A DNA stretch of 64,000 bases, taken from the NCBI RefSeq assembly GCF_003334255.1, contig NZ_QOWU01000001.1. One strand, written 5' to 3'. This document shows positions 1 through 64,000 of the stretch, in pieces (positions within the stretch are counted from its first letter, which is position 1; each line of letters opens with the position of its first letter). The translations under genes were made by a program, and so were the position numbers. The stretch comes from Escherichia coli (GTDB lineage Bacteria; Pseudomonadota; Gammaproteobacteria; Enterobacterales; Enterobacteriaceae). The notes under the pieces are model-generated. The model worked only from the letters and a program-made list of their open reading frames with translations. It was not told the origin of the DNA and made no database searches.

Positions 1-744
1 GAAGTTCCCGGTGCCGCAGAAACTATCCTGCGCCAGCTGGAACATTACGGTCTGCACTGGGACGGCGATGTTCTCTGGCAATCGCAACGTCACGACGCCT
101 ATCGTGAAGCACTCGCCTGGTTACATGAACAAGGACTAAGTTATTACTGCACCTGTACGCGTGCGCGTATTCAAAGCATTGGCGGTATTTACGACGGTCA
201 TTGCCGGGTGTTGCATCATGGACCAGACAACGCCGCAGTGCGTATCCGCCAGCAGCATCCGGTCACGCAATTTACTGACCAGCTGCGCGGCATTATTCAC
301 GCCGACGAAAAACTGGCACGGGAAGATTTTATCATTCATCGCCGTGATGGGTTGTTCGCCTACAACCTGGCTGTTGTGGTTGATGATCATTTCCAGGGCG
401 TTACAGAAATAGTGCGTGGGGCTGATCTGATTGAACCAACAGTAAGGCAAATCTCGCTGTACCAGCTTTTTGGCTGGAAAGTGCCAGATTACATTCATCT
501 GCCGCTGGCGCTTAATCCACAAGGCGCTAAACTTTCCAAGCAGAATCATGCGCCTGCGTTGCCGAAAGGCGATCCACGCCCGGTACTAATCGCGGCACTT
601 CAATTTCTGGGGCAGCAGGCAGAAGCACACTGGCAGGATTTCAGCGTCGAGCAAATCCTTCAGTCAGCCGTCAAAAACTGGCGGCTTACCGCCGTGCCCG
701 AGTCGGCAATTGTAAATTCAACATTCTCAAATGCGTCATGCTGA
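1..744 (+). CDS. gluQ: glutamyl-Q tRNA(Asp) synthetase, 5' end truncated by window edge
   Basis: Frame 1 is open from position 1 to TGA at 742-744; translation matches what I recall of E. coli GluQ (YadB); lies immediately upstream of pcnB as in E. coli. Confidence 0.85.
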
Positions 745-803
745 GCTATGATTAGCCGCTATTTTTTTGTCCTGAATGATGTTTGACACTACCGAGGTGT
801 ACT

Positions 804-2201
804 ATTTTTACCCGAGTCGCTAATTTTTGCCGCAAGGTGCTAAGCCGCGAGGAAAGCGAGGCTGAACAGGCAGTCGCCCGTCCACAGGTGACGGTGATCC
901 CGCGTGAGCAGCATGCTATTTCCCGCAAAGATATCAGTGAAAATGCCCTGAAGGTAATGTACAGGCTCAATAAAGCGGGATACGAAGCCTGGCTGGTTGG
1001 CGGCGGCGTGCGCGACCTGTTACTTGGCAAAAAGCCGAAAGATTTTGACGTAACCACTAACGCCACGCCTGAGCAGGTGCGCAAACTGTTCCGTAACTGC
1101 CGCCTGGTGGGTCGCCGTTTCCGTCTGGCTCATGTAATGTTTGGCCCGGAGATTATCGAAGTTGCGACCTTCCGTGGACACCACGAAGGTAACGTCAGCG
1201 ACCGCACGACCTCCCAACGCGGGCAAAACGGCATGTTGCTGCGCGACAACATTTTCGGCTCCATCGAAGAAGACGCCCAGCGCCGCGATTTCACTATCAA
1301 CAGCCTGTATTACAGCGTAGCGGATTTTACCGTCCGTGATTACGTTGGCGGCATGAAGGATCTGAAGGACGGCGTTATCCGTCTGATTGGTAACCCGGAA
1401 ACGCGCTACCGTGAAGATCCGGTACGTATGCTGCGCGCGGTACGTTTTGCCGCCAAATTGGGTATGCGCATCAGCCCGGAAACCGCAGAACCGATCCCTC
1501 GCCTCGCTACCCTGCTGAACGATATCCCACCGGCACGCCTGTTTGAAGAATCGCTTAAACTGCTACAAGCGGGCTACGGTTACGAAACCTATAAGCTGTT
1601 GTGTGAATATCATCTGTTCCAGCCGCTGTTCCCGACCATTACCCGCTACTTCACGGAAAATGGCGACAGCCCGATGGAGCGGATCATTGAACAGGTGCTG
1701 AAGAATACCGATACGCGTATCCATAACGATATGCGCGTGAACCCGGCGTTCCTGTTTGCCGCCATGTTCTGGTACCCACTGCTGGAGACGGCACAGAAGA
1801 TCGCCCAGGAAAGCGGCCTGACCTATCACGACGCTTTCGCGCTGGCGATGAACGACGTGCTGGACGAAGCCTGCCGTTCACTGGCAATCCCGAAACGTCT
1901 GACGACATTAACCCGCGATATCTGGCAGTTGCAGTTGCGTATGTCCCGTCGTCAGGGTAAACGCGCATGGAAACTGCTGGAGCATCCTAAGTTCCGTGCG
2001 GCTTATGACCTGTTGGCCTTGCGAGCTGAAGTTGAGCGTAACGCTGAACTGCAGCGTCTGGTGAAATGGTGGGGTGAGTTCCAGGTTTCCGCGCCACCAG
2101 ACCAAAAAGGGATGCTCAACGAGCTGGATGAAGAACCGTCACCGCGTCGTCGTACTCGTCGTCCACGCAAACGCGCACCACGTCGTGAGGGTACCGCATG
2201 A
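804..2201 (+). CDS. pcnB: poly(A) polymerase I
   Basis: Translation [22 protein letters not shown]... matches PcnB. The track ORF starts at a TTG at 783, but the recognised N-terminus begins at the ATT codon 804-806, preceded by GAGG at 794-797. Stop TGA at 2199-2201. Confidence 0.9.
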
Positions 2202-2677
2202 CAGTGGCGTATATTGCCATAGGCAGCAATCTGGCCTCTCCGCTGGAGCAGGTCAATGCTGCCCTGAAAGCATTAGGCGATATCCCTGAAAGCCACATTC
2301 TTACCGTTTCTTCGTTTTACCGCACCCCACCGCTGGGGCCGCAAGATCAACCCGATTACTTAAACGCAGCCGTGGCGCTGGAAACCTCTCTTGCACCTGA
2401 AGAGCTACTCAATCACACACAGCGTATTGAATTGCAGCAAGGTCGCGTCCGCAAAGCTGAACGCTGGGGACCACGCACGCTGGATCTCGACATCATGCTG
2501 TTTGGTAATGAAGTGATAAATACTGAACGCCTGACCGTTCCGCACTACGATATGAAGAATCGTGGATTTATGCTGTGGCCGCTGTTTGAAATCGCGCCGG
2601 AGTTGGTGTTTCCTGATGGGGAGATGTTGCGTCAAATCTTACATACAAGAGCATTTGACAAATTAAACAAATGGTAA
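2198..2677 (+). CDS. folK: 2-amino-4-hydroxy-6-hydroxymethyldihydropteridine pyrophosphokinase (HPPK)
   Basis: 159 aa, [19 protein letters not shown]... matches FolK; ATG at 2198 overlaps the pcnB stop (ATGA). Confidence 0.93.
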
Positions 2678-3046
2678 TTTATTTATATTGCGAATATAAA
2701 TATTTTCTGAAAATCATATCTCATCTCTTTCCTTAATTACGATTTTAGTTTAAACATCTCTTTGCGGAAATAATATAACTTCCTATAAATAAATATCAAT
2801 CCCATCTCCATACCCTAACCAATTGCACTTGTGAACTTATTTTTACTTAATTTTGAATTAAGTAAATTTAATTTGTTCAAAAGCTTCTAAAGTGCACAAT
2901 AGGCGACCTAATGAACAATGGTTGTAAATTTGGGTAACAAATATCATTGCTCATTAATATCTAACATTTGTTTCTCCTATTTGTGTCATGAATAGTCATT
3001 CTTCAAACATGTAGTCTGACTAATGGAATTTTATTAAAGGATTTTT

Positions 3047-3631
3047 ATGTCTAAAAAATTAGGTTTTGCCCTGTCTGGTCTTATGCTGGCGATGGTTGCA
3101 GGTACTGCTTCTGCTGATATGGACGGCGGTCAGTTAAATATCAGTGGTCTGGTTGTTGATAACACCTGTGAAACCCGCGTTGACGGCGGTAACAAGGATG
3201 GTCTGATCCTGCTGCAAACCGCAACCGTTGGTGAAATCGATGCTGGCGTACTGAATGACACCGTTGGCGCTAAAGCTAAACCTTTCAGCATCACCGTTGA
3301 CTGCAGCAAAGCAAATCCGAATCCAGGTAGCACGGCTAAAATGACCTTCGGTTCTGTTTTCTTTGGTAACAGCAAAGGGACTTTGAACAACGACATGTCT
3401 ATTAACAACCCATCTGACGGCGTTAATATCGCTCTACACAATATTGATGGTTCCACTATCAAACAGGTTCAAATTAACAACCCTGGCGATGTGTATACTA
3501 AAGCCCTGGATGCAACGACAAAATCTGCTGTTTATGATTTTAAAGCGTCTTACGTTCGTGCCGTCGCAGACCAAACAGCAACTGCTGGTTATGTAAAAAC
3601 TAACACTGCATACACCATTACTTATCAGTAA
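3047..3631 (+). CDS. yadN: fimbrial major subunit-like protein, chaperone-usher family
   Basis: 194 aa with N-terminal signal peptide ([23 protein letters not shown]) and fimbrial subunit-like C-terminus; first gene of the yad fimbrial operon. Confidence 0.85.
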
Positions 3632-3728
3632 GTATTCACCAGTTAAATTGATTGAATGAATATACAGGGAATAATAATTTCTATTTTATATTATTCCCTG
3701 TTTTAATTAACTCTATCAGGGATGGTTT

Positions 3729-4469
3729 ATGTTTTTTAACACCAAACATACAACAGCTTTATGCTTCGTAACCTGTATGGCTTTTAGTTCATCGTCTATT
3801 GCGGACATTGTCATTTCGGGTACTCGCGTAATATATAAAAGCGATCAAAAAAGTGTCAACGTACGTCTGGAAAATAAAGGGAATAACCCGTTGCTTGTCC
3901 AGAGTTGGTTAGATACTGGCGATGACAACGCTGAGCCTGGCAGTATTACAGTCCCTTTTACTGCTACGCCGCCAGTATCGCGTATTGATGCCAAACGTGG
4001 GCAAACAATCAAATTAATGTACACAGCCAGCACCTCACTGCCTAAAGACAGAGAGAGCGTGTTCTGGTTTAACGTACTGGAAGTTCCACCAAAACCAGAT
4101 GCAGAAAAGGTCGCGAATCAAAGCCTGCTGCAACTGGCATTTCGCACACGTATAAAACTTTTCTATCGCCCGGATGGATTGAAGGGAAATCCCTCTGAAG
4201 CCCCGTTAGCCCTGAAGTGGTTCTGGTCAGGTTCAGAAGGTAAGGCGTCATTACGAGTGACCAATCCAACCCCTTACTACGTCTCTTTTAGCAGTGGTGA
4301 TTTAGAAGCTAGCGGTAAACGCTATCCGATTGATGTGAAAATGATTGCACCATTTAGTGATGAGGTCATGAAAGTCAATGGCCTTAATGGCAAAGCGAAT
4401 TCTGCAAAAGTGCATTTTTACGCCATTAATGACTTTGGTGGCGCAATTGAAGGTAATGCCAGGCTGTAA
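3729..4469 (+). CDS. yadV: periplasmic fimbrial chaperone (PapD-like)
   Basis: 246 aa, signal peptide then PapD-family chaperone-like sequence; also known as ecpD in older K-12 annotation. Confidence 0.85.
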   Translation: MFFNTKHTTALCFVTCMAFSSSSIADIVISGTRVIYKSDQKSVNVRLENKGNNPLLVQSWLDTGDDNAEPGSITVPFTATPPVSRIDAKRGQTIKLMYTASTSLPKDRESVFWFNVLEVPPKPDAEKVANQSLLQLAFRTRIKLFYRPDGLKGNPSEAPLALKWFWSGSEGKASLRVTNPTPYYVSFSSGDLEASGKRYPIDVKMIAPFSDEVMKVNGLNGKANSAKVHFYAINDFGGAIEGNARL

Positions 4470-4503
4470 TCAGGCAAGGATATAATTCCGCAGGAAGCAT
4501 AGC

Positions 4504-7101
4504 GTGACTATAGAATATACTAAAAATTATCATCATCTGACCCGTATCGCCACGTTTTGCGCGCTGCTGTATTGCAATACTGCTTTCAGTGCTGAACTCG
4601 TTGAATATGACCATACCTTCCTGATGGGGCAGAATGCATCTAATATTGATCTCAGCCGGTACAGTGAAGGTAACCCCGCTATACCGGGTGTTTACGACGT
4701 CAGTGTTTATGTAAACGACCAACCAATCATTAACCAAAGTATTACATTTGTCGCAATTGAAGGAAAAAAGAACGCCCAGGCTTGTATCACATTAAAGAAT
4801 TTATTGCAGTTTCATATTAATTCTCCCGATATAAATAACGAAAAAGCCGTTCTGCTTGCCAGGGATGAAACGCTCGGCAATTGCCTCAATTTGACGGAAA
4901 TTATCCCTCAGGCTTCTGTTCGTTATGACGTTAACGATCAACGTCTGGATATAGACGTTCCTCAAGCCTGGGTAATGAAAAATTACCAAAACTATGTTGA
5001 TCCATCGTTATGGGAAAACGGCATTAATGCGGCCATGTTGTCATACAACCTCAACGGATATCATAGTGAAACCCCTGGTCGAAAAAATGAAAGCATTTAT
5101 GCTGCATTTAACGGTGGGATGAATTTAGGTGCATGGCGACTGCGTGCCTCGGGCAACTACAACTGGATGACCGATTCTGGCAGTAATTATGATTTTAAGA
5201 ATCGGTATGTTCAGCGTGATATCGCCTCGCTGCGTTCTCAACTCATTCTTGGTGAGTCTTATACGACGGGCGAAACCTTTGATTCCGTCAGTATCCGAGG
5301 CATTCGTTTATACAGTGACAGCCGCATGTTGCCTCCGACTTTAGCCAGCTTTGCGCCTATCATTCATGGCGTTGCCAATACCAACGCCAAAGTCACTATT
5401 ACGCAAGGTGGCTATAAGATTTATGAAACGACGGTGCCGCCAGGCGCTTTCGTCATTGATGATCTGAGTCCGTCAGGGTACGGCAGCGAGCTTATTGTTA
5501 CCATCGAAGAATCCGATGGCTCAAAGCGGACATTCTCGCAACCTTTCTCATCCGTTGTTCAAATGTTACGCCCTGGCGTTGGACGTTGGGATATTAGCGG
5601 CGGTCAGGTCTTAAAAGATGATATTCAGGATGAGCCTAATTTATTTCAAGCAAGCTACTACTACGGCCTGAATAACTATCTGACGGGTTATACCGGTATT
5701 CAGATAACCGATAATAACTATACCGCTGGTTTGTTAGGTCTTGGTCTGAATACTTCAGTTGGTGCATTTTCTTTCGATGTGACTCATTCCAATGTTCGTA
5801 TCCCGGATGATAAAACATACCAGGGGCAAAGTTATCGTGTTTCCTGGAACAAGTTATTCGAAGAAACAAGTACTTCACTGAATATCGCGGCCTATCGCTA
5901 TTCGACACAGAATTACCTTGGTCTTAATGATGCACTAACTCTAATTGATGAAGTGAAACATCCCGAACAAGATCTTGAACCGAAATCCATGCGTAATTAC
6001 TCACGCATGAAAAATCAGGTTACGGTCAGTATTAACCAACCGTTGAAATTTGAGAAAAAAGATTACGGTTCATTTTATCTTTCCGGAAGTTGGTCCGATT
6101 ACTGGGCTTCCGGACAAAATCGTAGCAATTACTCTATTGGCTACAGTAACAGTACATCCTGGGGCAGCTACAGTGTCAGTGCCCAGCGTTCATGGAATGA
6201 AGACGGCGACACTGACGATAGCGTTTATCTTAGTTTCACCATTCCAATTGAAAAATTACTTGGCACTGAACAACGTACTTCAGGTTTCCAGAGTATTGAT
6301 ACTCAAATAAGCAGTGACTTTAAGGGTAATAACCAACTCAACGTTAGCAGCAGTGGCTATAGCGATAACGCTCGCGTCAGTTATAGCGTGAATACTGGCT
6401 ATACGATGAATAAAGCCAGCAAAGATTTGAGTTATGTTGGGGGTTATGCCAGCTATGAGTCACCATTGGGAACGCTGGCAGGTTCAATTTCTGCAAATAG
6501 CGATAACAGCCGTCAAGTTTCTCTCAGCACCGACGGTGGTTTTGTATTGCATAGCGGTGGACTGACTTTCAGTAATGATAGTTTTAGCGACTCCGATACA
6601 CTGGCGGTAGTTCAGGCTCCAGGTGCTCAAGGAGCGCGAATAAATTATGGCAACAGTACTATCGATCGATGGGGTTATGGTGTCACCAGCGCTCTTTCTC
6701 CTTATCATGAAAACCGTATCGCGCTGGATATCAACGATCTTGAGAACGATGTTGAATTAAAAAGTACCAGTGCAGTAGCTGTACCGCGTCAGGGTTCAGT
6801 CGTCTTTGCTGATTTTGAAACCGTGCAAGGGCAATCAGCCATTATGAACATCACACGAAGTGATGGTAAAAATATTCCATTTGCTGCAGATATTTATGAT
6901 GAGCAAGGCAATGTCATTGGTAATGTTGGACAGGGTGGACAAGCATTTGTTCGTGGTATTGAGCAGCAGGGAAATATCAGCATTAAATGGCTCGAACAAA
7001 GTAAACCCGTAAGTTGTCTTGCGCATTATCAACAAAGCCCAGAAGCAGAAAAAATAGCACAATCTATTATTCTGAATGGAATTCGGTGTCAGATTCAGTA
7101 A
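4504..7101 (+). CDS. htrE: outer-membrane fimbrial usher protein
   Basis: 865 aa, GTG start, usher size and domain order, rich in beta-strand Y/G/S/N composition; sits between chaperone and minor subunit genes. Confidence 0.88.
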   Translation: MTIEYTKNYHHLTRIATFCALLYCNTAFSAELVEYDHTFLMGQNASNIDLSRYSEGNPAIPGVYDVSVYVNDQPIINQSITFVAIEGKKNAQACITLKNLLQFHINSPDINNEKAVLLARDETLGNCLNLTEIIPQASVRYDVNDQRLDIDVPQAWVMKNYQNYVDPSLWENGINAAMLSYNLNGYHSETPGRKNESIYAAFNGGMNLGAWRLRASGNYNWMTDSGSNYDFKNRYVQRDIASLRSQLILGESYTTGETFDSVSIRGIRLYSDSRMLPPTLASFAPIIHGVANTNAKVTITQGGYKIYETTVPPGAFVIDDLSPSGYGSELIVTIEESDGSKRTFSQPFSSVVQMLRPGVGRWDISGGQVLKDDIQDEPNLFQASYYYGLNNYLTGYTGIQITDNNYTAGLLGLGLNTSVGAFSFDVTHSNVRIPDDKTYQGQSYRVSWNKLFEETSTSLNIAAYRYSTQNYLGLNDALTLIDEVKHPEQDLEPKSMRNYSRMKNQVTVSINQPLKFEKKDYGSFYLSGSWSDYWASGQNRSNYSIGYSNSTSWGSYSVSAQRSWNEDGDTDDSVYLSFTIPIEKLLGTEQRTSGFQSIDTQISSDFKGNNQLNVSSSGYSDNARVSYSVNTGYTMNKASKDLSYVGGYASYESPLGTLAGSISANSDNSRQVSLSTDGGFVLHSGGLTFSNDSFSDSDTLAVVQAPGAQGARINYGNSTIDRWGYGVTSALSPYHENRIALDINDLENDVELKSTSAVAVPRQGSVVFADFETVQGQSAIMNITRSDGKNIPFAADIYDEQGNVIGNVGQGGQAFVRGIEQQGNISIKWLEQSKPVSCLAHYQQSPEAEKIAQSIILNGIRCQIQ

Positions 7102-7117
7102 CTACAAGGGACGTCAA

Positions 7118-7687
7118 ATGATAAAAACAACGCCACATAAAATAGTGATACTGATGGGAATATTATTATCACCCTCAGTATTTGCAACGGATATTAATGT
7201 AGAGTTTACAGCCACTGTCAAAGCGACAACCTGTAACATCACACTTACTGGTAATAACGTCACGAATGATGGCAATAATAACTACACATTGAGAATCCCT
7301 AAGATGGGTCTGGATAAGATCGCGAATAAAACGACAGAATCTCAGGCTGATTTTAAACTGGTTGCCAGTGGGTGCAGCAGTGGCATCAGTTGGATTGATA
7401 CCACTCTGACCGGAAATGCATCATCAAGCTCACCTAAGCTTATTATACCGCAGTCTGGTGATTCATCTTCGACGACAAGTAATATCGGTATGGGTTTCAA
7501 AAAACGGACTACTGATGATGCCACTTTCCTTAAACCTAACAGTGCGGAAAAGATACGCTGGAGCACAGACGAGATGCAGCCCGATAAGGGTCTTGAAATG
7601 ACCGTTGCGCTACGTGAAACAGATGCAGGGCAAGGCGTACCGGGGAATTTTCGTGCACTGGCGACGTTTAATTTCATCTATCAATAA
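7118..7687 (+). CDS. yadM: fimbrial subunit-like protein
   Basis: Track ORF begins at 7076, but the N-terminus MIKTTPHKIVILMGILLSPSVFA with RBS AAGGGA at 7106-7111 gives start 7118 (189 aa). Confidence 0.8.
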   Translation: MIKTTPHKIVILMGILLSPSVFATDINVEFTATVKATTCNITLTGNNVTNDGNNNYTLRIPKMGLDKIANKTTESQADFKLVASGCSSGISWIDTTLTGNASSSSPKLIIPQSGDSSSTTSNIGMGFKKRTTDDATFLKPNSAEKIRWSTDEMQPDKGLEMTVALRETDAGQGVPGNFRALATFNFIYQ

Positions 7688-7698
7688 GAAGGATAATT

Positions 7699-8304
7699 AT
7701 GATGACATTTAAAAATTTACGTTATGGATTATCCAGCAGTGTCGTTTTGGCTGCCTCATTGTTCAGCGTACTCTCTTATGCGGCAACAGACAGTATTGGA
7801 CTGACCGTTATTACTACTGTAGAAATGGGTACTTGTACCGCTACATTAGTAAATGACTCTGATCAGGACATTTCTGTTGTTGATTTTGGTGATGTATATA
7901 TTTCTGAAATCAATGCCAAGACCAAAGTAAAAACATTCAAACTCAAATTCAAAGACTGTGCGGGTATCCCCAATAAAAAAGCGCAAATAAAATTAACCAA
8001 GCGAGCCACATGCGAGGGAACTGCTAATGACGGTGCGGGGTTTGCAAATGGTTCCACAGCCGCAGATAAAGCAAGTGCTGTCGCCGTTGAAGTCTGGAGC
8101 ACTGTAACTCCGGCAACAGGGAGTGCAACACAATTTAGCTGTGTAACACCAGCATCACAAGAGGTAACAATCTCCACTGCAGCCAATGCGGTCGTTTATT
8201 ATCCGATGAGTGCACGCCTGGTCGTGGAAAAAAATAAAACCGTAAACAATGTCACTGCGGGTAAGTTTTCTGCACCAGCCACATTTACAGTAACCTATAA
8301 CTAA
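7699..8304 (+). CDS. yadL: fimbrial subunit-like protein
   Basis: 201 aa, signal peptide, fimbrial subunit-like; position in operon. Confidence 0.8.
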   Translation: MMTFKNLRYGLSSSVVLAASLFSVLSYAATDSIGLTVITTVEMGTCTATLVNDSDQDISVVDFGDVYISEINAKTKVKTFKLKFKDCAGIPNKKAQIKLTKRATCEGTANDGAGFANGSTAADKASAVAVEVWSTVTPATGSATQFSCVTPASQEVTISTAANAVVYYPMSARLVVEKNKTVNNVTAGKFSAPATFTVTYN

Positions 8305-8330
8305 CAGACTTACAGATTCAGGAACTATAT

Positions 8331-8927
8331 ATGCATCCCACTCAACGTAAGCTGATGAAGAGAATAATTCTGTTTCTGTCATTACTGTTTTGCATCGCCT
8401 GTCCAGCCATTGCTGGACAGGATATTGACCTTGTTGCCAATGTAAAAAACAGCACCTGCAAAAGCGGAATCAGTAACCAGGGTAATATTGATCTTGGCGT
8501 CGTTGGGGTGGGATATTTTTCAGGTAATGTTACTCCTGAAAGTTATCAACCAGGTGGAAAAGAGTTCACTATCACTGTATCCGACTGTGCATTACAGGGA
8601 ACTGGCGATGTGCTAAATCAGTTACATATTGATTTTAGAGCCCTTAGCGGTGTCATGGCTGCTGGCTCTAGGCAAATATTTGCTAATGAAATTTCGTCAG
8701 GAGCAAGTAATGTAGGAGTAGTTATATTTTCTACTCAGGATTCGGCGAATACATTCAATGTTCTTAATGCTTCAGGCGGATCTCGTTCCGTTTATCCAGT
8801 AATGTCGGATGACATGAATGGTTCATCCTGGAAATTTAGCACCCGAATGCAAAAAATCGATCCTGCATTGAGTGTTACATCTGGTCAACTTATGAGCCAT
8901 GTGTTAGTGGATATTTACTACGAATAA
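8331..8927 (+). CDS. yadK: fimbrial subunit-like protein
   Basis: 198 aa, signal peptide, fimbrial subunit-like. Confidence 0.8.
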   Translation: MHPTQRKLMKRIILFLSLLFCIACPAIAGQDIDLVANVKNSTCKSGISNQGNIDLGVVGVGYFSGNVTPESYQPGGKEFTITVSDCALQGTGDVLNQLHIDFRALSGVMAAGSRQIFANEISSGASNVGVVIFSTQDSANTFNVLNASGGSRSVYPVMSDDMNGSSWKFSTRMQKIDPALSVTSGQLMSHVLVDIYYE

Positions 8928-8976
8928 CAAACAAAAACAGCGCAAACCATAACAATAAAGAAACATTGGAGTAAAA

Positions 8977-10215
8977 ATGAAGACTATCTTCAGGTACATT
9001 CTTTTTTTAGCACTGTATTCTTGTTGTAATACAGTCAGTGCATATACAAGTTTTATTGTGGGAAATAATGCAGGAGTTGATAACTATCGAGGCCCCTCCA
9101 CTGCCGCACAGATGACCTTTAATTACACATCAACAGCAAGCAACTTGGTTTTTTATAAACCCACGCAGCTCGGCCCGACTGGGGTAAAAATGTACTGGTC
9201 ATACCTGGATACAGGTACCGGTGGTGGTATTCTTTACTGCAATACATCTGGCAGAGCGAATCCTGGTCCAATAACTATTGAAAATGCCATGGTCTATTCA
9301 GGTAAAGATTATGGCGGACATAAACTATTTAATACATCTGTTCCTGGTCTGTATTACACCATGTTAATATCAAGGGTCTGGTCTGCATACGATACAATAA
9401 CTGACATTCAATCGCCAGGAATCTATATCGGAGATCCTTCCAACCAAGAATTTTTCTTTTCCGTCACAGACAGCGATCTACAAACTAAGGGTTGCAACAA
9501 AGCAGACGACTACGATAAGTTTTGGGCTATTGGTGGTATAGTACACAACATAACTGTTGAATTTTATACAGATACTAATTTCGATCCTACACTTAATCAG
9601 CAAGTCCAGTTATCCAGTTCATCAAATTACCTTTATTCGTTTAAGGCCTACAGTCCTGGTACAAAAGTTGTAGATCACAGCAACCACATTTATGTCAATT
9701 TCACACTGAATAATGTCAAATTAACCTTACCAACATGTTTTACCTCCATACTTACCGGGCCATCAGTCAATGGTTCAACGGTTAGAATGGGAGAATATAG
9801 CTCTGGGACAATTAAAAATGGCGCTTCACCTGTTCCCTTTGATATCTCGCTTCAGAATTGTATTCGTGTGCGTAATATTGAAACAAAACTCGTCACTGGA
9901 AAAGTAGGTACTCAAAACACACAACTGCTTGGTAATACGCTTACTGGAAGCACTGCCGCCAAAGGCGTTGGCGTACTCATTGAAGGTTTAGCAACCAGTA
10001 AAAATCCGCTAATGACATTAAAACCTAATGATACGAATTCTGTTTATATAGATTATGAAACCGAAGATGACACCTCCGATGGGGTTTACCCTAATCAAGG
10101 TAACGGCACATCACAGCCTCTTCATTTCCAGGCAACATTAAAGCAAGACGGGAATATTGCTATCGAACCCGGCGAATTTAAAGCCACCAGTACTTTCCAG
10201 GTAACCTATCCCTGA
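8977..10215 (+). CDS. yadC: fimbrial tip adhesin-like protein
   Basis: 412 aa two-domain protein (putative N-terminal lectin domain plus C-terminal pilin domain) ending the operon; followed by a 12-bp-stem inverted repeat. Confidence 0.8.
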
Positions 10216-10219
10216 TAAC

Positions 10220-10254
10220 GTAGCAGCACTGTCACCTTCTGGCAGTGCTGCTAC
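10220..10254 (+). terminator. stem-loop after yadC (possible operon terminator)
   Basis: Perfect 12-bp inverted repeat gtagcagcactg / cagtgctgctac with 11-nt loop, 5 nt after the yadC stop; no strong T-run follows. Confidence 0.4.
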
Positions 10255-10328
10255 GGATAAATCATTGCCCCCACCAATGTGACTGATAAAATGCCAGACA
10301 GCACAACATCAATTTATCAGGATACGTT

Positions 10329-11123
10329 ATGAAACCGACCACCATCTCCTTACTGCAGAAGTACAAACAGGAAAAAAAACGTTTCGCGACCATCACCGCT
10401 TATGACTATAGCTTCGCCAAACTCTTTGCTGATGAAGGGCTTAACGTCATGCTGGTGGGCGATTCGCTGGGCATGACGGTTCAGGGGCACGACTCCACCC
10501 TGCCAGTTACCGTTGCCGATATCGCCTACCACACTGCCGCCGTACGTCGCGGCGCACCAAACTGCCTGCTGCTGGCTGACCTGCCGTTTATGGCGTATGC
10601 CACGCCGGAACAAGCCTTCGAAAACGCCGCAACGGTTATGCGTGCCGGTGCTAACATGGTCAAAATTGAAGGCGGTGAGTGGCTGGTAGAAACCGTACAA
10701 ATGCTGACCGAACGTGCCGTTCCTGTATGTGGTCACTTAGGTTTAACACCACAGTCAGTGAATATTTTCGGTGGCTACAAAGTTCAGGGGCGCGGCGATG
10801 AAGCGGGCGATCAACTGCTCAGCGATGCATTAGCCTTAGAAGCTGCTGGGGCACAGCTGCTGGTGCTGGAATGCGTGCCGGTTGAACTGGCAAAACGTAT
10901 TACCGAAGCACTGGCGAGCCCGGTTATTGGCATTGGCGCAGGCAACGTCACTGACGGGCAGATCCTCGTGATGCACGACGCCTTTGGTATTACCGGCGGT
11001 CACATTCCTAAATTCGCTAAAAATTTCCTCGCCGAAACGGGCGACATCCGCGCGGCTGTGCGGCAGTATATGGCTGAAGTGGAGTCCGGCGTTTATCCGG
11101 GCGAAGAACACAGTTTCCATTAA
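10329..11123 (+). CDS. panB: 3-methyl-2-oxobutanoate hydroxymethyltransferase
   Basis: 264 aa, [57 protein letters not shown]... matches PanB. Confidence 0.95.
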
Positions 11124-11134
11124 GGAGTCACGTT

Positions 11135-32342: not shown

Positions 32343-34235
32343 TTACATCACCAGACGGCGAATGTCAGACAGCGTGTTGTTAATGATGGTAATGAAACGG
32401 GCACCATCAGCACCGTCGATCACGCGGTGGTCGAAGGAGAGAGAAATCGGCAGCATCAGACGCGGCACGAACTCTTTACCATTCCACACCGGCTCCATCG
32501 CGGACTTGGAAACGCCGAGGATAGCCACTTCCGGCGCGTTCACAATCGGCGCGAAGTGGGTAGTACCCAGGCCGCCGATGCTGGAGATGGTGAAGCAACC
32601 GCCCTGCATTTCGCCCGCAGTCAGCTTACCGTCACGCGCTTTCTTAGAAATAGTCATCAGCTCGCGAGACAGCTCGATGATGCCTTTCTTGTTGACGTCT
32701 TTGAATACCGGAACAACCAGACCGTTCGGGGTATCCACCGCCACACCGATGTTGATGTATTTCTTCAGGGTCAGACGCTGACCGTCTTCCGACAGCGAAC
32801 TATTGAAGCGAGGCATCTGCTCAAGAGCTGCAGCAACGGCTTTCATGATGAAGACAACCGGGGTGATCTTCACATCCAGCTTACGTTTCGCCGCTTCTTC
32901 GTTCTGCTGTTTACGGAACGCTTCCAACTCGGTGATATCGGTTTTGTCGAAGTGAGTAACATGCGGGATCATTACCCAGTTACGGCTCAGGTTCGCACCA
33001 GAGATTTTCTGGATGCGGCCCAGTTCCACTTCTTCGATTTCACCAAACTTGCTGAAGTCCACCTTCGGCCACGGCAGCATGCCAGGGATACCACCGCCAG
33101 TCGCTGCCGGAGCTGCTTCTGCACGTTTGATAGCTTCTTTCACGTAAGCCTGAACGTCTTCGCGCAGGATACGACCTTTACGGCCAGTGCCCTTCACTTT
33201 CGCAAGGTTAACACCAAACTCGCGTGCCAGACGGCGGATCAGCGGAGTCGCGTGAACATAAGCGTCGTTTTCAGCAAATTCAGATTTGCCTTCCGCTTTC
33301 GCAGCTGGTGCTGCTGCCGGGGCTTCAGCTTTTGCTGCCGGTGCCGGCGCTGCCGCTTCCTGTTTCGCAGGAGCTGCCGCAGGCGCTGCGCCTTCAACTT
33401 CGAAGATCATAATCAGCGAGCCAGTTTTCACTTTATCGCCAACGTTGACTTTCAGTTCCTTCACGACGCCTGCAAACGGCGCCGGAACTTCCATAGAAGC
33501 TTTGTCGCCTTCTACGGTGATCAGTGACTGTTCAGCGGCAACTTTGTCGCCCACTTTCACCATCACTTCAGTCACTTCAACTTCGTCACCGCCGATATCC
33601 GGAACGTTAACTTCTTTCACGCCAGCCGCTGGTGCAGGGGCCGCTGCCGGAGCTGCTTCCTGTTTAGCGGCCGGAGCTGCCGCGCCTGCTTCACCCGCGA
33701 CTTCGAAGACCATAATCAGCGAGCCGGTAGACACTTTGTCACCCACGTTCACTTTGATCTCTTTCACGGTGCCAGCAAACGGAGCCGGAACTTCCATAGA
33801 AGCCTTGTCGCCTTCTACGGTGATCAGCGACTGTTCAGCTTCAACTTTATCGCCAACTTTCACCAGGATTTCGGTCACTTCAACTTCGTCGCTGCCGATA
33901 TCCGGAACGTTAACGTCTTTTGCCGCCGCAGCCGCTGGTGCTGCTGCCGGAGCTGCTTCTTTCTTCTCTTCTGCCTGAGCAGGTGCAGCGTCTGCTGCAC
34001 CGTCGGCGGAATCGAAAATCATAATCAGTGCGCCGGTCTGGGTTTTATCGCCAACAGAGACTTTGATCTCTTTAACGATACCCGCCTGCGGAGACGGAAC
34101 TTCCATAGAGGCTTTGTCGCCTTCTACGGTGATCAGCGACTGTTCGGCTTCAACTTTGTCGCCCACTTTGACCAGGATCTCGGTGATTTCAACTTCATCA
34201 GCCCCGATGTCCGGTACTTTGATTTCGATAGCCAT
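32343..34235 (-). CDS. aceF: dihydrolipoyllysine-residue acetyltransferase (PDH E2) with three lipoyl domains
   Basis: 630 aa; three repeated lipoyl domains each with the EGDKASME lipoyl-lysine motif, Ala/Pro-rich linkers, C-terminal catalytic domain with DHRxxDG. Confidence 0.95.
33290..34235 (-). repeat. triplicated lipoyl-domain coding repeat (about 306-309 bp period) within aceF
   Basis: Near-identical DNA blocks such as ggaacttccatagaagc.ttgtcgccttctacggtgatcag recur at about 33486, 33792 and 34098. Confidence 0.85.
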
Positions 34236-34249
34236 TATTCTTTTACCTC

Positions 34250-36913
34250 TTACGCCAGACGCGGGTTAACTTTATCTGCATCGATGTTGAATTTGGCGAT
34301 TGCGTCAGCAACCACTTTCTTATCGATTTCGCCACGTTTAGCCAGTTCGCCCAGCGCCGCAACCACGACATAAGAAGCATCAACTTCGAAGTGGTGACGC
34401 AGGTTCTCACGGCTGTCGGAACGACCGAAGCCATCAGTACCCAGTACGCGGTAGTCGTCAGCCGGTACGTAAGTACGGACCTGCTCAGCGAACAGTTTCA
34501 TATAGTCGGTAGATGCCACTGCCGGAGCGTCGTTCATCACCTGAGCGATATACGGAACGCGCGGAGTTTCCAGCGGGTGCAGCATGTTCCAGCGTTCACA
34601 ATCCTGACCATCACGCGCCAGCTCGGTGAAGGAGGTCACGCTATAAACGTCAGAACCTACGCCGTAATCTTTCGCCAGGATCTCAGCTGCTTCACGGACG
34701 TGACGCAGGATAGAACCGGAGCCGAGCAGCTGAACTTTACCTTTGCTACCTTCAATAGTTTCGAGTTTGTAGATACCTTTACGGATACCTTCCTCAGCAC
34801 CTTCCGGCATTGCCGGCATGTGGTAGTTTTCGTTCAGCGTAGTGATGTAGTAGTAAACGTTCTCTTGTTTTTCACCGTACATACGCTCCAGACCGTCATG
34901 CATGATGACAGCAACTTCGTAAGCGTAAGCCGGGTCGTAAGAGATACAGTTCGGGATAGTCAGCGACTGAATGTGGCTGTGACCATCTTCGTGCTGCAGA
35001 CCTTCGCCGTTCAGGGTGGTACGACCGGAAGTACCGCCGATCAGGAAGCCACGCGCTTGCTGGTCGCCAGCCGCCCAGCACAGATCGCCAATACGCTGGA
35101 AGCCGAACATCGAGTAATAGATGTAGAACGGGATCATCGGCAGATTGTTGGTGCTGTAAGAGGTCGCCGCTGCCAGCCAGGAACAACCTGCGCCCAGCTC
35201 GTTGATCCCTTCCTGCAGAATCTGACCTTTCTCGTCTTCTTTATAGTAAGCAACCTGCTCGCGGTCCTGCGGGGTGTACTGCTGACCGTTCGGGCTGTAA
35301 ATACCAATCTGACGGAACAGACCTTCCATACCGAAAGTACGCGCTTCGTCGGCGATGATCGGTACCAGACGATCTTTGATCGACTTGTTCTTCAGCATCA
35401 CGTTCAGAGCACGAACGAAAGCGATAGTGGTAGAGATCTCTTTGCTCTGCTCTTCCAACAGCGCGCCGAAGTCTTGCAGGCTCGGCAGCTCAAGCTTCTC
35501 GGTGAAGTTCGGCTGACGGCTTGGCAGATAACCGTGCAGTTTCTGACGCTGAGCGTGCAGATAGGTATGCTCTTCAGAACCTTCCGGGAAGGTGATGTAC
35601 GGCAGTTTTTCGATATCTGCATCAGACACCGGCACATTGAAACGGTCGCGGATATGACGCACACCGTCCATGTTCATTTTCTTAACCTGGTGCGCGATGT
35701 TTTTACCTTCAGCCGCGTCGCCCATGCCGTAACCTTTAATGGTATGAGCAAGGATTACTGTCGCTTTGCCTTTGGTTTCCTGCGCTTTCTTGAATGCAGC
35801 GTAGATTTTCTTCGGATCGTGACCACCACGGTTCAGTGCCCAGATCTGCTCGTCAGTCCAGTCTGCAACCAGTGCTGCGGTTTCAGGATATTTACCGAAG
35901 AAGTGTTCACGAACGTACGCACCATCTTTCGATTTGAAGGTCTGGTAGTCGCCGTCAACGGTTTCGTTCATCAGCTGGATCAGTTTACCGCTGGTATCCT
36001 TACGCAGCAGTTCATCCCAACGGCTACCCCACATCACTTTGATCACGTTCCAGCCAGCACCTTCGAAGATGCCTTCCAGTTCGTTGATGATCTTGCCGTT
36101 ACCGGTGACCGGGCCGTCAAGACGCTGCAGGTTACAGTTGATAACGAAGACCAGGTTATCCAGTTTTTCACGGGTAGCGATGGTGATCGCACCTTTGGAT
36201 TCCGGTTCGTCCATTTCACCGTCACCGAGGAACGCGTAAACGGTTTGTTTAGAGGTATCTTTCAGGCCACGGTGTTCCAGATATTTCAGGAATTTAGCCT
36301 GGTAAATAGCACCAATCGGACCCAGACCCATAGATACGGTCGGGAACTGCCAGAATTCCGGCATCAGTTTCGGGTGCGGATAGGAAGAGAGGCCATTGCC
36401 GTGAACTTCCTGACGGAAGTTATCCAGCTGCTCCTGAGTCAGACGACCTTCCAGGAAAGCACGAGCGTACACGCCCGGGGAGATGTGGCCCTGGAAGTAA
36501 ACCAGGTCGCCGCCATCCTGCTCGTTGCGTGCACGGAAGAAGTGGTTAAAGCACACATCATAAATGGTTGCGGAAGACTGGAAGGACGCCATATGGCCGC
36601 CCAGTTCGAGGTCTTTTTTCGACGCACGCAGCACCGTCATGATGGCGTTCCAGCGGATAGCTGAACGAATACGGCGTTCCAGTTCCAGATTACCCGGATA
36701 CTCCGGTTGTTCTTCAACGGGGATGGTGTTGATGTAGTTGCTGATACCTGTGCCTGCGGCTACGTTTACACCGCCTTTGCGGGCTTCAGCAAGCAGTTGG
36801 TCGATCAGATACTGAGCACGCTCAACACCTTCTTCACGGATGACCGATTCGATCGCCTGGAGCCAGTCGCGAGTTTCGATCGGATCCACGTCATTTGGGA
36901 AACGTTCTGACAT
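34250..36913 (-). CDS. aceE: pyruvate dehydrogenase E1 component
   Basis: 887 aa, [29 protein letters not shown]...; matches AceE. Confidence 0.95.
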
Positions 36914-37073
36914 GGGTTATTCCTTATCTATCTAATAACGTTGAGTTTTCTGGAACCTGTCCCATTGAACTCTCGCCGGAAAGCTCAATAAGACAGGTTC
37001 TACGTTTAGTTGCCGCGCTTTTATATGCGCTTGATTTACAACATCTTCTGGATAATTTTTACCAGAAAAATCA

Positions 37074-37838
37074 CTAATTCTTTCGTTGCTCCAGACGACG
37101 CAGAGAACGCTCACGGCGGCTCTCTTCACGACTTCTGTCGAGCAAAATTTCTTCGATAAAGGCCAGATGGCGATGCGATGCTTCGCGCGCTTCTTCCGGC
37201 TTACCGGCCATAATCGCTTCAAATATGCGGGTGCGGTGACTACTCACCAGCGGCAGCATCTCGCGACGCGAATAGAGCAATTCGAAGTTCTGGCGGACAT
37301 TCTGGGCCAACATCGGCTCCATACACCTTAGCAGATGAAGCAGAACCACATTGTGGGCCGCTTCGGTGACGGCAATCTGATACTGGAGTACGGCGTTTGA
37401 TTCCGCGTCCAGATCGCCAGACTGCTGCGCCAGCTCTATGGCGTGGTGGAGTTCACGGATGCGTTCCTTGTCTTCATCGGTACTACGCAGCGCGGCGTAA
37501 TAAGCGGCGATACCTTCCAGGGCGTGTCGTGTTTCGAGCAAGTCATACTGTGACTCAGGATGGTCGGAGAGCAGCTCCACCAGCGGATCGCTGAAGCTTT
37601 GCCATAGGCTGCTCTGGACAAAAGTGCCGCCACCCTGGCGACGAAGCAACAAGCCCTTCGCTTCGAGACGTTGAATCGCCTCACGCAAGGAGGGACGGGA
37701 GACGTCAAACTGTTTTGCCAGTTCGCGTTCCGGTGGGAGTTTTTCGCCCGGGCGGAGAGTGCCTTCGAGGATCAAAAACTCCAGTTGCTGCTCAATCACA
37801 TCGGAGAGTTTTGGTTGGCGGATTTTGCTGTAGGCCAT
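37074..37838 (-). CDS. pdhR: GntR-family transcriptional repressor of the pdhR-aceEF-lpd operon
   Basis: Trimmed to [54 protein letters not shown] (254 aa), ATG confirmed at 37836-37838; winged-HTH GntR N-terminus. Confidence 0.93.
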
Positions 37839-37869
37839 GAGTTCCTGTCTTAAGCCACTTGCCGAAGTC

Positions 37870-37886
37870 AATTGGTCTTACCAATT
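37870..37886. promoter_or_regulatory. PdhR operator (auto-regulatory site in the pdhR promoter)
   Basis: Perfect palindrome AATTGGTCTTACCAATT about 32 bp upstream of the pdhR start codon; matches the GntR-family/PdhR box as I recall it (ATTGGT...ACCAAT). Confidence 0.75.
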
Positions 37887-38290
37887 TCATGTCTGTGACG
37901 CTAAAGTAACAAAGTATTCACCTTATGTCCATACAGGTTTTGATTGAAATCATGAAACTGTGCACATTTTAACAACTTGACATATATAACGTTTCAAAGT
38001 TGTAACTATGCACAAATGTAGACTTTACGTAGGAAAGGAGTTTTTTAACGATTATTAAACTATAAAAATCCGAATTGAACCGATTCACTTACCAATTTTG
38101 TGATTTTTAATTCAATTAAAACGAATTTAAATTCATTCTACATATTGAGAGGGGTTGAGGCTGAGCTTTACAAACGGTTTCTTTTTAAGCAACTCATCTT
38201 CAACCATGCATAAAGCGGGTGCATTCGCTGCCGCATACCATTATTCTTGATCTGACGGAAGTCTTTTTGTAACAATTCAAACTTCTTTGA

Positions 38291-38308
38291 TGTAAACAAA
38301 TTAATACA
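38291..38308 (+). promoter_or_regulatory. TyrR box-like site upstream of aroP
   Basis: TGTAAAcaaattAATACA resembles the TyrR box consensus TGTAAA-N6-TTTACA; about 70 bp upstream of the aroP start. Confidence 0.5.
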
Positions 38309-38378
38309 ACAAACGGAATTGCAAACTTACACACGCATCACTGCGTAGATCAAAAAAACAACCACCGCACGAGGTTTC

Positions 38379-39752
38379 ATGATGGAAGGTCAACAGCACG
38401 GCGAGCAGCTAAAGCGCGGCCTTAAAAACCGCCATATTCAGCTTATCGCGCTGGGTGGCGCGATAGGGACCGGGTTATTCCTGGGTAGCGCCTCCGTAAT
38501 ACAGTCCGCAGGGCCAGGGATTATCCTGGGTTACGCCATTGCTGGTTTTATCGCCTTTCTGATCATGCGTCAGCTGGGTGAAATGGTGGTCGAAGAACCT
38601 GTCGCAGGCTCCTTTAGCCACTTTGCTTATAAATACTGGGGCAGTTTTGCCGGTTTCGCCTCTGGCTGGAACTACTGGGTACTGTACGTTTTAGTTGCCA
38701 TGGCTGAGCTGACTGCCGTGGGTAAATACATTCAGTTCTGGTATCCGGAAATCCCCACCTGGGTTTCTGCCGCCGTATTCTTTGTGGTGATTAACGCCAT
38801 CAACCTGACCAACGTTAAAGTGTTTGGCGAGATGGAGTTCTGGTTTGCCATTATCAAAGTTATCGCGGTGGTAGCGATGATCATCTTCGGCGGCTGGCTG
38901 CTATTCAGTGGCAACGGCGGCCCGCAGGCGACCGTTAGCAACCTGTGGGATCAGGGTGGTTTCCTGCCGCACGGCTTCACCGGGCTGGTGATGATGATGG
39001 CGATTATCATGTTCTCGTTCGGTGGTCTGGAACTGGTGGGGATCACCGCAGCAGAAGCTGATAACCCGGAGCAAAGTATACCGAAAGCAACTAACCAGGT
39101 TATCTACCGCATCCTGATTTTCTATATTGGTTCGTTAGCCGTTCTGCTCTCACTGATGCCGTGGACCCGCGTTACCGCCGATACCAGTCCGTTTGTGCTG
39201 ATCTTCCACGAGTTAGGCGATACCTTTGTGGCGAATGCGCTGAACATCGTGGTACTGACTGCGGCGCTCTCCGTGTACAACAGCTGCGTATATTGCAACA
39301 GCCGTATGCTGTTTGGTCTGGCACAACAGGGTAATGCGCCAAAAGCGCTGGCGTCTGTCGATAAACGTGGTGTACCAGTAAATACCATTCTGGTGTCTGC
39401 ACTGGTAACGGCGTTGTGCGTACTGATTAACTACCTTGCCCCAGAGTCCGCTTTCGGACTGTTAATGGCGCTGGTGGTATCTGCACTGGTAATCAACTGG
39501 GCGATGATTAGCCTGGCGCATATGAAATTCCGTCGCGCCAAGCAGGAACAAGGCGTGGTAACTCGCTTCCCTGCTCTGCTTTATCCGCTGGGTAACTGGA
39601 TCTGCCTGCTGTTTATGGCGGCGGTACTGGTGATTATGCTGATGACCCCAGGAATGGCGATTTCGGTATACCTGATCCCGGTATGGCTGATCGTGTTAGG
39701 TATCGGCTATCTGTTTAAAGAGAAAACCGCCAAAGCCGTAAAAGCGCATTAA
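38379..39752 (+). CDS. aroP: aromatic amino acid:H+ symporter (APC family)
   Basis: 457 aa, 12 predicted hydrophobic helices, MMEGQQHGEQLKRGLKNRHIQLIALGGAIGTGLFLG.... Confidence 0.93.
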   Translation: MMEGQQHGEQLKRGLKNRHIQLIALGGAIGTGLFLGSASVIQSAGPGIILGYAIAGFIAFLIMRQLGEMVVEEPVAGSFSHFAYKYWGSFAGFASGWNYWVLYVLVAMAELTAVGKYIQFWYPEIPTWVSAAVFFVVINAINLTNVKVFGEMEFWFAIIKVIAVVAMIIFGGWLLFSGNGGPQATVSNLWDQGGFLPHGFTGLVMMMAIIMFSFGGLELVGITAAEADNPEQSIPKATNQVIYRILIFYIGSLAVLLSLMPWTRVTADTSPFVLIFHELGDTFVANALNIVVLTAALSVYNSCVYCNSRMLFGLAQQGNAPKALASVDKRGVPVNTILVSALVTALCVLINYLAPESAFGLLMALVVSALVINWAMISLAHMKFRRAKQEQGVVTRFPALLYPLGNWICLLFMAAVLVIMLMTPGMAISVYLIPVWLIVLGIGYLFKEKTAKAVKAH

Positions 39753-39761
39753 TCTCTCTAC

Positions 39762-39786
39762 GCCCTCACCCGTACAGGGTGAGGGC
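39762..39786. terminator. bidirectional stem-loop between convergent aroP and ampE
   Basis: 10-bp stem gccctcaccc / gggtgagggc with 5-nt loop, starting 10 nt after the aroP stop. Confidence 0.6.
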
Positions 39787-39794
39787 AATAATCT

Positions 39795-40649
39795 TTACAC
39801 CAACGCCCCGTAAATCGTCAGTAGTGCAATCACCACCACGACCACGAACGAGGTTTTCTTCGCCATTGAAACCGCTGCCTTCGGCGTCTCCACCTTATCG
39901 ACATGCGGTTCACGCGCCAGAGAGAACTGCGCCAGACGCGTTAACACCTGATACTGCGAAGTATGGAAATCACCCAGCGAAGCAAACCAGGCCGGTAACG
40001 CTTTCTCACCATGACCGATCAAGGCATATACCACACCCGCAAGACGAACCGGCACCCAATCCAGTACATGAAGCACGGCATCAATGCCGGACTGTAAACG
40101 ATGATGCGGCGTCTGATATCGCGCCAGCCAGTATTGCCATGCACGCAAAAACGCATACCCCATCAGCGTAACGGGTCCCCAGGTTCCCCCCACAATCAGC
40201 CAGAACAGCGGTGCAAGATAAAAACGAAAGTTAATCCACAGCAATGCATTTTGCAGCTCACGCAAATACTCACGTTCGTCGCAGCCTGCCGGGACGCCGT
40301 GAATCATGGTGAGTTCGCCAGCCATCGTGGCACGGGCATGGCTATCATTACGTGAAGCAGCTGTCAGATAAGCATGATAATGAAGACGAACTTTACCTGC
40401 GCCAATACACAGCAAACCAATCAGCAGCCACACCAGTAGCGTGGGAACGTTGAACAATACTCCCTGCAATGCGCGTAACAGTAAAAAAGTCACGCCCATC
40501 GCAATAATGGTCATGCCTAACGTGCGCCCGAGAGAAAAATGTTTCACCCGCCGAAAGAACGCTTCAAGACGATGATCAAGCTGCCAGTGCTCGCCCAACT
40601 TAAACAGGCGCTCGAAAATTAACACCAGTAAGGTTGTAAATAGCGTCAT
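39795..40649 (-). CDS. ampE: inner-membrane protein AmpE
   Basis: Trimmed to [25 protein letters not shown]... (284 aa); downstream of and overlapping ampD. Confidence 0.88.
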
Positions 40650-41197
40650 GTTGTCTCCTTGCTGACCAGCACACGAAACCGTGCCCAATCAAATGCAGGA
40701 CCGGGATCGGTTTTCCGATCCGGCGCAATATCACAATGGCCCGTCATGTTTTTAGCGATATCCGGATAGCAATCAATCAGTGCCCGCGTAACCGCCGCAA
40801 GCTGTTGATACTGCGCATCGGTATACGCCAGCGTATCGGTGCCTTCAAGCTCAATCCCAATAGAAAAATCATTGCAGCGTTCGCGCCCCTGATACTGAGA
40901 GACTCCCGCATGCCATGCACGTTTATCGAAAGGAACATACTGGACTATTTCACCATCACGGCGAATCAAACAGTGAGCGGAGACGCGCAAATGGGCGATC
41001 TCAGCAAAGAAAGGATGTGCCTGCGGATCAATAGTTCCAGTGAATAATGCGTCGATCCACGGACCGCCAAACTCGCCTGGCGGCAGGCTAATATTGTGCA
41101 CCACCAGCAGGGTGGGTGTTTCGTCATCCGGGCGGCAATCGTAATGTGGTGAGGGAACGCGGCGCGCGCCAACCAGCCACCCCTGTTCTAACAACAT
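40646..41197 (-). CDS. ampD: 1,6-anhydro-N-acetylmuramyl-L-alanine amidase
   Basis: 183 aa, [25 protein letters not shown]...; amidase_2 fold; 4-bp overlap with ampE. Confidence 0.93.
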
Positions 41198-41224
41198 GCA
41201 GGATCTCCTTATATGTGGTGCTAA

Positions 41225-42178
<954 letters not shown>

Positions 42179-42380
42179 TAGTTGACAGATTTATCCGCTC
42201 CATCGCGGGCGGATAATCTCCCCTTCCCCAACTTTCTTCGTAACGCCTCGCAAATTTCTTGTCTTTCGCTGCAACGAAATAAAAAACCTCGGAATCTGCT
42301 TTCCCGTTTCGTTTTTTGCCCCTCGCCTGTGCTGATGGCGTTTGCCAAAGTAGCGCCAACCAAATCAAGGAGCGAAACAG

Positions 42381-42821
42381 ATGGACAAGCAACGCGGTTT
42401 TACACTTATCGAACTGATGGTGGTTATTGGCATCATTGCCATTTTAAGCGCCATTGGTATTCCCGCTTATCAAAACTACCTGCGCAAAGCCGCACTCACC
42501 GACATGCTACAAACCTTTGTGCCTTACCGTACCGCCGTAGAGTTGTGCGCGCTGGAACATGGTGGATTAGATACCTGCGACGGTGGCAGCAATGGCATTC
42601 CCTCGCCTACCACCACCCGCTATGTTTCAGCCATGAGTGTGGCAAAGGGCGTGGTGTCGCTGACCGGGCAAGAAAGTCTCAATGGGCTAAGCGTCGTCAT
42701 GACACCGGGTTGGGATAACGCAAACGGCGTCACCGGCTGGACGCGCAACTGCAATATTCAAAGTGACAGCGCATTGCAGCAAGCCTGCGAAGATGTCTTC
42801 CGCTTTGATGACGCCAACTAA
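42381..42821 (+). CDS. ppdD: type IV prepilin (major pilin)
   Basis: 146 aa; class III leader MDKQRGFTLIELMVVIGIIAIL with prepilin peptidase cleavage site G/FTLIE. Confidence 0.92.
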   Translation: MDKQRGFTLIELMVVIGIIAILSAIGIPAYQNYLRKAALTDMLQTFVPYRTAVELCALEHGGLDTCDGGSNGIPSPTTTRYVSAMSVAKGVVSLTGQESLNGLSVVMTPGWDNANGVTGWTRNCNIQSDSALQQACEDVFRFDDAN

Positions 42822-42830
42822 GGAGCGGCA

Positions 42831-44216
42831 ATGAATATTCCACAGCTCACTGCCCTGTGTCTGCGTTATCATGGAGTCTTGCTGGATGCCAGCGAAGAGG
42901 TGGTTCATGTTGCGGTAGTCGATGCACCTTCGCATGAGCTACTGGACGCATTGCATTTCGCTACCACCAAACGTATTGAGATCACCTGCTGGACGCGCCA
43001 ACAAATGGAAGGTCACGCCAGTCGCACACAACAGACATTGCCCGTAGCTGTTCAGGAGAAGCATCAGCCCAAAGCAGAGTTGCTAACTCGAACGTTACAA
43101 TCTGCGCTGGAACAACGCGCGTCTGATATTCATATCGAACCAGCGGACAATGCCTACCGCATCCGCTTGCGTATCGACGGCGTATTGCATCCTTTACCGG
43201 ATGTTTCACCGGATGCCGGAGTCGCATTAACCGCCAGATTAAAAGTGCTGGGAAACCTGGATATTGCGGAACATCGCCTGCCGCAGGACGGGCAATTCAC
43301 TGTCGAACTGGCAGGAAACGCCGTCTCATTTCGTATTGCGACCTTACCATGTCGGGGTGGTGAAAAGGTGGTATTAAGGTTGTTACAGCAGGTGGGTCAG
43401 GCACTGGATGTCAACACGCTTGGAATGCAGCCGTTACAACTGGCGGACTTTGCTCATGCCTTGCAACAACCACAGGGACTGGTGCTGGTAACTGGCCCTA
43501 CCGGCAGCGGCAAAACGGTCACGCTTTATAGTGCCCTGCAAAAGCTGAATACCGCTGACATTAATATTTGTAGCGTCGAAGATCCAGTTGAGATCCCCAT
43601 AGCCGGACTAAACCAGACGCAAATCCATCCGCGTGCCGGACTCACCTTTCAGGGCGTTTTGCGTGCGTTATTGCGCCAGGATCCTGACGTCATCATGATC
43701 GGAGAGATCCGCGATGGCGAAACAGCAGAGATCGCTATTAAAGCGGCGCAAACTGGTCACCTGGTGTTGTCTACCCTACACACTAATTCCACCTGCGAAA
43801 CGCTGGTACGTTTACAGCAAATGGGGGTCGCCCGCTGGATGCTATCATCGGCGCTTACGCTGGTAATAGCCCAGCGTCTGGTACGCAAACTTTGCCCACA
43901 TTGTCGCCGGCAGCAAGGGGAGCCCATCCACATTCCAGACAATGTATGGCCATCGCCGCTGCCCCACTGGCAGGCACCCGGTTGTGTACATTGCTACCAC
44001 GGTTTTTATGGTCGTACGGCCTTATTTGAAGTTCTGCCCATAACGCCGGTCATTCGTCAGCTTATTTCCGCTAATACCGACGTTGAATCGCTGGAAACGC
44101 ACGCACGACAGGCGGGTATGCGTACGCTTTTTGAAAACGGCTGCCTGGCCGTAGAGCAAGGCTTAACCACCTTTGAAGAGTTAATCCGCGTACTGGGGAT
44201 GCCGCATGGCGAGTAA
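42831..44216 (+). CDS. hofB: type IV pilus assembly ATPase (GspE/PilB family)
   Basis: 461 aa; Walker A GPTGSGKT, Asp box and His box; C-terminal Cys tetrad CPHC...CVHC. Confidence 0.9.
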   Translation: MNIPQLTALCLRYHGVLLDASEEVVHVAVVDAPSHELLDALHFATTKRIEITCWTRQQMEGHASRTQQTLPVAVQEKHQPKAELLTRTLQSALEQRASDIHIEPADNAYRIRLRIDGVLHPLPDVSPDAGVALTARLKVLGNLDIAEHRLPQDGQFTVELAGNAVSFRIATLPCRGGEKVVLRLLQQVGQALDVNTLGMQPLQLADFAHALQQPQGLVLVTGPTGSGKTVTLYSALQKLNTADINICSVEDPVEIPIAGLNQTQIHPRAGLTFQGVLRALLRQDPDVIMIGEIRDGETAEIAIKAAQTGHLVLSTLHTNSTCETLVRLQQMGVARWMLSSALTLVIAQRLVRKLCPHCRRQQGEPIHIPDNVWPSPLPHWQAPGCVHCYHGFYGRTALFEVLPITPVIRQLISANTDVESLETHARQAGMRTLFENGCLAVEQGLTTFEELIRVLGMPHGE

Positions 44217-45408
44217 GCAACTCTGGCGCTGGCATGGCATAACCGGCGACGGCAATGCGCAAGATGGGATGCTATGGGCAGAGAGCCGTACTTTACTGCT
44301 TATGGCACTACAGCAACAGATGGTTACCCCACTAAGCCTGAAGCGAATCGCCATCAATTCTGCGCAGTGGCGAGGAGATAAAAGCGCGGAAGTCATTCAT
44401 CAACTGGCGACGCTACTCAAAGCAGGGTTAACGCTTTCTGAAGGGCTGGCTCTGCTGGCGGAACAGCATCCCAGTAAGCAATGGCAAGCGTTGCTGCAAT
44501 CGCTGGCGCACGATCTCGAACAGGGCATTGCTTTTTCCAATGCCTTATTACCCTGGTCAGAGGTATTTCCGCCGCTCTATCAGGCGATGATCCGCACGGG
44601 TGAACTGACCGGTAAGCTGGATGAATGCTGCTTTGAACTGGCGCGTCAGCAAAAAGCCCAGCGTCAGTTGACCGACAAAGTGAAATCAGCGTTACGTTAT
44701 CCCATCATCATTTTAGCGATGGCAATCATGGTGGTTGTGGCAATGCTGCATTTTGTTCTGCCGGAGTTTGCCGCTATCTATAAGACCTTCAACACCCCAC
44801 TACCGGCACTAACGCAGGGGATCATGACGCTGGCAGACTTTAGTGGCGAATGGAGCTGGCTGCTGGTGTTGTTCGGCTTTCTGCTGGCGATAGCCAATAA
44901 GTTGCTGATGCGCCGACCGACCTGGCTTATAGTGCGGCAGAAATTGCTGTTACGCATCCCGATTATGGGTTCACTGATGCGGGGACAAAAACTCACGCAG
45001 ATCTTTACGATTCTGGCGCTGACACAAAGTGCAGGCATTACTTTTTTACAGGGCGTAGAGAGCGTCAGAGAAACAATGCGCTGCCCGTACTGGGTGCAAC
45101 TTCTGACACAAATCCAGCACGATATCAGTAACGGTCAACCCATCTGGCTGGCGCTAAAAAATACCGGTGAGTTTAGCCCGCTCTGTTTGCAATTAGTGAG
45201 AACAGGAGAGGCATCCGGCTCTCTGGATCTCATGTTAGACAACCTCGCCCATCATCATCGGGAAAACACAATGGCGCTGGCGGATAACCTCGCAGCCTTA
45301 CTGGAACCGGCGTTGCTGATCATAACGGGAGGAATTATTGGTACGCTGGTGGTGGCAATGTATCTGCCAATTTTCCATTTAGGCGATGCGATGAGTGGGA
45401 TGGGATAA
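44206..45408 (+). CDS. hofC: type IV pilus inner-membrane platform protein (GspF/PilC family)
   Basis: 400 aa, duplicated GspF-type domain with three predicted transmembrane segments; overlaps the hofB end. Confidence 0.9.
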   Translation: MASKQLWRWHGITGDGNAQDGMLWAESRTLLLMALQQQMVTPLSLKRIAINSAQWRGDKSAEVIHQLATLLKAGLTLSEGLALLAEQHPSKQWQALLQSLAHDLEQGIAFSNALLPWSEVFPPLYQAMIRTGELTGKLDECCFELARQQKAQRQLTDKVKSALRYPIIILAMAIMVVVAMLHFVLPEFAAIYKTFNTPLPALTQGIMTLADFSGEWSWLLVLFGFLLAIANKLLMRRPTWLIVRQKLLLRIPIMGSLMRGQKLTQIFTILALTQSAGITFLQGVESVRETMRCPYWVQLLTQIQHDISNGQPIWLALKNTGEFSPLCLQLVRTGEASGSLDLMLDNLAHHHRENTMALADNLAALLEPALLIITGGIIGTLVVAMYLPIFHLGDAMSGMG

Positions 45409-45436
45409 CGCTGGCGTGTTGCTCCACGCCAGCGTT
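45407..45436. terminator. bidirectional stem-loop between convergent hofC and guaC
   Basis: 12-bp perfect stem aacgctggcgtg / cacgccagcgtt with 6-nt loop, overlapping the hofC stop codon. Confidence 0.6.
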
Positions 45437-45442
45437 GGGAGA

Positions 45443-46486
45443 TTACAGGTTGTTGAAGATGCGGTTTTCTTGTTCCTGCACACGAATAAACGTGGTGCGC
45501 TTGGTCAGCTCTTTCAGGCGTGAAGCCCCAACGTATGTACAAGCTGAACGCAGGCCGCCCAAAATATCTCGCGCGGTATTTTCAACCGGGCCTCGCAGCG
45601 GCAGCTTAACGGTTTTACCTTCTGCTGCGCGATATTCCGCAACGCCGCCAACGTGACGTTTCATCGCAGACTCGGAGCTCATGCCGTAGAACAGCATAAA
45701 TTTCTCGCCGTTCTCCTCAACGATGCGACCGCCGCTCTCTTCGTGGCCCGCCAGCATGCCGCCAAGCATGACGAAATCGGCACCGCCGCCAAAGGCTTTC
45801 GCCACATCGCCCGGCGTGGTGCAGCCACCATCGCTGACGATCATTCCGCCCAGACCGTGCGCAGCATCGGCACATTCGATTACCGCAGAAAGTTGCGGAT
45901 AACCGACGCCTGTTTTGACGCGAGTTGTACAAACAGAACCTGGGCCAATGCCAACTTTAACGATATCGGCACCTGAGAGGATAAGCTCCTCACACATTTC
46001 ACCAGTCACTACGTTACCAGCACAAATGGTTTTGGTCGGCCACGCTTCACGCGCTTTCGCAACGAACTGCACGAAGTGTTCGGAATAACCATTCGCCACG
46101 TCAATACAAACGAAGTTTAATGCCGGGTTCAGGTCGAGAATCTGTTTAGTTTTTTCGAAATCCGCATCAGACGTACCGGTAGAAACCATCACATGTTTCA
46201 GCACATCAGCGGAAGAATTGTTGATAAACGCTTGCCACTCTTCGACAGAATAGTGTTTATGCACAGCAGTCAAAATATCAAAAGAAGCCAGCGCAGAGGC
46301 CATAGAAAATGTGCCTACGGTGTCCATATTTGCGGCGATAATCGGCACGCCGGACCAGCTCTGACCTGAATGTTTGAAGGTGAATTGACGTTCCAGTTCA
46401 ACATCGGAACGGCTTTTAAGAGTGGAGCGTTTAGGGCGGATGAGAACGTCTTTAAAACCTAACTTCAGATCTTCTTCAATACGCAT
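45443..46486 (-). CDS. guaC: GMP reductase
   Basis: 347 aa, [35 protein letters not shown]...; IMPDH/GMPR fold with catalytic Cys loop. Confidence 0.95.
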
Positions 46487-46710
46487 GTGCGGATTCCTGG
46501 GGTTAATGGCTATAAGGGTAAGAGCGCAACTCCAGTGACGCTATCATACGCACTAATCAATGCGGCGCAAGACTGCGAAATTGTCTTTTTTTACGCTACA
46601 ATCCCATAAATTTACCTGGTAAATAGTGAGCGAACGTTTCATCAATTTCGCTTTCGTGCACTCATTTTTAACGTTTTGATAATCATGATGAATTCCCGGG
46701 AATATAAATT

Positions 46711-47331
46711 ATGAGGTATATAGTTGCCTTAACGGGAGGCATTGGCAGTGGCAAGAGTACCGTTGCCAATGCGTTTGCTGATCTCGGAATTAACGTCATT
46801 GATGCCGATATTATTGCGCGTCAGGTGGTTGAACCAGGTGCACCTGCGCTACATGCCATTGCTGATCACTTTGGCGCTAACATGATTGCTGCTGATGGAA
46901 CATTGCAGCGCCGGGCCTTGCGCGAGCGGATCTTCGCCAACCCGGAAGAGAAAAACTGGCTTAACGCCCTGCTGCATCCGCTGATTCAGCAAGAGACGCA
47001 ACACCAGATCCAGCAAGCTACTTCCCCCTATGTACTGTGGGTTGTGCCATTGCTGGTAGAAAACTCACTGTATAAAAAAGCGAATCGAGTGCTTGTGGTG
47101 GATGTCAGCCCAGAAACGCAACTTAAGCGCACCATGCAGCGCGATGATGTAACTCGCGAGCATGTCGAACAAATCCTTGCTGCTCAGGCAACGCGCGAAG
47201 CCCGCCTTGCCGTGGCAGATGACGTCATTGATAATAACGGCGCACCGGATGCTATCGCATCGGATGTTGCCCGCCTGCACGCACACTATTTGCAGCTTGC
47301 GTCGCAGTTTGTCTCACAGGAAAAACCGTAA
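46711..47331 (+). CDS. coaE: dephospho-CoA kinase
   Basis: 206 aa, P-loop GGIGSGKST. Confidence 0.93.
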
Positions 47332-48074
47332 TGCAGACCCAGGTCCTTTTTGAACATCCACTAAATGAAAAAATGCGTACATGGCTGCGCATTGAGTTTT
47401 TGATTCAGCAACTCACCGTTAATTTACCCATCGTTGACCACGCTGGCGCGCTGCATTTCTTCCGTAATGTCAGTGAATTACTGGATGTTTTCGAGCGCGG
47501 CGAAGTCCGCACTGAGCTGTTGAAAGAACTTGACCGGCAGCAACGTAAACTCCAGACCTGGATTGGCGTGCCTGGCGTGGACCAGAGCCGTATTGAAGCA
47601 TTAATTCAGCAGTTAAAAGCGGCGGGGAGCGTATTAATTTCCGCGCCGCGTATCGGGCAATTTCTGCGTGAAGATCGTTTGATTGCTCTGGTGCGTCAGC
47701 GACTGAGCATCCCAGGCGGCTGTTGCAGCTTTGATTTACCTACATTGCACATTTGGCTGCATCTACCCCAGGCGCAGCGCGACAGCCAGGTAGAAACCTG
47801 GATTGCCAGCCTGAACCCGCTCACCCAGGCACTTACCATGGTGCTGGATTTAATTCGCCAGTCGGCCCCCTTCCGTAAACAAACCAGCCTGAATGGTTTT
47901 TATCAGGATAACGGTGGCGATGCCGACTTGCTGCGCCTGAATCTGTCGCTCGATTCACAGCTTTATCCGCAAATTTCCGGACATAAGAGCCGTTTTGCCA
48001 TTCGTTTTATGCCGCTGGACACTGAAAACGGACAGGTACCGGAACGTCTGGATTTCGAACTGGCCTGTTGCTAA
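47331..48074 (+). CDS. zapD: cell division protein ZapD (FtsZ-associated)
   Basis: 247 aa, [28 protein letters not shown]...; start overlaps the coaE stop (TAATG). Confidence 0.9.
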
Positions 48075-48083
48075 GGAGTAAAA

Positions 48084-48281
48084 ATGTCAGAAACTATTAC
48101 GGTGAATTGCCCAACCTGCGGGAAAACGGTGGTGTGGGGTGAAATCAGCCCGTTTCGGCCATTTTGCTCCAAACGTTGTCAGCTGATCGACCTCGGAGAA
48201 TGGGCTGCTGAAGAAAAACGAATCCCCAGCAGTGGCGATCTTTCCGAAAGCGATGACTGGAGCGAAGAACCAAAGCAGTGA
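48084..48281 (+). CDS. yacG: DNA gyrase inhibitor YacG (zinc finger)
   Basis: 65 aa, Cys4 motif CPTCGK...CSKRC. Confidence 0.9.
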
Positions 48282-48290
48282 CATTTGTCT

Positions 48291-48496
<206 letters not shown>

Positions 48497-48503
<7 letters not shown>

Positions 48504-48886
48504 CGTTTAAGCTTCGCAATTACCGGTTCATTGGCTGGCGGAAAATCATCGGCATTAAGACCGACCAGCGACATCCACTCACCGGGTTGCCCTTCTTTAC
48601 CCCACGGCTCCCCTTCCCAGCGTTCGACCAGCCAAAACCACAGTGTTATATGCCTGTCCGGGAATTCATATTCCAGTTTTTCAAATAGCGAAAAATGTTG
48701 GGGGGTAATCCCGACTTCTTCCTGAAGTTCACGCACCACCGCCTGTTCCGGCGTTTCACCCATTTCAATTTTACCGCCGGGAAACTCCAGTTTATTCGCC
48801 ATGTGCGCATCTGCTGCGCGACGCGTTATAAAGATTTCATTGTTCTCGTTGCGAATAATACCTACCGCAATTTGCAGCTTTTTCAT
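48497..48886 (-). CDS. mutT: 8-oxo-dGTP diphosphatase (Nudix)
   Basis: 129 aa, Nudix box GGKIEMGETPEQAVVRELQEEVGI. Confidence 0.95.
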
Positions 48887-48945
48887 TGTCTTAAACCTAT
48901 AAAAAAGGCGCAGAATCCTGCGCCTTTTACTTCAACAGTTAGCTT

Positions 48946-51651
48946 TTATTGCAGGCGGCCATGGCACTGCTTGTATTTTTTACCAGAACCGCACGGGCAA
49001 GGATCGTTACGTCCTACTTTGCGCTCTCCGGTTTGCGCCGCCAGTGCAGCTGCGGCTGCAGAGTCGTCATCCTGATGGCTAAGCTGCTGCATTTGCGCTA
49101 AACGCTCGGCTTCCATACGACGCTGTTGTTCCAGCTCCTCAACCTCTTCAGGCATACGTACCTGAACTTTGCTCAGCGTACTGATAACTTCATATTTCAA
49201 CGACTCCAGCATCGCTGCAAACATGGAGAACGATTCACGTTTGTATTCCTGCTTCGGATCTTTCTGTGCGTAGCCACGCAGGTGGATACCCTGACGCAGA
49301 TAGTCCATCGCTGCCAGGTGCTCTTTCCACAGGGAGTCAAGCGTTTGCAGCATGACGCCTTTCTCGAAGTGACGCATCATCTCAGCACCAACCACTTCTT
49401 CTTTACGCTGATACACTTCGATGGACTGCGCCAGAATGCGCTCACGCAGCGTCTCTTCATGCAGTTCTGGTTCTTTATCCAGCCACTCGGCAATTGGCAA
49501 ATCGAGGTCGAAATCGTTCTTCAGACGTTCCTGCAGCCCCGGAATATCCCACATTTCTTCCAGCGACTGTGGTGGAATGTAGGCATCAATGGTCGCTTTG
49601 AACACATCTTCACGAATGCTGTTAATGGTTTCGCTCACATCGCTGACATCCAACAGTTCGTTACGCTGGGAGTAAATGGCGCGACGCTGATCGTTAGCCA
49701 CGTCATCATATTCCAGCAGTTGCTTACGAATGTCGAAGTTACGGCTTTCAACTTTACGCTGGGCGTTGGCAATCGCTTTAGTCACCCACGGGTGTTCAAT
49801 GGCTTCGCCTGGCTTCATACCCAGTTTACGCATCATGCCGGATACTCGGTCGGAAGCAAAAATACGCATCAGCGCATCTTCCATCGACAGGTAGAAACGG
49901 GAAGAACCAGCATCCCCCTGACGACCAGAACGACCGCGCAACTGGTTATCGATACGACGGGATTCGTGACGCTCGGTACCGATGATATGCAGGCCACCTG
50001 CTTCCAGTACCGCATCGTGACGTACCTGCCAGTCGGCTTTAATTTTTTCAATTTGCTCTGCGGTCGGATTTTCCAGCGCGGCAACTTCTGCCTGCCAGCT
50101 ACCACCGAGCACAATATCTGTACCACGACCCGCCATATTGGTCGCGATAGTCACCGCAGCCGGATAACCTGCCTGAGCAACAATCGCCGCTTCGTTGGCG
50201 TGGAATTTGGCGTTCAGGACGTTGTGCTTAATACCGGCTTTGGTCAGTTCGTTTGACACCAGCTCCGATTTTTCGATGGAGATAGTACCCACCAGCACCG
50301 GCTGGCCTTTCGCAGTACGTTCTTTGATATCTTCAATGATCGCCTGAATTTTTTCCGCTTCAGTCATGTAGACCAGGTCCGGCAGATCTTTACGAATCAT
50401 TGGACGGTTGGTCGGAACAACGACGGTATCCAGCTTGTAGATTGAGCTAAATTCGAAAGCTTCGGTATCAGCAGTACCGGTCATCCCCGCCAGTTTTTCA
50501 TACAGACGGAAGTAGTTCTGGAAGGTGATCGAAGCCAGCGTTTGGTTTTCGTTCTGGATCTGCACACCTTCTTTCGCTTCCACAGCCTGGTGCAGACCAT
50601 CGGACCAGCGACGGCCCTGCATGGTACGACCGGTGTGTTCGTCAACGATGATAACTTCACCATCTTTAACGATGTAGTCGACGTCACGGGTAAACAGCGC
50701 ATGAGCGCGCAGCGCCGCCGTTACGTGGTGCATCAGCATGATGTTGGCCGGAGAGTACAGAGACTCCCCTTCATCCATGATGCCCTCTTTCACCAGCAGT
50801 TCTTCAATCAGCACCAGACCACGTTCGGTCAGGTTCACCTGGCGAGATTTTTCGTCCACCGAGAAGTGGCCTTCGCCCTGGAAGGTTTCGGAGTCTTCTT
50901 TTTCCTGACGGATCAGGTGCGGAATAATTTTATTCACGCGTTTATACATTTCCGAGCTGTCTTCTGCCGGGCCGGAAATGATCAGCGGTGTACGCGCTTC
51001 ATCGATCAGGATGGAGTCCACTTCGTCCACCAGCGCATAGTGCAGTTTACGCTGTACACGTTCTTCAGGGCTGAACGCCATGTTGTCGCGCAGGTAGTCA
51101 AAGCCGTATTCGTTGTTCGTACCGTAAGTGATGTCAGCTGCGTAAGCTTCGCGCTTTGCCGGTGCTGGCATGCCCGGCAGGTTGATACCGACAGTCAGGC
51201 CAAGGAATTCAAACAGCGGACGGTTGTTTTCGGCGTCACGTTGCGCCAGGTAGTCGTTGACGGTAACTACGTGCACGCCTTTACCGGTTAGTGCGTTCAG
51301 GTAAGCAGGCAGCGTTGCGGTCAGGGTTTTTCCTTCACCGGTACGCATTTCGGCGATGCAGCGTTCGTTAAGAACCATACCGCCGAGTAACTGAACGTCG
51401 AAGTGACGCATACCAAAGACGCGCTTACTTGCCTCACGTACCACGGCGAAAGCTTCCGGGATCAGATTTTCCAGCACTTCGCCTTTTTCCAGACGTGCAC
51501 GAAACTCTGCGGTTTTCCCTTTCAGTTCTTCGTCGGAGAGTTTTTCCATCTCCGGTTCCATGGCATTGATGATGTTGACCACTTTGCGCATCCGGCGCAG
51601 GGTGCGATCGTTACGACTACCGAAAACTTTAGTTAACAATTTGATTAGCAT
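48946..51651 (-). CDS. secA: preprotein translocase ATPase SecA
   Basis: 901 aa, [25 protein letters not shown]...; DEAD-like motor; C-terminal zinc-binding [14 protein letters not shown]. Confidence 0.97.
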
Positions 51652-51712
51652 AATAAAATCTCAAACGCCCCGCGTTGCGGAGTTAATAAAATGAAGTAAA
51701 GGTTTATTGTTG

Positions 51713-52393
<681 letters not shown>

Positions 52394-52455
52394 TCACCTG
52401 GCCGGAGAGAGTGCCAGATTTGCCAGTCGAATTTTATACGACAGTATAAATGTCG

Positions 52456-53394
<939 letters not shown>

Positions 53395-53473
53395 CTATCC
53401 AACCGAAGTGTACTATACATTCGGCGGGCCAGTTTAGCACAAAGAGCCTCGAAACCCAAATTCCAGTCAATTC

Positions 53474-54625
53474 TTAATCAGCTTGCTTACGCAGGAATGC
53501 TGGGATATCCAGATAATCCGGCTCTTTCGCAGTTTGCGGCGCATTGTCATTCACGACTTTAGCAACCGGCTTCTGCTCCTGGGTCAGCGGAGCCATCCCA
53601 TGCTGCTGGTAGCGATCCATCACTGGCTGCTGAACCTGCTTATTGGTCACCAGAGTGATTTCAGGACGTTTGTCCATGCCGATACCTGTCGCAACAACGG
53701 TTACGCGCAGCTCGTCATTCATATCCGGGTCAAGAGAAGTACCGATAACCACAGTCGCGTTGTCGGAAGCAAATGCACGGATGGTGTTACCTACCGTTTC
53801 GAACTCATCCAGACGCAGGTCGAAGCCCGCCGTGATGTTAACCAGCACGCCGCGCGCGCCAGACAGGTCGATATCTTCCAGCAGCGGAGAAGAGATAGCC
53901 ATTTCAGCAGCTTCTTCCGCACGGTCTTCACCGCTCGCCACGCCAGAACCCATCATTGCGTAGCCCATCTCAGACATTACGGTGCGTACGTCTGCAAAGT
54001 CCACGTTCATCAAACCCGGACGAGTAATCAGTTCAGCGATACCTTGCACAGCGCCTTTCAGTACATCGTTCGCTGCGCCAAACGCATCCAGCAGGGAGAT
54101 ACCGCGGCCCAGAACTTTCAGCAGTTTGTCGTTCGGGATAGTGATCAGAGAGTCCACATGCTTGGACAGTTCAGTGATCCCCTGCTCCGCGAATGCCATA
54201 CGCTTCTTGCCTTCAAAGTTGAAAGGCTTAGTGACGACAGCAACGGTCAGGATACCCAAATCTTTTGCCACTTCAGCGACGACTGGTGCTGCACCTGTAC
54301 CGGTACCACCACCCATACCCGCAGCAATAAAGACCATGTCTGCACCTTCCAGCGCCGCACGCAATGCATCGCGATCCTCATCAGCCGCATTGCGGCCAAC
54401 TTCTGGATTAGCGCCAGCGCCCAGTCCTTTGGTGATACCGCTACCGATTTGAATCGTCTGTCCAACCGCTGTTTTACGCAGCGCTTGTGCATCGGTATTT
54501 ACCGCGAAGAATTCAACACCTTCAATGCGCTCGCGCACCATGTGTTCAACAGCATTACCGCCGCCGCCGCCGACGCCGATGACTTTAATCACCGCGTCAT
54601 TGGTAAGTTCCATTGGTTCAAACAT
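53474..54625 (-). CDS. ftsZ: cell division GTPase FtsZ
   Basis: 383 aa, tubulin signature GGGTGTG. Confidence 0.97.
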
Positions 54626-54685
54626 AGTTTCTCTCCGATTTGTGCCTGTCGCCTGAGGCCGTAATCATCGTCGGCCTCATAAAAA

Positions 54686-55948
54686 TTAAAACTCTTTTCG
54701 CAGCCAACTATTGAGTCGCTTGATCCACGAGCCAACTGATGCTGTAACACGTTTTTCTACTTCAGCTTCACCGTTAAGATGTGACTCTTTCCCATAGTGA
54801 AGCAATCCCACCGCCGTCGAATAATACGGCTCCTGAGCATAATCCGTTAAACCGGTAATGTTCAGCGGCGCGCCGATACGCACTTGCGTATGAAACACGC
54901 GCTGAGCACAGGCTGCAAGACCTTCGATCTGCGCTGCGCCACCGGTTAATACAATGCCTGCCGCCAGGTGATGTTTAACCCCTTGTTGGCGAAGCTTTTC
55001 CTGCAACTGCAATATCTCTTCGTTGACCAGGTTGAGCAGCTCGGTATAGCGCGGCTCGATCACCTCTGCCAGTGTCTGACGTTGCAGACTCCGTGGCGGA
55101 CGACCACCTACGCTCGGCACTTCCACGCTCTCATCTTTTCCAACGATGGAACCCAGCGCACAACCGTGGCGAACTTTAATCGCTTCGGCGTCGCTTGGCG
55201 GCGTGCCAAAGGCGTAAGCGATATCACTGGTCACGACATTGCCAGCATAAGGAATTACCTTAGTGTGGCGCAATGCCCCACCGGTATAAACGGCGATATC
55301 CATTGTACCACCACCGATATCGACGACGCAGACACCCAGTTCACGTTCATCTTCCGTCAATACCGAATAACTTGATGCCAGTCCGGCAAATATCAGTTGG
55401 TCAACTTTCAGCCCACAACGTTCAACCGCTTTGACGATGTTTTTCGCCATATCGTTGTGACATGTGATCAGGTGCACTTTTGCCTGCATCCGCACGCCCG
55501 AAAGTCCTACCGGATTCTTGATCCCTTCCTGATAGTCAATCGCATACTCTTGCGGGATCACATGCAGCACACGATGCTCATCGCGCACACGCACCGATTT
55601 CGCGGTATGGACGACGTTTTCCACATCTTCTTGCGTCACTTCTTCTTCAGAAATAGGCACCATACCAATTTCATTCTGGCAGCTGATGTGCTTACCAGAA
55701 AGCGCCAGATATACCGAAGAGATCTGACAATCTGCCATCAATTCTGCCTGGTCAATGGCGCGTTGTACGCACTTGACCACGGATTCGAGGTCGTTCACCC
55801 CGCCTTTATCCATACCACGCGACGGGCAGCTGCCCACGCCAATGATATTGACCATACCGTCGGGCAGAACTTCCCCTACTAAAGCGGCAACCTTCGCGGT
55901 ACCAATCTCCAGTCCTACTACCAGTTTTCTGTCCGTCGCCTTGATCAT
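54686..55948 (-). CDS. ftsA: cell division protein FtsA (actin-like ATPase)
   Basis: 420 aa, [20 protein letters not shown].... Confidence 0.96.
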
Positions 55949-56775
55949 TGTTGTTCTGCCTGTGCCTGATTTTGTTGCTGAGTAGATTCCTCTGGCGGCA
56001 AGGGCGCCCAGCCTACTGCCGCTCCAGAGTCATAACGCAAATCAACGTAGCTAATCCGTTTGCCATCGGTTTGCGCCTGCTGCTGTAAAACCGGATAAAG
56101 TTCTACAAAGCGAGCCAAACGTTTCATCGTATCGCCCCGGCCAAGATTGAGCTTAATATCGTTATTCAGCGTCAACTGCCAGGAACGCCGCGCGGTCATC
56201 GCCGCTTCCTTCAGAGTAAATCTGTCCTTTGCCAGCATCTGCCCCATTTCGCGATAGCCCTGCAACACTTCATTGGCGCTGCCTTCCGGGCCATACAGCA
56301 TTGGAAGCACCTGCTTGCTGGTGCGTTCTGGCGGCACGCTGAAGGTATTTCCTTCCGCGTCTACCATATGTTGATCATTCCACCGCGCAATCGGCACATA
56401 TTCAACCAGATGAATCTTCAATTCATCAGGCCACTGCTTTCTGACGCTCACCTGCTTAATCCACGGCAGGCGTTGTTCTATTTGCGTCTGGATGATGTTG
56501 ACATCCTGGGTCATAAAGGTACCCGGCTCACCCAATGCCAGGATCGACTGCCGGATATCGTCATTACGTGTGTAATGGCGTTCACCGGTCAACACCAGCT
56601 TTGAGAGCGGCAGGCGTTGCGCATCTTCCATCCAGCCCAACACGACCCAGCCGCTCACCAACACTGTCGTTAAAACGGTCAGCAGGAAAAGGATCCCCGC
56701 CAGACGCGTTCCATTATTGCGGCGAGAAGAAACCTCTTCTTCGCTGTTTCGCGTGTTCAGAGCAGCCTGCGACAT
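55945..56775 (-). CDS. ftsQ: cell division protein FtsQ
   Basis: 276 aa, single transmembrane segment then POTRA-containing periplasmic domain; 4-bp overlap with ftsA. Confidence 0.93.
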
Positions 56776-56776
56776 A

Positions 56777-59165
<2,389 letters not shown>

Positions 59166-59218
59166 TCTTTACGCCATTAACTTCTTAAATTCATACGATG
59201 CAAAAGGCATCGCTACAA

Positions 59219-60286
59219 TTACGCCCGGGCAACCCGGCTCACTTCATTTGCCACTCGCTCGGTGGCATCCGGAATGGATGCAGCGCGGGCGCGTTCTGCC
59301 ATGGTTAATAAGGTTTCTCGCGACCACCCGGCCAGGGTGTTGGCGACAGCATCCACGCTAAGCTGTGGCTGCTCGATAATTTTGGCTGCGCCCGCTTTTT
59401 CCAGCGGTAGCGCATTCCAGTATTGCTGGCGGTCTTTATGTTGAAACGGCACAAACAACGCCGGTAGTCCTGCCGCGGCGATTTCACTCACCGTTAACGC
59501 ACCGGAGCGGCAAACGACGACATCCGCCCACGCATACGCCGCCGCCATATCATCAATAAATTCCGTCACTTTATGCTGCGGTTGCCCCGCTTCGGCATAC
59601 GCCTGTTCAACGGATTGTTGCGAACCTTTGCCGCTCTGATGCCAGATAGTGACTGAATCACCCAGTTTCGCAGCAACCTGCGGCATTGTCTGGTTAAGAA
59701 TGCGTGCGCCCTGAGAACCACCCACTACCAGCACACGAACCGGACCTTCACGTCCAGCCAAACGTTGCTGCGGCAACGGCAGCGCCAACACATCGGTACG
59801 CACCGGGTTACCCACTACTTCCGCATTAGGGAAAGCACCTGGAAACGCCTGCATCACTTTGGTGGCAATCTTCGCCAGCCATTTATTGGTTAAGCCCGCA
59901 ATACCGTTTTGTTCATGAAGTACAACCGGAATGCCTAACGACCACGCGGCCAGACCACCTGGACCTGACACGTAGCCTCCCATACCGAGCACCACGTCAG
60001 GTTTGTACGCTTTCATAATCGCCCGCGCCTGACGCCAGGCGTTGAAGATACGCAGCGGGGCAGCTATCAGTGCTTTTATACCTTTTCCACGCAGACCAGA
60101 GATACGAATGAAATCAATTTCGATGCCATGTTTTGGCACTAAGTCCGCTTCCATACGGTCGGCAGTCCCCAGCCAGCGAACTTGCCAACCCTGAGCCATT
60201 AGATGGTGCGCAACCGCCAGTCCCGGGAATACATGTCCACCGGTTCCGCCTGCCATCACCATTAATCGCTTTCCTTGACCACTCAT
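59219..60286 (-). CDS. murG: UDP-GlcNAc:lipid I N-acetylglucosaminyltransferase
   Basis: 355 aa, [26 protein letters not shown].... Confidence 0.95.
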
Positions 60287-61527
60287 CGTGAACCTCGTAC
60301 AAACGCCTGCGCTTTCTCCAGACGCGTTTCATAATCAATACGCAACAGCATCATGATGGCTGTCGACATAATCAGTAAGCTCGAACCACCGTAACTGATC
60401 AGCGGCAATGTCAGACCTTTGGTCGGTAACATCCCCGCCGCCGCGCCTACGTTAACCAGCGCCTGGAAGCTAAACCAGATGCCAATAGAACAGGCGAGAA
60501 AACCGGAAAAACGGTGGTCAATTTCTAATGCTTTACGGCCAATCGACATCGCGCGAAAAGCGACGAAGAATACCATTAAAAGTGCCAGCACCACACCGAC
60601 ATACCCCAGTTCTTCGCCGATAATGGCGAAAATAAAGTCAGTGTGCGCTTCCGGCAGATACTCCAGTTTTTGTACCGAGTTACCTAAACCTTGCCCCCAA
60701 AGTTCGCCGCGACCAAACGCCATCAGCGATTGCGTTAACTGATAGCCGCTGCCAAAGGGATCTTCCCACGGGTTCCAGAATGCGGTAACACGGCGGATAC
60801 GGTACGGTTCGGCGAGTATCAGCAACACAACCGCTGAAATGCCCATACCGATAATGGCAATGAACTGCCACAATTTCGCTCCCGCCAGGAACAACATCGC
60901 CAGCGTAGTCACAAACAACACCACCACCGTACCAAGGTCTGGCTGTGCCAGCAGTAACACTGCCAACACCAGAATCACGCCCATCGGTTTCAGGAAGCCG
61001 CGCAGGTTATTACGTACTTCGTCGCCTTTACGCACCAGATAGTTGGCGATATAGCAAAACAGCGACAGTTTTGTCAGCTCCGCAGGCTGGATACGCAGCA
61101 AACCGAGATCGATCCAACGCGATGCCCCTTTAACCGAGCTACCCACTACCAGGACGATCATCAGCAGGATGATAGATCCGAGCAGCATCGTGGCACTGTA
61201 GCGTTGCCAGAACTCCATCGGCAGACGCAGCGTAATGATCGCCAGAATAAACGCCAAAATCAGATAGACACCATCACGCTTCGCGAAGAAGAACGGATCG
61301 TTGGTTAAGCGTTGCCCTATGGGCATTGACGCCGAGGTCACCATGATAAAGCCAATCGCCGCGAGGCCGAAGGTCAGCCACAGTAAAGTGCGATCGTACA
61401 TGATCAGGCTGTCGGTATCTTTTTCCCGCGAGCCCATCACCCAGCCCTTTAGCGCCGTGGAGATCCAGACCAGGATACTGAATCCTGGCAGGCGCGGCAT
61501 TTTCAGGCGAGGGAGAGATAAACGCAT
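60283..61527 (-). CDS. ftsW: peptidoglycan glycosyltransferase / lipid II flippase FtsW (SEDS family)
   Basis: 414 aa from [16 protein letters not shown]... (the track has one additional upstream Met at 61530); about 10 predicted transmembrane helices. Confidence 0.92.

Positions 61528-64000: not shown

What the first reader, a model, noticed from the sequence alone, without database searches (positions are those of the whole stretch)
804..806. pcnB initiates at a non-canonical ATT codon
The recognised PcnB N-terminus (IFTRVANF...) begins at ATT 804-806, preceded by GAGG at 794-797 with 6-nt spacing; the nearest in-frame alternative is a TTG at 783 lacking a comparable RBS. AUU initiation is rare and limits poly(A) polymerase levels, so it is a regulatory feature rather than an annotation error.
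Basis: partly seen in the sequence, partly recalled or inferred. Interest (0 to 1): 0.3.

Follow-up and report, generated by a model that had tools for sequence, protein, structure and literature searches.

The report
pcnB's known ATT start codon
The E. coli poly(A) polymerase gene pcnB really does begin at the rare start codon ATT at window 804-806, but this was shown experimentally in 2002 and is already in the reference annotation, so the finding is correct and ordinary.

Summary
RefSeq (PGAP and MG1655 b0143) starts pcnB exactly at 804. Binns & Masters (2002) established AUU initiation and its limiting effect on poly(A) polymerase I; citing papers list pcnB and infC as the only two confirmed AUU-start genes in E. 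coli. My additions are comparative. ATT is present in 80/80 Enterobacteriaceae species genomes. The 61 nt around it are identical in 5417/5425 complete E. coli genomes, and none has ATG. ATT also fills 120/120 metagenome matches where the start codon was left free, and it persists in relatives only 62-67% identical. Only the ATT has a strong anti-SD match (-9.8 kcal/mol). TTG 783 is present in 26/80 genomes, and 43/80 have no canonical in-frame alternative upstream. The one thing I could not explain is near-absolute conservation of synonymous sites in codons 1-9, the most constrained stretch of the gene. Two RNA-structure explanations were tested and failed. Verdict: real, correctly interpreted, already known, low interest.

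The parts
804..806 (+). ATT initiation codon of pcnB
   Evidence: sequence; the RefSeq CDS starts here. ATT in 80/80 species genomes; 5417/5425 E. coli genomes are identical over 775-835 and none has ATG. ATT in 120/120 metagenome matches with the start codon left free.
794..799 (+). Shine-Dalgarno GAGGTG, 4 nt upstream of the ATT
   Evidence: invariant in 80/80.: -9.8 kcal/mol to the anti-SD, top 1.6% of random 20-mers. Also kept in the distant relatives L084 and L085.
804..2201 (+). pcnB coding sequence (465 codons plus stop), poly(A) polymerase I
   Evidence: NCBIfam NF008634 equivalog, 997 bits against a cut-off of 702, covering residues 1-464.
807..830 (+). Codons 2-9, with almost invariant synonymous sites (unexplained nucleotide-level constraint around the start)
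   Evidence: the only variable sites in +1..+36 are five third-codon positions; normalised synonymous entropy for codons 1-9 is 0.034 against a gene mean of 0.563, the lowest 9-codon window in the gene.
777..779 (+). In-frame TGA that closes the reading frame upstream
783..785 (+). In-frame TTG, the historical 472-aa alternative start; not conserved and without an SD
   Evidence: a TTG at -21 in 26/80 genomes only, and 43/80 have no canonical in-frame start upstream of the ATT.: -2.3 kcal/mol.
837..839 (+). GTG at codon 12, the start chosen by many automatic gene callers (454-aa form); not the real start
   Evidence: 33/120 database clusters start MLSREES.: -0.1 kcal/mol; this codon is GTC in L084.
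957..959 (+). Internal ATG at codon 52, the originally proposed start (+1(b) of PMC2939334)
   Evidence: the PS1.rev primer maps to 938-961. ATG in only 23/79 genomes; the rest have Leu codons.
724..752 (+). Conserved sigma-70-like promoter module, TTCTCA-17 nt-TATGAT, followed by TAGCCGC. It probably corresponds to one of the mapped pcnB promoters (pB?), but this identity was not verified.
   Evidence: 9/12 consensus match. TATGAT present in 70/80 genomes at variable distance from the ATT.
528..533 (+). -10 element TAAACT of the published sigma-S promoter pS2, used here to anchor literature coordinates

Best explanation
pcnB (poly(A) polymerase I) is translated from the near-cognate codon AUU at window 804-806. 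The 30S subunit is positioned there by a strong, invariant Shine-Dalgarno, GAGGUG, 4 nt upstream. Initiator tRNA pairs imperfectly with AUU, and IF3 discriminates against non-canonical starts (general knowledge). Initiation is therefore inefficient, which keeps PAP I at a few tens of molecules per cell; overproduction is toxic. Shown here: the sequence, the annotation, the conservation, and the absence of conserved alternatives. Taken from the literature: initiation at AUU and its limiting effect. Inferred, not shown for pcnB here: that IF3 is the discriminating factor.
For: Sequence and frame.
Annotation: RefSeq CDS starts at 804.
Literature: AUU start and translational limitation; about 30-50 PAP I molecules per cell and toxicity on overexpression.
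Coordinate cross-check.
Conservation: ATT 80/80 and GAGGTG 80/80; 5417/5425 E. coli genomes identical over 61 nt and no natural ATG variant; ATT in 120/120 metagenome matches with a free start codon, across 51 distinct contexts; the same SD-N4-ATT architecture in relatives 62% and 67% identical.
No alternative start: 43/80 genomes have no in-frame ATG/GTG/TTG between the upstream stop and the ATT.
Coding signature from codon 3 on: all 5 variable sites in +1..+36 are synonymous third positions. There are no indels in the 96 nt after the ATT, against many in the 50-80 nt before it.
Distant homologs: those with canonical GTG/ATG starts encode a homologous basic N-terminal segment.
SD strength: strong only for the ATT.
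Family model: the NCBIfam equivalog aligns from residue 1.
Against: I could not read the primary experimental paper, so the experimental claim rests on its title and on how others cite it. No initiation-site ribosome profiling or N-terminal proteomics for pcnB turned up in the searchable literature. One paper calls the RBS 'poor', whereas the SD is strong by sequence. PMC2939334 notes two anti-PAP I bands on western blots and raises a possible second, shorter isoform. The bare SD-ATT motif is not statistically unusual in the window.
Confidence: 0.93

Rival explanations
1. Translation starts at the upstream in-frame TTG 783, giving a 472-aa protein, and the ATT is an ordinary internal Ile codon.
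For: TTG is a canonical bacterial start, in frame, two codons after the stop. Database entries of 472 aa exist. One paper's Introduction says 'UUG'. Salmonella has ATG at this position.
Against: There is no SD (-2.3 kcal/mol, 68th percentile of random 20-mers). A TTG at -21 is present in only 26/80 genomes, 43/80 have no canonical start there at all, and upstream stops lie as close as -15. The region upstream of GAGGTG carries indels that break the frame. The literature and RefSeq place the start at the ATT.
Confidence: 0.02
2. Translation starts at GTG 837 (codon 12), as many gene callers predict. On this view the invariant 804-836 stretch is a conserved 5'-UTR element rather than coding sequence.
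For: 33/120 database clusters begin MLSREES. GTG 837 is invariant in the 80 genomes. The extreme nucleotide conservation of 804-830 could in principle reflect a non-coding element.
Against: No SD (-0.1 kcal/mol). All five variable sites in +1..+36 are synonymous third positions. In L084 the codon is GTC, and substitutions in codons 2-11 of L084 and L085 are synonymous or amino-acid replacements, with the frame intact. Distant homologs with canonical starts encode the equivalent basic N-terminal segment. The NCBIfam equivalog model covers residues 1-464.
Confidence: 0.02
3. In addition to the AUU start, a shorter isoform is made from an internal start: ATG 957 on transcripts from the sigma-S promoter pS1, or GTG 888/894 in E. 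coli. The AUU would then be the main initiation site but not the only one.
For: PMC2939334 reports pS1 activity downstream of the ATT, two anti-PAP I bands on western blots, and a putative SD plus AUG. GTG 894 has AGGUG 3 nt upstream (-8.2 kcal/mol). Crystallised constructs starting at residue 28/29 fold.
Against: ATG 957 is conserved in only 23/79 genomes and its SD is weak (-4.0 kcal/mol). Codon 31 is GTG in 7/79. pS1 is active in vivo only in ppGpp0 stationary-phase cells. The authors themselves call the shorter isoform unproven.
Confidence: 0.1

Closest known systems
E. coli pcnB AUU start (Binns & Masters, Mol Microbiol 2002, 44:1287)
   Same: It is the same locus, the same codon and the same interpretation. 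The window is 100% identical to E. coli genomes over 600-1100, and the literature coordinates map onto 804.
   Different: Nothing in kind. This report adds only present-day comparative numbers and the synonymous-site constraint on codons 1-9.
infC (IF3) AUU/AUC start, autoregulated by IF3
   Same: A rare AUU initiation codon limits expression. It is conserved across many bacteria and is the only other confirmed AUU start in E. coli.
   Different: For infC the gene product is itself the discriminator, which closes an autoregulatory loop. pcnB has no such feedback through its own product. IF3 dependence of pcnB was not tested here and is not stated in the papers I could read. Outside Enterobacterales-like relatives, pcnB uses GTG/ATG.
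Enterococcus faecalis ebpA ATT start (PMC4447247)
   Same: A rare ATT start attenuates expression of a protein whose level matters, and automatic annotation mis-called a downstream canonical codon.
   Different: Unrelated gene and organism; the consequence concerns pilus biogenesis.

Membership tests
PcnB / poly(A) polymerase I (NCBIfam NF008634 equivalog; TIGR01942) | Whole-protein score above the curated cut-off of the equivalog model | tested here: met
   NF008634 scores 997.1 bits against a cut-off of 702, residues 1-464 on profile 1-468/469. TIGR01942 scores 523 bits against 305.65.
PcnB / poly(A) polymerase I (NCBIfam NF008634 equivalog; TIGR01942) | Domain set PolyA_pol head (PF01743), RNA-binding (PF12627) and Arg-rich C-terminus (PF12626) | tested here: met
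   precomputed Pfam domains of the 100%-identical cluster P0002; 100% identity to E. coli PAP I structures 3AQK/L/M/N over residues 28-442.
PcnB / poly(A) polymerase I (NCBIfam NF008634 equivalog; TIGR01942) | Conserved synteny gluQ - pcnB - folK | tested here: met
   the same order is seen in L084 and L085.
Genes translationally limited by an AUU initiation codon (infC/pcnB type) | AUU at the 5' end of the conserved coding region, with an SD at functional spacing | tested here: met
Genes translationally limited by an AUU initiation codon (infC/pcnB type) | No conserved canonical start codon that could serve instead | tested here: met
   43/80 genomes have none upstream. ATG 957 in 23/79; codon 12 is GTC in L084.
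Genes translationally limited by an AUU initiation codon (infC/pcnB type) | Non-canonical start conserved across species rather than a strain-specific mutation | tested here: met
Genes translationally limited by an AUU initiation codon (infC/pcnB type) | Initiation at the AUU mapped experimentally, and AUU-to-AUG raises expression | not testable with these tools
   Reported by Binns & Masters 2002, as cited. The primary paper is not held.
Genes translationally limited by an AUU initiation codon (infC/pcnB type) | Expression responds to IF3 level or activity | not tested
   Established for infC. For pcnB I found no statement in the accessible literature and cannot test it computationally.

The most novel reading that the evidence does not exclude
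The pcnB initiation region may hold more than a weak start codon. Synonymous sites of codons 1-9 (804-830), including a rare CGA codon, are essentially frozen across Enterobacteriaceae and are the most constrained stretch of the gene. The ATT is never replaced in more than 200 independent contexts. This could mark an undescribed cis-regulatory element overlapping the start, for example a binding site for a small RNA or protein, or sequence requirements specific to AUU/IF3-dependent initiation, that tunes PAP I synthesis to growth conditions.
Probability: 0.15. Interest if true: 0.4.

Novelty: already known. Interest (0 to 1): 0.1.

Why it matters
PAP I adds the poly(A) tails that mark bacterial RNAs for decay and that control ColE1-type plasmid copy number. 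The cell holds it at a few tens of molecules because excess is lethal, and the AUU start is one of the mechanisms that enforce this. That has been in the literature since 2002, so confirming it changes nothing conceptually. The practical value is for annotation. More than half of the public protein clusters for this gene carry a wrong N-terminus: ab initio gene callers cannot choose ATT, and Salmonella entries may be over-extended. The frozen synonymous sites after the start are a modest, testable lead.

Tried and rejected
(1) Primary paper. Binns & Masters 2002 is not in the library, so I relied on citing papers.

(2) SD-sequestering hairpin. The candidate pairs C793-G799 with U809-G814 and leaves AUU in the loop. 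It folds at only -4.5 kcal/mol, and 38/200 shuffles fold as well. The 90-nt region is, if anything, less structured than shuffles (z = +1.08). By eye, the pairing is also broken in L085 (T-to-S and R-to-Q codon changes). I rejected it as an explanation for the synonymous constraint.

(3) Long-range helix GAUUAGC 750-756 with GCUAAUU 819-825 (MFE of 740-830). Rejected for two reasons. The 5' arm lies in the -10/discriminator of the conserved promoter module, so transcripts from it probably lack that arm (inferred). About 10 genera lack that arm yet keep the 3' arm invariant.

(4) Known RNA families. There is no Rfam hit in 1-3000, even at E <= 1.

(5) Motif enrichment. The bare motif is not above chance, so it was not used as evidence.

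(6) Indel-phase test of coding between the ATT and codon 33. It was uninformative because there are no indels at all.

(7) Initiation-site profiling literature for pcnB. The one paper found concerns S. aureus.

(8) DNA for distant representative P0148. It could not be fetched.

(9) PDB. The constructs start at residue 28/29, so they say nothing about the start.

(10) TTGACA at 783-788 as a -35 element. By eye, no acceptable -10 lies at 16-18 nt, and the scan did not report it.

Full report
WHAT IS THERE. The window begins in gluQ (ORF ending at 744), followed by pcnB and folK. verifies every coordinate in the finding. ATT is at 804-806 and GAGG at 794-797, with 6 nt (TGTACT) between them. TTG at 783-785 is in frame. 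An in-frame TGA at 777-779 closes the frame upstream. Between that stop and the conserved N-terminus, the only start-like codons are therefore TTG 783 and ATT 804. The next in-frame candidates downstream are GTG 837 (codon 12), GTG 888/894 and ATG 957 (codon 52). Translation from 804 gives 465 codons, [12 protein letters not shown]..., ending at 2201. That stop overlaps the folK ATG at 2198 (ATGA).

IDENTITY AND ANNOTATION. Window 600-1100 matches 5425 of 5426 complete E. coli genomes at 95-100% identity. In a PGAP-annotated genome the pcnB CDS (WP_010723084.1) starts at the base corresponding to window 804 and is 1398 nt long. MG1655 b0143 (NP_414685.4) has the same length. The protein scores 997 bits on the NCBIfam PcnB equivalog NF008634 (cut-off 702), aligned from residue 1. 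It is identical over residues 28-442 to the crystallised E. coli poly(A) polymerase.

LITERATURE. [quoted passage not shown] I could not open that primary paper. Independent papers describe infC and pcnB as the only two confirmed AUU starts in E. coli, and say expression is limited by the AUU in both. PMC3561954 adds three points. There are only about 30-50 PAP I molecules per cell. Overexpression kills cells. Binns & Masters had already noted phylogenetic evidence for AUU starts in PAP I homologs of many Proteobacteria.

To be sure the literature's ATT is the one at 804, I mapped the paper's pS2 promoter. Its -10 element TAAACT occurs once, at 528-533. [quoted passage not shown] 6-8 nt after the -10 element. 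That spacing works only for ATT 804, not for the ATTs at 761, 823 or 918. The paper's primers also map as expected.

COMPARATIVE TESTS (new here).
(a) Across species. A scan of one genome per species returned 80 Enterobacteriaceae loci at 86-100% protein identity. The aligned codon is ATT in 80/80 and GAGGTG is invariant.
(b) Alternative upstream starts. In 43/80 genomes there is no in-frame ATG, GTG or TTG between the nearest upstream stop and the ATT. A TTG at -21 occurs in 26/80. In-frame stops lie as close as -15. Upstream of GAGGTG the sequences carry indels.
(c) Within E. coli. The 61 nt at 775-835 are identical in 5417/5425 genomes. A query carrying ATG instead of ATT found no exact match in any genome.
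(d) Unbiased metagenome scan. The pattern GAGGTG-N7-TTTACCCGAGTCGC leaves the start codon free.
(e) More distant relatives. A 1.08-Mb reduced genome (62% identity, L084) and a 5-Mb genome (67%, L085) keep GAGGTG-N4-ATT-TTT. Relatives at 48-51% identity use GTG or ATG but still encode a comparable basic N-terminal segment. This agrees with the remark that pcnB starts alternate among canonical codons in other phyla.

IS THE STRETCH AFTER THE ATT REALLY CODING? This matters because many gene callers start the gene at GTG 837. Of the 120 best database clusters, 51 begin MFTRV (ATT start, NCBI), 33 begin MLSREES (GTG 837), 22 are truncated further and 14 are extended upstream. Four lines of evidence support coding from the ATT:
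- All five variable sites in +1..+36 are third-codon positions and synonymous.
- There are no indels in the 96 nt after the ATT, whereas the 50-80 nt before it vary in length.
- In L084 codon 12 is GTC, and codons 2-11 of L084 and L085 differ by synonymous changes or amino-acid replacements, with the frame intact.
- The NCBIfam model covers these residues.
ATG 957, the originally proposed start, is ATG in only 23/79 genomes and a Leu codon in the rest.

RIBOSOME-BINDING SITE. Pairing of the 20 nt upstream of each candidate to the 16S 3' end gives:
- ATT 804: -9.8 kcal/mol (top 1.6% of random 20-mers from the window)
- TTG 783: -2.3
- GTG 837: -0.1
- GTG 888: -4.5
- ATG 957: -4.0
(all). It also shows the SD is good by sequence, although one paper calls the RBS poor. 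The bare SD-N-ATT motif is not rarer than chance in the window, so it is the context that carries the argument.

MECHANISM. Shown here or in the cited literature: a strong SD places the ribosome on an AUU, output is low, and PAP I is scarce and toxic in excess. Inferred from general knowledge of initiation: AUU pairs imperfectly with the initiator tRNA anticodon, and IF3 rejects such complexes. IF3 dependence was neither tested here nor found stated for pcnB.

AN UNEXPLAINED EXTRA. In a codon-aware alignment of 79 genomes, codons 1-9 have a normalised synonymous entropy of 0.034 against a gene mean of 0.563. This is the lowest 9-codon window in the gene, and the rare CGA at codon 4 is 80/80. 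I tested two structural explanations:
- A small hairpin pairing the SD with codons 3-4, with AUU in the loop, is weak and not better than shuffles.
- A long-range helix between 750-756 and 819-825 is excluded. Its 5' arm sits in the -10/discriminator of a conserved promoter module (TTCTCA-17-TATGAT). It is also absent from about 10 genera that keep the 3' arm invariant.
No Rfam family matches. The constraint may simply reflect selection on the whole ribosome-contact region of a weak-start gene, or it may mark an undescribed binding site. I rate the latter at about 0.15.

VERDICT. Interest is low.

Noticed in passing
window 807-830 (pcnB codons 2-9): Synonymous sites are almost invariant across 80 Enterobacteriaceae species, making this the lowest 9-codon window in the gene (0.034 against a mean of 0.563). 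The rare CGA at codon 4 is 80/80. Two RNA-structure explanations were tested and rejected, and the cause is unknown.
   Followed up: partly
L022 and L023 (Salmonella enterica subsp. diarizonae/arizonae), 21 nt upstream of the ATT; protein P0013: Where E. coli has TTG 783, Salmonella has an in-frame ATG with no SD. NCBI's main Salmonella cluster is the 472-aa form MTLPRCAIFTRV... (2921 members), yet ATT and GAGGTG are retained. This is either an over-extended annotation or a genuine second start.
   Followed up: partly
public protein clusters P0001-P0120: Start calls for pcnB disagree widely. Of 120 clusters, 51 start at the ATT, 33 at GTG codon 12 (454 aa), 22 are further truncated and 14 are extended upstream. 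Ab initio gene callers cannot pick ATT.
   Followed up: yes
window 724-759: A sigma-70-like promoter module, TTCTCA-17 nt-TATGAT, followed by the GC-rich TAGCCGC, is conserved in about 70/80 genera at variable distance (-42 to -78) from the ATT. It is duplicated in L085. The GC-rich discriminator would fit the published ppGpp/DksA inhibition of the main pcnB promoter, but I did not verify that this module is pB.
   Followed up: partly
window 909-950 (codons 36-49): This is a second patch of low synonymous variability, e.g. CGC AAA GAT invariant in 79/79. It lies just upstream of the internal ATG 957 and appears to lie in the area of the published sigma-S promoter pS1 (its exact position was not mapped here). 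ATG 957 itself is not conserved (23/79).
   Followed up: partly
window 886-896: In E. coli, GTG 894 (codon 31) has AGGUG 3 nt upstream (-8.2 kcal/mol to the anti-SD), which makes it a possible minor internal start. Codon 31 is GTG in only 7/79 genera, and codon 29 is ATG in 72/79 other genera but GTG in E. coli.
   Followed up: no
window 2198-2201: The pcnB stop and the folK start overlap (ATGA), suggesting translational coupling. Some database proteins are PcnB-FolK fusions (P0017 at 630 aa, P0106 at 584 aa, both with PF01288), presumably from frameshifts or sequencing errors at this junction.
   Followed up: no
PMC3561954: The paper gives the pcnB start as 'UUG' in its Introduction and 'AUU' in its Discussion, a trace of the older 472-aa model.
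   Followed up: no
window 36916-37029 (+), 48304-48497 (-), 48901-48970 (-), 54617-54706 (-): Rfam gathering-score matches elsewhere in the window: tp2, two naRNA4 copies, STnc40 and PssrA. All are described families and none is related to this finding.
   Followed up: no

Follow-up and report, generated by a model that had tools for sequence, protein, structure and literature searches.

The segment at 2678-10255 of the 64,000-nt stretch of DNA analysed here (the window) is almost certainly the Yad chaperone-usher operon of K-12-type Escherichia coli, an ancient AT-rich insertion between folK and panB that is silenced by H-NS and exchanged by recombination. Seven co-oriented open reading frames (ORFs) in the order yadN-yadV(ecpD)-htrE-yadM-yadL-yadK-yadC are flanked by folK (2198-2677) and panB (10329-11123). 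A seven-gene yad chaperone-usher operon at this site had been proposed from the letters of the DNA, and the proposal was borne out by identity to MG1655, RefSeq names and protein family models. No result spoke against this identification.

Gene content and base composition

The locus is that of MG1655 yad (b0135-b0141, yadC-yadN), from which it differs by 3 substitutions in 8926 bases over 2198-11123 (b0134-b0142), two in htrE (5490 and 6467) and one in panB (10918). Gene order, flanks and leader are alike, with no substantive difference, and the source strain is K-12-like but not MG1655 itself. RefSeq gives the names yadN, yadV, htrE, yadM, yadL, yadK and yadC both in MG1655 and in a near-identical genome (100.0% by BLAST). 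The genes are as follows.

3047-3631, plus strand: yadN, major fimbrial subunit; Pfam Fimbrial PF00419, E = 9.8e-12
3729-4469, plus strand: yadV (ecpD), PapD-like periplasmic chaperone; full-length match to the NCBIfam equivalog NF007398, 472 bits against a cut-off of 285
4504-7101, plus strand: htrE, outer-membrane usher; NCBIfam equivalog NF007337, 1696 bits against a cut-off of 830, residues 3-865 of 865
7118-7687, plus strand: yadM, minor subunit; Pfam Fimbrial, E = 1.6e-25; annotated start at 7118
7699-8304, plus strand: yadL, minor subunit; NCBIfam YadL equivalog NF011795, 447.7 bits against a cut-off of 392
8331-8927, plus strand: yadK, minor subunit; NCBIfam NF011794, 310.8 bits against a cut-off of 132
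8977-10215, plus strand: yadC, two-domain tip adhesin; NCBIfam NF007268, 884.6 bits against a cut-off of 382

Each of the seven ORFs is intact and at or near full length relative to the family models. Chaperone, usher, pilin subunits, a two-domain tip adhesin and a yad identity flanked by folK and panB are thus all present. By homology and published work, YadV would chaperone subunits to the HtrE usher, which would assemble the YadN shaft, the minor subunits YadM, YadL and YadK, and the YadC tip adhesin. An alternative in-frame ATG for yadM lies at 7076.

Pfam Fimbrial PF00419 matched YadC at residues 265-411 only, and the N-terminal part matched no Pfam family. The N-terminal 240-260 residues or so form a lectin domain and the C-terminal part a pilin domain, a layout that has been described (PMC13245861). 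yadC is the most variable gene of the operon, with 0.36-0.79 identity to other E. coli alleles per 200-nt interval, and a PDB sequence search with YadC returned no relative with a solved structure. The sequence-only reading had called the receptor of YadC poorly defined; this is partly outdated, since xylose/xylan and annexin A2 have been reported as ligands (PMC13245861, PMC6921372). On this literature, the variable N-terminal lectin domain would bind xylose-containing glycans and annexin A2.

Base composition sets the locus apart from its surroundings. The island is 41.7% GC versus 51.0% for the window, and the operon is the lowest-GC 7.2-kb stretch of the 64 kb. The leader upstream of yadN, at 26.6% GC, is lower than any other 369-bp stretch. 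Coding sequences of the operon are 40-45% GC versus 50-56% for pcnB, folK, panB and panC, and GC at third codon positions (GC3) is 0.34-0.41 in the seven yad genes versus 57% in other long ORFs, 4.6-6.6 standard deviations below the mean of the 33 other long ORFs of the window. A codon index built from these 33 ORFs was as high for yadN as for core genes, though yadN has a GC3 of 0.41. GC and codon analysis therefore found a composition that is not uniform with the flanks, and the claim that leader and coding sequence are more AT-rich than neighbouring genes stands.

Site occupancy, edges and cassette exchange

Among 78 informative species of Enterobacteriaceae, folK and panB are adjacent in 66, separated by a conserved spacer of 98-155 bp, and 12 carry a yad-like operon of 7.4-9.0 kb at the site. 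Both sampled Salmonella subspecies have an empty site, as do most Citrobacter, a genus in which occupancy is patchy; a cassette is present in those E. coli lineages that were examined, O157 among them, and in E. albertii and E. whittamii. An empty site in 66 of 78 species fits insertion rather than vertical core ancestry. Ushers of E. coli are polyphyletic with respect to those of E. albertii, Citrobacter and Pseudocitrobacter, and the O157 allele is 88.6% identical to that of E. albertii and 58% to that of K-12. The island is thus xenogeneic in being more AT-rich than host core genes, in its absence from the same site in relatives and in its discordant usher tree, and the proposed horizontal acquisition is supported by composition and by the empty sites. 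The island was acquired long ago and is anchored at its site. Since no integrase, IS or transposase ORF was found in the island and no tRNA within 1-14000, and the longest direct repeat at the junctions was 7 nt, we do not class it as a mobile genomic island.

The edges of the island could be placed precisely, using two features outside the operon.

2620-2677, plus strand: 3' tail of folK, approximately the last 15-19 codons, AT-rich and hypervariable; left edge of the variable block
10258-10328, plus strand: core (non-island) panB promoter region, with TTGCCC, 16 nt and TAAAAT at 10265-10292

On the left, identity to divergent E. coli lineages drops from 0.9-1.0 to 0.4-0.7 at about 2600-2640, and the last 45 nt of folK are 31% GC versus 53% in the preceding 300 nt. 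FolK ends in AEKPA(H/S)W at empty sites, and this ending is lost at occupied ones. On the right, the edge falls at 10255/10258, where a hairpin (10219-10255) is the last island-specific feature before sequence common to operon-less species; the end at 10254 given by the sequence-only reading matches the end of this hairpin. The interval 10258-10328 aligns with the folK-panB spacer of operon-less Citrobacter, Salmonella and Klebsiella, and its promoter-like site carries a TG. Identity at about 10260-10300 is 0.9-1.0 among six Yad-type alleles and 0.43-0.70 in the O157 cassette.

Per 200-nt interval, identity is 0.85-1.0 in the flanks (mostly at least 0.93) and 0.36-1.0 in the operon where alignable. 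That the usher alleles of E. coli are not monophyletic speaks for exchange of cassettes, for which homologous recombination between flanking sequences is the best explanation. Versions of the cassette that have diverged deeply are swapped within and between species via conserved flanking sequence, with the left junction inside the folK tail.

Silencing, leader elements and RNA hairpins

That this is an H-NS-silenced fimbrial island, as had been surmised from its sequence, is supported by published data for CFT073, EC958 and K-12, including ChIP. Activity of PyadN rises more than 100-fold in CFT073 delta-hns, all seven yad genes are up in delta-hns derivatives of both CFT073 and EC958 by qRT-PCR, H-NS binding at yad was detected by ChIP-seq, and expression under laboratory conditions is near background (PMC13245861). 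The same paper cites earlier work on yad regulation in K-12 (Larsonneur et al. 2016, Environ Microbiol). In K-12 delta-hns, yadC is de-repressed (PMC12460168). The yadN/folK intergenic region is listed (Table 1) as H-NS-bound 'promoter island' 156927_379 of MG1655, a class associated with genes gained by horizontal transfer (PMC3661553). Three ChIP data sets mark H-NS as bound here, and over-production of SlyA raises yadN 2.4-fold (PMC5797941). The 10-mer H-NS nucleation motif TCGATAAATT was not enriched, at 0.92/kb in the island versus 1.03/kb elsewhere with up to 2 mismatches, and none was found in the leader; H-NS binding at yad therefore rests on general AT-richness and published ChIP. According to this literature, H-NS covers both the AT-rich leader and the gene bodies and holds the yadN promoter almost off in the laboratory, its loss de-represses the operon as a whole, and SlyA over-production, serum, tissue infection, low temperature and, via ArcA, anaerobiosis each partly raise expression.

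The leader and operon contain several candidate regulatory and structural elements.

2678-3046, plus strand: leader/regulatory region of the yad operon, 369 bp; maps to MG1655 156884-157252
2680-2702, no strand assigned: inverted repeat 1, TATTTATATT-GCG-AATATAAATA, with perfect 10-nt arms, directly 3' of the folK stop codon
2692-2713, no strand assigned: conserved motif GAATATAAATA(W)(W)TTC(Y)GAAAA, taking in the right arm of inverted repeat 1
2842-2866, no strand assigned: inverted repeat 2, TTTACTTAATT-TTG-AATTAAGTAAA, with perfect 11-nt arms, centred 193 nt upstream of the yadN ATG; candidate site for a DNA-binding protein
2930-2958, plus strand: candidate yadN promoter, -35 TTGGGT, 17-nt spacer, -10 ATTAAT, read from the sequence and conserved alignment columns
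3664-3704, plus strand: hairpin in the yadN-yadV interval, its 13-bp stem running into a U-tract (UUUU), resembling an intrinsic terminator/attenuator
10219-10255, plus strand: GC-rich 16-bp hairpin 3 nt 3' of the yadC stop, -29.7 kcal/mol, lacking a U-tract

The length of the leader is exactly as had been claimed, and a K-12-type leader (at least 80% of the query covered) occurs in 2946 of 5426 complete E. coli genomes. Both inverted repeats noted previously exist. The first lies at 2680-2702 rather than at about 2684-2704, and the second is present at 2845-2863 and extends to 2842-2866. In 5000 dinucleotide-preserving shuffles of the leader, one or more repeats with arms of 10 nt or longer occurred with a probability of 0.018 and two with a probability of 0.0002; together the two repeats exceed chance. 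Inverted repeat 1 was considered as a folK terminator and rejected, because it folds as RNA with only -4.3 kcal/mol and because razor3, NC101 and ETEC4075 keep its right arm but not its left. The motif at 2692-2713 hardly varies among six Yad-type E. coli leaders, though the sequence around it is only about 55% identical; L009 has it too, as does C. werkmanii with a single mismatch. Of the two repeats, only inverted repeat 2 stays palindromic in divergent alleles. Its symmetry and outer spacing are kept in B, Z226-1 and NC101 (TTTACTAA...TTAGTAAA), with both arms changed in NC101; arms shorten to 5-6 nt in ETEC4075 and razor3, and the repeat is absent from O157-type and other-genus leaders. 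A consensus promoter scan gave no site scoring at least 9/12 on the plus strand of the leader, neither class in the promoter and terminator scan exceeded shuffled expectation, and no experimentally mapped start of yadN transcription came up in our literature search. Judged by its anatomy, the operon would be read as a single transcript starting in the last 100 nt or so of the leader.

Both hairpins are kept by compensatory changes. In seven alleles, 6 of 13 pairs of the post-yadN hairpin show such changes, and almost all occupied loci in other species have a hairpin here too; the whole yadN-yadV intergenic region folds with -24.9 kcal/mol. For the post-yadC hairpin, the consensus of seven aligned alleles has 11 predicted pairs, 4 with compensatory changes and 0 broken. 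A hairpin follows the adhesin gene in 15 of 16 examinable alleles, other genera included (C. werkmanii has a weak stem only), and is missing in empty-site species. The terminator scan missed both hairpins because one has a 12-nt loop and the other no U-tract. An Rfam E-value search of 1-14000 returned no known RNA family; its only two matches, one to a microRNA and one to a snoRNA family, were at chance level. From the conserved structure, and because other fimbrial operons offer an analogy, we infer an attenuator role for the post-yadN hairpin, which with its U-tract would act as a partial terminator/stabiliser leaving the major subunit in excess. The post-yadC hairpin probably lies at the 3' end of the transcript, which it would stabilise or terminate, and may not terminate alone because it lacks a U-tract. 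It would also insulate panB, which would keep its own ancestral promoter.

Could yad instead be an ordinary core locus of Escherichia, vertically inherited and AT-rich from selection on fimbrial genes and regulatory DNA? Its seven-gene cassette does occupy this site in those E. coli lineages that were examined, O157 included, as well as in E. albertii and E. whittamii; it is not marked by an integrase, IS element, tRNA or flanking repeat; and the yadN codon index is core-like. We consider this very unlikely nonetheless, given the conserved spacer at the empty site of 66 of 78 species, patchy occupancy within Citrobacter, polyphyletic E. coli ushers and the depth of the GC3 deficit relative to neighbouring genes. 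Still harder to credit is that the term 'cryptic' denotes a decaying, non-functional remnant. Expression near background in the laboratory, and strains with IS1 insertions, a frameshifted subunit gene or a deleted operon, point that way. Against it stand the seven intact ORFs with near or full-length family matches and the regulatory and RNA hairpin features maintained by compensatory change, and it is refuted by published constitutive-expression and infection experiments in which Yad formed functional surface fibres and affected fitness in vivo (PMC13245861, PMC5797941, PMC6921372). An old, silenced and exchanged insertion remains our reading of the locus.

How the silenced operon is switched on bears on the leader repeats. 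Both may be specific operators for dimeric transcription factors, with repeat 2 a putative counter-silencer site, a possibility to which we give limited credence. A pair of perfect repeats, each with arms of 10 nt or longer, is rare in shuffles (about 0.0002), symmetry and outer spacing of repeat 2 outlast changes to both arms in NC101, and a regulator that antagonises H-NS was postulated in 2026 (PMC13245861). Yet the left arm of repeat 1 is unconserved, and repeat 2 has decayed in razor3 and ETEC4075, is missing from O157-type and other-genus leaders and contains no TTA-N6-TAA SlyA site (motif from PMC5797941). The yad operon encodes no regulator, and symmetry may arise without a dedicated factor from AT-rich DNA shaped for H-NS bridging or curvature. 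Somewhat more doubtful is the specific proposal that the 25-bp palindrome at 2842-2866 is the operator of a regulator relieving H-NS silencing on serum or host cues, with the motif GAATATAAATA..TTCYGAAAA (2692-2713) as a possible second element.

The yad operon, its silencing by H-NS, its AT-rich promoter-island leader and the variability of YadC are already published. The site-occupancy survey, usher non-monophyly, block boundaries, compensatory changes in the hairpins and identification of repeat 2 as the one leader repeat that stays palindromic are new but incremental. They give precise island edges, left inside the folK tail and right at 10255/10258, and mark folK-panB as a cassette-exchange locus common to several genera of Enterobacteriaceae. 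Conserved non-coding elements (the palindrome at 2842-2866, the motif at 2692-2713, the post-yadN hairpin and the terminal hairpin) are leads for the study of Yad regulation.

Relation to other fimbrial systems

Type 1 and P fimbriae are controlled by an invertible switch or by methylation-dependent phase variation, whereas Yad is reported to have neither (PMC13245861). Consistent with that report, the leader repeats are not a fim-type invertible switch but short palindromes with 3-nt loops that bound no segment, and no recombinase gene was found among the ORFs adjoining the operon. Other cryptic K-12 operons, among them sfm, elf/ycb and yeh, are likewise AT-rich and bound by H-NS, show little expression in the laboratory and work once their expression is forced (PMC3661553, PMC5797941), but reside at other loci and encode other adhesins. 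The region upstream of sfmA is also a listed promoter island (PMC3661553).

Salmonella Sta (StaA-G) provides the best non-Yad NCBIfam matches (YadN-StaA, YadM-StaD and YadL-StaE), which suggests a common usher clade and gene order. All Sta matches fall below curated cut-offs, so Yad and Sta are not equivalogs, and in the two Salmonella subspecies sampled the folK-panB site is empty. Cassettes of the O157:H7/E. albertii type sit at the same site as the present locus, likewise consist of seven co-oriented chaperone-usher genes behind an AT-rich leader, and also have a hairpin downstream of the major-subunit gene. They differ in an usher 58% identical to K-12 HtrE and, in O157:H7, in a shorter adhesin gene (1110 nt) that has no tblastn match with YadC. 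Yad of extraintestinal strains (ExPEC; CFT073, EC958 and NC101-type, phylogroup B2), the subject of work on H-NS repression and bloodstream infection (PMC13245861), has the site, seven-gene architecture, two RNA hairpins and AT-rich leader in common with the locus described here. Identity between them is about 80% for the operon at the nucleotide level, about 57% for the leader and about 60-79% for yadC, and the lectin domain differs.

Gene content and base composition of the yad operon

Seven co-oriented ORFs on the + strand fill the interval between folK (2198-2677) and panB (10329-11123). When 5,426 complete E. coli genomes were searched by megablast, many chromosomes matched 2400-10400 at 100% identity, and these annotate the genes as yadN, yadV, htrE, yadM, yadL, yadK and yadC. 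Across 2198-11123, only three positions differ from MG1655 (b0134-b0142; window position x corresponds to MG1655 159930 - x), namely 5490 and 6467 in htrE and 10918 in panB. Thus, the source of the window is K-12-like but is not MG1655. Curated NCBIfam cut-offs were exceeded by the chaperone, the usher, YadL, YadK and YadC, and the Pfam Fimbrial domain was present in YadN and YadM. In the tip adhesin YadC this domain is confined to residues 265-411; its N-terminal receptor-binding part (~240-260 residues) gave no Pfam match, and YadC had no relative with a solved structure. The annotated yadM start is 7118; an upstream ATG in the same frame, at 7076, overlaps the end of htrE (7101). Among the cryptic fimbrial operons of E. 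coli, this locus is one of the better known. The sequence-only reading, which had described a cryptic chaperone-usher operon here, was accurate and right in its interpretation, and its finding was already known.

That reading had also called the leader and coding sequence more AT-rich than the flanks, and base composition bears this out. The leader upstream of yadN (2678-3046) is exactly 369 bp long and has 26.6% GC, the lowest of any 369-bp stretch in the 64-kb window. GC content of the seven coding sequences is 40-45%, versus 50-56% in pcnB, folK, panB and panC, and their GC3 of 0.34-0.41 lies 4.6-6.6 standard deviations under that of the 33 other long ORFs of the window. By an index of similarity to the codon usage of these 33 ORFs, most yad genes also score low; only the major subunit gene yadN scores like a core gene.

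H-NS silencing and signals in the operon

Silencing by H-NS, proposed from sequence for this island, has already been established experimentally. Deletion of hns in strain CFT073 raises a PyadN reporter by more than two orders of magnitude, all seven yad genes are up-regulated in hns mutants of both CFT073 and EC958, and ChIP-seq reveals H-NS binding at yad (Ellison et al. 2026, PMC13245861). Earlier K-12 work, so far as it is cited in that paper, found the same H-NS effect along with effects of temperature, oxygen and ArcA; the paper describes Yad as not phase-variable. A 2025 Nature paper illustrates H-NS-dependent silenced chromatin domains with the horizontally transferred gene yadC, which is de-repressed in an hns deletion (PMC12460168). 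The yadN/folK intergenic region is a catalogued K-12 "promoter island" (156927_379), marked in the catalogue as tied to horizontally acquired genes and to H-NS (PMC3661553), and the leader (MG1655 156884-157252) overlaps it. Furthermore, yadN is up-regulated 2.4-fold upon SlyA over-production and is marked in three H-NS ChIP data sets (PMC5797941). Receptor specificity of YadC had been called poorly defined; this holds for the binding pocket, which is undefined, but not for ligands, as xylose/xylan and annexin A2 have been reported (PMC13245861, PMC6921372).

The sole other 1-kb stretch of the window with GC below 45%, 37501-38500, should by coordinate mapping be the aroP-pdhR intergenic region, which is likewise catalogued as a promoter island (121694_343; PMC3661553).

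The leader was said to contain short inverted repeats that could be regulator sites. Both exist, but the first had been placed 3-4 nt too far right and the second is longer than was seen. The first spans 2680-2702 (10 + 3 + 10 nt) and the second, with perfect 11-nt arms, 2842-2866. Of 5000 leader shuffles that preserved dinucleotide counts, 1.8% contained at least one such repeat and 0.02% contained two; the repeats are thus confirmed and together exceed chance. In an alignment of seven leaders, the left arm of the first repeat is not conserved, and its right arm is part of a strongly conserved motif, GAATATAAATA(W)(W)TTC(Y)GAAAA, at 2692-2713. Symmetry and outer spacing of the second repeat are kept in the B, Z226-1 and NC101 alleles, with both arms altered together in NC101 (TTTACTAA...TTAGTAAA), and razor3 and ETEC4075 have a shorter version. 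O157-type and other-genus leaders lack a recognizable copy of either repeat, though they are equally AT-rich (26-32% GC). The second repeat lacks a SlyA motif. The H-NS nucleation 10-mer showed no enrichment in the island. It is conceivable, if rather unlikely, that the palindrome at 2842-2866 and the motif at 2692-2713 together form the target of a factor counteracting H-NS at the yad promoter. Folding and the leader alignment made the first repeat not credible as a terminator.

A consensus scan of the leader found no good + strand promoter, and our literature search found no mapped yadN transcription start site. A candidate yadN promoter, TTGGGT-17-ATTAAT at 2930-2958, was picked out by conservation only. 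The best sigma-70-like matches of the region run antisense, one in the leader towards folK (2799-2770, - strand, TTGATA-16-TATATT) and a second within yadV (3859-3830, - strand, TTGACA-18-TATATT); these would be in keeping with reports of spurious promoters in AT-rich DNA silenced by H-NS.

Better supported than the leader repeats are two RNA hairpins:

3664-3700, + strand: hairpin after yadN, followed by UUUU; compensatory changes in 6 of 13 pairs
10219-10255, + strand: hairpin after yadC, -29.7 kcal/mol; alignment consensus with compensatory changes in 4 of 11 pairs and 0 broken

Nearly all yad-like cassettes at this site in other species have hairpins at both positions despite unrelated sequence. 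An Rfam search of 1-14000 returned nothing above chance. By analogy with other fimbrial operons, the post-yadN hairpin probably sets major-subunit excess via partial termination or mRNA stabilization, and the post-yadC hairpin probably ends or stabilizes the transcript, its terminator activity being uncertain because it has no U-tract.

The folK-panB site and cassette exchange

To survey the insertion site, one genome per bacterial species was scanned for FolK and 10 kb downstream inspected, yielding 80 loci, 2 of them uninformative. The site is empty in 66 loci, where 98-155 bp separate folK from panB; among them are two Salmonella enterica subspecies, Klebsiella, Enterobacter, Kluyvera, Leclercia, Lelliottia, Kosakonia and most Citrobacter. 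In the other 12 (Escherichia coli, E. whittamii, E. albertii, three Pseudocitrobacter, four Citrobacter, Superficieibacter) the gap holds a yad-like cassette of 7.4-9.0 kb. A 524-bp contig of 0.7x coverage from the Firmicute Terrisporobacter mayombei DSM 6539 encodes a FolK with 97% identity to the E. coli protein and is almost certainly assembly contamination.

Window 10258-10328, which contains a panB promoter-like TTGCCC-16-TAAAAT, aligns with the empty-site spacer and so places the right edge of the island at 10255-10258, directly 3' of the hairpin; the end first proposed, 10254, is essentially this edge. The left edge shows as a sharp fall in identity among E. coli lineages that begins at ~2600-2640, within folK. 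FolK proteins of empty sites share a conserved C-terminal end, ...AEKPA(H/S)W; those of occupied sites have unrelated tails, encoded in Yad-type E. coli by DNA of 16-38% GC. Integrase genes, IS genes and tRNAs are absent from the island, and no junction repeat exceeds 7 nt.

Citrobacter sedlakii (locus L069, 10444-10599) has an empty site with an atypical FolK tail (...EEKPERG) and a longer gap of 155 bp, which may be the scar of an earlier, lost cassette. The stretch from the terminal hairpin to panB (AAAGGGCTAAC...CCCCTACAAT) in E. whittamii, two of the three Pseudocitrobacter and several Citrobacter (L010, L013, L020, L044, L049, L054) bears no relation to the panB promoter region of E. coli and empty-site species. 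In these lineages the right junction was also replaced, and perhaps the panB promoter as well.

Downstream of panC, a second and more distant operon of the yad-like chaperone-usher type is present in 18 empty-site species, including Enterobacter, Klebsiella oxytoca, Citrobacter gillenii, C. youngae, Kluyvera ascorbata and Lelliottia (L019, L023, L024, L026-L028, L043, L045, L048, L050, L051, L055, L062, L063, L067, L070, L071, L082). Its chaperone match falls downstream of both genes, ~3.1-3.7 kb from the panB start and ~1.4-2.0 kb from the panC end, and its ushers are 43-49% identical to HtrE; rpnC (12060-12962) takes the comparable place in E. coli. Fimbrial operons of this clade may have landed repeatedly in the neighborhood of the pan genes.

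When the window was compared with six other E. coli alleles by sliding identity, the flanks were mostly 0.93-1.0 identical and the operon broke up into a mosaic of blocks. For E. coli B, identity is 0.90-1.00 up to and including most of yadK and 0.60-0.81 over the yadK end and yadC. Values for razor3 are 0.55 in the leader, 0.81-0.89 in yadN, 0.92-0.98 in the usher and minor subunits, and 0.62-0.78 in yadC. Megablast could not align the seven-gene cassette that occupies this site in O157:H7. In a neighbor-joining tree of usher proteins, the O157 usher groups with E. albertii (88.6% identity), far from K-12 (58%), and that of strain E69 branches deeply and separately among Citrobacter, Pseudocitrobacter and Superficieibacter alleles.

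In some strains the locus is in decay: yadC of BE104 and PEC411 carries an IS1 insertion; the match in AHM9C61I covers only folK, an IS1 element and panB; and in ETEC4075 (L006, 17251-17869) a yadL-like gene is frameshifted and only six subunit/assembly genes are annotated.

Low GC and GC3, the predominance of empty sites and the usher tree uphold the original view of a horizontally acquired island. Collectively, composition, site survey, identity blocks and usher tree indicate that the yad locus is foreign in composition and origin yet anciently anchored, and point to its diversification by recombination via conserved flanks. Such cassette exchange adds to what has been published on yad allelic variation without altering it.

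What the first reader, a model, noticed from the sequence alone, without database searches (positions are those of the whole stretch)
33290..34235. Triplicated lipoyl-domain repeat in aceF generates long antisense ORFs
Three copies of about 306 bp, at over 85 percent nucleotide identity by eye, encode the three lipoyl domains and Ala/Pro linkers. The repeat is a substrate for homologous deletion or expansion, and the GC-rich Ala/Pro linker codons produce the 230-aa plus-strand ORF at 33286-33978, which is very likely a shadow ORF.
Basis: seen in the sequence. Interest (0 to 1): 0.2.

Follow-up and report, generated by a model that had tools for sequence, protein, structure and literature searches.

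The report
Three lipoyl-domain repeats in E. coli aceF
This is the textbook triple lipoyl-domain repeat of the E. coli pyruvate dehydrogenase E2 gene (aceF); the long ORF on the opposite strand is a by-product of the AceF protein sequence, and rare natural strains have lost or gained one repeat.

Summary
aceF lies on the minus strand at 32343-34235 and is 100% identical to E. coli alleles. It starts with three tandem units of 309, 303 and 309 nt (33312-34232). Each unit encodes a lipoyl domain plus an Ala/Pro linker. Nucleotide identity between units is 77-84%, not over 85%.

The 230-aa plus-strand ORF (33286-33978) exists and behaves as a shadow ORF:
- All 2000 synonymous-codon shuffles of aceF give an equal or longer open stretch in that frame.
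- It has no ATG, no Shine-Dalgarno-like motif and no family match.
- Its stop positions move between genera.

The cause is not mainly the linkers, because 61% of the ORF lies opposite folded domains. AceF residues 1-318 contain no Tyr or His, and only one of their eight Gln codons follows a T-ending codon. Those are the only contexts that can make a stop in that frame. Longer antisense ORFs lie opposite non-repeated aceE (757 aa) and the aceF catalytic part (409 aa).

The recombination idea is borne out. Among 5424 complete E. coli genomes, 8 carry two-domain alleles in four junction classes, 4 clonal genomes carry a 192-nt out-of-register deletion, and none has four domains. Four-domain alleles do occur in draft E. 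coli assemblies and in Salmonella and Citrobacter records.

This is known biology of low interest.

The parts
32343..34235 (-). aceF coding sequence (630 aa plus stop), the dihydrolipoyllysine-residue acetyltransferase (E2p) of pyruvate dehydrogenase
   Evidence: ORF and translation. NCBIfam NF008814 scores 1101.5 bits against a cut-off of 722. It matches PDB 7b9k_A over residues 1-630. It is 100% identical to aceF of E. coli genomes. Operon context is pdhR-aceE-aceF-lpdA.
33924..34232 (-). Repeat unit 1 (309 nt): lipoyl domain 1 (Pfam residues 4-73 = 34017-34226; lipoyl-Lys41 = 34113-34115) plus linker 1
   Evidence: the DKA motif is at aa 40-42.
33621..33923 (-). Repeat unit 2 (303 nt): lipoyl domain 2 (residues 107-176 = 33708-33917; Lys144 = 33804-33806) plus linker 2
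33312..33620 (-). Repeat unit 3 (309 nt): lipoyl domain 3 (residues 207-277 = 33405-33617; Lys245 = 33501-33503) plus the first part of linker 3
   Evidence: PDB 1qjo and 2k7v (innermost lipoyl domain) match residues 206-284 and 206-293.
34093..34136 (-). Most conserved core of unit 1, encoding [14 protein letters not shown] around the lipoyl-lysine. The paralogous cores are 33784-33827 (unit 2) and 33481-33524 (unit 3). Most natural unequal crossovers map in or next to this core.
   Evidence: The longest exact identity runs between units lie here: 32 nt (u1/u2), 23 and 20 nt (u2/u3), 26 nt (u1/u3). Junctions were painted.
33150..33257 (-). Peripheral subunit (E3/E1) binding domain, residues 327-362
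   Evidence: Pfam PF02817, E = 7.5e-16.
32349..33041 (-). Catalytic acetyltransferase domain, residues 399-629, containing the DHRVIDG motif
   Evidence: Pfam PF00198, E = 3.4e-80; sequence.
33286..33978 (+). Shadow ORF of 230 aa with a TTG start, antisense to linker 3, units 3 and 2 and the end of linker 1. In this frame the third codon position coincides with the aceF third codon position.
   Evidence: All 2000 synonymous shuffles give an open stretch at least as long. There is no ATG and no SD-like motif, and 72% of residues are A/S/T/P/G. No NCBIfam or Pfam match. Stop positions are not conserved across genera.
32298..33527 (+). Second shadow ORF of 409 aa in the codon-aligned antisense frame, opposite the aceF catalytic domain, binding domain and part of lipoyl domain 3
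   Evidence: This frame has a single stop in the whole gene, at 33525, opposite the only TCA codon (codon 237). No family match.

Best explanation
The region is the 5' half of E. coli aceF. It encodes three tandemly repeated lipoyl domains. Each carries a lipoyl-lysine in a DKA motif and is followed by a flexible Ala/Pro-rich linker. [quoted passage not shown] The domains act as swinging arms that carry acetyl groups between the E1, E2 and E3 active sites. This function is established knowledge for this protein and was not tested here.

At the DNA level the three units of about 303-309 nt are 77-84% identical. They share exact runs of up to 32 nt around the lipoyl-lysine codons. Those runs are enough for rare unequal homologous recombination. 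The recombinants are in-frame alleles with two or four domains. The recombination pathway is inferred from the junctions and was not tested.

The plus-strand ORFs are not genes. The 230-aa ORF is open because AceF residues 1-318 contain no Tyr or His, and seven of their eight Gln codons follow a codon that does not end in T. The 409-aa ORF opposite the rest of aceF and the 757-aa ORF opposite aceE are open because these highly biased genes almost never use TTA, CTA or TCA.
For: Identity of the gene and its domains.

Repeat anatomy and significance.

Literature:
- E. coli E2p has three lipoyl domains that are 73% identical (PMC8421416).
- That paper cites Stephens et al. 1983 for the aceF sequence and Guest et al. 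1985 for genetic reconstruction of the repeating domains.
- One domain suffices after in vitro deletion, and Serratia symbiotica has naturally lost one or two domains (PMC5013485).
- Lowering the domain content reduces growth rate and yield (title of Dave et al. 1995, as cited in PMC11754459).

Natural recombinants:
- A flank-distance search shows 12 of 5424 complete E. coli genomes with a contracted array and none expanded by more than about 70 nt.
- Sequences show u2N/u3C core hybrids in C2, C4, Rb-50 and VTB97379v. These four differ from each other at 15-29 of 1777 sites.
- A u1N/u2C core hybrid occurs in 01_3327 and 03_3013.
- Two different linker-to-linker junctions occur in FDAARGOS_1283 and DSM 103263.
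- Four-domain alleles carry u2N/u1C or u3N/u2C hybrids. They occur in draft and metagenome E. coli assemblies, in Salmonella records (two on contigs of 4.47 and 4.68 Mb) and in a Citrobacter draft assembly.

Shadow ORF.
Against: Nothing contradicts the main reading. There are four caveats.
- Four-domain alleles were seen only in draft, metagenome or older assemblies and in 0 of 5424 complete E. coli genomes. Some could be assembly artefacts of graph cycles through the shared 23-32-nt runs. One junction (L006) maps to a 5-nt identity window, which a de Bruijn artefact would not produce.
- Absence of translation of the antisense ORF is inferred from sequence only.
- Synonymous codon identity between units 2 and 3 is higher than codon usage predicts (47 observed against 31.6 expected, z = 4.2). 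Some gene conversion, or a younger u2/u3 duplication, therefore also shapes the repeat; the two were not separated.
That rule was calibrated only by the behaviour seen.
Confidence: 0.96

Rival explanations
1. The 230-aa plus-strand ORF (33286-33978) is a real overlapping antisense protein-coding gene embedded in aceF.
For: It is a long open frame of 230 codons. Its third codon positions coincide with aceF third positions, so both frames could in principle be conserved together. It stays open in all E. coli alleles examined, and its length follows the domain number.
Against: - The open stretch is no longer than expected: 2000 of 2000 synonymous-codon shuffles of aceF give at least 714 nt (mean 929).
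- It has no ATG, only TTG or GTG starts, and none has an SD-like motif. The product is 72% A/S/T/P/G.
- No NCBIfam or Pfam family matches it.
- Stops fall at different places in a relative with 89% protein identity (codon 188), in Salmonella (codons 87 and 109) and in Citrobacter (codons 151 and 392).
- RefSeq annotates only aceF there.
- No paper in the library links aceF with an antisense overlapping gene.
Confidence: 0.02
2. The two-domain and four-domain alleles are assembly artefacts caused by collapse or expansion of the repeat, not real alleles. On this view the repeat is stable in nature.
For: The units share exact runs of 23-32 nt. These could create cycles in small-k assembly graphs. 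The observed hybrids (u1N/u2C, u2N/u1C, u3N/u2C) are what traversing such a cycle zero or two times would give. No four-domain allele occurs in 5424 complete genomes.
Against: - The two-domain alleles are in finished, circular chromosomes from unrelated projects.
- The same protein, WP_032220595.1, occurs in three backgrounds (C2, C4, Rb-50) that differ at 21-25 of 1777 flanking sites.
- Two junctions lie in linkers where identity runs are at most 13 nt. One four-domain junction lies in a 5-nt window. These are too short for k-mer artefacts.
- Four-domain alleles recur in independent samples and on Salmonella contigs of 4.47 and 4.68 Mb.
- Natural domain loss is documented in Serratia symbiotica (PMC5013485).
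Confidence: 0.05
3. The high similarity of the three units is kept up mainly by ongoing gene conversion (concerted evolution), not by protein-level constraint on an old triplication.
For: Identical codons at identical residues exceed the codon-usage expectation: 37 against 29.5 (u1/u2), 36 against 27.9 (u1/u3) and 47 against 31.6 (u2/u3, z = 4.2). Several strain polymorphisms switch a site to the base carried by a paralogous unit (painting).
Against: The excess is modest for u1. The units still differ at 16-23% of nucleotides, and unit-specific residues are stable across E. coli, Salmonella and Citrobacter. Conversion is therefore at most occasional. Strong codon bias and a younger u2/u3 split could give the same signal.
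Confidence: 0.2

Closest known systems
E. coli K-12 AceF (E2p), sequenced by Stephens, Darlison, Lewis and Guest 1983; structure PDB 7b9k
   Same: The protein matches PDB 7b9k_A over all 630 residues at 1323 bits. The nucleotide sequence is identical to aceF of E. coli genomes whose coordinates match K-12. It has three lipoyl domains, the binding domain and the catalytic core.
   Different: Nothing; this is the same gene.
Engineered aceF alleles with fewer lipoyl domains (Guest et al. 1985; Dave et al. 1995)
   Same: The natural alleles found here remove exactly one unit in frame (-300 to -309 nt) and leave two lipoyl domains. This resembles the laboratory deletions, which showed that one domain suffices for activity (PMC5013485 citing Guest 1985).
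   Different: These are natural isolates (cattle, chicken, human), not constructs. The junctions are homologous crossovers in the lipoyl-lysine core or in the linkers. The fitness cost reported for reduced-domain constructs (title of Dave 1995) was not measured for them.
AceF of Serratia symbiotica endosymbionts with one or two lipoyl domains (PMC5013485)
   Same: This is natural loss of lipoyl domains from a three-domain enterobacterial AceF.
   Different: There the loss is fixed in reduced genomes. Here it is a rare polymorphism (8 of 5424 genomes) in free-living E. coli, and rare gains to four domains are also seen.
Shadow ORFs opposite highly expressed bacterial genes
   Same: The open antisense frames are explained by sense-strand codon and amino-acid usage. 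aceE, aceF and lpdA have 2, 1 and 2 TTA/CTA/TCA codons. The shuffle test shows no excess ORF length.
   Different: The flagged ORF is in the frame shifted by one base from the usual codon-aligned frame. Its openness depends on the lack of Tyr and His, and on Gln codon context, in the lipoyl and linker region.

Membership tests
AceF / E2p long form (NCBIfam NF008814, TIGR01348) | Whole-protein score above the curated equivalog cut-off | tested here: met
   NF008814 scores 1101.5 bits against 722, and TIGR01348 scores 1041.6 against 552.1.
AceF / E2p long form (NCBIfam NF008814, TIGR01348) | N-terminal lipoyl domains (PF00364), each with a lipoyl-lysine in a DKA motif | tested here: met
   Three PF00364 hits at residues 4-73, 107-176 and 207-277, with E = 1e-21 to 5e-23. 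DKA motifs are at aa 40, 143 and 244.
AceF / E2p long form (NCBIfam NF008814, TIGR01348) | Peripheral subunit-binding domain followed by a 2-oxoacid dehydrogenase acyltransferase catalytic domain with the DHRxxDG motif | tested here: met
   PF02817 at residues 327-362 and PF00198 at 399-629. The sequence [12 protein letters not shown] is in the translation.
AceF / E2p long form (NCBIfam NF008814, TIGR01348) | Operon context pdhR-aceE-aceF-lpdA | tested here: met
   The window has an 887-aa ORF at 34250-36913 (-) and the lpdA ORF at 30594-32051 (-). The annotation of an E. coli genome carrying an identical aceF shows pdhR-aceE-aceF-lpdA.
AceF / E2p long form (NCBIfam NF008814, TIGR01348) | Lipoylation and acetyltransferase activity | not testable with these tools
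   Inferred from the full-length match to the structurally characterised E. coli protein (PDB 7b9k, 4n72, 1qjo).
Genuine antisense overlapping protein-coding gene | Open frame longer than the sense gene's protein sequence and codon usage would give by themselves | tested here: not met
   Observed 714 nt. All 2000 synonymous shuffles give at least 714 nt, mean 929.
Genuine antisense overlapping protein-coding gene | Frame and boundaries conserved in related genera | tested here: not met
   Stops fall at sense codons 188 (relative with 89% protein identity), 87 and 109 (Salmonella), and 151 and 392 (Citrobacter). In E. coli the bounding stops are at codons 87 and 326.
Genuine antisense overlapping protein-coding gene | Plausible start codon with a ribosome-binding site, and homology to a protein family | tested here: not met
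   Only TTG or GTG starts, none with an SD-like motif. No NCBIfam hit. The best Pfam hit has E = 0.25.
Genuine antisense overlapping protein-coding gene | Evidence of transcription and translation | not testable with these tools
   No expression data are available here. No paper in the library links aceF with an antisense overlapping gene.
Recombination-prone, copy-number-variable tandem coding repeat | Natural alleles that differ by whole units, with junctions in homologous register | tested here: met
   Deletions of 300, 303, 306 and 309 nt occur in 8 complete genomes, and gains of 303 and 309 nt in draft assemblies. The hybrid units were painted.

The most novel reading that the evidence does not exclude
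Lipoyl-domain number in AceF may be a recurrent natural polymorphism within E. coli and Salmonella. At least four independent one-unit deletions occur among 5424 complete E. coli genomes, and four-domain alleles occur in several E. coli, Salmonella and Citrobacter assemblies. It might be under selection, tuning pyruvate dehydrogenase flux in particular hosts, and not merely neutral or slightly harmful recombination noise. I found no paper in the searched library that describes within-species variation of this kind.
Probability: 0.12. Interest if true: 0.35.

Novelty: already known. Interest (0 to 1): 0.1.

Why it matters
The finding mainly serves as a clean negative. A striking internal repeat with a long antisense ORF turns out to be the long-known lipoyl-domain triplication of aceF plus a shadow ORF.

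Three practical points follow:
- Antisense ORF length in this operon says nothing about coding. It follows from codon bias and from the lack of Tyr and His.
- The repeat does recombine in nature. Two-domain alleles occur at about 0.15% in finished genomes. Annotation pipelines can mislabel these intact alleles as pseudogenes, as happened for strains 01_3327 and 03_3013.
- Short-read variant calls inside the array should be treated with care.

Tried and rejected
1. Searching the repeat itself (946 nt) against complete E. coli genomes to find short alleles. The coverage statistic was useless. Pieces matching paralogous units were joined, so all 5424 genomes appeared at least 80% covered. Only the weakest row (strain 463) hinted at a deletion.

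2. Junction-specific short queries with strict E-value thresholds. I considered these and dropped them, because each crossover class would need its own query and paralogous pieces could be joined. I replaced them with a query made only of the two unique flanks, which exploits the tool's distance rule for joining pieces.

3. A dN/dS-style test on the antisense ORF. I rejected it because in that frame the antisense third codon position coincides with the aceF third position. Synonymous variation in aceF is therefore largely synonymous in the antisense frame too, and the test has little power.

4. The protein database search lists only the 120 best scores. It revealed four-domain proteins, which score higher, but could not reveal two-domain ones.

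5. A literature search for an aceF antisense overlapping gene found nothing. A search for aceF repeat changes in experimental evolution found only unspecified low-frequency aceF alleles (PMC4350175).

6. One mis-registered comparison (third value, 0.34) should be ignored.

Full report
**What is there.** The minus-strand ORF 32343-34235 (630 aa) translates to a protein with three near-identical N-terminal segments, then Ala/Pro-rich stretches, then a C-terminal acyltransferase part. It is 100% identical at the nucleotide level to aceF of E. coli genomes, and 5424 of 5426 complete E. coli genomes carry it. It scores 1101.5 bits on the NCBIfam equivalog for the pyruvate dehydrogenase E2 component, against a cut-off of 722. 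Pfam finds three Biotin_lipoyl domains (residues 4-73, 107-176, 207-277), an E3_binding domain (327-362) and a 2-oxoacid_dh catalytic domain (399-629). The protein matches chain A of PDB 7b9k, the native E. coli complex, over all 630 residues. The neighbours are aceE (34250-36913, minus) and lpdA (minus), as in the annotated pdhR-aceE-aceF-lpdA operon.

**The repeat.**
- The repeat finder gives three 300-nt copies spaced 303 and 309 nt apart. Tandem Repeats Finder gives period 303, 2.7 copies and 80% matches.
- In codon register the units are 33924-34232, 33621-33923 and 33312-33620.
- Pairwise gapped nucleotide identity is 80.1%, 77.0% and 83.6%. Amino-acid identity is 75-86%.
- The similarity is far beyond chance. 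The same 300-mer against 60,699 other offsets of the window gives 25.1 ± 2.9% identity, maximum 40.3%.
- The longest exact runs shared by two units (32, 26 and 23 nt) sit at the codons for [14 protein letters not shown] around the lipoyl-lysine.
- Identical residues use identical codons somewhat more often than aceF codon usage predicts, most clearly for units 2 and 3 (47 against 31.6 expected, z = 4.2). Either these two units split more recently or occasional gene conversion acts on them. This was not resolved.

[quoted passage not shown] PMC5013485 states that one domain suffices after in vitro deletion. It also states that Serratia symbiotica AceF has naturally lost one or two domains. Dave et al. 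1995, by its title as cited in PMC11754459, reports that lowering the domain content reduces growth rate and yield.

**Is the repeat a recombination substrate in nature?** I used a 720-nt query made only of the unique flanks: 360 nt upstream of the aceF start joined to 360 nt starting at gene position 961. The search tool joins two aligned pieces only when they lie within half the query length plus 500 nt. With this query, only genomes with a shortened array give a joined match.
- Twelve of 5424 complete genomes did. Eight have lost 300-309 nt and four clonal Taiwanese isolates have lost 192 nt.
- A 1060-nt flank query, with a joining limit of 1030 nt against the native 960-nt gap, joined in all 5424 genomes. 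No complete E. coli genome therefore has an expansion of more than about 70 nt.
- Strains C2, C4, Rb-50 and VTB97379v carry a hybrid of unit 2 (N-terminal part) and unit 3 (C-terminal part), with the crossover in the conserved core. The four loci differ from each other at 15-29 of 1777 sites, so they sit in different backgrounds.
- Strains 01_3327 and 03_3013, which are identical to each other, carry a unit 1/unit 2 core hybrid.
- FDAARGOS_1283 (-300 nt) and DSM 103263 (-306 nt) have two different linker-to-linker junctions that remove lipoyl domain 2.
- The -192-nt allele joins two VGDKV-coding motifs out of register, one late in domain 2 and one early in domain 3.
- Strain 300709 has a 12-residue duplication in linker 3.

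**Four-domain alleles.** In the wider protein collection the best-scoring relatives are 723-738-aa proteins with four lipoyl domains. They come from E. coli draft and metagenome assemblies, from Salmonella records (two on contigs of 4.47 and 4.68 Mb) and from a Citrobacter draft assembly. Their DNA shows the reciprocal hybrids: u2N/u1C and u3N/u2C. L005 and L006 encode the same protein but have different crossover positions, which points to independent events. Because these come mostly from short-read assemblies, some artefact risk remains. However, the L006 junction lies in a 5-nt identity window, which a k-mer artefact would not produce.

**The antisense ORF.** The plus-strand ORF 33286-33978 exists. 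The three antisense frames of aceF contain 1, 7 and 44 stops.
- In the frame of the 230-aa ORF, a stop can only arise opposite a Tyr codon, or opposite a Gln or His codon that follows a T-ending codon.
- AceF residues 1-318 have no Tyr, no His and eight Gln. Only Gln87 follows a T-ending codon (GCT-CAG), and this gives the stop at 33976. The other boundary stops lie opposite Tyr326 and His328.
- Shuffling synonymous codons among identical residues 2000 times always gave an open stretch at least as long as the observed 714 nt (mean 929). The ORF therefore needs no explanation beyond the AceF sequence.
- 61% of the ORF lies opposite the folded domains, so the linkers are not the main cause.
- It has no ATG and no Shine-Dalgarno-like motif, and its product is 72% Ala/Ser/Thr/Pro/Gly. 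It has no family match.
- Its stops move in a relative with 89% protein identity, in Salmonella and in Citrobacter. In E. coli its length simply follows the number of repeat units.
- The phenomenon is operon-wide. There is a 757-aa ORF opposite aceE, a 409-aa ORF opposite the rest of aceF and a 285-aa ORF opposite lpdA. The aceE and aceF ones are in the codon-aligned frame (own arithmetic for aceE). aceE, aceF and lpdA contain only 2, 1 and 2 TTA/CTA/TCA codons.

**Verdict.** It is wrong in attributing the ORF to the repeat or to the linker codons. Everything central here has been known since the 1980s. The only mildly new item is the count of natural two-domain and four-domain alleles. Interest is low.

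Noticed in passing
window 34391-36664 (+), 32298-33527 (+), 30567-31424 (+): There are longer antisense ORFs than the flagged one: 757 aa opposite aceE, 409 aa opposite the aceF catalytic part and 285 aa opposite lpdA. The aceE and aceF ones are in the codon-aligned antisense frame. They are explained by the near absence of TTA, CTA and TCA codons: 2, 1 and 2 in aceE, aceF and lpdA.
   Followed up: partly
window 36916-37029 (+): An Rfam match to the tp2 small RNA (103 bits against a gathering score of 50). It starts just beyond the aceE start codon at 36913, on the strand opposite the pdh operon.
   Followed up: no
window 48304-48381, 48421-48497, 48901-48970, 54617-54706 (all -): Rfam matches above gathering score: two naRNA4 copies, STnc40 and PssrA.
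   Followed up: no
L001:3001-4701 (E. coli strain 463; also strains 439, 446, 447): An in-frame 192-nt (64-aa) deletion in aceF joins two VGDKV-coding motifs out of register. It fuses most of lipoyl domain 2 to the middle of domain 3. The resulting chimeric domain probably does not fold, while domain 1 stays intact.
   Followed up: partly
L010 and L019 (E. coli strains 01_3327 and 03_3013): The RefSeq annotation marks their aceF as a pseudogene ('missing N-terminus'). The two-domain allele nevertheless has its ATG and an intact reading frame. This is probably an annotation artefact of the shorter length.
   Followed up: partly
L011:731-2456 (E. coli strain 300709); hits H15, H26, H137, H175, H177, H158: There are small linker-length polymorphisms in aceF. 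Strain 300709 has a +36-nt duplication of [12 protein letters not shown] in linker 3. Several strains carry alleles of -12 nt, and one carries +9 nt (spans).
   Followed up: partly
P0035 (680 aa) and P0038 (668 aa), E. coli records in the protein collection: P0035 has a 50-residue duplication of the peripheral subunit-binding domain region. P0038 has a 38-residue partial duplication inside lipoyl domain 2. I did not check whether these are real or assembly errors.
   Followed up: no
E. coli genome collection: A few matches to aceE-aceF lie on records labelled as plasmids (3-6 places). One laboratory strain (JCL301) retains only the last 96 nt of aceF.
   Followed up: no
PMC4350175 (literature): A chemostat population-sequencing study reports three aceF alleles persisting together at low frequency. 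Given the internal repeat, it would be worth checking whether those calls lie in the lipoyl array, where short reads can be mis-mapped.
   Followed up: no

Follow-up and report, generated by a model that had tools for sequence, protein, structure and literature searches.

The inverted repeat that separates pdhR from aceE in Escherichia coli very probably encodes a cis-acting RNase III hairpin within the pdhR–aceEF–lpd transcript. That this hairpin is an RNase III site separating the pdhR and aceEF–lpd messages is already known from published work; the present analysis adds comparative evidence, an argument on the strand under selection, the fit of independent 3'-end data sets (122940/1 and 122968) to the second cut, and a description of ERIC-like inserts at the same place elsewhere.

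The pdhR–aceE spacer contains a 22-bp hairpin

The window analysed here is a 64,000-nt stretch of E. coli DNA, in which pdhR and aceE lie on the minus strand. The 801-nt region around the hairpin is 100% identical to many E. coli strains and complete genomes, where it is annotated as pdhR and aceE, and it occurs as a single copy per genome. Coordinates of the reference strain were converted as follows: window position = 37073 - (MG1655 position - 122857). Since the aceE ATG starts at 36913 and the pdhR stop codon occupies 37074–37076, the spacer extends from 36914 to 37073. The ORF list also contains two mechanically called frames that run across it (36895–37077, plus strand, and 36932–37222, minus strand). 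The features of the locus are:

34250–36913, minus strand: aceE, with its ATG at 36913–36911 (ORF list and translation)
37074–37076, minus strand: pdhR stop codon (ORF list and translation)
36914–37073, minus strand: pdhR–aceE intercistronic spacer, 160 nt (ORF list, translation and MG1655 annotation)
37003–37018, minus strand: conserved block GCGCGGCAACUAAACG, just 5' of the hairpin, which contains C-99 (window 37012)
36953–37000, minus strand (the mRNA strand): 48-nt hairpin, MG1655 122930–122977
37000–36979, 36978–36975 and 36974–36953, minus strand: 5' arm, loop and 3' arm of the hairpin
36992–37000, minus strand: GAACCUGUC, 5' half of the basal 9-bp duplex, invariant in 40/40 distinct orthologues
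36953–36961, minus strand: GACAGGUUC, 3' half of the basal duplex, whose G at 36961 is position -48 from the aceE ATG
36990–36991, minus strand: two U that form tandem U·G wobbles with G 36962–36963, between both cuts
36920–36925, minus strand: aceE Shine–Dalgarno sequence AAGGAA (from the sequence; invariant in the alignment)

A sequence-only reading of this DNA had drawn attention to a 9-bp inverted repeat in a 160-bp spacer, and both the length of the spacer and the positions of the two 9-mers agree with the sequence and the ORF coordinates (GAACCTGTC at 36953–36961 and GACAGGTTC at 36992–37000, plus strand). Taken alone the 9-mers are only mildly unusual, because 3.6% of spacers simulated with a first-order Markov model contain a perfect inverted repeat of at least 9 bp whose halves are no more than 60 nt apart. 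They are, however, just the base of two 22-nt arms (36953–36974 and 36979–37000) with 4 nt between them: the repeat is real, but describing it as 9 bp long understates a helix of 22 bp. In the mRNA strand, all 22 positions of the stem are paired and contiguous (18 Watson–Crick pairs and four G·U pairs), which is within the length range of RNase III double-cleavage substrates (about 20–22 bp or more). The hairpin has a folding energy of -33.7 kcal/mol as against -12.0 ± 2.7 kcal/mol for shuffled sequences (z = -8.0), none of 200 shuffles being as stable, and the helix is the dominant element in the fold of the whole spacer (z = -5.9). The long stem-loop that had been postulated in the polycistronic mRNA, with RNA folding as a check, is therefore borne out, and it is the published RNase III hairpin.

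A profile over 45 spacers indicates that the first 44 nt or so after the pdhR stop codon vary between species or are missing, and that the last 115 nt or so are highly conserved; the conserved part comprises the block with the GlnZ site, the hairpin, and the leader through the Shine–Dalgarno sequence. The latter is the target of laboratory-evolution mutations that tune aceE (PMC8489512). We considered the hairpin as a target of the aceE 5' UTR mutations obtained in a pdhR deletion strain and rejected it, the mutations being located in the Shine–Dalgarno sequence instead (PMC8489512). Two side observations concern the flanking genes. Firstly, the aceE start codon of E. coli is predicted to lie inside an 8-bp stem with a 14-nt loop (36886–36915, minus strand; CCAUGUCA / UGACGUGG), and an equivalent stem is predicted in 7/7 other species folded; its conservation is confounded by that of the protein, because the partner arm is coding sequence. 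Secondly, the Term-seq supplement (PMC7815308) places 3' ends within pdhR at MG1655 122287 and 122093 (about 37643 and 37837, minus strand), the former matching a terminator-like hairpin that our scan called at window 37642–37626.

Comparative evidence for selection on the mRNA strand

Searching one genome per GTDB species for PdhR provided 80 loci, from Enterobacteriaceae and two Serratia. Both arms of the hairpin were found in every one of these species-representative loci that extended far enough, and 44 sequences (40 of them distinct) with 48-nt hairpins could be aligned without gaps. Among the 40 distinct sequences, 98.5% of the sense-strand cells form standard pairs, and changes on both sides occur in 7 of the 22 pairs (56 cells). 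Covariation scores 0.210, compared with 0.117 ± 0.008 for shuffled alignments, none of the 500 shuffles reaching so high a value. Sliding the partner by 1–3 columns lowers pairing to 34–49%, and the RNAalifold consensus consists of the identical 22 pairs. Variation is confined to the apical eight pairs, which covary: the basal 15 pairs or so are invariant in sequence in the 40 distinct Enterobacteriaceae sequences save for two single-sequence changes. In Serratia, basal pairs do change, and they change compensatorily (A-U to G-C at pair 3 and U·G to U-A, giving GAGCC.../...GGCUC).

The two strands of the hairpin are not equivalent. The tandem U·G wobbles are present on the sense strand in 40/40 and 39/40 distinct sequences. 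When the reverse-complement alignment is examined, 86.3% of the cells pair, and the wobble positions appear as C·A mismatches that are unpaired in 40/40 and 39/40 sequences. Furthermore, folding favours the sense hairpin over its antisense counterpart in 35 of 39 distinct orthologues, by a mean margin of 7 kcal/mol. Because the U·G pairs are kept on the sense strand and correspond to C·A mismatches on the other, the alignments indicate that it is the mRNA strand, and not the strand modelled by Rfam (see below), whose structure is under selection.

Published RNA ends fit a staggered RNase III cut

The site 'Intergenic (pdhR-aceE), 122961' is the top novel RNase III site of Gordon et al. 2017 (mBio; PMC5371410), and this coordinate corresponds to window 36969, inside the hairpin. 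Cleavage was verified in vitro with purified RNase III and the product, mapped by 5' RACE, was reported to be identical to the mapped aceE start (PMC5371410). Four independent ends published from other data sets, and the cuts that they delineate, are:

36961 (MG1655 122969), minus strand: 5' end at a G, 48 nt before the ATG; 5' RACE (PMC2759082)
36962 (MG1655 122968), minus strand: 3' end; Term-seq (PMC7815308 supplement)
36989 (MG1655 122941), minus strand: 3' end, ratio 0.72, flag 'No'; Term-seq (PMC7815308 supplement)
36990 (MG1655 122940), minus strand: 3' end labelled 'novelTTS'; SMRT-Cappable-seq (PMC6131387 Supplementary Data 1)
36961–36962 (MG1655 122968/122969), minus strand: scissile bond of the 3' arm, where the Term-seq 3' end abuts the 5' RACE end
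36989–36990, minus strand: cut site of the 5' arm, from the 3' ends at 122940 (SMRT-Cappable-seq) and 122941 (Term-seq)

The RACE end is within 1 nt of the start of Spencer and Guest 1985, as that work is cited in PMC2759082. We take the 8 nt between the coordinate of Gordon et al. and the RACE position to reflect the resolution of an RNA-seq coverage call.

As the partner of 122969 is C122938, an arm that ends at 122940 extends 2 nt beyond the duplex as a 3' overhang, the hallmark of RNase III. The Term-seq end at 122941 gives a 3-nt overhang instead; a terminal A at this position could be hidden by the poly(A) tailing of the SMRT protocol. Placed on the helix, the published ends thus correspond to cuts in both arms with 3' overhangs of about 2 nt, and the duplex left at the base after both cuts, GAACCUGUC paired with GACAGGUUC, is precisely the 9-bp repeat that had been singled out from the sequence. 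Note that the pairs between the cuts are U·G and U·G, whereas at RNase III sites in vivo one or both of these pairs are usually G-C (PMC6212723), a preference rather than a strict rule; the main text of that in vivo map mentions neither aceE nor pdhR.

The coincidence of coordinates, together with the published cleavage in vitro, leads us to infer that RNase III generates the in vivo ends, and that data labelled as a 'promoter', a 'novel TTS' and 'orphan 3' ends' describe one and the same RNase III double cut. A processing site was among the three options offered by the sequence-only reading, and it is the one that published data uphold: RNase III cleaves there in vitro, the 5' and 3' ends are staggered in both arms, and the end mapping that had been suggested as a check is already available, with minus-strand ends at 122969, 122968, 122941 and 122940, all inside the interval.

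The physiological effect is modest. The half-life of aceEF changes about 1.7-fold, from about 3 min in the wild type to about 5 min in an rnc deletion strain, and pyruvate dehydrogenase activity, which is higher in the rnc mutant, is altered only in early stationary phase (PMC5371410).

The -48 end and the internal promoter aceEp

We consider it improbable that the palindrome overlaps a weak sigma-70/sigma-38 promoter, aceEp, from which aceEF–lpd would be transcribed from G-48 independently of PdhR. Such a promoter would account for the end at -48 ± 1 observed by 5' RACE and, as cited in PMC2759082, by S1 mapping (Spencer and Guest 1985); a minor promoter is retained in databases and in later work (PMC8811725), and its reality was kept open by Gordon et al. 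themselves (PMC5371410). However, that very end is the one generated by RNase III in vitro (PMC5371410), and Olvera et al. did not confirm aceEP1-P2 by a second method, the sigma-70 score being only 1.90 (PMC2759082). Our scan of 36500–38400 called no sigma-70-like site. The sole hexamer rightly placed for a start at -48, GAGAGT, is part of the apical stem, whose changes between species maintain pairing and not the hexamer, while TTCAAT ends 3 nt before the -48 end, which is too close. More generally, no -35/-10 combination with 16–18-nt spacing is both suitably placed and conserved, the candidate -10 columns varying with their pairing partners. At the transcript level, the operons defined by SMRT-Cappable-seq start at pdhR (122024 and 122033) and at lpd, none at aceE (PMC6131387), and a cassette put in place of the spacer lowers aceEF expression as a polar insertion would (PMC9426594).

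The 'promoter start' at -48 is therefore most likely a processed end and the long-listed aceEp probably a processing artefact, which makes an internal promoter the weakest of the three options of the sequence-only reading.

Tp2 as an antisense small RNA

The candidate sRNA tp2 reportedly stems from Rivas et al. 2001, and the sequence-only reading mentioned it as a candidate reported around the 3' end of pdhR. In substance this was right, as shown by the following match:

36916–37029, plus strand (antisense to pdhR and aceE): Rfam RF02030 tp2, full length, 103.4 bits (gathering score 50)

In two respects the picture is different: the match falls in the spacer instead of around the end of pdhR, and the Rfam model is that of an RNA antisense to the operon. 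The mRNA strand gives a partial match to the palindromic core only (29.5 bits), and in 12/12 related loci the match is likewise antisense to the operon (72–114 bits). The number b4414, which we take to be the b-number of tp2, returned only unrelated matches in a full-text literature search.

In the present case, RF02030 shares the locus and the hairpin core, with a score well above the gathering score, but it describes an antisense sRNA gene, whereas the wobble pairs and the published ends indicate a cis-acting element of the mRNA strand. It is accordingly very unlikely, to our mind, that Tp2 is an independent antisense sRNA transcribed from the plus strand across the aceE Shine–Dalgarno sequence and the hairpin and acting on aceE or other targets. 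The Rfam family is typed 'Gene; sRNA' and its matches in related genera are on the equivalent strand, and Tp2 is present in E. coli sRNA lists; yet the conserved pairs, including the two invariant wobbles, are consistent only on the mRNA strand, and the scan of 36500–38400 called no promoter-like site on the plus strand. The annotated Tp2 has a low TPM and shows no regulation, and the current RefSeq records of MG1655, W3110 and DH10B hold no tp2 gene. In the delta-tp2 strain the whole spacer is replaced, with a polar effect on aceEF and no complementation in trans (PMC9426594); the supplement of that paper has no entry for tp2. Finally, northern blots with aceE 5'-UTR probes revealed short 5'-UTR transcripts (Walling et al. 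2022, bioRxiv 10.1101/2022.04.01.486790), which, coming from such probes, we take to be sense-strand RNAs. These observations point to Tp2 being an mRNA element, the RNase III hairpin itself, with no separate gene; the database entry would then represent the strand whose structure is not selected.

Termination at the end of pdhR

Could some polymerases stop at the end of pdhR, the hairpin being part of a terminator or attenuator that lowers aceEF relative to pdhR? Among the 108 5'-triphosphate reads that start at 122033, the pdhR start, 27 end at 122940, the 'novelTTS' of SMRT-Cappable-seq, and 37 read through (PMC6131387); in addition, Olvera et al. raise the possibility of a terminator downstream of pdhR (PMC2759082). 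However, this 3' end lies within the 5' arm, i.e. before the hairpin could be transcribed and folded, so that it cannot result from hairpin-dependent termination. The stem is followed by CAGAAAACUC and not by a U-tract, and the scan called no terminator-like site in the spacer; an intrinsic terminator was therefore rejected. As for Rho, we read the flag 'No' of the Term-seq end at 122941 (ratio 0.72; PMC7815308 supplement) as meaning not Rho-dependent. Lastly, the second 3' end abuts a 5' end at a single bond, which is the signature of an endonuclease. Termination is thus a most implausible source of these ends, and RNase III cleavage of both arms is the reading that we retain.

ERIC-like inserts in the loop and DNA-level readings

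A palindromic repeat of about 120 nt occupies the apical loop of the pdhR–aceE hairpin in some 15 species (Klebsiella, Raoultella, Phytobacter, Pseudescherichia and others). These loci keep the conserved stem, and the whole forms a hairpin of about 170 nt with a folding energy of -74 to -94 kcal/mol. The inserts are found at the following loci:

Inserts of full size: L015, L031, L032, L045, L046, L051, L052 (L052:2341-2510), L057, L068, L069, L071-L073 and L078
Shorter forms: L067, L064, L040, L041, L043, L048, L049 and L075; also listed, L019:2595-2825

The versions of 60–70 nt look like decayed remnants. The inserted core matches a dispersed intergenic repeat of E. coli (16,231 places, with a median of four per genome), which we take, from its consensus, to be ERIC/IRU. 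In the 170-nt version from Phytobacter, only positions 30–144 match the dispersed repeat and the flanking stem has no match; the E. coli hairpin itself shows no homology to this multi-copy repeat of about 115–127 bp. We also observed a copy of the ERIC-like core in the aceF–lpd spacer of the window (32079–32142, minus strand; 78% identity over 64 nt to the Phytobacter insert, E = 7e-10), inside which lies a Term-seq 3' end (MG1655 127845, about window 32085; PMC7815308 supplement).

A perfect PdhR box, ATTGGTCTTACCAAT, is located at the pdhR promoter (37871–37885, plus-strand coordinates); as it is the sole exact match in the 64-kb window, with none in the pdhR–aceE spacer, a PdhR operator in the spacer was rejected. 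A repeated element was rejected too, the arm being confined within the 64-kb window to the hairpin (one exact copy, plus the partner arm at two mismatches).

An element acting at the level of DNA, either an operator for a dimeric protein with GAACCTGTC and GACAGGTTC as half-sites or the remnant of a palindromic mobile repeat, would suit the outer 15 bp of both arms, which are invariant beyond what pairing alone needs, and the palindromic ERIC-like repeats in the loop of other genera, but is scarcely credible: the half-sites are anywhere from 30 to over 200 bp apart, depending on the species, with the RNA stem kept, the asymmetry between G·U and A·C has no meaning in double-stranded DNA, the only PdhR box and the copies of the arm are where stated above, and the dispersed repeat matches the inserted core alone, not the stem.

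Proposed processing pathway and relation to GlnZ

With the hairpin taken as an RNase III substrate, the following sequence of events may be proposed. Transcripts initiated at the pdhR promoter would read through the spacer, and the 22-bp stem would form. RNase III would cut both arms, after the U/A at 36990/36989 and between G36962 and G36961, releasing three products: a pdhR mRNA whose 3' terminus lies in the 5' arm, so that it retains GAACCUGUC as well as the GlnZ pairing site in its 3' UTR, an apical hairpin of about 27–28 nt, and an aceEF–lpd mRNA that begins at G-48, presumably with a 5'-monophosphate. The processed aceEF–lpd mRNA decays faster, so that cleavage lowers pyruvate dehydrogenase relative to PdhR and uncouples the two halves of the operon. 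GlnZ, an sRNA of nitrogen limitation, pairs just upstream of the hairpin and promotes cleavage. Pairing of GlnZ at aceE C-99 was shown by compensatory mutation by Miyakoshi et al. 2022 (PMC9731577), who also report that AceE is increased in an rnc14 strain and that the RNase III site is downstream of the GlnZ site. A primer-extension stop that depends on both GlnZ and RNase III was described by Walling et al. 2022 (bioRxiv 10.1101/2022.04.01.486790).

The site studied by Gordon et al. 2017 (PMC5371410) is the identical object, the same intergenic region and hairpin, with a product that starts at the mapped aceE 'TSS'. Comparable systems differ in instructive respects. The rpsO–pnp and rnc leader hairpins, which are classic autoregulatory RNase III sites, are likewise long, 5'-proximal and cut on both arms, the downstream message decaying faster (PMC5371410); unlike them, the pdhR–aceE hairpin stands between two cistrons, where it parts a regulator from enzyme genes, and has an sRNA site upstream. 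The sdhB–sucA leader (Cunningham and Guest 1998, as cited in PMC9731577) is also that of a 2-oxoacid dehydrogenase E1 gene with a long stem-loop cut by RNase III, and it shares GlnZ targeting with the aceE leader (PMC9731577). The effects of rnc14 are nevertheless opposite, SucA being decreased and AceE increased, and the RNase III cuts are upstream of the GlnZ site in sucA and downstream of it in aceE (PMC9731577), so that processed aceE mRNA loses the GlnZ site. In metY–nusA–infB and pflB–pflA, which are different operons, the processed 5' end coincides, as here, with a 'promoter' start mapped earlier (PMC5371410); the comparative data available for aceE argue more strongly against a conserved promoter.

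A possible translational switch

Beyond triggering decay, the RNase III cut may act as a switch that turns an open, sRNA-sensitive aceE leader into a damped, sRNA-insensitive one; we put this forward as a speculative and rather unlikely extension, suggested by folding predictions. The 5'-terminal GACAGGUUCC freed by cleavage, which is invariant, contains GGUUCC and is predicted to pair with the GGAA of the Shine–Dalgarno sequence in the processed leader. The predicted pairing probability is about 0.68 in E. coli and 0.56–1.0 across the four bases in seven other species, with a still lower value for Serratia at the last of them; before processing, the corresponding bases are only 0.06–0.54 paired. 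The predicted helix is weak, and since both partners are invariant it offers no covariation test. In the same model, the pdhR 3' fragment could serve as a decoy for GlnZ. If the switch exists, the anti-Shine–Dalgarno role would account for a basal stem kept invariant in sequence, beyond mere pairing, and a corollary would be that the catalogued 'Tp2 sRNA' is no antisense gene.

Significance

The assignment of the hairpin bears on the annotation of the locus, in RegulonDB/EcoCyc as in Rfam, and on the engineering of aceE expression through the spacer. According to published work, the hairpin sits at the pyruvate node of central metabolism: it determines the yield of pyruvate dehydrogenase per transcript of the enzyme's own repressor, and ties the ratio of pyruvate dehydrogenase to PdhR to the activity of RNase III and, via GlnZ, to the nitrogen status of the cell.

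Follow-up and report, generated by a model that had tools for sequence, protein, structure and literature searches.

The 540-bp gap between the divergent pdhR and aroP starts (37839–38378 of the window, the whole 64-kb stretch of DNA that was analysed) is, with a probability of about 0.85, a control region common to two divergent promoters, each under its own regulation, and has no gene of its own. It is the well-studied aroP–pdhR control region of Escherichia coli K-12 and as such already known; it has 100% identity to MG1655 coordinates 121552–122091, in reverse orientation (MG1655 coordinate = 159930 - window coordinate). Both sites singled out in an earlier note on this DNA are published textbook operators, and the small RNA or small protein that it suggested for the centre is unsupported. 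According to the literature, pdhR is transcribed from 37896 with FNR acting at -50.5 and with CRP, ArcA, Cra and others also acting, and aroP is transcribed from its promoter P1 at 38254; the ~190 bp between the two would be spacer DNA in which length is held and in which two conserved, putatively protein-binding blocks (A and B) are set.

Layout of the two divergent promoter regions

The pdhR gene is on the minus strand (37074–37838, with its start codon ending at 37838) and aroP is on the plus strand (38379–39752, with its ATG at 38379); the RefSeq annotation has no feature between them. The G+C content is 35% in the interval and 31% in its centre, compared with 51% in the whole window, and the earlier description of a divergent, AT-rich control region of ~540 bp agrees with these coordinates, with the composition and with the MG1655 identity. 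For comparison, the pdhR locus was fetched from 80 species of ~20 genera, and conservation counts were made on 79 genomes. The aroP and pdhR genes are divergent neighbours in 78 of the 80 species and are 524–653 bp apart.

The pdhR transcript starts at an A located 58 nt before the ATG (PMC2759082), entered as 122034 in the Kim 2012 table of transcription start sites (TSS) and equivalent to window position 37896, such that the 5′ UTR is 58 nt long (37839–37896, minus strand). The PdhR operator, AATTGGTCTTACCAATT (37870–37886), is just downstream of this regulated start, at +11 to +27 of the pdhR transcript, and is the sole zero-mismatch match to AATTGGTNNNACCAATT in 64 kb, with 0.28 chance matches expected when two mismatches are allowed. 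The PdhR box also gives the strongest gSELEX peak, with a score of 14/14 at MG1655 122052 (PMC7660256, Anzai et al. 2020). The earlier note had placed a perfect 17-bp palindrome here, and both its position and its identity with the published PdhR operator stand. Its perfection is overstated, because the 7-bp arms (AATTGGT and ACCAATT) flank three central bases that are non-symmetric (CTT) and variable among genera (CTT, ATG, CAT, AAT and CTG); the arms are invariant in 79/79 genomes. As described in the literature, PdhR bound to this 7-3-7 operator blocks its own operon, and pyruvate releases it. The PdhR operator of the pdhR-aceEF-lpd promoter was reportedly described by Quail and Guest in 1995.

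Upstream of the operator, the pdhR core promoter is placed from the published TSS and has a predicted extended -10 element (TGT-TACTTT; 37903–37911, minus strand). Neither this element nor the 11-mer TTGTTACTTTA varies in any of the 79 genomes, and the surrounding promoter block (37899–37958) is 91–100% conserved. It includes the FNR site TTGATTGAAATCAT (TTGAT-TGAA-ATCAT; 37940–37953), a motif match with one mismatch that is centred at -50.5 from the pdhR start. FNR motif matches across the window are not statistically unusual by themselves, and the site corresponds to an FNR ChIP-seq peak at 121,987 with a published position of -50.5 (PMC3688515); it is kept in all genomes compared, mostly as TTGATTGAAATCAG. 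The adjacent upstream region (37963–38018), containing GCACATTTTAACAAC, ATAACGTTTCAAA and TGTAACT.TGCACAAATG, has a conservation of 0.65–0.89 and probably holds activator or repressor sites, and the pdhR side as a whole (37860–38018) is 65–100% conserved. The aroP–pdhR spacer is among the gSELEX targets of ArcA, SdiA and PlaR, and all of FNR, ArcA, SdiA, PlaR, CRP and Cra are reported to target it. A CRP-like sequence, TGTGC-N6-TAACA (37959–37974), is half conserved, and we do not claim it as a site because its left half is present in only 3/79 genomes and the motif is not enriched in the window.

The major aroP promoter, P1, starts at 38254 on the plus strand (121676 in the Kim 2012 TSS table, with a 125-nt leader), from which a predicted -35 hexamer TGCATT (38220–38225) and a predicted -10 hexamer TATTCT (38242–38247) are placed; 78/79 genomes share this -10 and 63/79 share the -35. 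PMC7142922, citing Wang, Yang and Pittard, describes the promoters P1 and P2 and a divergent P3, and the positions used here were reconstructed from that secondary paper together with a TSS table. The published P3 -10 sequence, TGGTAT, has a single occurrence (38240–38235, minus strand), back to back with P1, and the published base differences in the P3 -35 (S. bongori CACTCT, three changes; UTI89, two changes; PMC7142922) fit only GACTTC at 38263–38258, which leaves a 17-bp spacer. This placement puts the P3 start near 38228, with transcription directed into the centre, toward pdhR. Since TGGTAT is present in only 15/79 genomes, P3 is lineage-restricted and P1 is universal.

The TGTAAA-N6-AATACA sequence that had been noted as a TyrR-like box is the published strong TyrR box of aroP (TGTAAACAAATTAATACA, with CAAATT as the N6; 38291–38308). 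In the P1 transcript it spans +37 to +54, and relative to the P3 start it lies at ~-71.5. It has two mismatches to the consensus, and G2, C17 and both half-sites are conserved while N6 varies. The window contains 20 TyrR-consensus matches at three or fewer mismatches against 25 expected from shuffles; the sequence alone therefore fails to single out 38291–38308, and it is the literature and the conservation that do so. A weak TyrR box, CGGAATTGCAAACTTACA (CGGAAT-TGCAAA-CTTACA; 38314–38331), is located on the aroP side of the strong box and has four mismatches to TGTAAA-N6-TTTACA while retaining G2 and C17. The two boxes are 23 bp apart, start to start (22–23 bp in 78/79 genomes), which puts them on the same helical face, and a deletion series in PMC7142922 likewise places the weak box between the strong box and aroP. 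The same paper, citing Wang, Yang and Pittard 1997, reports TyrR binding of the aroP boxes, with aromatic amino acids as cofactors, for K-12 and S. bongori. As summarized there, P1 is repressed when TyrR, bound with aromatic amino acids to the two leader boxes, draws RNA polymerase to P3, and the polymerase held at P3 shuts P1; P3 itself is described as very weak and ‘transcriptionally nonproductive’ in K-12. The aroP 5′ UTR is 125 nt long (38254–38378, plus strand), with its last ~60 nt varying in length between genera; insertions of 20–117 bp are found at 38357, at the end of the leader, in 20 genomes, and the stretch between the weak TyrR box and the interval end measures 48 bp at its shortest and 85 bp or more at its longest.

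Conserved blocks and spacers of constant length

Conservation along the interval is sharply blocky in the 79-genome alignment. The operators behave as operators, the PdhR arms and TyrR half-sites being kept while the PdhR spacer and the TyrR N6 vary. Between the two promoter regions are three spacers, C1 (38019–38075), C2 (38090–38166) and C3 (38188–38208), that are separated by blocks A and B. Spacer identities to K-12 of 0.42–0.74 compare with a synonymous-site baseline, measured in pdhR, of 0.55–0.63; C1 and C3 are close to this baseline and C2 is below it. C1 is fixed in length and diverges at about the synonymous rate, with identities to K-12 of 0.58 in Salmonella and 0.48 in Klebsiella (synonymous baseline 0.63 and 0.55, respectively). 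C2 is hypervariable; its identity is 0.24–0.46 between genera and 0.66 within Escherichia against a synonymous baseline of 0.93, and it is ~20% divergent between K-12 and the E. coli strains 200177 and EC17CM6, the flanks of which differ by <1%. One of the short A/T palindromes reported earlier for the centre, GAATTTAAATTC, is real and is a perfect 12-bp palindrome, although its location is 38123–38134 rather than 38121–38132; it sits within C2 and is lost even inside E. coli, where other strains carry GAATTTATATTC. An 11-nt sequence overlapping the block A–C2 boundary (38088–38098) is an exact direct repeat of 37877–37887 and duplicates CTTACCAATTT, which forms the right half of the PdhR box; this duplicate is confined to Escherichia, where E. 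albertii and Escherichia sp. E1V33 also have it, and is not conserved in other genera.

Distances between the conserved elements are held. The FNR site and block A are 134–137 bp apart in 79/79 genomes, blocks A and B 94–95 bp apart in 69/79, block B and the P1 -35 50 bp apart in 72/79, and the pdhR and aroP P1 -10 elements 338–341 bp apart in 72/79. The argument for a constraint on length was made with no formal null model, and has the variable aroP leader in the same alignment as its only control. Spacing this constant suggests that factors at the blocks and at both promoters need set distances, which might serve e.g. looping, wrapping or helical phasing.

Block A (AGTGAATCGGTTCA; 38076–38089, minus strand) has a palindromic core, TGAA-CCGA-TTCA, and is located at about -186 from the pdhR start, -172 from aroP P1 and +146 from P3. 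No other sequence in the 64 kb matches the Cra consensus RSTGAAWCSNTHHW perfectly, with 0.54 such matches expected per window; matches to the 14-mer Cra motif are not statistically unusual by themselves at window scale. Its identity is 0.86–1.0 in all genera except Serratia, and Cra ChIP-exo data put pdhR within the Cra regulon (PMC5888115). From its sequence, block A is a candidate Cra (FruR) operator. There is a weaker Cra-like site inside pdhR (37670–37683), and the ChIP-exo target could instead reflect this intragenic site. Block B (TTTACAAACGGTTTCTTTTTA; 38167–38187) has a conservation of 0.75–0.84. In the literature examined, no published factor assignment was found for either block.

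The usp island at the aroP–pdhR locus

About 1,060 of 5,424 complete E. coli genomes have no contiguous K-12-type interval, and the three examined (CFT073, KC-Dl-1 and SCU-123) all carry the usp toxin island, PAIusp, seen as a gene annotated tssD and immunity genes between pdhR and aroP. The 593-aa product of the island contains Hcp, S-pyocin and colicin/pyocin DNase domains, as described for Usp. Both the location of PAIusp between pdhR and aroP and its transcription from P3 are published (PMC7142922), and the window itself represents the empty K-12 state of this locus. In B2-type strains with PAIusp, the otherwise idle P3 drives usp.

PAIusp interrupts block B; the insertion follows TTTAC, at the equivalent of 38171/38172. 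When the 3,894 bp of the island are excised in silico, an interval of 545 bp that retains both blocks is restored; the insertion is therefore clean, and the centre did not come from the island. Each island junction has a block-B-like 20-mer (15/20 identical), and this direct repeat is not significant, since 60 of 500 shuffles score equally well. The island haplotype is the same as K-12 over the first 181 bp of the interval and ~62% identical beyond, with its left variable part closest to Citrobacter and Salmonella (80–84%). This pattern of divergence suggests, from sequence comparison, that PAIusp arrived together with ~360 bp of promoter DNA of foreign origin, in which the P1 -10 is altered. 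A replacement of K-12 positions 191–370 by PAIusp was also considered and was rejected, as sensitive alignment and reconstruction show that 3,894 bp were inserted cleanly into a haplotype that is strongly diverged. In Superficieibacter sp. 1612_C1, this site holds a usp remnant of like orientation that is frameshifted, truncated and 76–77% identical to Usp residues 1–185 and 224–386; the intergenic DNA beside it, including block A, has been lost.

Readings of the centre and comparison with known systems

The earlier note saw no ORF of 60 aa or more in the central 300 bp, which holds (the longest ORF entirely within the interval is 44 aa), and left room there for an unannotated small RNA or small protein, for which Rfam, folding, conservation, TSS, Term-seq and Ribo-RET data give no support. 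A small non-coding RNA made from P3 (~38228, minus strand) or from an unmapped promoter, and ending before the pdhR promoter, is very unlikely. P3 is a real TyrR-activated promoter aimed into the centre, according to PMC7142922, and an imperfect 13-bp hairpin (38153–38165/38193–38205) is located 23 nt downstream of its start; however, the literature calls P3 nonproductive in K-12, its -10 is intact in a minority of genomes, and the sequence downstream of it is the most variable part of the region, even inside E. coli. Searches of the interval gave no Rfam match and no intrinsic terminator-like site on either strand; the fold stability of 38029–38228 shows no excess over shuffles on the two strands (z = -1.2 and -0.6), and the consensus energy for a conserved RNA structure in the 79-genome alignment is ~0 on both strands. 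A consensus promoter scan found zero promoters, and because it also misses the four experimentally known, non-consensus promoters there, this result carries no weight. The earlier note had tied its suggestion to transcription initiating or terminating within 37950–38250, and had pointed to TSS and Term-seq data. Initiation does occur there, at P3, although the Kim 2012 table has only the aroP and pdhR starts among its listed entries, the P3 TSS being missing; the published Term-seq tables have no 3′ end in 121552–122034 among those listed. These tables, and the Ribo-RET table, come from a small number of growth conditions, in none of which were the aromatic amino acids that activate P3 added, a point in favour of a P3 transcript.

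A small protein, such as one from the 24-aa ATG ORF at 38207–38133 (minus strand) or the 37-aa ORF at 38100–38213 (plus strand), is extremely improbable. ORFs of 24–44 aa are present and the 24-aa ORF starts ~21 nt past the P3 start, but the central ORFs are intact in only 1–5% of 78 other genomes, no Shine-Dalgarno sequence is seen by inspection before the 24-aa ORF, and RefSeq annotates no protein here, yet annotates YacM nearby. In the Ribo-RET table, the ribosome-profiling data against which small ORFs could be checked, there is no initiation peak in the centre among those listed, which may come from one strand only. GTG and TTG frames in 37901–38015 are ‘intact’ in 79–90% of genomes, and this is not read as coding conservation because these frames precede the mapped pdhR start and occupy promoter DNA that hardly varies; one Ribo-RET peak at the pdhR start, assigned to a TTG ‘ORF’ of three codons within the -10 region, is treated as an artefact, being at or upstream of the mapped start. 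That the centre is instead a mobile-DNA scar, left by loss of PAIusp or another island and not native regulatory DNA, is highly improbable. The locus is an island site, the Superficieibacter remnant is decayed with its neighbouring DNA gone, C2 is hypervariable within E. coli and the centre has a low G+C content, all of which fit a scar. The K-12 centre is not one, however, because island-free genomes of all genera share the interval length, the blocks and the block order; it also has no similarity to island sequence, and the PAIusp strain minus its island retains both blocks. The centre could also be functionless filler, its constant length reflecting no more than rare indels or the way the sequences align, with the two blocks as outlying promoter parts. 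This too is unlikely, for all that the spacers have identities near or below the synonymous baseline, block B has no demonstrated binding factor and the motif matches alone are not significant at window scale. Indels are frequent where they are tolerated in the same alignment, at the end of the aroP leader, and the block distances are kept within 1–2 bp despite 55–75% sequence divergence. Moreover, blocks A and B are 170–190 bp and 67–88 bp, respectively, from the nearest starts and are therefore too distant for core promoter elements.

The preferred reading is thus that of a control region shared by two divergent promoters, with spacers of held length. A more specific version, in which the centre would act as a ‘molecular ruler’, constrained in length but not in sequence, with a single looped or wrapped complex coupling aromatic amino-acid uptake (aroP) to pyruvate-dehydrogenase control (pdhR) via the fixed-distance blocks A (Cra) and B, is tentative and rather doubtful; if it were true, the PAIusp insertion in block B would break the aroP–pdhR coupling in B2 strains. 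The comparative leads are modest: a fixed spacing, two distal conserved blocks, the exact insertion point of the island and its foreign flanks. That the divergent promoters stay at the same distance in most genomes while the intervening DNA diverges at about the synonymous rate may be of use to specialists, and the presence of the usp genotoxin island of uropathogenic strains in block B raises the question of whether aroP/pdhR regulation differs between commensal and B2 strains.

Compared with known systems, the PdhR box has no difference from the published operator (AATTGGTnnnACCAATT, 14/14), being the same sequence at the same position (122052), just downstream of the start. [quoted passage not shown] Block A resembles Cra (FruR) operators (RSTGAAWCSNTHHW/gcTGAAtCGaTTCAgc) in being perfect over 14 nt and palindromic, and pdhR is a reported in vivo target of Cra; it differs in its distance of ~170–190 bp upstream from either main promoter, long for simple repression. 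With PAIusp as reported in 2020, the locus and the Hcp, S-pyocin and DNase architecture of Usp are shared, and the insertion point in block B, the junction 20-mers, the haplotype break at 181 and the Superficieibacter remnant are added by the present analysis.

The usp/imu island and its insertion point

The 3.9 kb usp/imu island (PAIusp) is present between pdhR and aroP in approximately one-fifth of complete E. coli genomes (three island loci examined). The loci concerned are L005 1023–5461, L002 (the CFT073 assembly), L003 and L004. The insertion is clean and lies inside the conserved block B, at the position equivalent to 38171/38172 of the window, and a block-B-like 20-mer flanks the island on both sides. 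In the K-12 window this site is empty.

The island-bearing haplotype (L005) is identical to K-12 across the first 181 bp beside pdhR and only ~62% identical thereafter; past this point its distance from K-12 is that of a different genus. The diverged flanks (L005 1204–1358 and 5249–5461) are equivalent to window 38020–38378, and the nearest relatives of the left part of the haplotype are Citrobacter and Salmonella. The aroP P1 −10 hexamer, which is invariant elsewhere, is changed from TATTCT to TATCTT. Taken together, the flank divergence, the Citrobacter and Salmonella affinity and the altered −10 suggest that foreign promoter DNA was imported along with the island.

The spacer C2 and an 11-nt repeat

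The spacer C2 (38096–38166) shows ~20% divergence between K-12 and the E. coli strains 200177 and EC17CM6, whereas the remainder of the interval differs by less than 1% in the same comparison. C2 is a local intraspecies hot spot of either divergence or recombination. An exact 11-nt direct repeat, CTTACCAATTT, is located at 37877–37887 and 38088–38098; the second copy corresponds to a PdhR half-site adjoining block A (the candidate Cra operator). E. albertii and Escherichia sp. E1V33 retain this copy, whereas other genera do not.

Promoters, an implied leader RNA and the pdhR side

A consensus promoter scan of 37700–38500 found no promoter; this region contains four experimentally mapped promoters (pdhRp and aroP P1, P2 and P3), all with non-consensus hexamers. 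In one condition, Term-seq tables list a minus-strand 3′ end that falls on the start codon of pdhR (37837; MG1655 122093), which implies a ~60-nt pdhR leader RNA that includes the PdhR-box hairpin. In the CFT073 assembly (CP158446.1; L002 4143–5447) an IS3-family element lies upstream of pdhR, ~142 bp from the ATG and at roughly −84 relative to the transcription start (equivalent to ~37980), cutting off the pdhR core promoter from all upstream DNA. A Cra-like sequence, GTTGAATCGCCTCA (two mismatches), is situated within the pdhR coding region at 37670–37683. A passage in PMC5888115 describes the Cra ChIP-exo signal as ‘downstream of two promoters’, and this intragenic sequence is an alternative candidate site from which the signal could stem.

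A usp remnant in Superficieibacter

Superficieibacter sp. 1612_C1, of a genus absent from the list in the PAIusp paper, has a decayed usp gene between aroP and pdhR (L060 4020–6000), and block A and neighbouring intergenic DNA are deleted at this locus. The remnant is without the DNase domain and immunity genes, and consists of two fragments with 76–77% identity to Usp residues 1–185 and 224–386.

Follow-up and report, generated by a model that had tools for sequence, protein, structure and literature searches.

Why does Escherichia coli keep a set of type IV pilus genes that is normally silent, and what in the DNA upstream of these genes might control them? We addressed this question for a three-gene locus in a 64,000-nt stretch of E. 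coli DNA (GCF_003334255.1, NZ_QOWU01000001.1; here called the window). With a probability of about 0.93, the locus can be identified as ppdD-hofB-hofC of E. coli, called hcpABC in EHEC, an operon that encodes the core module of the enterobacterial type IVa pilus and DNA-uptake system. The operon is already known, well studied and normally silent; its regulators are known, its filament has a solved structure and reconstitution has been published. The rigid, conserved region upstream of it may be the only new point that we have to offer. An earlier note on this DNA had described a pilin, assembly ATPase and platform set lying between nadC and guaC, and this description holds, in that the three open reading frames were recovered, all three proteins score above curated family cut-offs, and the two neighbors were located upstream (nadC) and convergently downstream (guaC) (Table 1). 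An annotated K-12-like chromosome differs from the window at 7 of 64,000 bases, none of them in the ppdD-hofB-hofC locus, and carries the same gene and neighbor names. In MG1655, ppdD lies on the minus strand.

Table 1. Genes and sequence elements of the ppdD-hofB-hofC locus, in window coordinates
Feature	Position	Strand	Description
nadC	41285-42178	+	Upstream neighbor of ppdD
CRP-S site TTCTTCGTAACGCCTCGCAAAT	42234-42255	+	Sxy-dependent cAMP-CRP site of the ppdD promoter; exact coordinates inferred
CTGCAAC block	42269-42275	+	Mean column identity 0.82 vs ~0.4 in the flanks; like one CytR operator half-site
A-run	42281-42286	+	Mean column identity 0.71
Palindrome GGAA-N6-TTCC	42291-42304	+	Column identity 0.85-0.87 in the arms, 0.55 in the 6-nt spacer
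T-run+G	42311-42318	+	Column identity 0.71; proposed alpha-CTD/UP-like tract
CTCGCC	42322-42327	+	Column identity 0.87; proposed weak -35
TGnCAnAGT	42343-42351	+	Proposed extended -10 element
ppdD Shine-Dalgarno sequence AAGGAG	42367-42372	+	8 nt before ATG; read from sequence
ppdD	42381-42821	+	Type IVa major prepilin, 146 aa; leader 6 aa, mature 140 aa
hofB	42831-44216	+	PilB/GspE-family assembly ATPase, 461 aa
hofC	44206-45408	+	PilC/GspF-family inner-membrane platform, 400 aa
GC-rich hairpin	45407-45436		Arms 45407-45418/45425-45436, 12 bp, 100% complementary, 6-nt loop
guaC	45443-46486	-	Downstream neighbor of hofC, convergent

The PpdD protein scores 269 bits against the NCBIfam equivalog NF007862 (cut-off, 138) and 35.9 bits against TIGR02532 (cut-off, 16.3), with Pfam N_methyl (E = 4.7e-10) and Pilin (E = 5.6e-4) domains. 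Its N-terminus, MDKQRG followed by FTLIELMVVIGIIAILSAIG, is a class III signal peptide, in which a basic 6-aa leader ending in Gly precedes Phe+1, Glu+5 and a hydrophobic helix and which includes a GFTLIE cleavage motif, and the mature protein carries cysteines at positions 50, 60, 118 and 130, as in disulfide-loop pilins, with Cys118/Cys130 and the extra enterobacterial pair Cys50/Cys60 agreeing with the published disulfides. The operon is orthologous to hcpABC of EHEC O157:H7, and mature PpdD is identical at 139 of 140 residues to the pilin chain of the solved EHEC filament structure (PDB 6GV9). Filament assembly by the K-12-type PpdD allele has been published. The HofC protein (NF007861, 661 bits; cut-off, 401) has the two T2SSF domains (residues 64-186 and 269-388) and three hydrophobic regions (~159-192, 212-236 and 361-395) of a PilC/GspF platform. 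HofB (NF007755, 823 bits; cut-off, 617) has a T2SSE domain (E = 1.3e-146), a partial MshEN domain and the motifs of the PilB/GspE ATPase family: Walker A (GPTGSGKT, 222), Asp box (VEDPVE, 249), Walker B (VIMIGEIR, 287), His box (GHLVLSTLH, 309) and a tetracysteine formed by two CxxC motifs (CPHC at 355 and CVHC at 385). We do not regard HofB as PilB sensu stricto: it aligns to the PilB equivalog TIGR02538 at model positions 160-561 only, below the cut-off (675.65 bits), and lacks the N-terminal 100 to 160 residues of the PilB and GspE models, so that it is filed under NF007755.

These family relationships also bear on whether the genes might serve a type II secretion system, exporting proteins rather than building a pilus, which we consider very unlikely. 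The PGAP/RefSeq name of HofB is "type II secretion system protein GspE," the GspE, GspF and GspG models all match significantly, published work describes assembly of PpdD by a type II secretion machinery, and GspG, GspE and GspF of the E. coli gsp cluster and the Klebsiella Pul system are indeed homologous as pilin-like subunit, ATPase and platform. However, PpdD, HofB and HofC all fall below the GspG, GspE and GspF equivalog cut-offs, and HofB scores higher on the PilB model (485.8 bits) than on the GspE model (457.6 bits), both under cut-off. A complete gspC-O cluster, supplying GspE, GspF and GspG of its own, is encoded separately in the same genome, whereas ppdD-hofB-hofC is a distinct locus with its own regulation, ppdD being co-regulated with competence genes through CRP-S, and PpdD is a true type IVa pilin that has the corresponding features and forms the solved pilus.

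As a type IVa pilus locus, ppdD-hofB-hofC is a core module and not, within the window, a complete machine: these three are the only type IV pilus genes annotated in the 64 kb, which thus lack a prepilin peptidase and a secretin, as had been claimed for the surroundings of the operon, and also a PilMNOP alignment complex, minor pilins and a retraction ATPase. Elsewhere in this genome, at a distance of ~3.4 Mb, are hofMNOPQ, the secretin operon, and gspO, a prepilin peptidase gene within the gspC-O cluster; GspO is able to serve both type II secretion and the ppdD system. Prepilin PpdD would be cleaved after Gly-6 by a peptidase encoded elsewhere, such as GspO; pppA, which we take to encode a further prepilin peptidase at another site, may also act on it. 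A HofB hexamer docked on polytopic HofC would then pull the mature pilin from the inner membrane and polymerize it, and the filament would pass the envelope via HofMNOP-HofQ, also encoded elsewhere. The genes of the module itself are spaced such that they could be translated as one unit, with a 9-nt gap between ppdD and hofB, where the hofB Shine-Dalgarno sequence comes after the ppdD stop codon, and an 11-nt overlap between the end of hofB and the start of hofC, and we infer translational coupling of the three. A CAAGGAG block at the ppdD Shine-Dalgarno sequence has a column identity of 0.92 in a multi-species alignment. Rfam gave no match within or adjoining the locus.

At its downstream end the operon meets guaC in a hairpin that the earlier note had described as shared between the two genes and as having a 12-bp stem, and the stem is indeed perfect. 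Its left arm begins inside the hofC stop codon, and 6 nt separate the end of its right arm from the stop codon of guaC. The predicted folding energy is -25.2 kcal/mol on the plus strand (z = -4.1) and -23.9 kcal/mol on the minus strand (z = -5.6), and 0 of 200 shuffled sequences fold as well. One E. coli lineage has a G-to-A change that leaves a G-U pair, and 40 of 51 species have a stem of 8 bp or more at the corresponding position, formed by differing sequences (median z = -2.75), which shows that the hairpin is kept as a structure while its sequence turns over. A canonical bidirectional intrinsic (Rho-independent) terminator was considered and rejected; the GC-rich stem-loop is present, but a U-tract 3' of the stem is absent on both strands (tails GGGAGATTAC on the plus strand and ATCCCATCCC on the minus strand), and the terminator scan did not call the hairpin because it has no T-run. 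The hairpin is likely a 3'-end element common to hofC and guaC, and its position suggests that it marks the 3' end of both convergent transcripts.

Silence in the laboratory invites the explanation that these are cryptic genes without current function that are drifting to pseudogenes, and the absence of any sigma-70-like promoter in our scan, the much faster divergence of the module proteins than of their neighbors (HofC identity across Enterobacteriaceae is 44 to 73%, versus 89 to 96% for GuaC) and occasional disruptions (a natural IS903B insertion in strain 74-2 and a few truncated open reading frames in other species) would all fit it. The distribution of the locus effectively refutes this explanation. 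It is missing from only two of 5,426 complete E. coli genomes (5,424 carry it), all three genes are intact in eight divergent E. coli lineages (dN/dS of 0.10, 0.08 and 0.13), and an O157-type genome has 97.7% DNA identity over the locus with every gene intact. The gene order ampD-nadC-ppdD-hofB-hofC-guaC-coaE-zapD-yacG is kept in ~100 Enterobacteriaceae species, among which at least 94% have an intact, syntenic module (full-length genes among complete genes, 93/95, 70/73 and 55/58); widespread pseudogenization, which the earlier note had named as an outcome that would count against its reading, is thus not what these genomes contain. The promoter blocks and their spacing are conserved as well, and the genes are inducible and yield processed pilin. 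Because the locus is near-universal and intact, with dN/dS of 0.08 to 0.13, it is not a decaying relic, and judged from these sequence comparisons the module is under purifying selection.

Outside the enterobacteria, the closest parallels differ in what accompanies the module and in how it is controlled. The pilA/pilBCD genes of Pseudomonas aeruginosa encode the same protein families as ppdD-hofB-hofC, although HofB, as noted above, covers only part of the PilB model. We take the P. aeruginosa neighborhood, ampD-nadC-pilA-pilBCD-coaE-yacG, to be the same as that of E. coli, and the E. coli locus presumably to be the ancestral pil locus minus pilD. In every enterobacterial locus that we examined, guaC directly follows hofC on the opposite strand. 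P. aeruginosa pilA is under PilS-PilR/sigma-54 control, unlike E. coli ppdD, which is controlled by CRP-S and Sxy. The pilABCD competence operon of Haemophilus influenzae is closer in this respect, sharing the pilin-ATPase-platform order and a CRP-S site that needs both Sxy and cAMP-CRP, but the E. coli operon is without pilD.

Without artificial sxy expression, no ppdD transcript or pilin was detected in K-12 or in any of 72 ECOR strains, which agrees with the earlier statement that the system is not known to be expressed in K-12 under laboratory conditions. When sxy is induced, processed PpdD pilin is made. A 2006 study of the promoter reported a CRP band-shift on a ppdD promoter fragment, which maps to positions 42167-42297 of the window, and a 90-fold induction by Sxy; induction depends absolutely on CRP and cAMP (there is none in crp, or in cyaA without cAMP), is repressed by glucose, and can also be brought about by H. 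influenzae sxy. Of the two regulatory points in the earlier note, the CRP/Sxy-type site that it suggested seeking upstream of ppdD had thus been identified and tested by 2006, and our candidate for it lies within this fragment; its view that the inducing signal is incompletely resolved stands only for the natural signal of Sxy, the regulation through CRP-S, Sxy, CRP and cAMP being largely published. CRP-S sites are CRP sites of 22 bp that have C at position 6, G at position 17 and a TGCGA-N6-TCGCA core. The candidate has both C6 and G17, with cores of TTCGT-N6-TCGCA (12/16 match), and is the best match in the intergenic region and one of only three such matches in the 64 kb, the other two lying inside ftsA and mraY. 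It is invariant in the eight E. coli lineages and is kept as T(G/T)CGA-N6-TCGCA across 95 Enterobacteriaceae species, many of which have the full TGCGA. A promoter scan of 4.9 kb found no sigma-70-like promoter, against 4.4 expected. The ppdD promoter has no usable sigma-70 consensus and stays silent unless Sxy (TfoX) assists cAMP-CRP at this site of low affinity.

Between the CRP-S site and ATG the control region is conserved both in discrete blocks and in length. The stretch from CRP-S to TGnCAnAGT is 118 bp and constant within 1 bp in 84 of 95 species, the same number in which the CRP-S center lies 105.5 to 107.5 bp from the T of TGnCAnAGT. Four conserved blocks with no assigned function fall within this stretch: TGCAAC, the A-run, the palindrome, and the T-run with CTCGCC after it. 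The center of the GGAA-N6-TTCC palindrome is 53 bp, or five helical turns, from that of CRP-S, and its residues G15, A16, A17 and C26 (numbered as in alignment A1, here and below) are at least 90% conserved. Because neither covariation nor a stable hairpin was found for the palindrome across 95 species, it is an element of the DNA and not of the RNA; we read it as a poor match to a CRP site. In the T-run/CTCGCC segment, T46 and G48 are invariant, and CTCGCC is separated from the TGn element by 15 sequence-variable nt (42328-42342); when hexamers are compared, 17 bp separate TCGCCT (42323-42328) from CAAAGT (42346-42351). In TGnCAnAGT, A70 and T74 never vary and conservation reaches 90% or more at G67, C69, A72 and G73, and the distance to ATG is mostly 25 to 30 nt. 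We propose that the T-run+G and CTCGCC blocks are an alpha-CTD/UP-like tract and a weak -35 and that TGnCAnAGT is an extended -10 element, which a generic promoter scan did not call because the hexamer matches at only 3 of 6 positions. A literature search for hcpA promoter mapping or a measured ppdD transcription start found none. With TGnCAnAGT as an extended -10, the predicted transcription start would be near 42358 (about 117,572 on the minus strand of MG1655), which would put CRP-S near -113.5 and the palindrome near -60.5. We suggest tentatively, and with more doubt than confidence, that the control region forms a rigid nucleoprotein architecture of ~120 bp and is not merely CRP-S plus a weak promoter. 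If so, CRP would be bridged to RNA polymerase by another protein bound to the DNA, for which Sxy/TfoX itself, a further CRP dimer and a CytR-like protein are possible candidates, and such a bridging factor would explain why CRP alone fails to activate.

Several other readings of this region were considered and rejected. In the E. coli leader alone, pairing of 42306-42318 with 42366-42378 masks the Shine-Dalgarno sequence (minimum free energy, -29.9 kcal/mol; z = -3.1), but an RNA switch is not a conserved feature: RNAalifold predicts no pairs over 95 species, and this stem is paired in 64.2% of cells compared with 63.5% in shuffled alignments, 81 of 500 of which reach the observed value. The A-run, palindrome and T-run do not act together as a bidirectional terminator or attenuator insulating ppdD from nadC to judge from the lack of covariation, a mean minimum free energy of -5.4 versus -4.5 in shuffles, and the presence of a hairpin followed by a T-run in only 15 (plus strand) and 24 (minus strand) of 95 species. 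On inspection, a sigma-54 promoter at TGCAAC or GGAA..TTCC is unfit in both its GG/GC dinucleotides and its spacing. The other Sxy-induced promoter, that of hofM, contains AATGCAAC-AGA-CTGCAAG-GATCAAAAAA plus a GGAAATTTCC palindrome; an element common to the two promoters was rejected, and the likeness is not interpretable, because the hofM copies fall within the coding sequence of the divergent mrcA gene or where it begins. CytR sites are described in the literature as TGCAA/TTGCA-type repeats, usually between CRP sites, and we required two such repeats on one helix face for a CytR operator. The ppdD TGCAAC (42270-42275) resembles CytR sandwich promoters in lying about midway between CRP-S and the second palindrome but differs in generally being a single half-site (a second TGCAA/TTGCA occurs nearby in only 13 of 95 species) and in having a poor CRP site downstream. 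A literature search returned no paper linking CytR to ppdD, and CytR at this promoter is a resemblance only, a weak lead that is not established.

What the module does when expressed had been called incompletely resolved as between DNA uptake and adhesion, and this too holds only for the relative importance of the two, as hofQ-dependent DNA uptake and adhesive pili in EHEC have both been shown. Uptake after sxy induction is very weak and barely detectable, the published requirement was shown for hofQ and not specifically for ppdD or hofBC, and E. coli transformation is almost undetectable, a difference from H. influenzae. On minimal casein medium, EHEC produces pili of PpdD that mediate adherence, invasion and haemagglutination. 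Wild-type cells of K-12 and UPEC showed no pili in the conditions examined, and K-12, which makes no pilus in known culture conditions, differs from EHEC in the expression of these genes and not in their content. One could hold from the EHEC pili, from the kidney colonization defect of a UPEC hofQ mutant and from the faintness of sxy-induced uptake that the primary role is adhesion and virulence, as a hemorrhagic coli pilus, and that the switch that matters physiologically is a different one from the CRP-S/Sxy control seen in K-12. We think this possible but lean against it, since CRP-S and the whole control region are conserved in commensal and environmental Enterobacteriaceae and induction of the operon goes together with that of hofMNOPQ and further competence homologues; moreover, adhesion and DNA uptake are not mutually exclusive.

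Our reading of the locus remains that of a type IVa pilus and DNA-uptake core module. In quantitative terms, the module belongs to the conserved core genome of E. coli, and of the Enterobacteriaceae generally, and is under selection, which argues for its use in nature, and a length-invariant promoter with conserved blocks, for which we give concrete positions, provides a testable lead on how Sxy-dependent promoters function.

The locus belongs to an already known system: ppdD-hofB-hofC, the core module of the type IVa pilus and DNA-uptake machine of enterobacteria. ORF calls and an inverted-repeat search recovered the three-gene operon and the 3' hairpin where the earlier note had placed them, and all three products pass curated NCBIfam equivalog cut-offs (see table). 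The genes are tightly packed, with 9 nt separating ppdD from hofB, an AAGGAG straddling the ppdD stop codon, and an 11-nt overlap (ATGGCGAGTAA) between hofB and hofC. In an annotated K-12-like E. coli chromosome, positions 95,929-159,928 read as the reverse complement correspond to the window; the two differ at 7 of 64,000 nt, none of them in the pilus locus. The genes appear in that annotation as ppdD, "gspE" (hofB) and hofC, between ampE-ampD-nadC and guaC-yacM-coaE-zapD-yacG.

Coordinates and properties of the pilus module, its flanks and its control elements, with NCBIfam equivalog scores for the three proteins and mean column identities from the 95-species upstream alignment
Feature	Coordinates in the window	Strand	Position relative to predicted start	Properties
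nadC	41285-42178	+		upstream neighbour of ppdD
CRP-S half-sites	within 42234-42255		centre -113.5, 53 bp upstream of palindrome centre	identity 0.78 and 0.84
CTGCAAC	42269-42275			identity 0.82
A-run	42281-42286			identity 0.71
GGAA-N6-TTCC palindrome	42291-42304		centre -60.5	identity 0.87 and 0.85 (arms)
T-run + G	42311-42318		T-run, -47 to -40	identity 0.71
CTCGCC	42322-42327			identity 0.87; T and G invariant
TGnCAnAGT	42343-42351			identity 0.84; A and T invariant
Shine-Dalgarno (CAAGGAG)	42366-42372			identity 0.92
ppdD	42381-42821	+		ORF, 146 aa; NF007862, 269 bits (cut-off 138)
hofB	42831-44216	+		ORF, 461 aa; NF007755, 823 bits (cut-off 617)
hofC	44206-45408	+		ORF, 400 aa; NF007861, 661 bits (cut-off 401)
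hofC/guaC inverted repeat	45407-45418 and 45425-45436			perfect, 12 bp; loop 6 nt
guaC	45443-46486	-		downstream neighbour, convergent with hofC

PpdD contains the Pfam N_methyl and Pilin domains and, by inspection, a G|FTLIE prepilin cleavage motif behind a leader of 6 residues; its four cysteines, at mature positions 50, 60, 118 and 130, correspond to the two disulfides described for the enterobacterial pilin subclass. Of the 140 residues of the mature protein, 139 match the PDB 6gv9 chain, which comes from the type IV pilus of EHEC. HofC contains two T2SSF domains and three hydrophobic regions found by inspection. HofB combines T2SSE with a partial MshEN domain (model positions 24-86 of 90), and inspection identified Walker A, Asp box, Walker B, His box and two CxxC motifs. 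Its alignment to the PilB equivalog covers only positions 160-561 and that to the GspE equivalog only 101-485, with both scores below cut-off, and, in contrast to classical PilB/MshE ATPases, it lacks most of the N-terminal regulatory region.

The earlier note's remark that no prepilin peptidase or secretin is encoded nearby is borne out by the annotations of the 64-kb window, which include no peptidase, secretin, alignment-complex or minor-pilin gene. In the same genome, hofM-hofN-hofO-hofP-hofQ lies at ∼3.48 Mb and the prepilin peptidase gene gspO at ∼3.43 Mb, where it closes a complete gsp cluster. Processed 15-kDa PpdD has been seen in K-12 after sxy induction, and therefore some peptidase acts on PpdD. 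Some 19 kb away from the pilus genes, the window also carries yacC (23013-23360), whose annotated product is a "YacC family pilotin-like protein"; pilotins escort secretins. A Yad chaperone-usher fimbrial operon (yadN, yadV, htrE, yadM, yadL, yadK and yadC; 3047-10215) is an adhesin system of a pilus class other than the type IVa class of ppdD-hofB-hofC.

The module is a member of the Sxy-dependent CRP-S regulon. Cameron and Redfield (2006) predicted a single CRP-S site in the ppdD promoter, shifted a promoter fragment with purified CRP, and found ppdD mRNA raised 90-fold upon Sxy induction, a response that was lost without CRP or cAMP and repressed by glucose. The primers of their band-shift fragment map to 42167-42297, and the sole strong CRP-S-like 22-mer inside it, at 42234-42255 (TTCTTCGTAACGCCTCGCAAAT), matches 12 of 16 specified positions, which gives the CRP/Sxy-type site that the earlier note suggested looking for here a concrete candidate. 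Matches of that strength number three in the window, the other two lying inside ftsA and mraY. The candidate is invariant in E. coli (seven lineages plus the window) and conserved as T(G/T)CGA-N6-TCGCA over 95 species, with the full TGCGA in many. The system was previously called incompletely resolved, a description that stands for the inducing signal for sxy and for the physiological role, but not for the regulators (Sxy, CRP and cAMP), which were already published. Sxy expression, with lambda Red supplying recombination, yields low but reproducible transformation of E. coli that is gone in a hofQ mutant. PpdD pili of EHEC (hemorrhagic coli pilus, HCP) mediate adherence, invasion and haemagglutination, expression of the EHEC ppdD-hofBC cluster in K-12 gives surface pilin, and kidney colonisation by a hofQ mutant of UPEC is poor; functional reconstitution of the EHEC system has also been reported.

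Alignment of the region upstream of ppdD from 95 species revealed conserved blocks alternating with spacers that vary in sequence but are conserved in length, an arrangement that may be a new observation. Of the 95 Enterobacteriaceae species, 84 keep the distance from the start of CRP-S to the end of CAnAGT (42234-42351) at 118 ± 1 bp; the adjacent nadC-to-CRP-S segment has an interquartile range of 34-55 bp. Two RNA-level readings, a leader stem hiding the ppdD Shine-Dalgarno sequence and a terminator-like hairpin at GGAA-N6-TTCC, were tested and rejected. The block pattern fits an architecture acting at the DNA level. Judged by its sequence, TGnCAnAGT has the form of a putative extended -10 element in which the critical A at -11 and T at -7 are invariant; CTCGCC is separated from it by 15 variable nt (42328-42342), and TCGCCT, within and just past CTCGCC, lies 17 bp upstream of CAAAGT, like a weak -35 element. 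On this reading, transcription is predicted to start near 42358; no measured ppdD start was found in published work. A generic consensus scan of both strands of 41900-46800 (4.9 kb) returned no sigma-70-like promoter (shuffled expectation, 4.4 ± 2.1). The 2006 paper placed H. influenzae CRP-S sites near -62, -73 and -100, so a far-upstream site such as the one predicted for ppdD would not be without precedent. We tentatively suggest, at a probability of roughly one in four, that the control region is a rigid multiprotein promoter with unrecognised binding sites. A separate hairpin just past the nadC stop codon (42187-42219; -16 kcal/mol, z -3.35, no T-run) is kept within E. coli, not across the family.

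In sequence, the TGCAAC upstream of ppdD is similar to a CytR half-site; operators for CytR are usually located between CRP sites. A second CytR-type repeat occurs nearby in only 13 of 95 species, and no published link between CytR and ppdD was found in the literature. In the same genome, the region upstream of hofM (L120, 29143-29460) contains AATGCAAC, a perfect octamer of the CytR type, with CTGCAAG and an A-run after it, as well as a GGAAATTTCC palindrome. These elements resemble the ppdD blocks, but their positions fall inside the divergent mrcA coding sequence or at its start.

At the 3' end, hofC is directly followed by guaC in every enterobacterial locus covering that junction, with 34 nt between the stop codons in the window. 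The inverted repeat in this gap folds at -25.2 kcal/mol on the plus strand (z -4.1) and -23.9 kcal/mol on the minus strand (z -5.6), and 0 of 200 shuffles folded as well. The stem is conserved within E. coli, where a G-to-A change in one lineage still leaves a G-U pair. Orthologous gaps fold with z < -2 in 41 of the 51 species with a foldable gap, and 40 of the 51 form an inner stem, 8 bp or longer, from differing sequences; such retention of a stem despite sequence turnover is what would be expected if the structure is under selection. We do not file 45407-45436 as a canonical bidirectional intrinsic terminator because a U-tract 3' of the stem is absent on either strand in all species examined, E. 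coli included, and a terminator scan did not list it; it is a noncanonical 3'-end stem-loop shared by hofC and guaC. Elsewhere in the window, Rfam matches include full-length PssrA ("plasmid-encoded Shigella sRNA A"; 54617-54706, minus strand, 105 bits) where the ftsA 3' end meets the start of ftsZ, an odd place for a family described as plasmid encoded, two tandem REP-like naRNA4 matches in the yacG/mutT gap (48304-48497, minus strand), STnc40 in the mutT/secA gap (48901-48970, minus strand), and tp2 directly upstream of pdhR (36916-37029, plus strand).

The earlier note counted pseudogenisation in most strains as evidence against its reading, and the genes are not pseudogenised in most strains. 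A 3.27-kb query matched 5,425 of 5,426 complete E. coli genomes, with at least 80% of it covered in one place, at 95-100% identity, in 5,424, and seven lineages from across that identity range carry full-length, unflagged coding sequences. Together with the window, these lineages give mean dN/dS values of 0.099 for ppdD, 0.082 for hofB and 0.132 for hofC, at dS of 0.05-0.09. In one sampled genome, strain 74-2, the promoter and 5' end are naturally disrupted, with IS903B between nadC and ppdD (equivalent to ∼42180-42420) and ppdD annotated 36 nt shorter. When DNA was scanned for patterns encoding the PpdD motif GIPAYQNYL, 108 loci were recovered, all but a few of them in Enterobacteriaceae, and the order ampD-nadC-ppdD-hofB-hofC-guaC(-)-coaE-zapD-yacG is constant throughout the enterobacterial loci surveyed. 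Among genes lying wholly within a contig, ppdD is full length in 93/95, hofB in 70/73 and hofC in 55/58; some exceptions resemble low-quality assemblies. Across these loci (L010-L117), identity to the E. coli protein is 64-92% for PpdD, 40-78% for HofB and 44-73% for HofC, against 76-98% for NadC and 89-96% for GuaC, so that across Enterobacteriaceae the pilus proteins have changed far more rapidly than the housekeeping proteins encoded beside them, yet the genes are intact. Given this constant order, the intactness of the genes despite fast divergence and the low dN/dS, ppdD-hofB-hofC is a selected part of the Enterobacteriaceae core genome.
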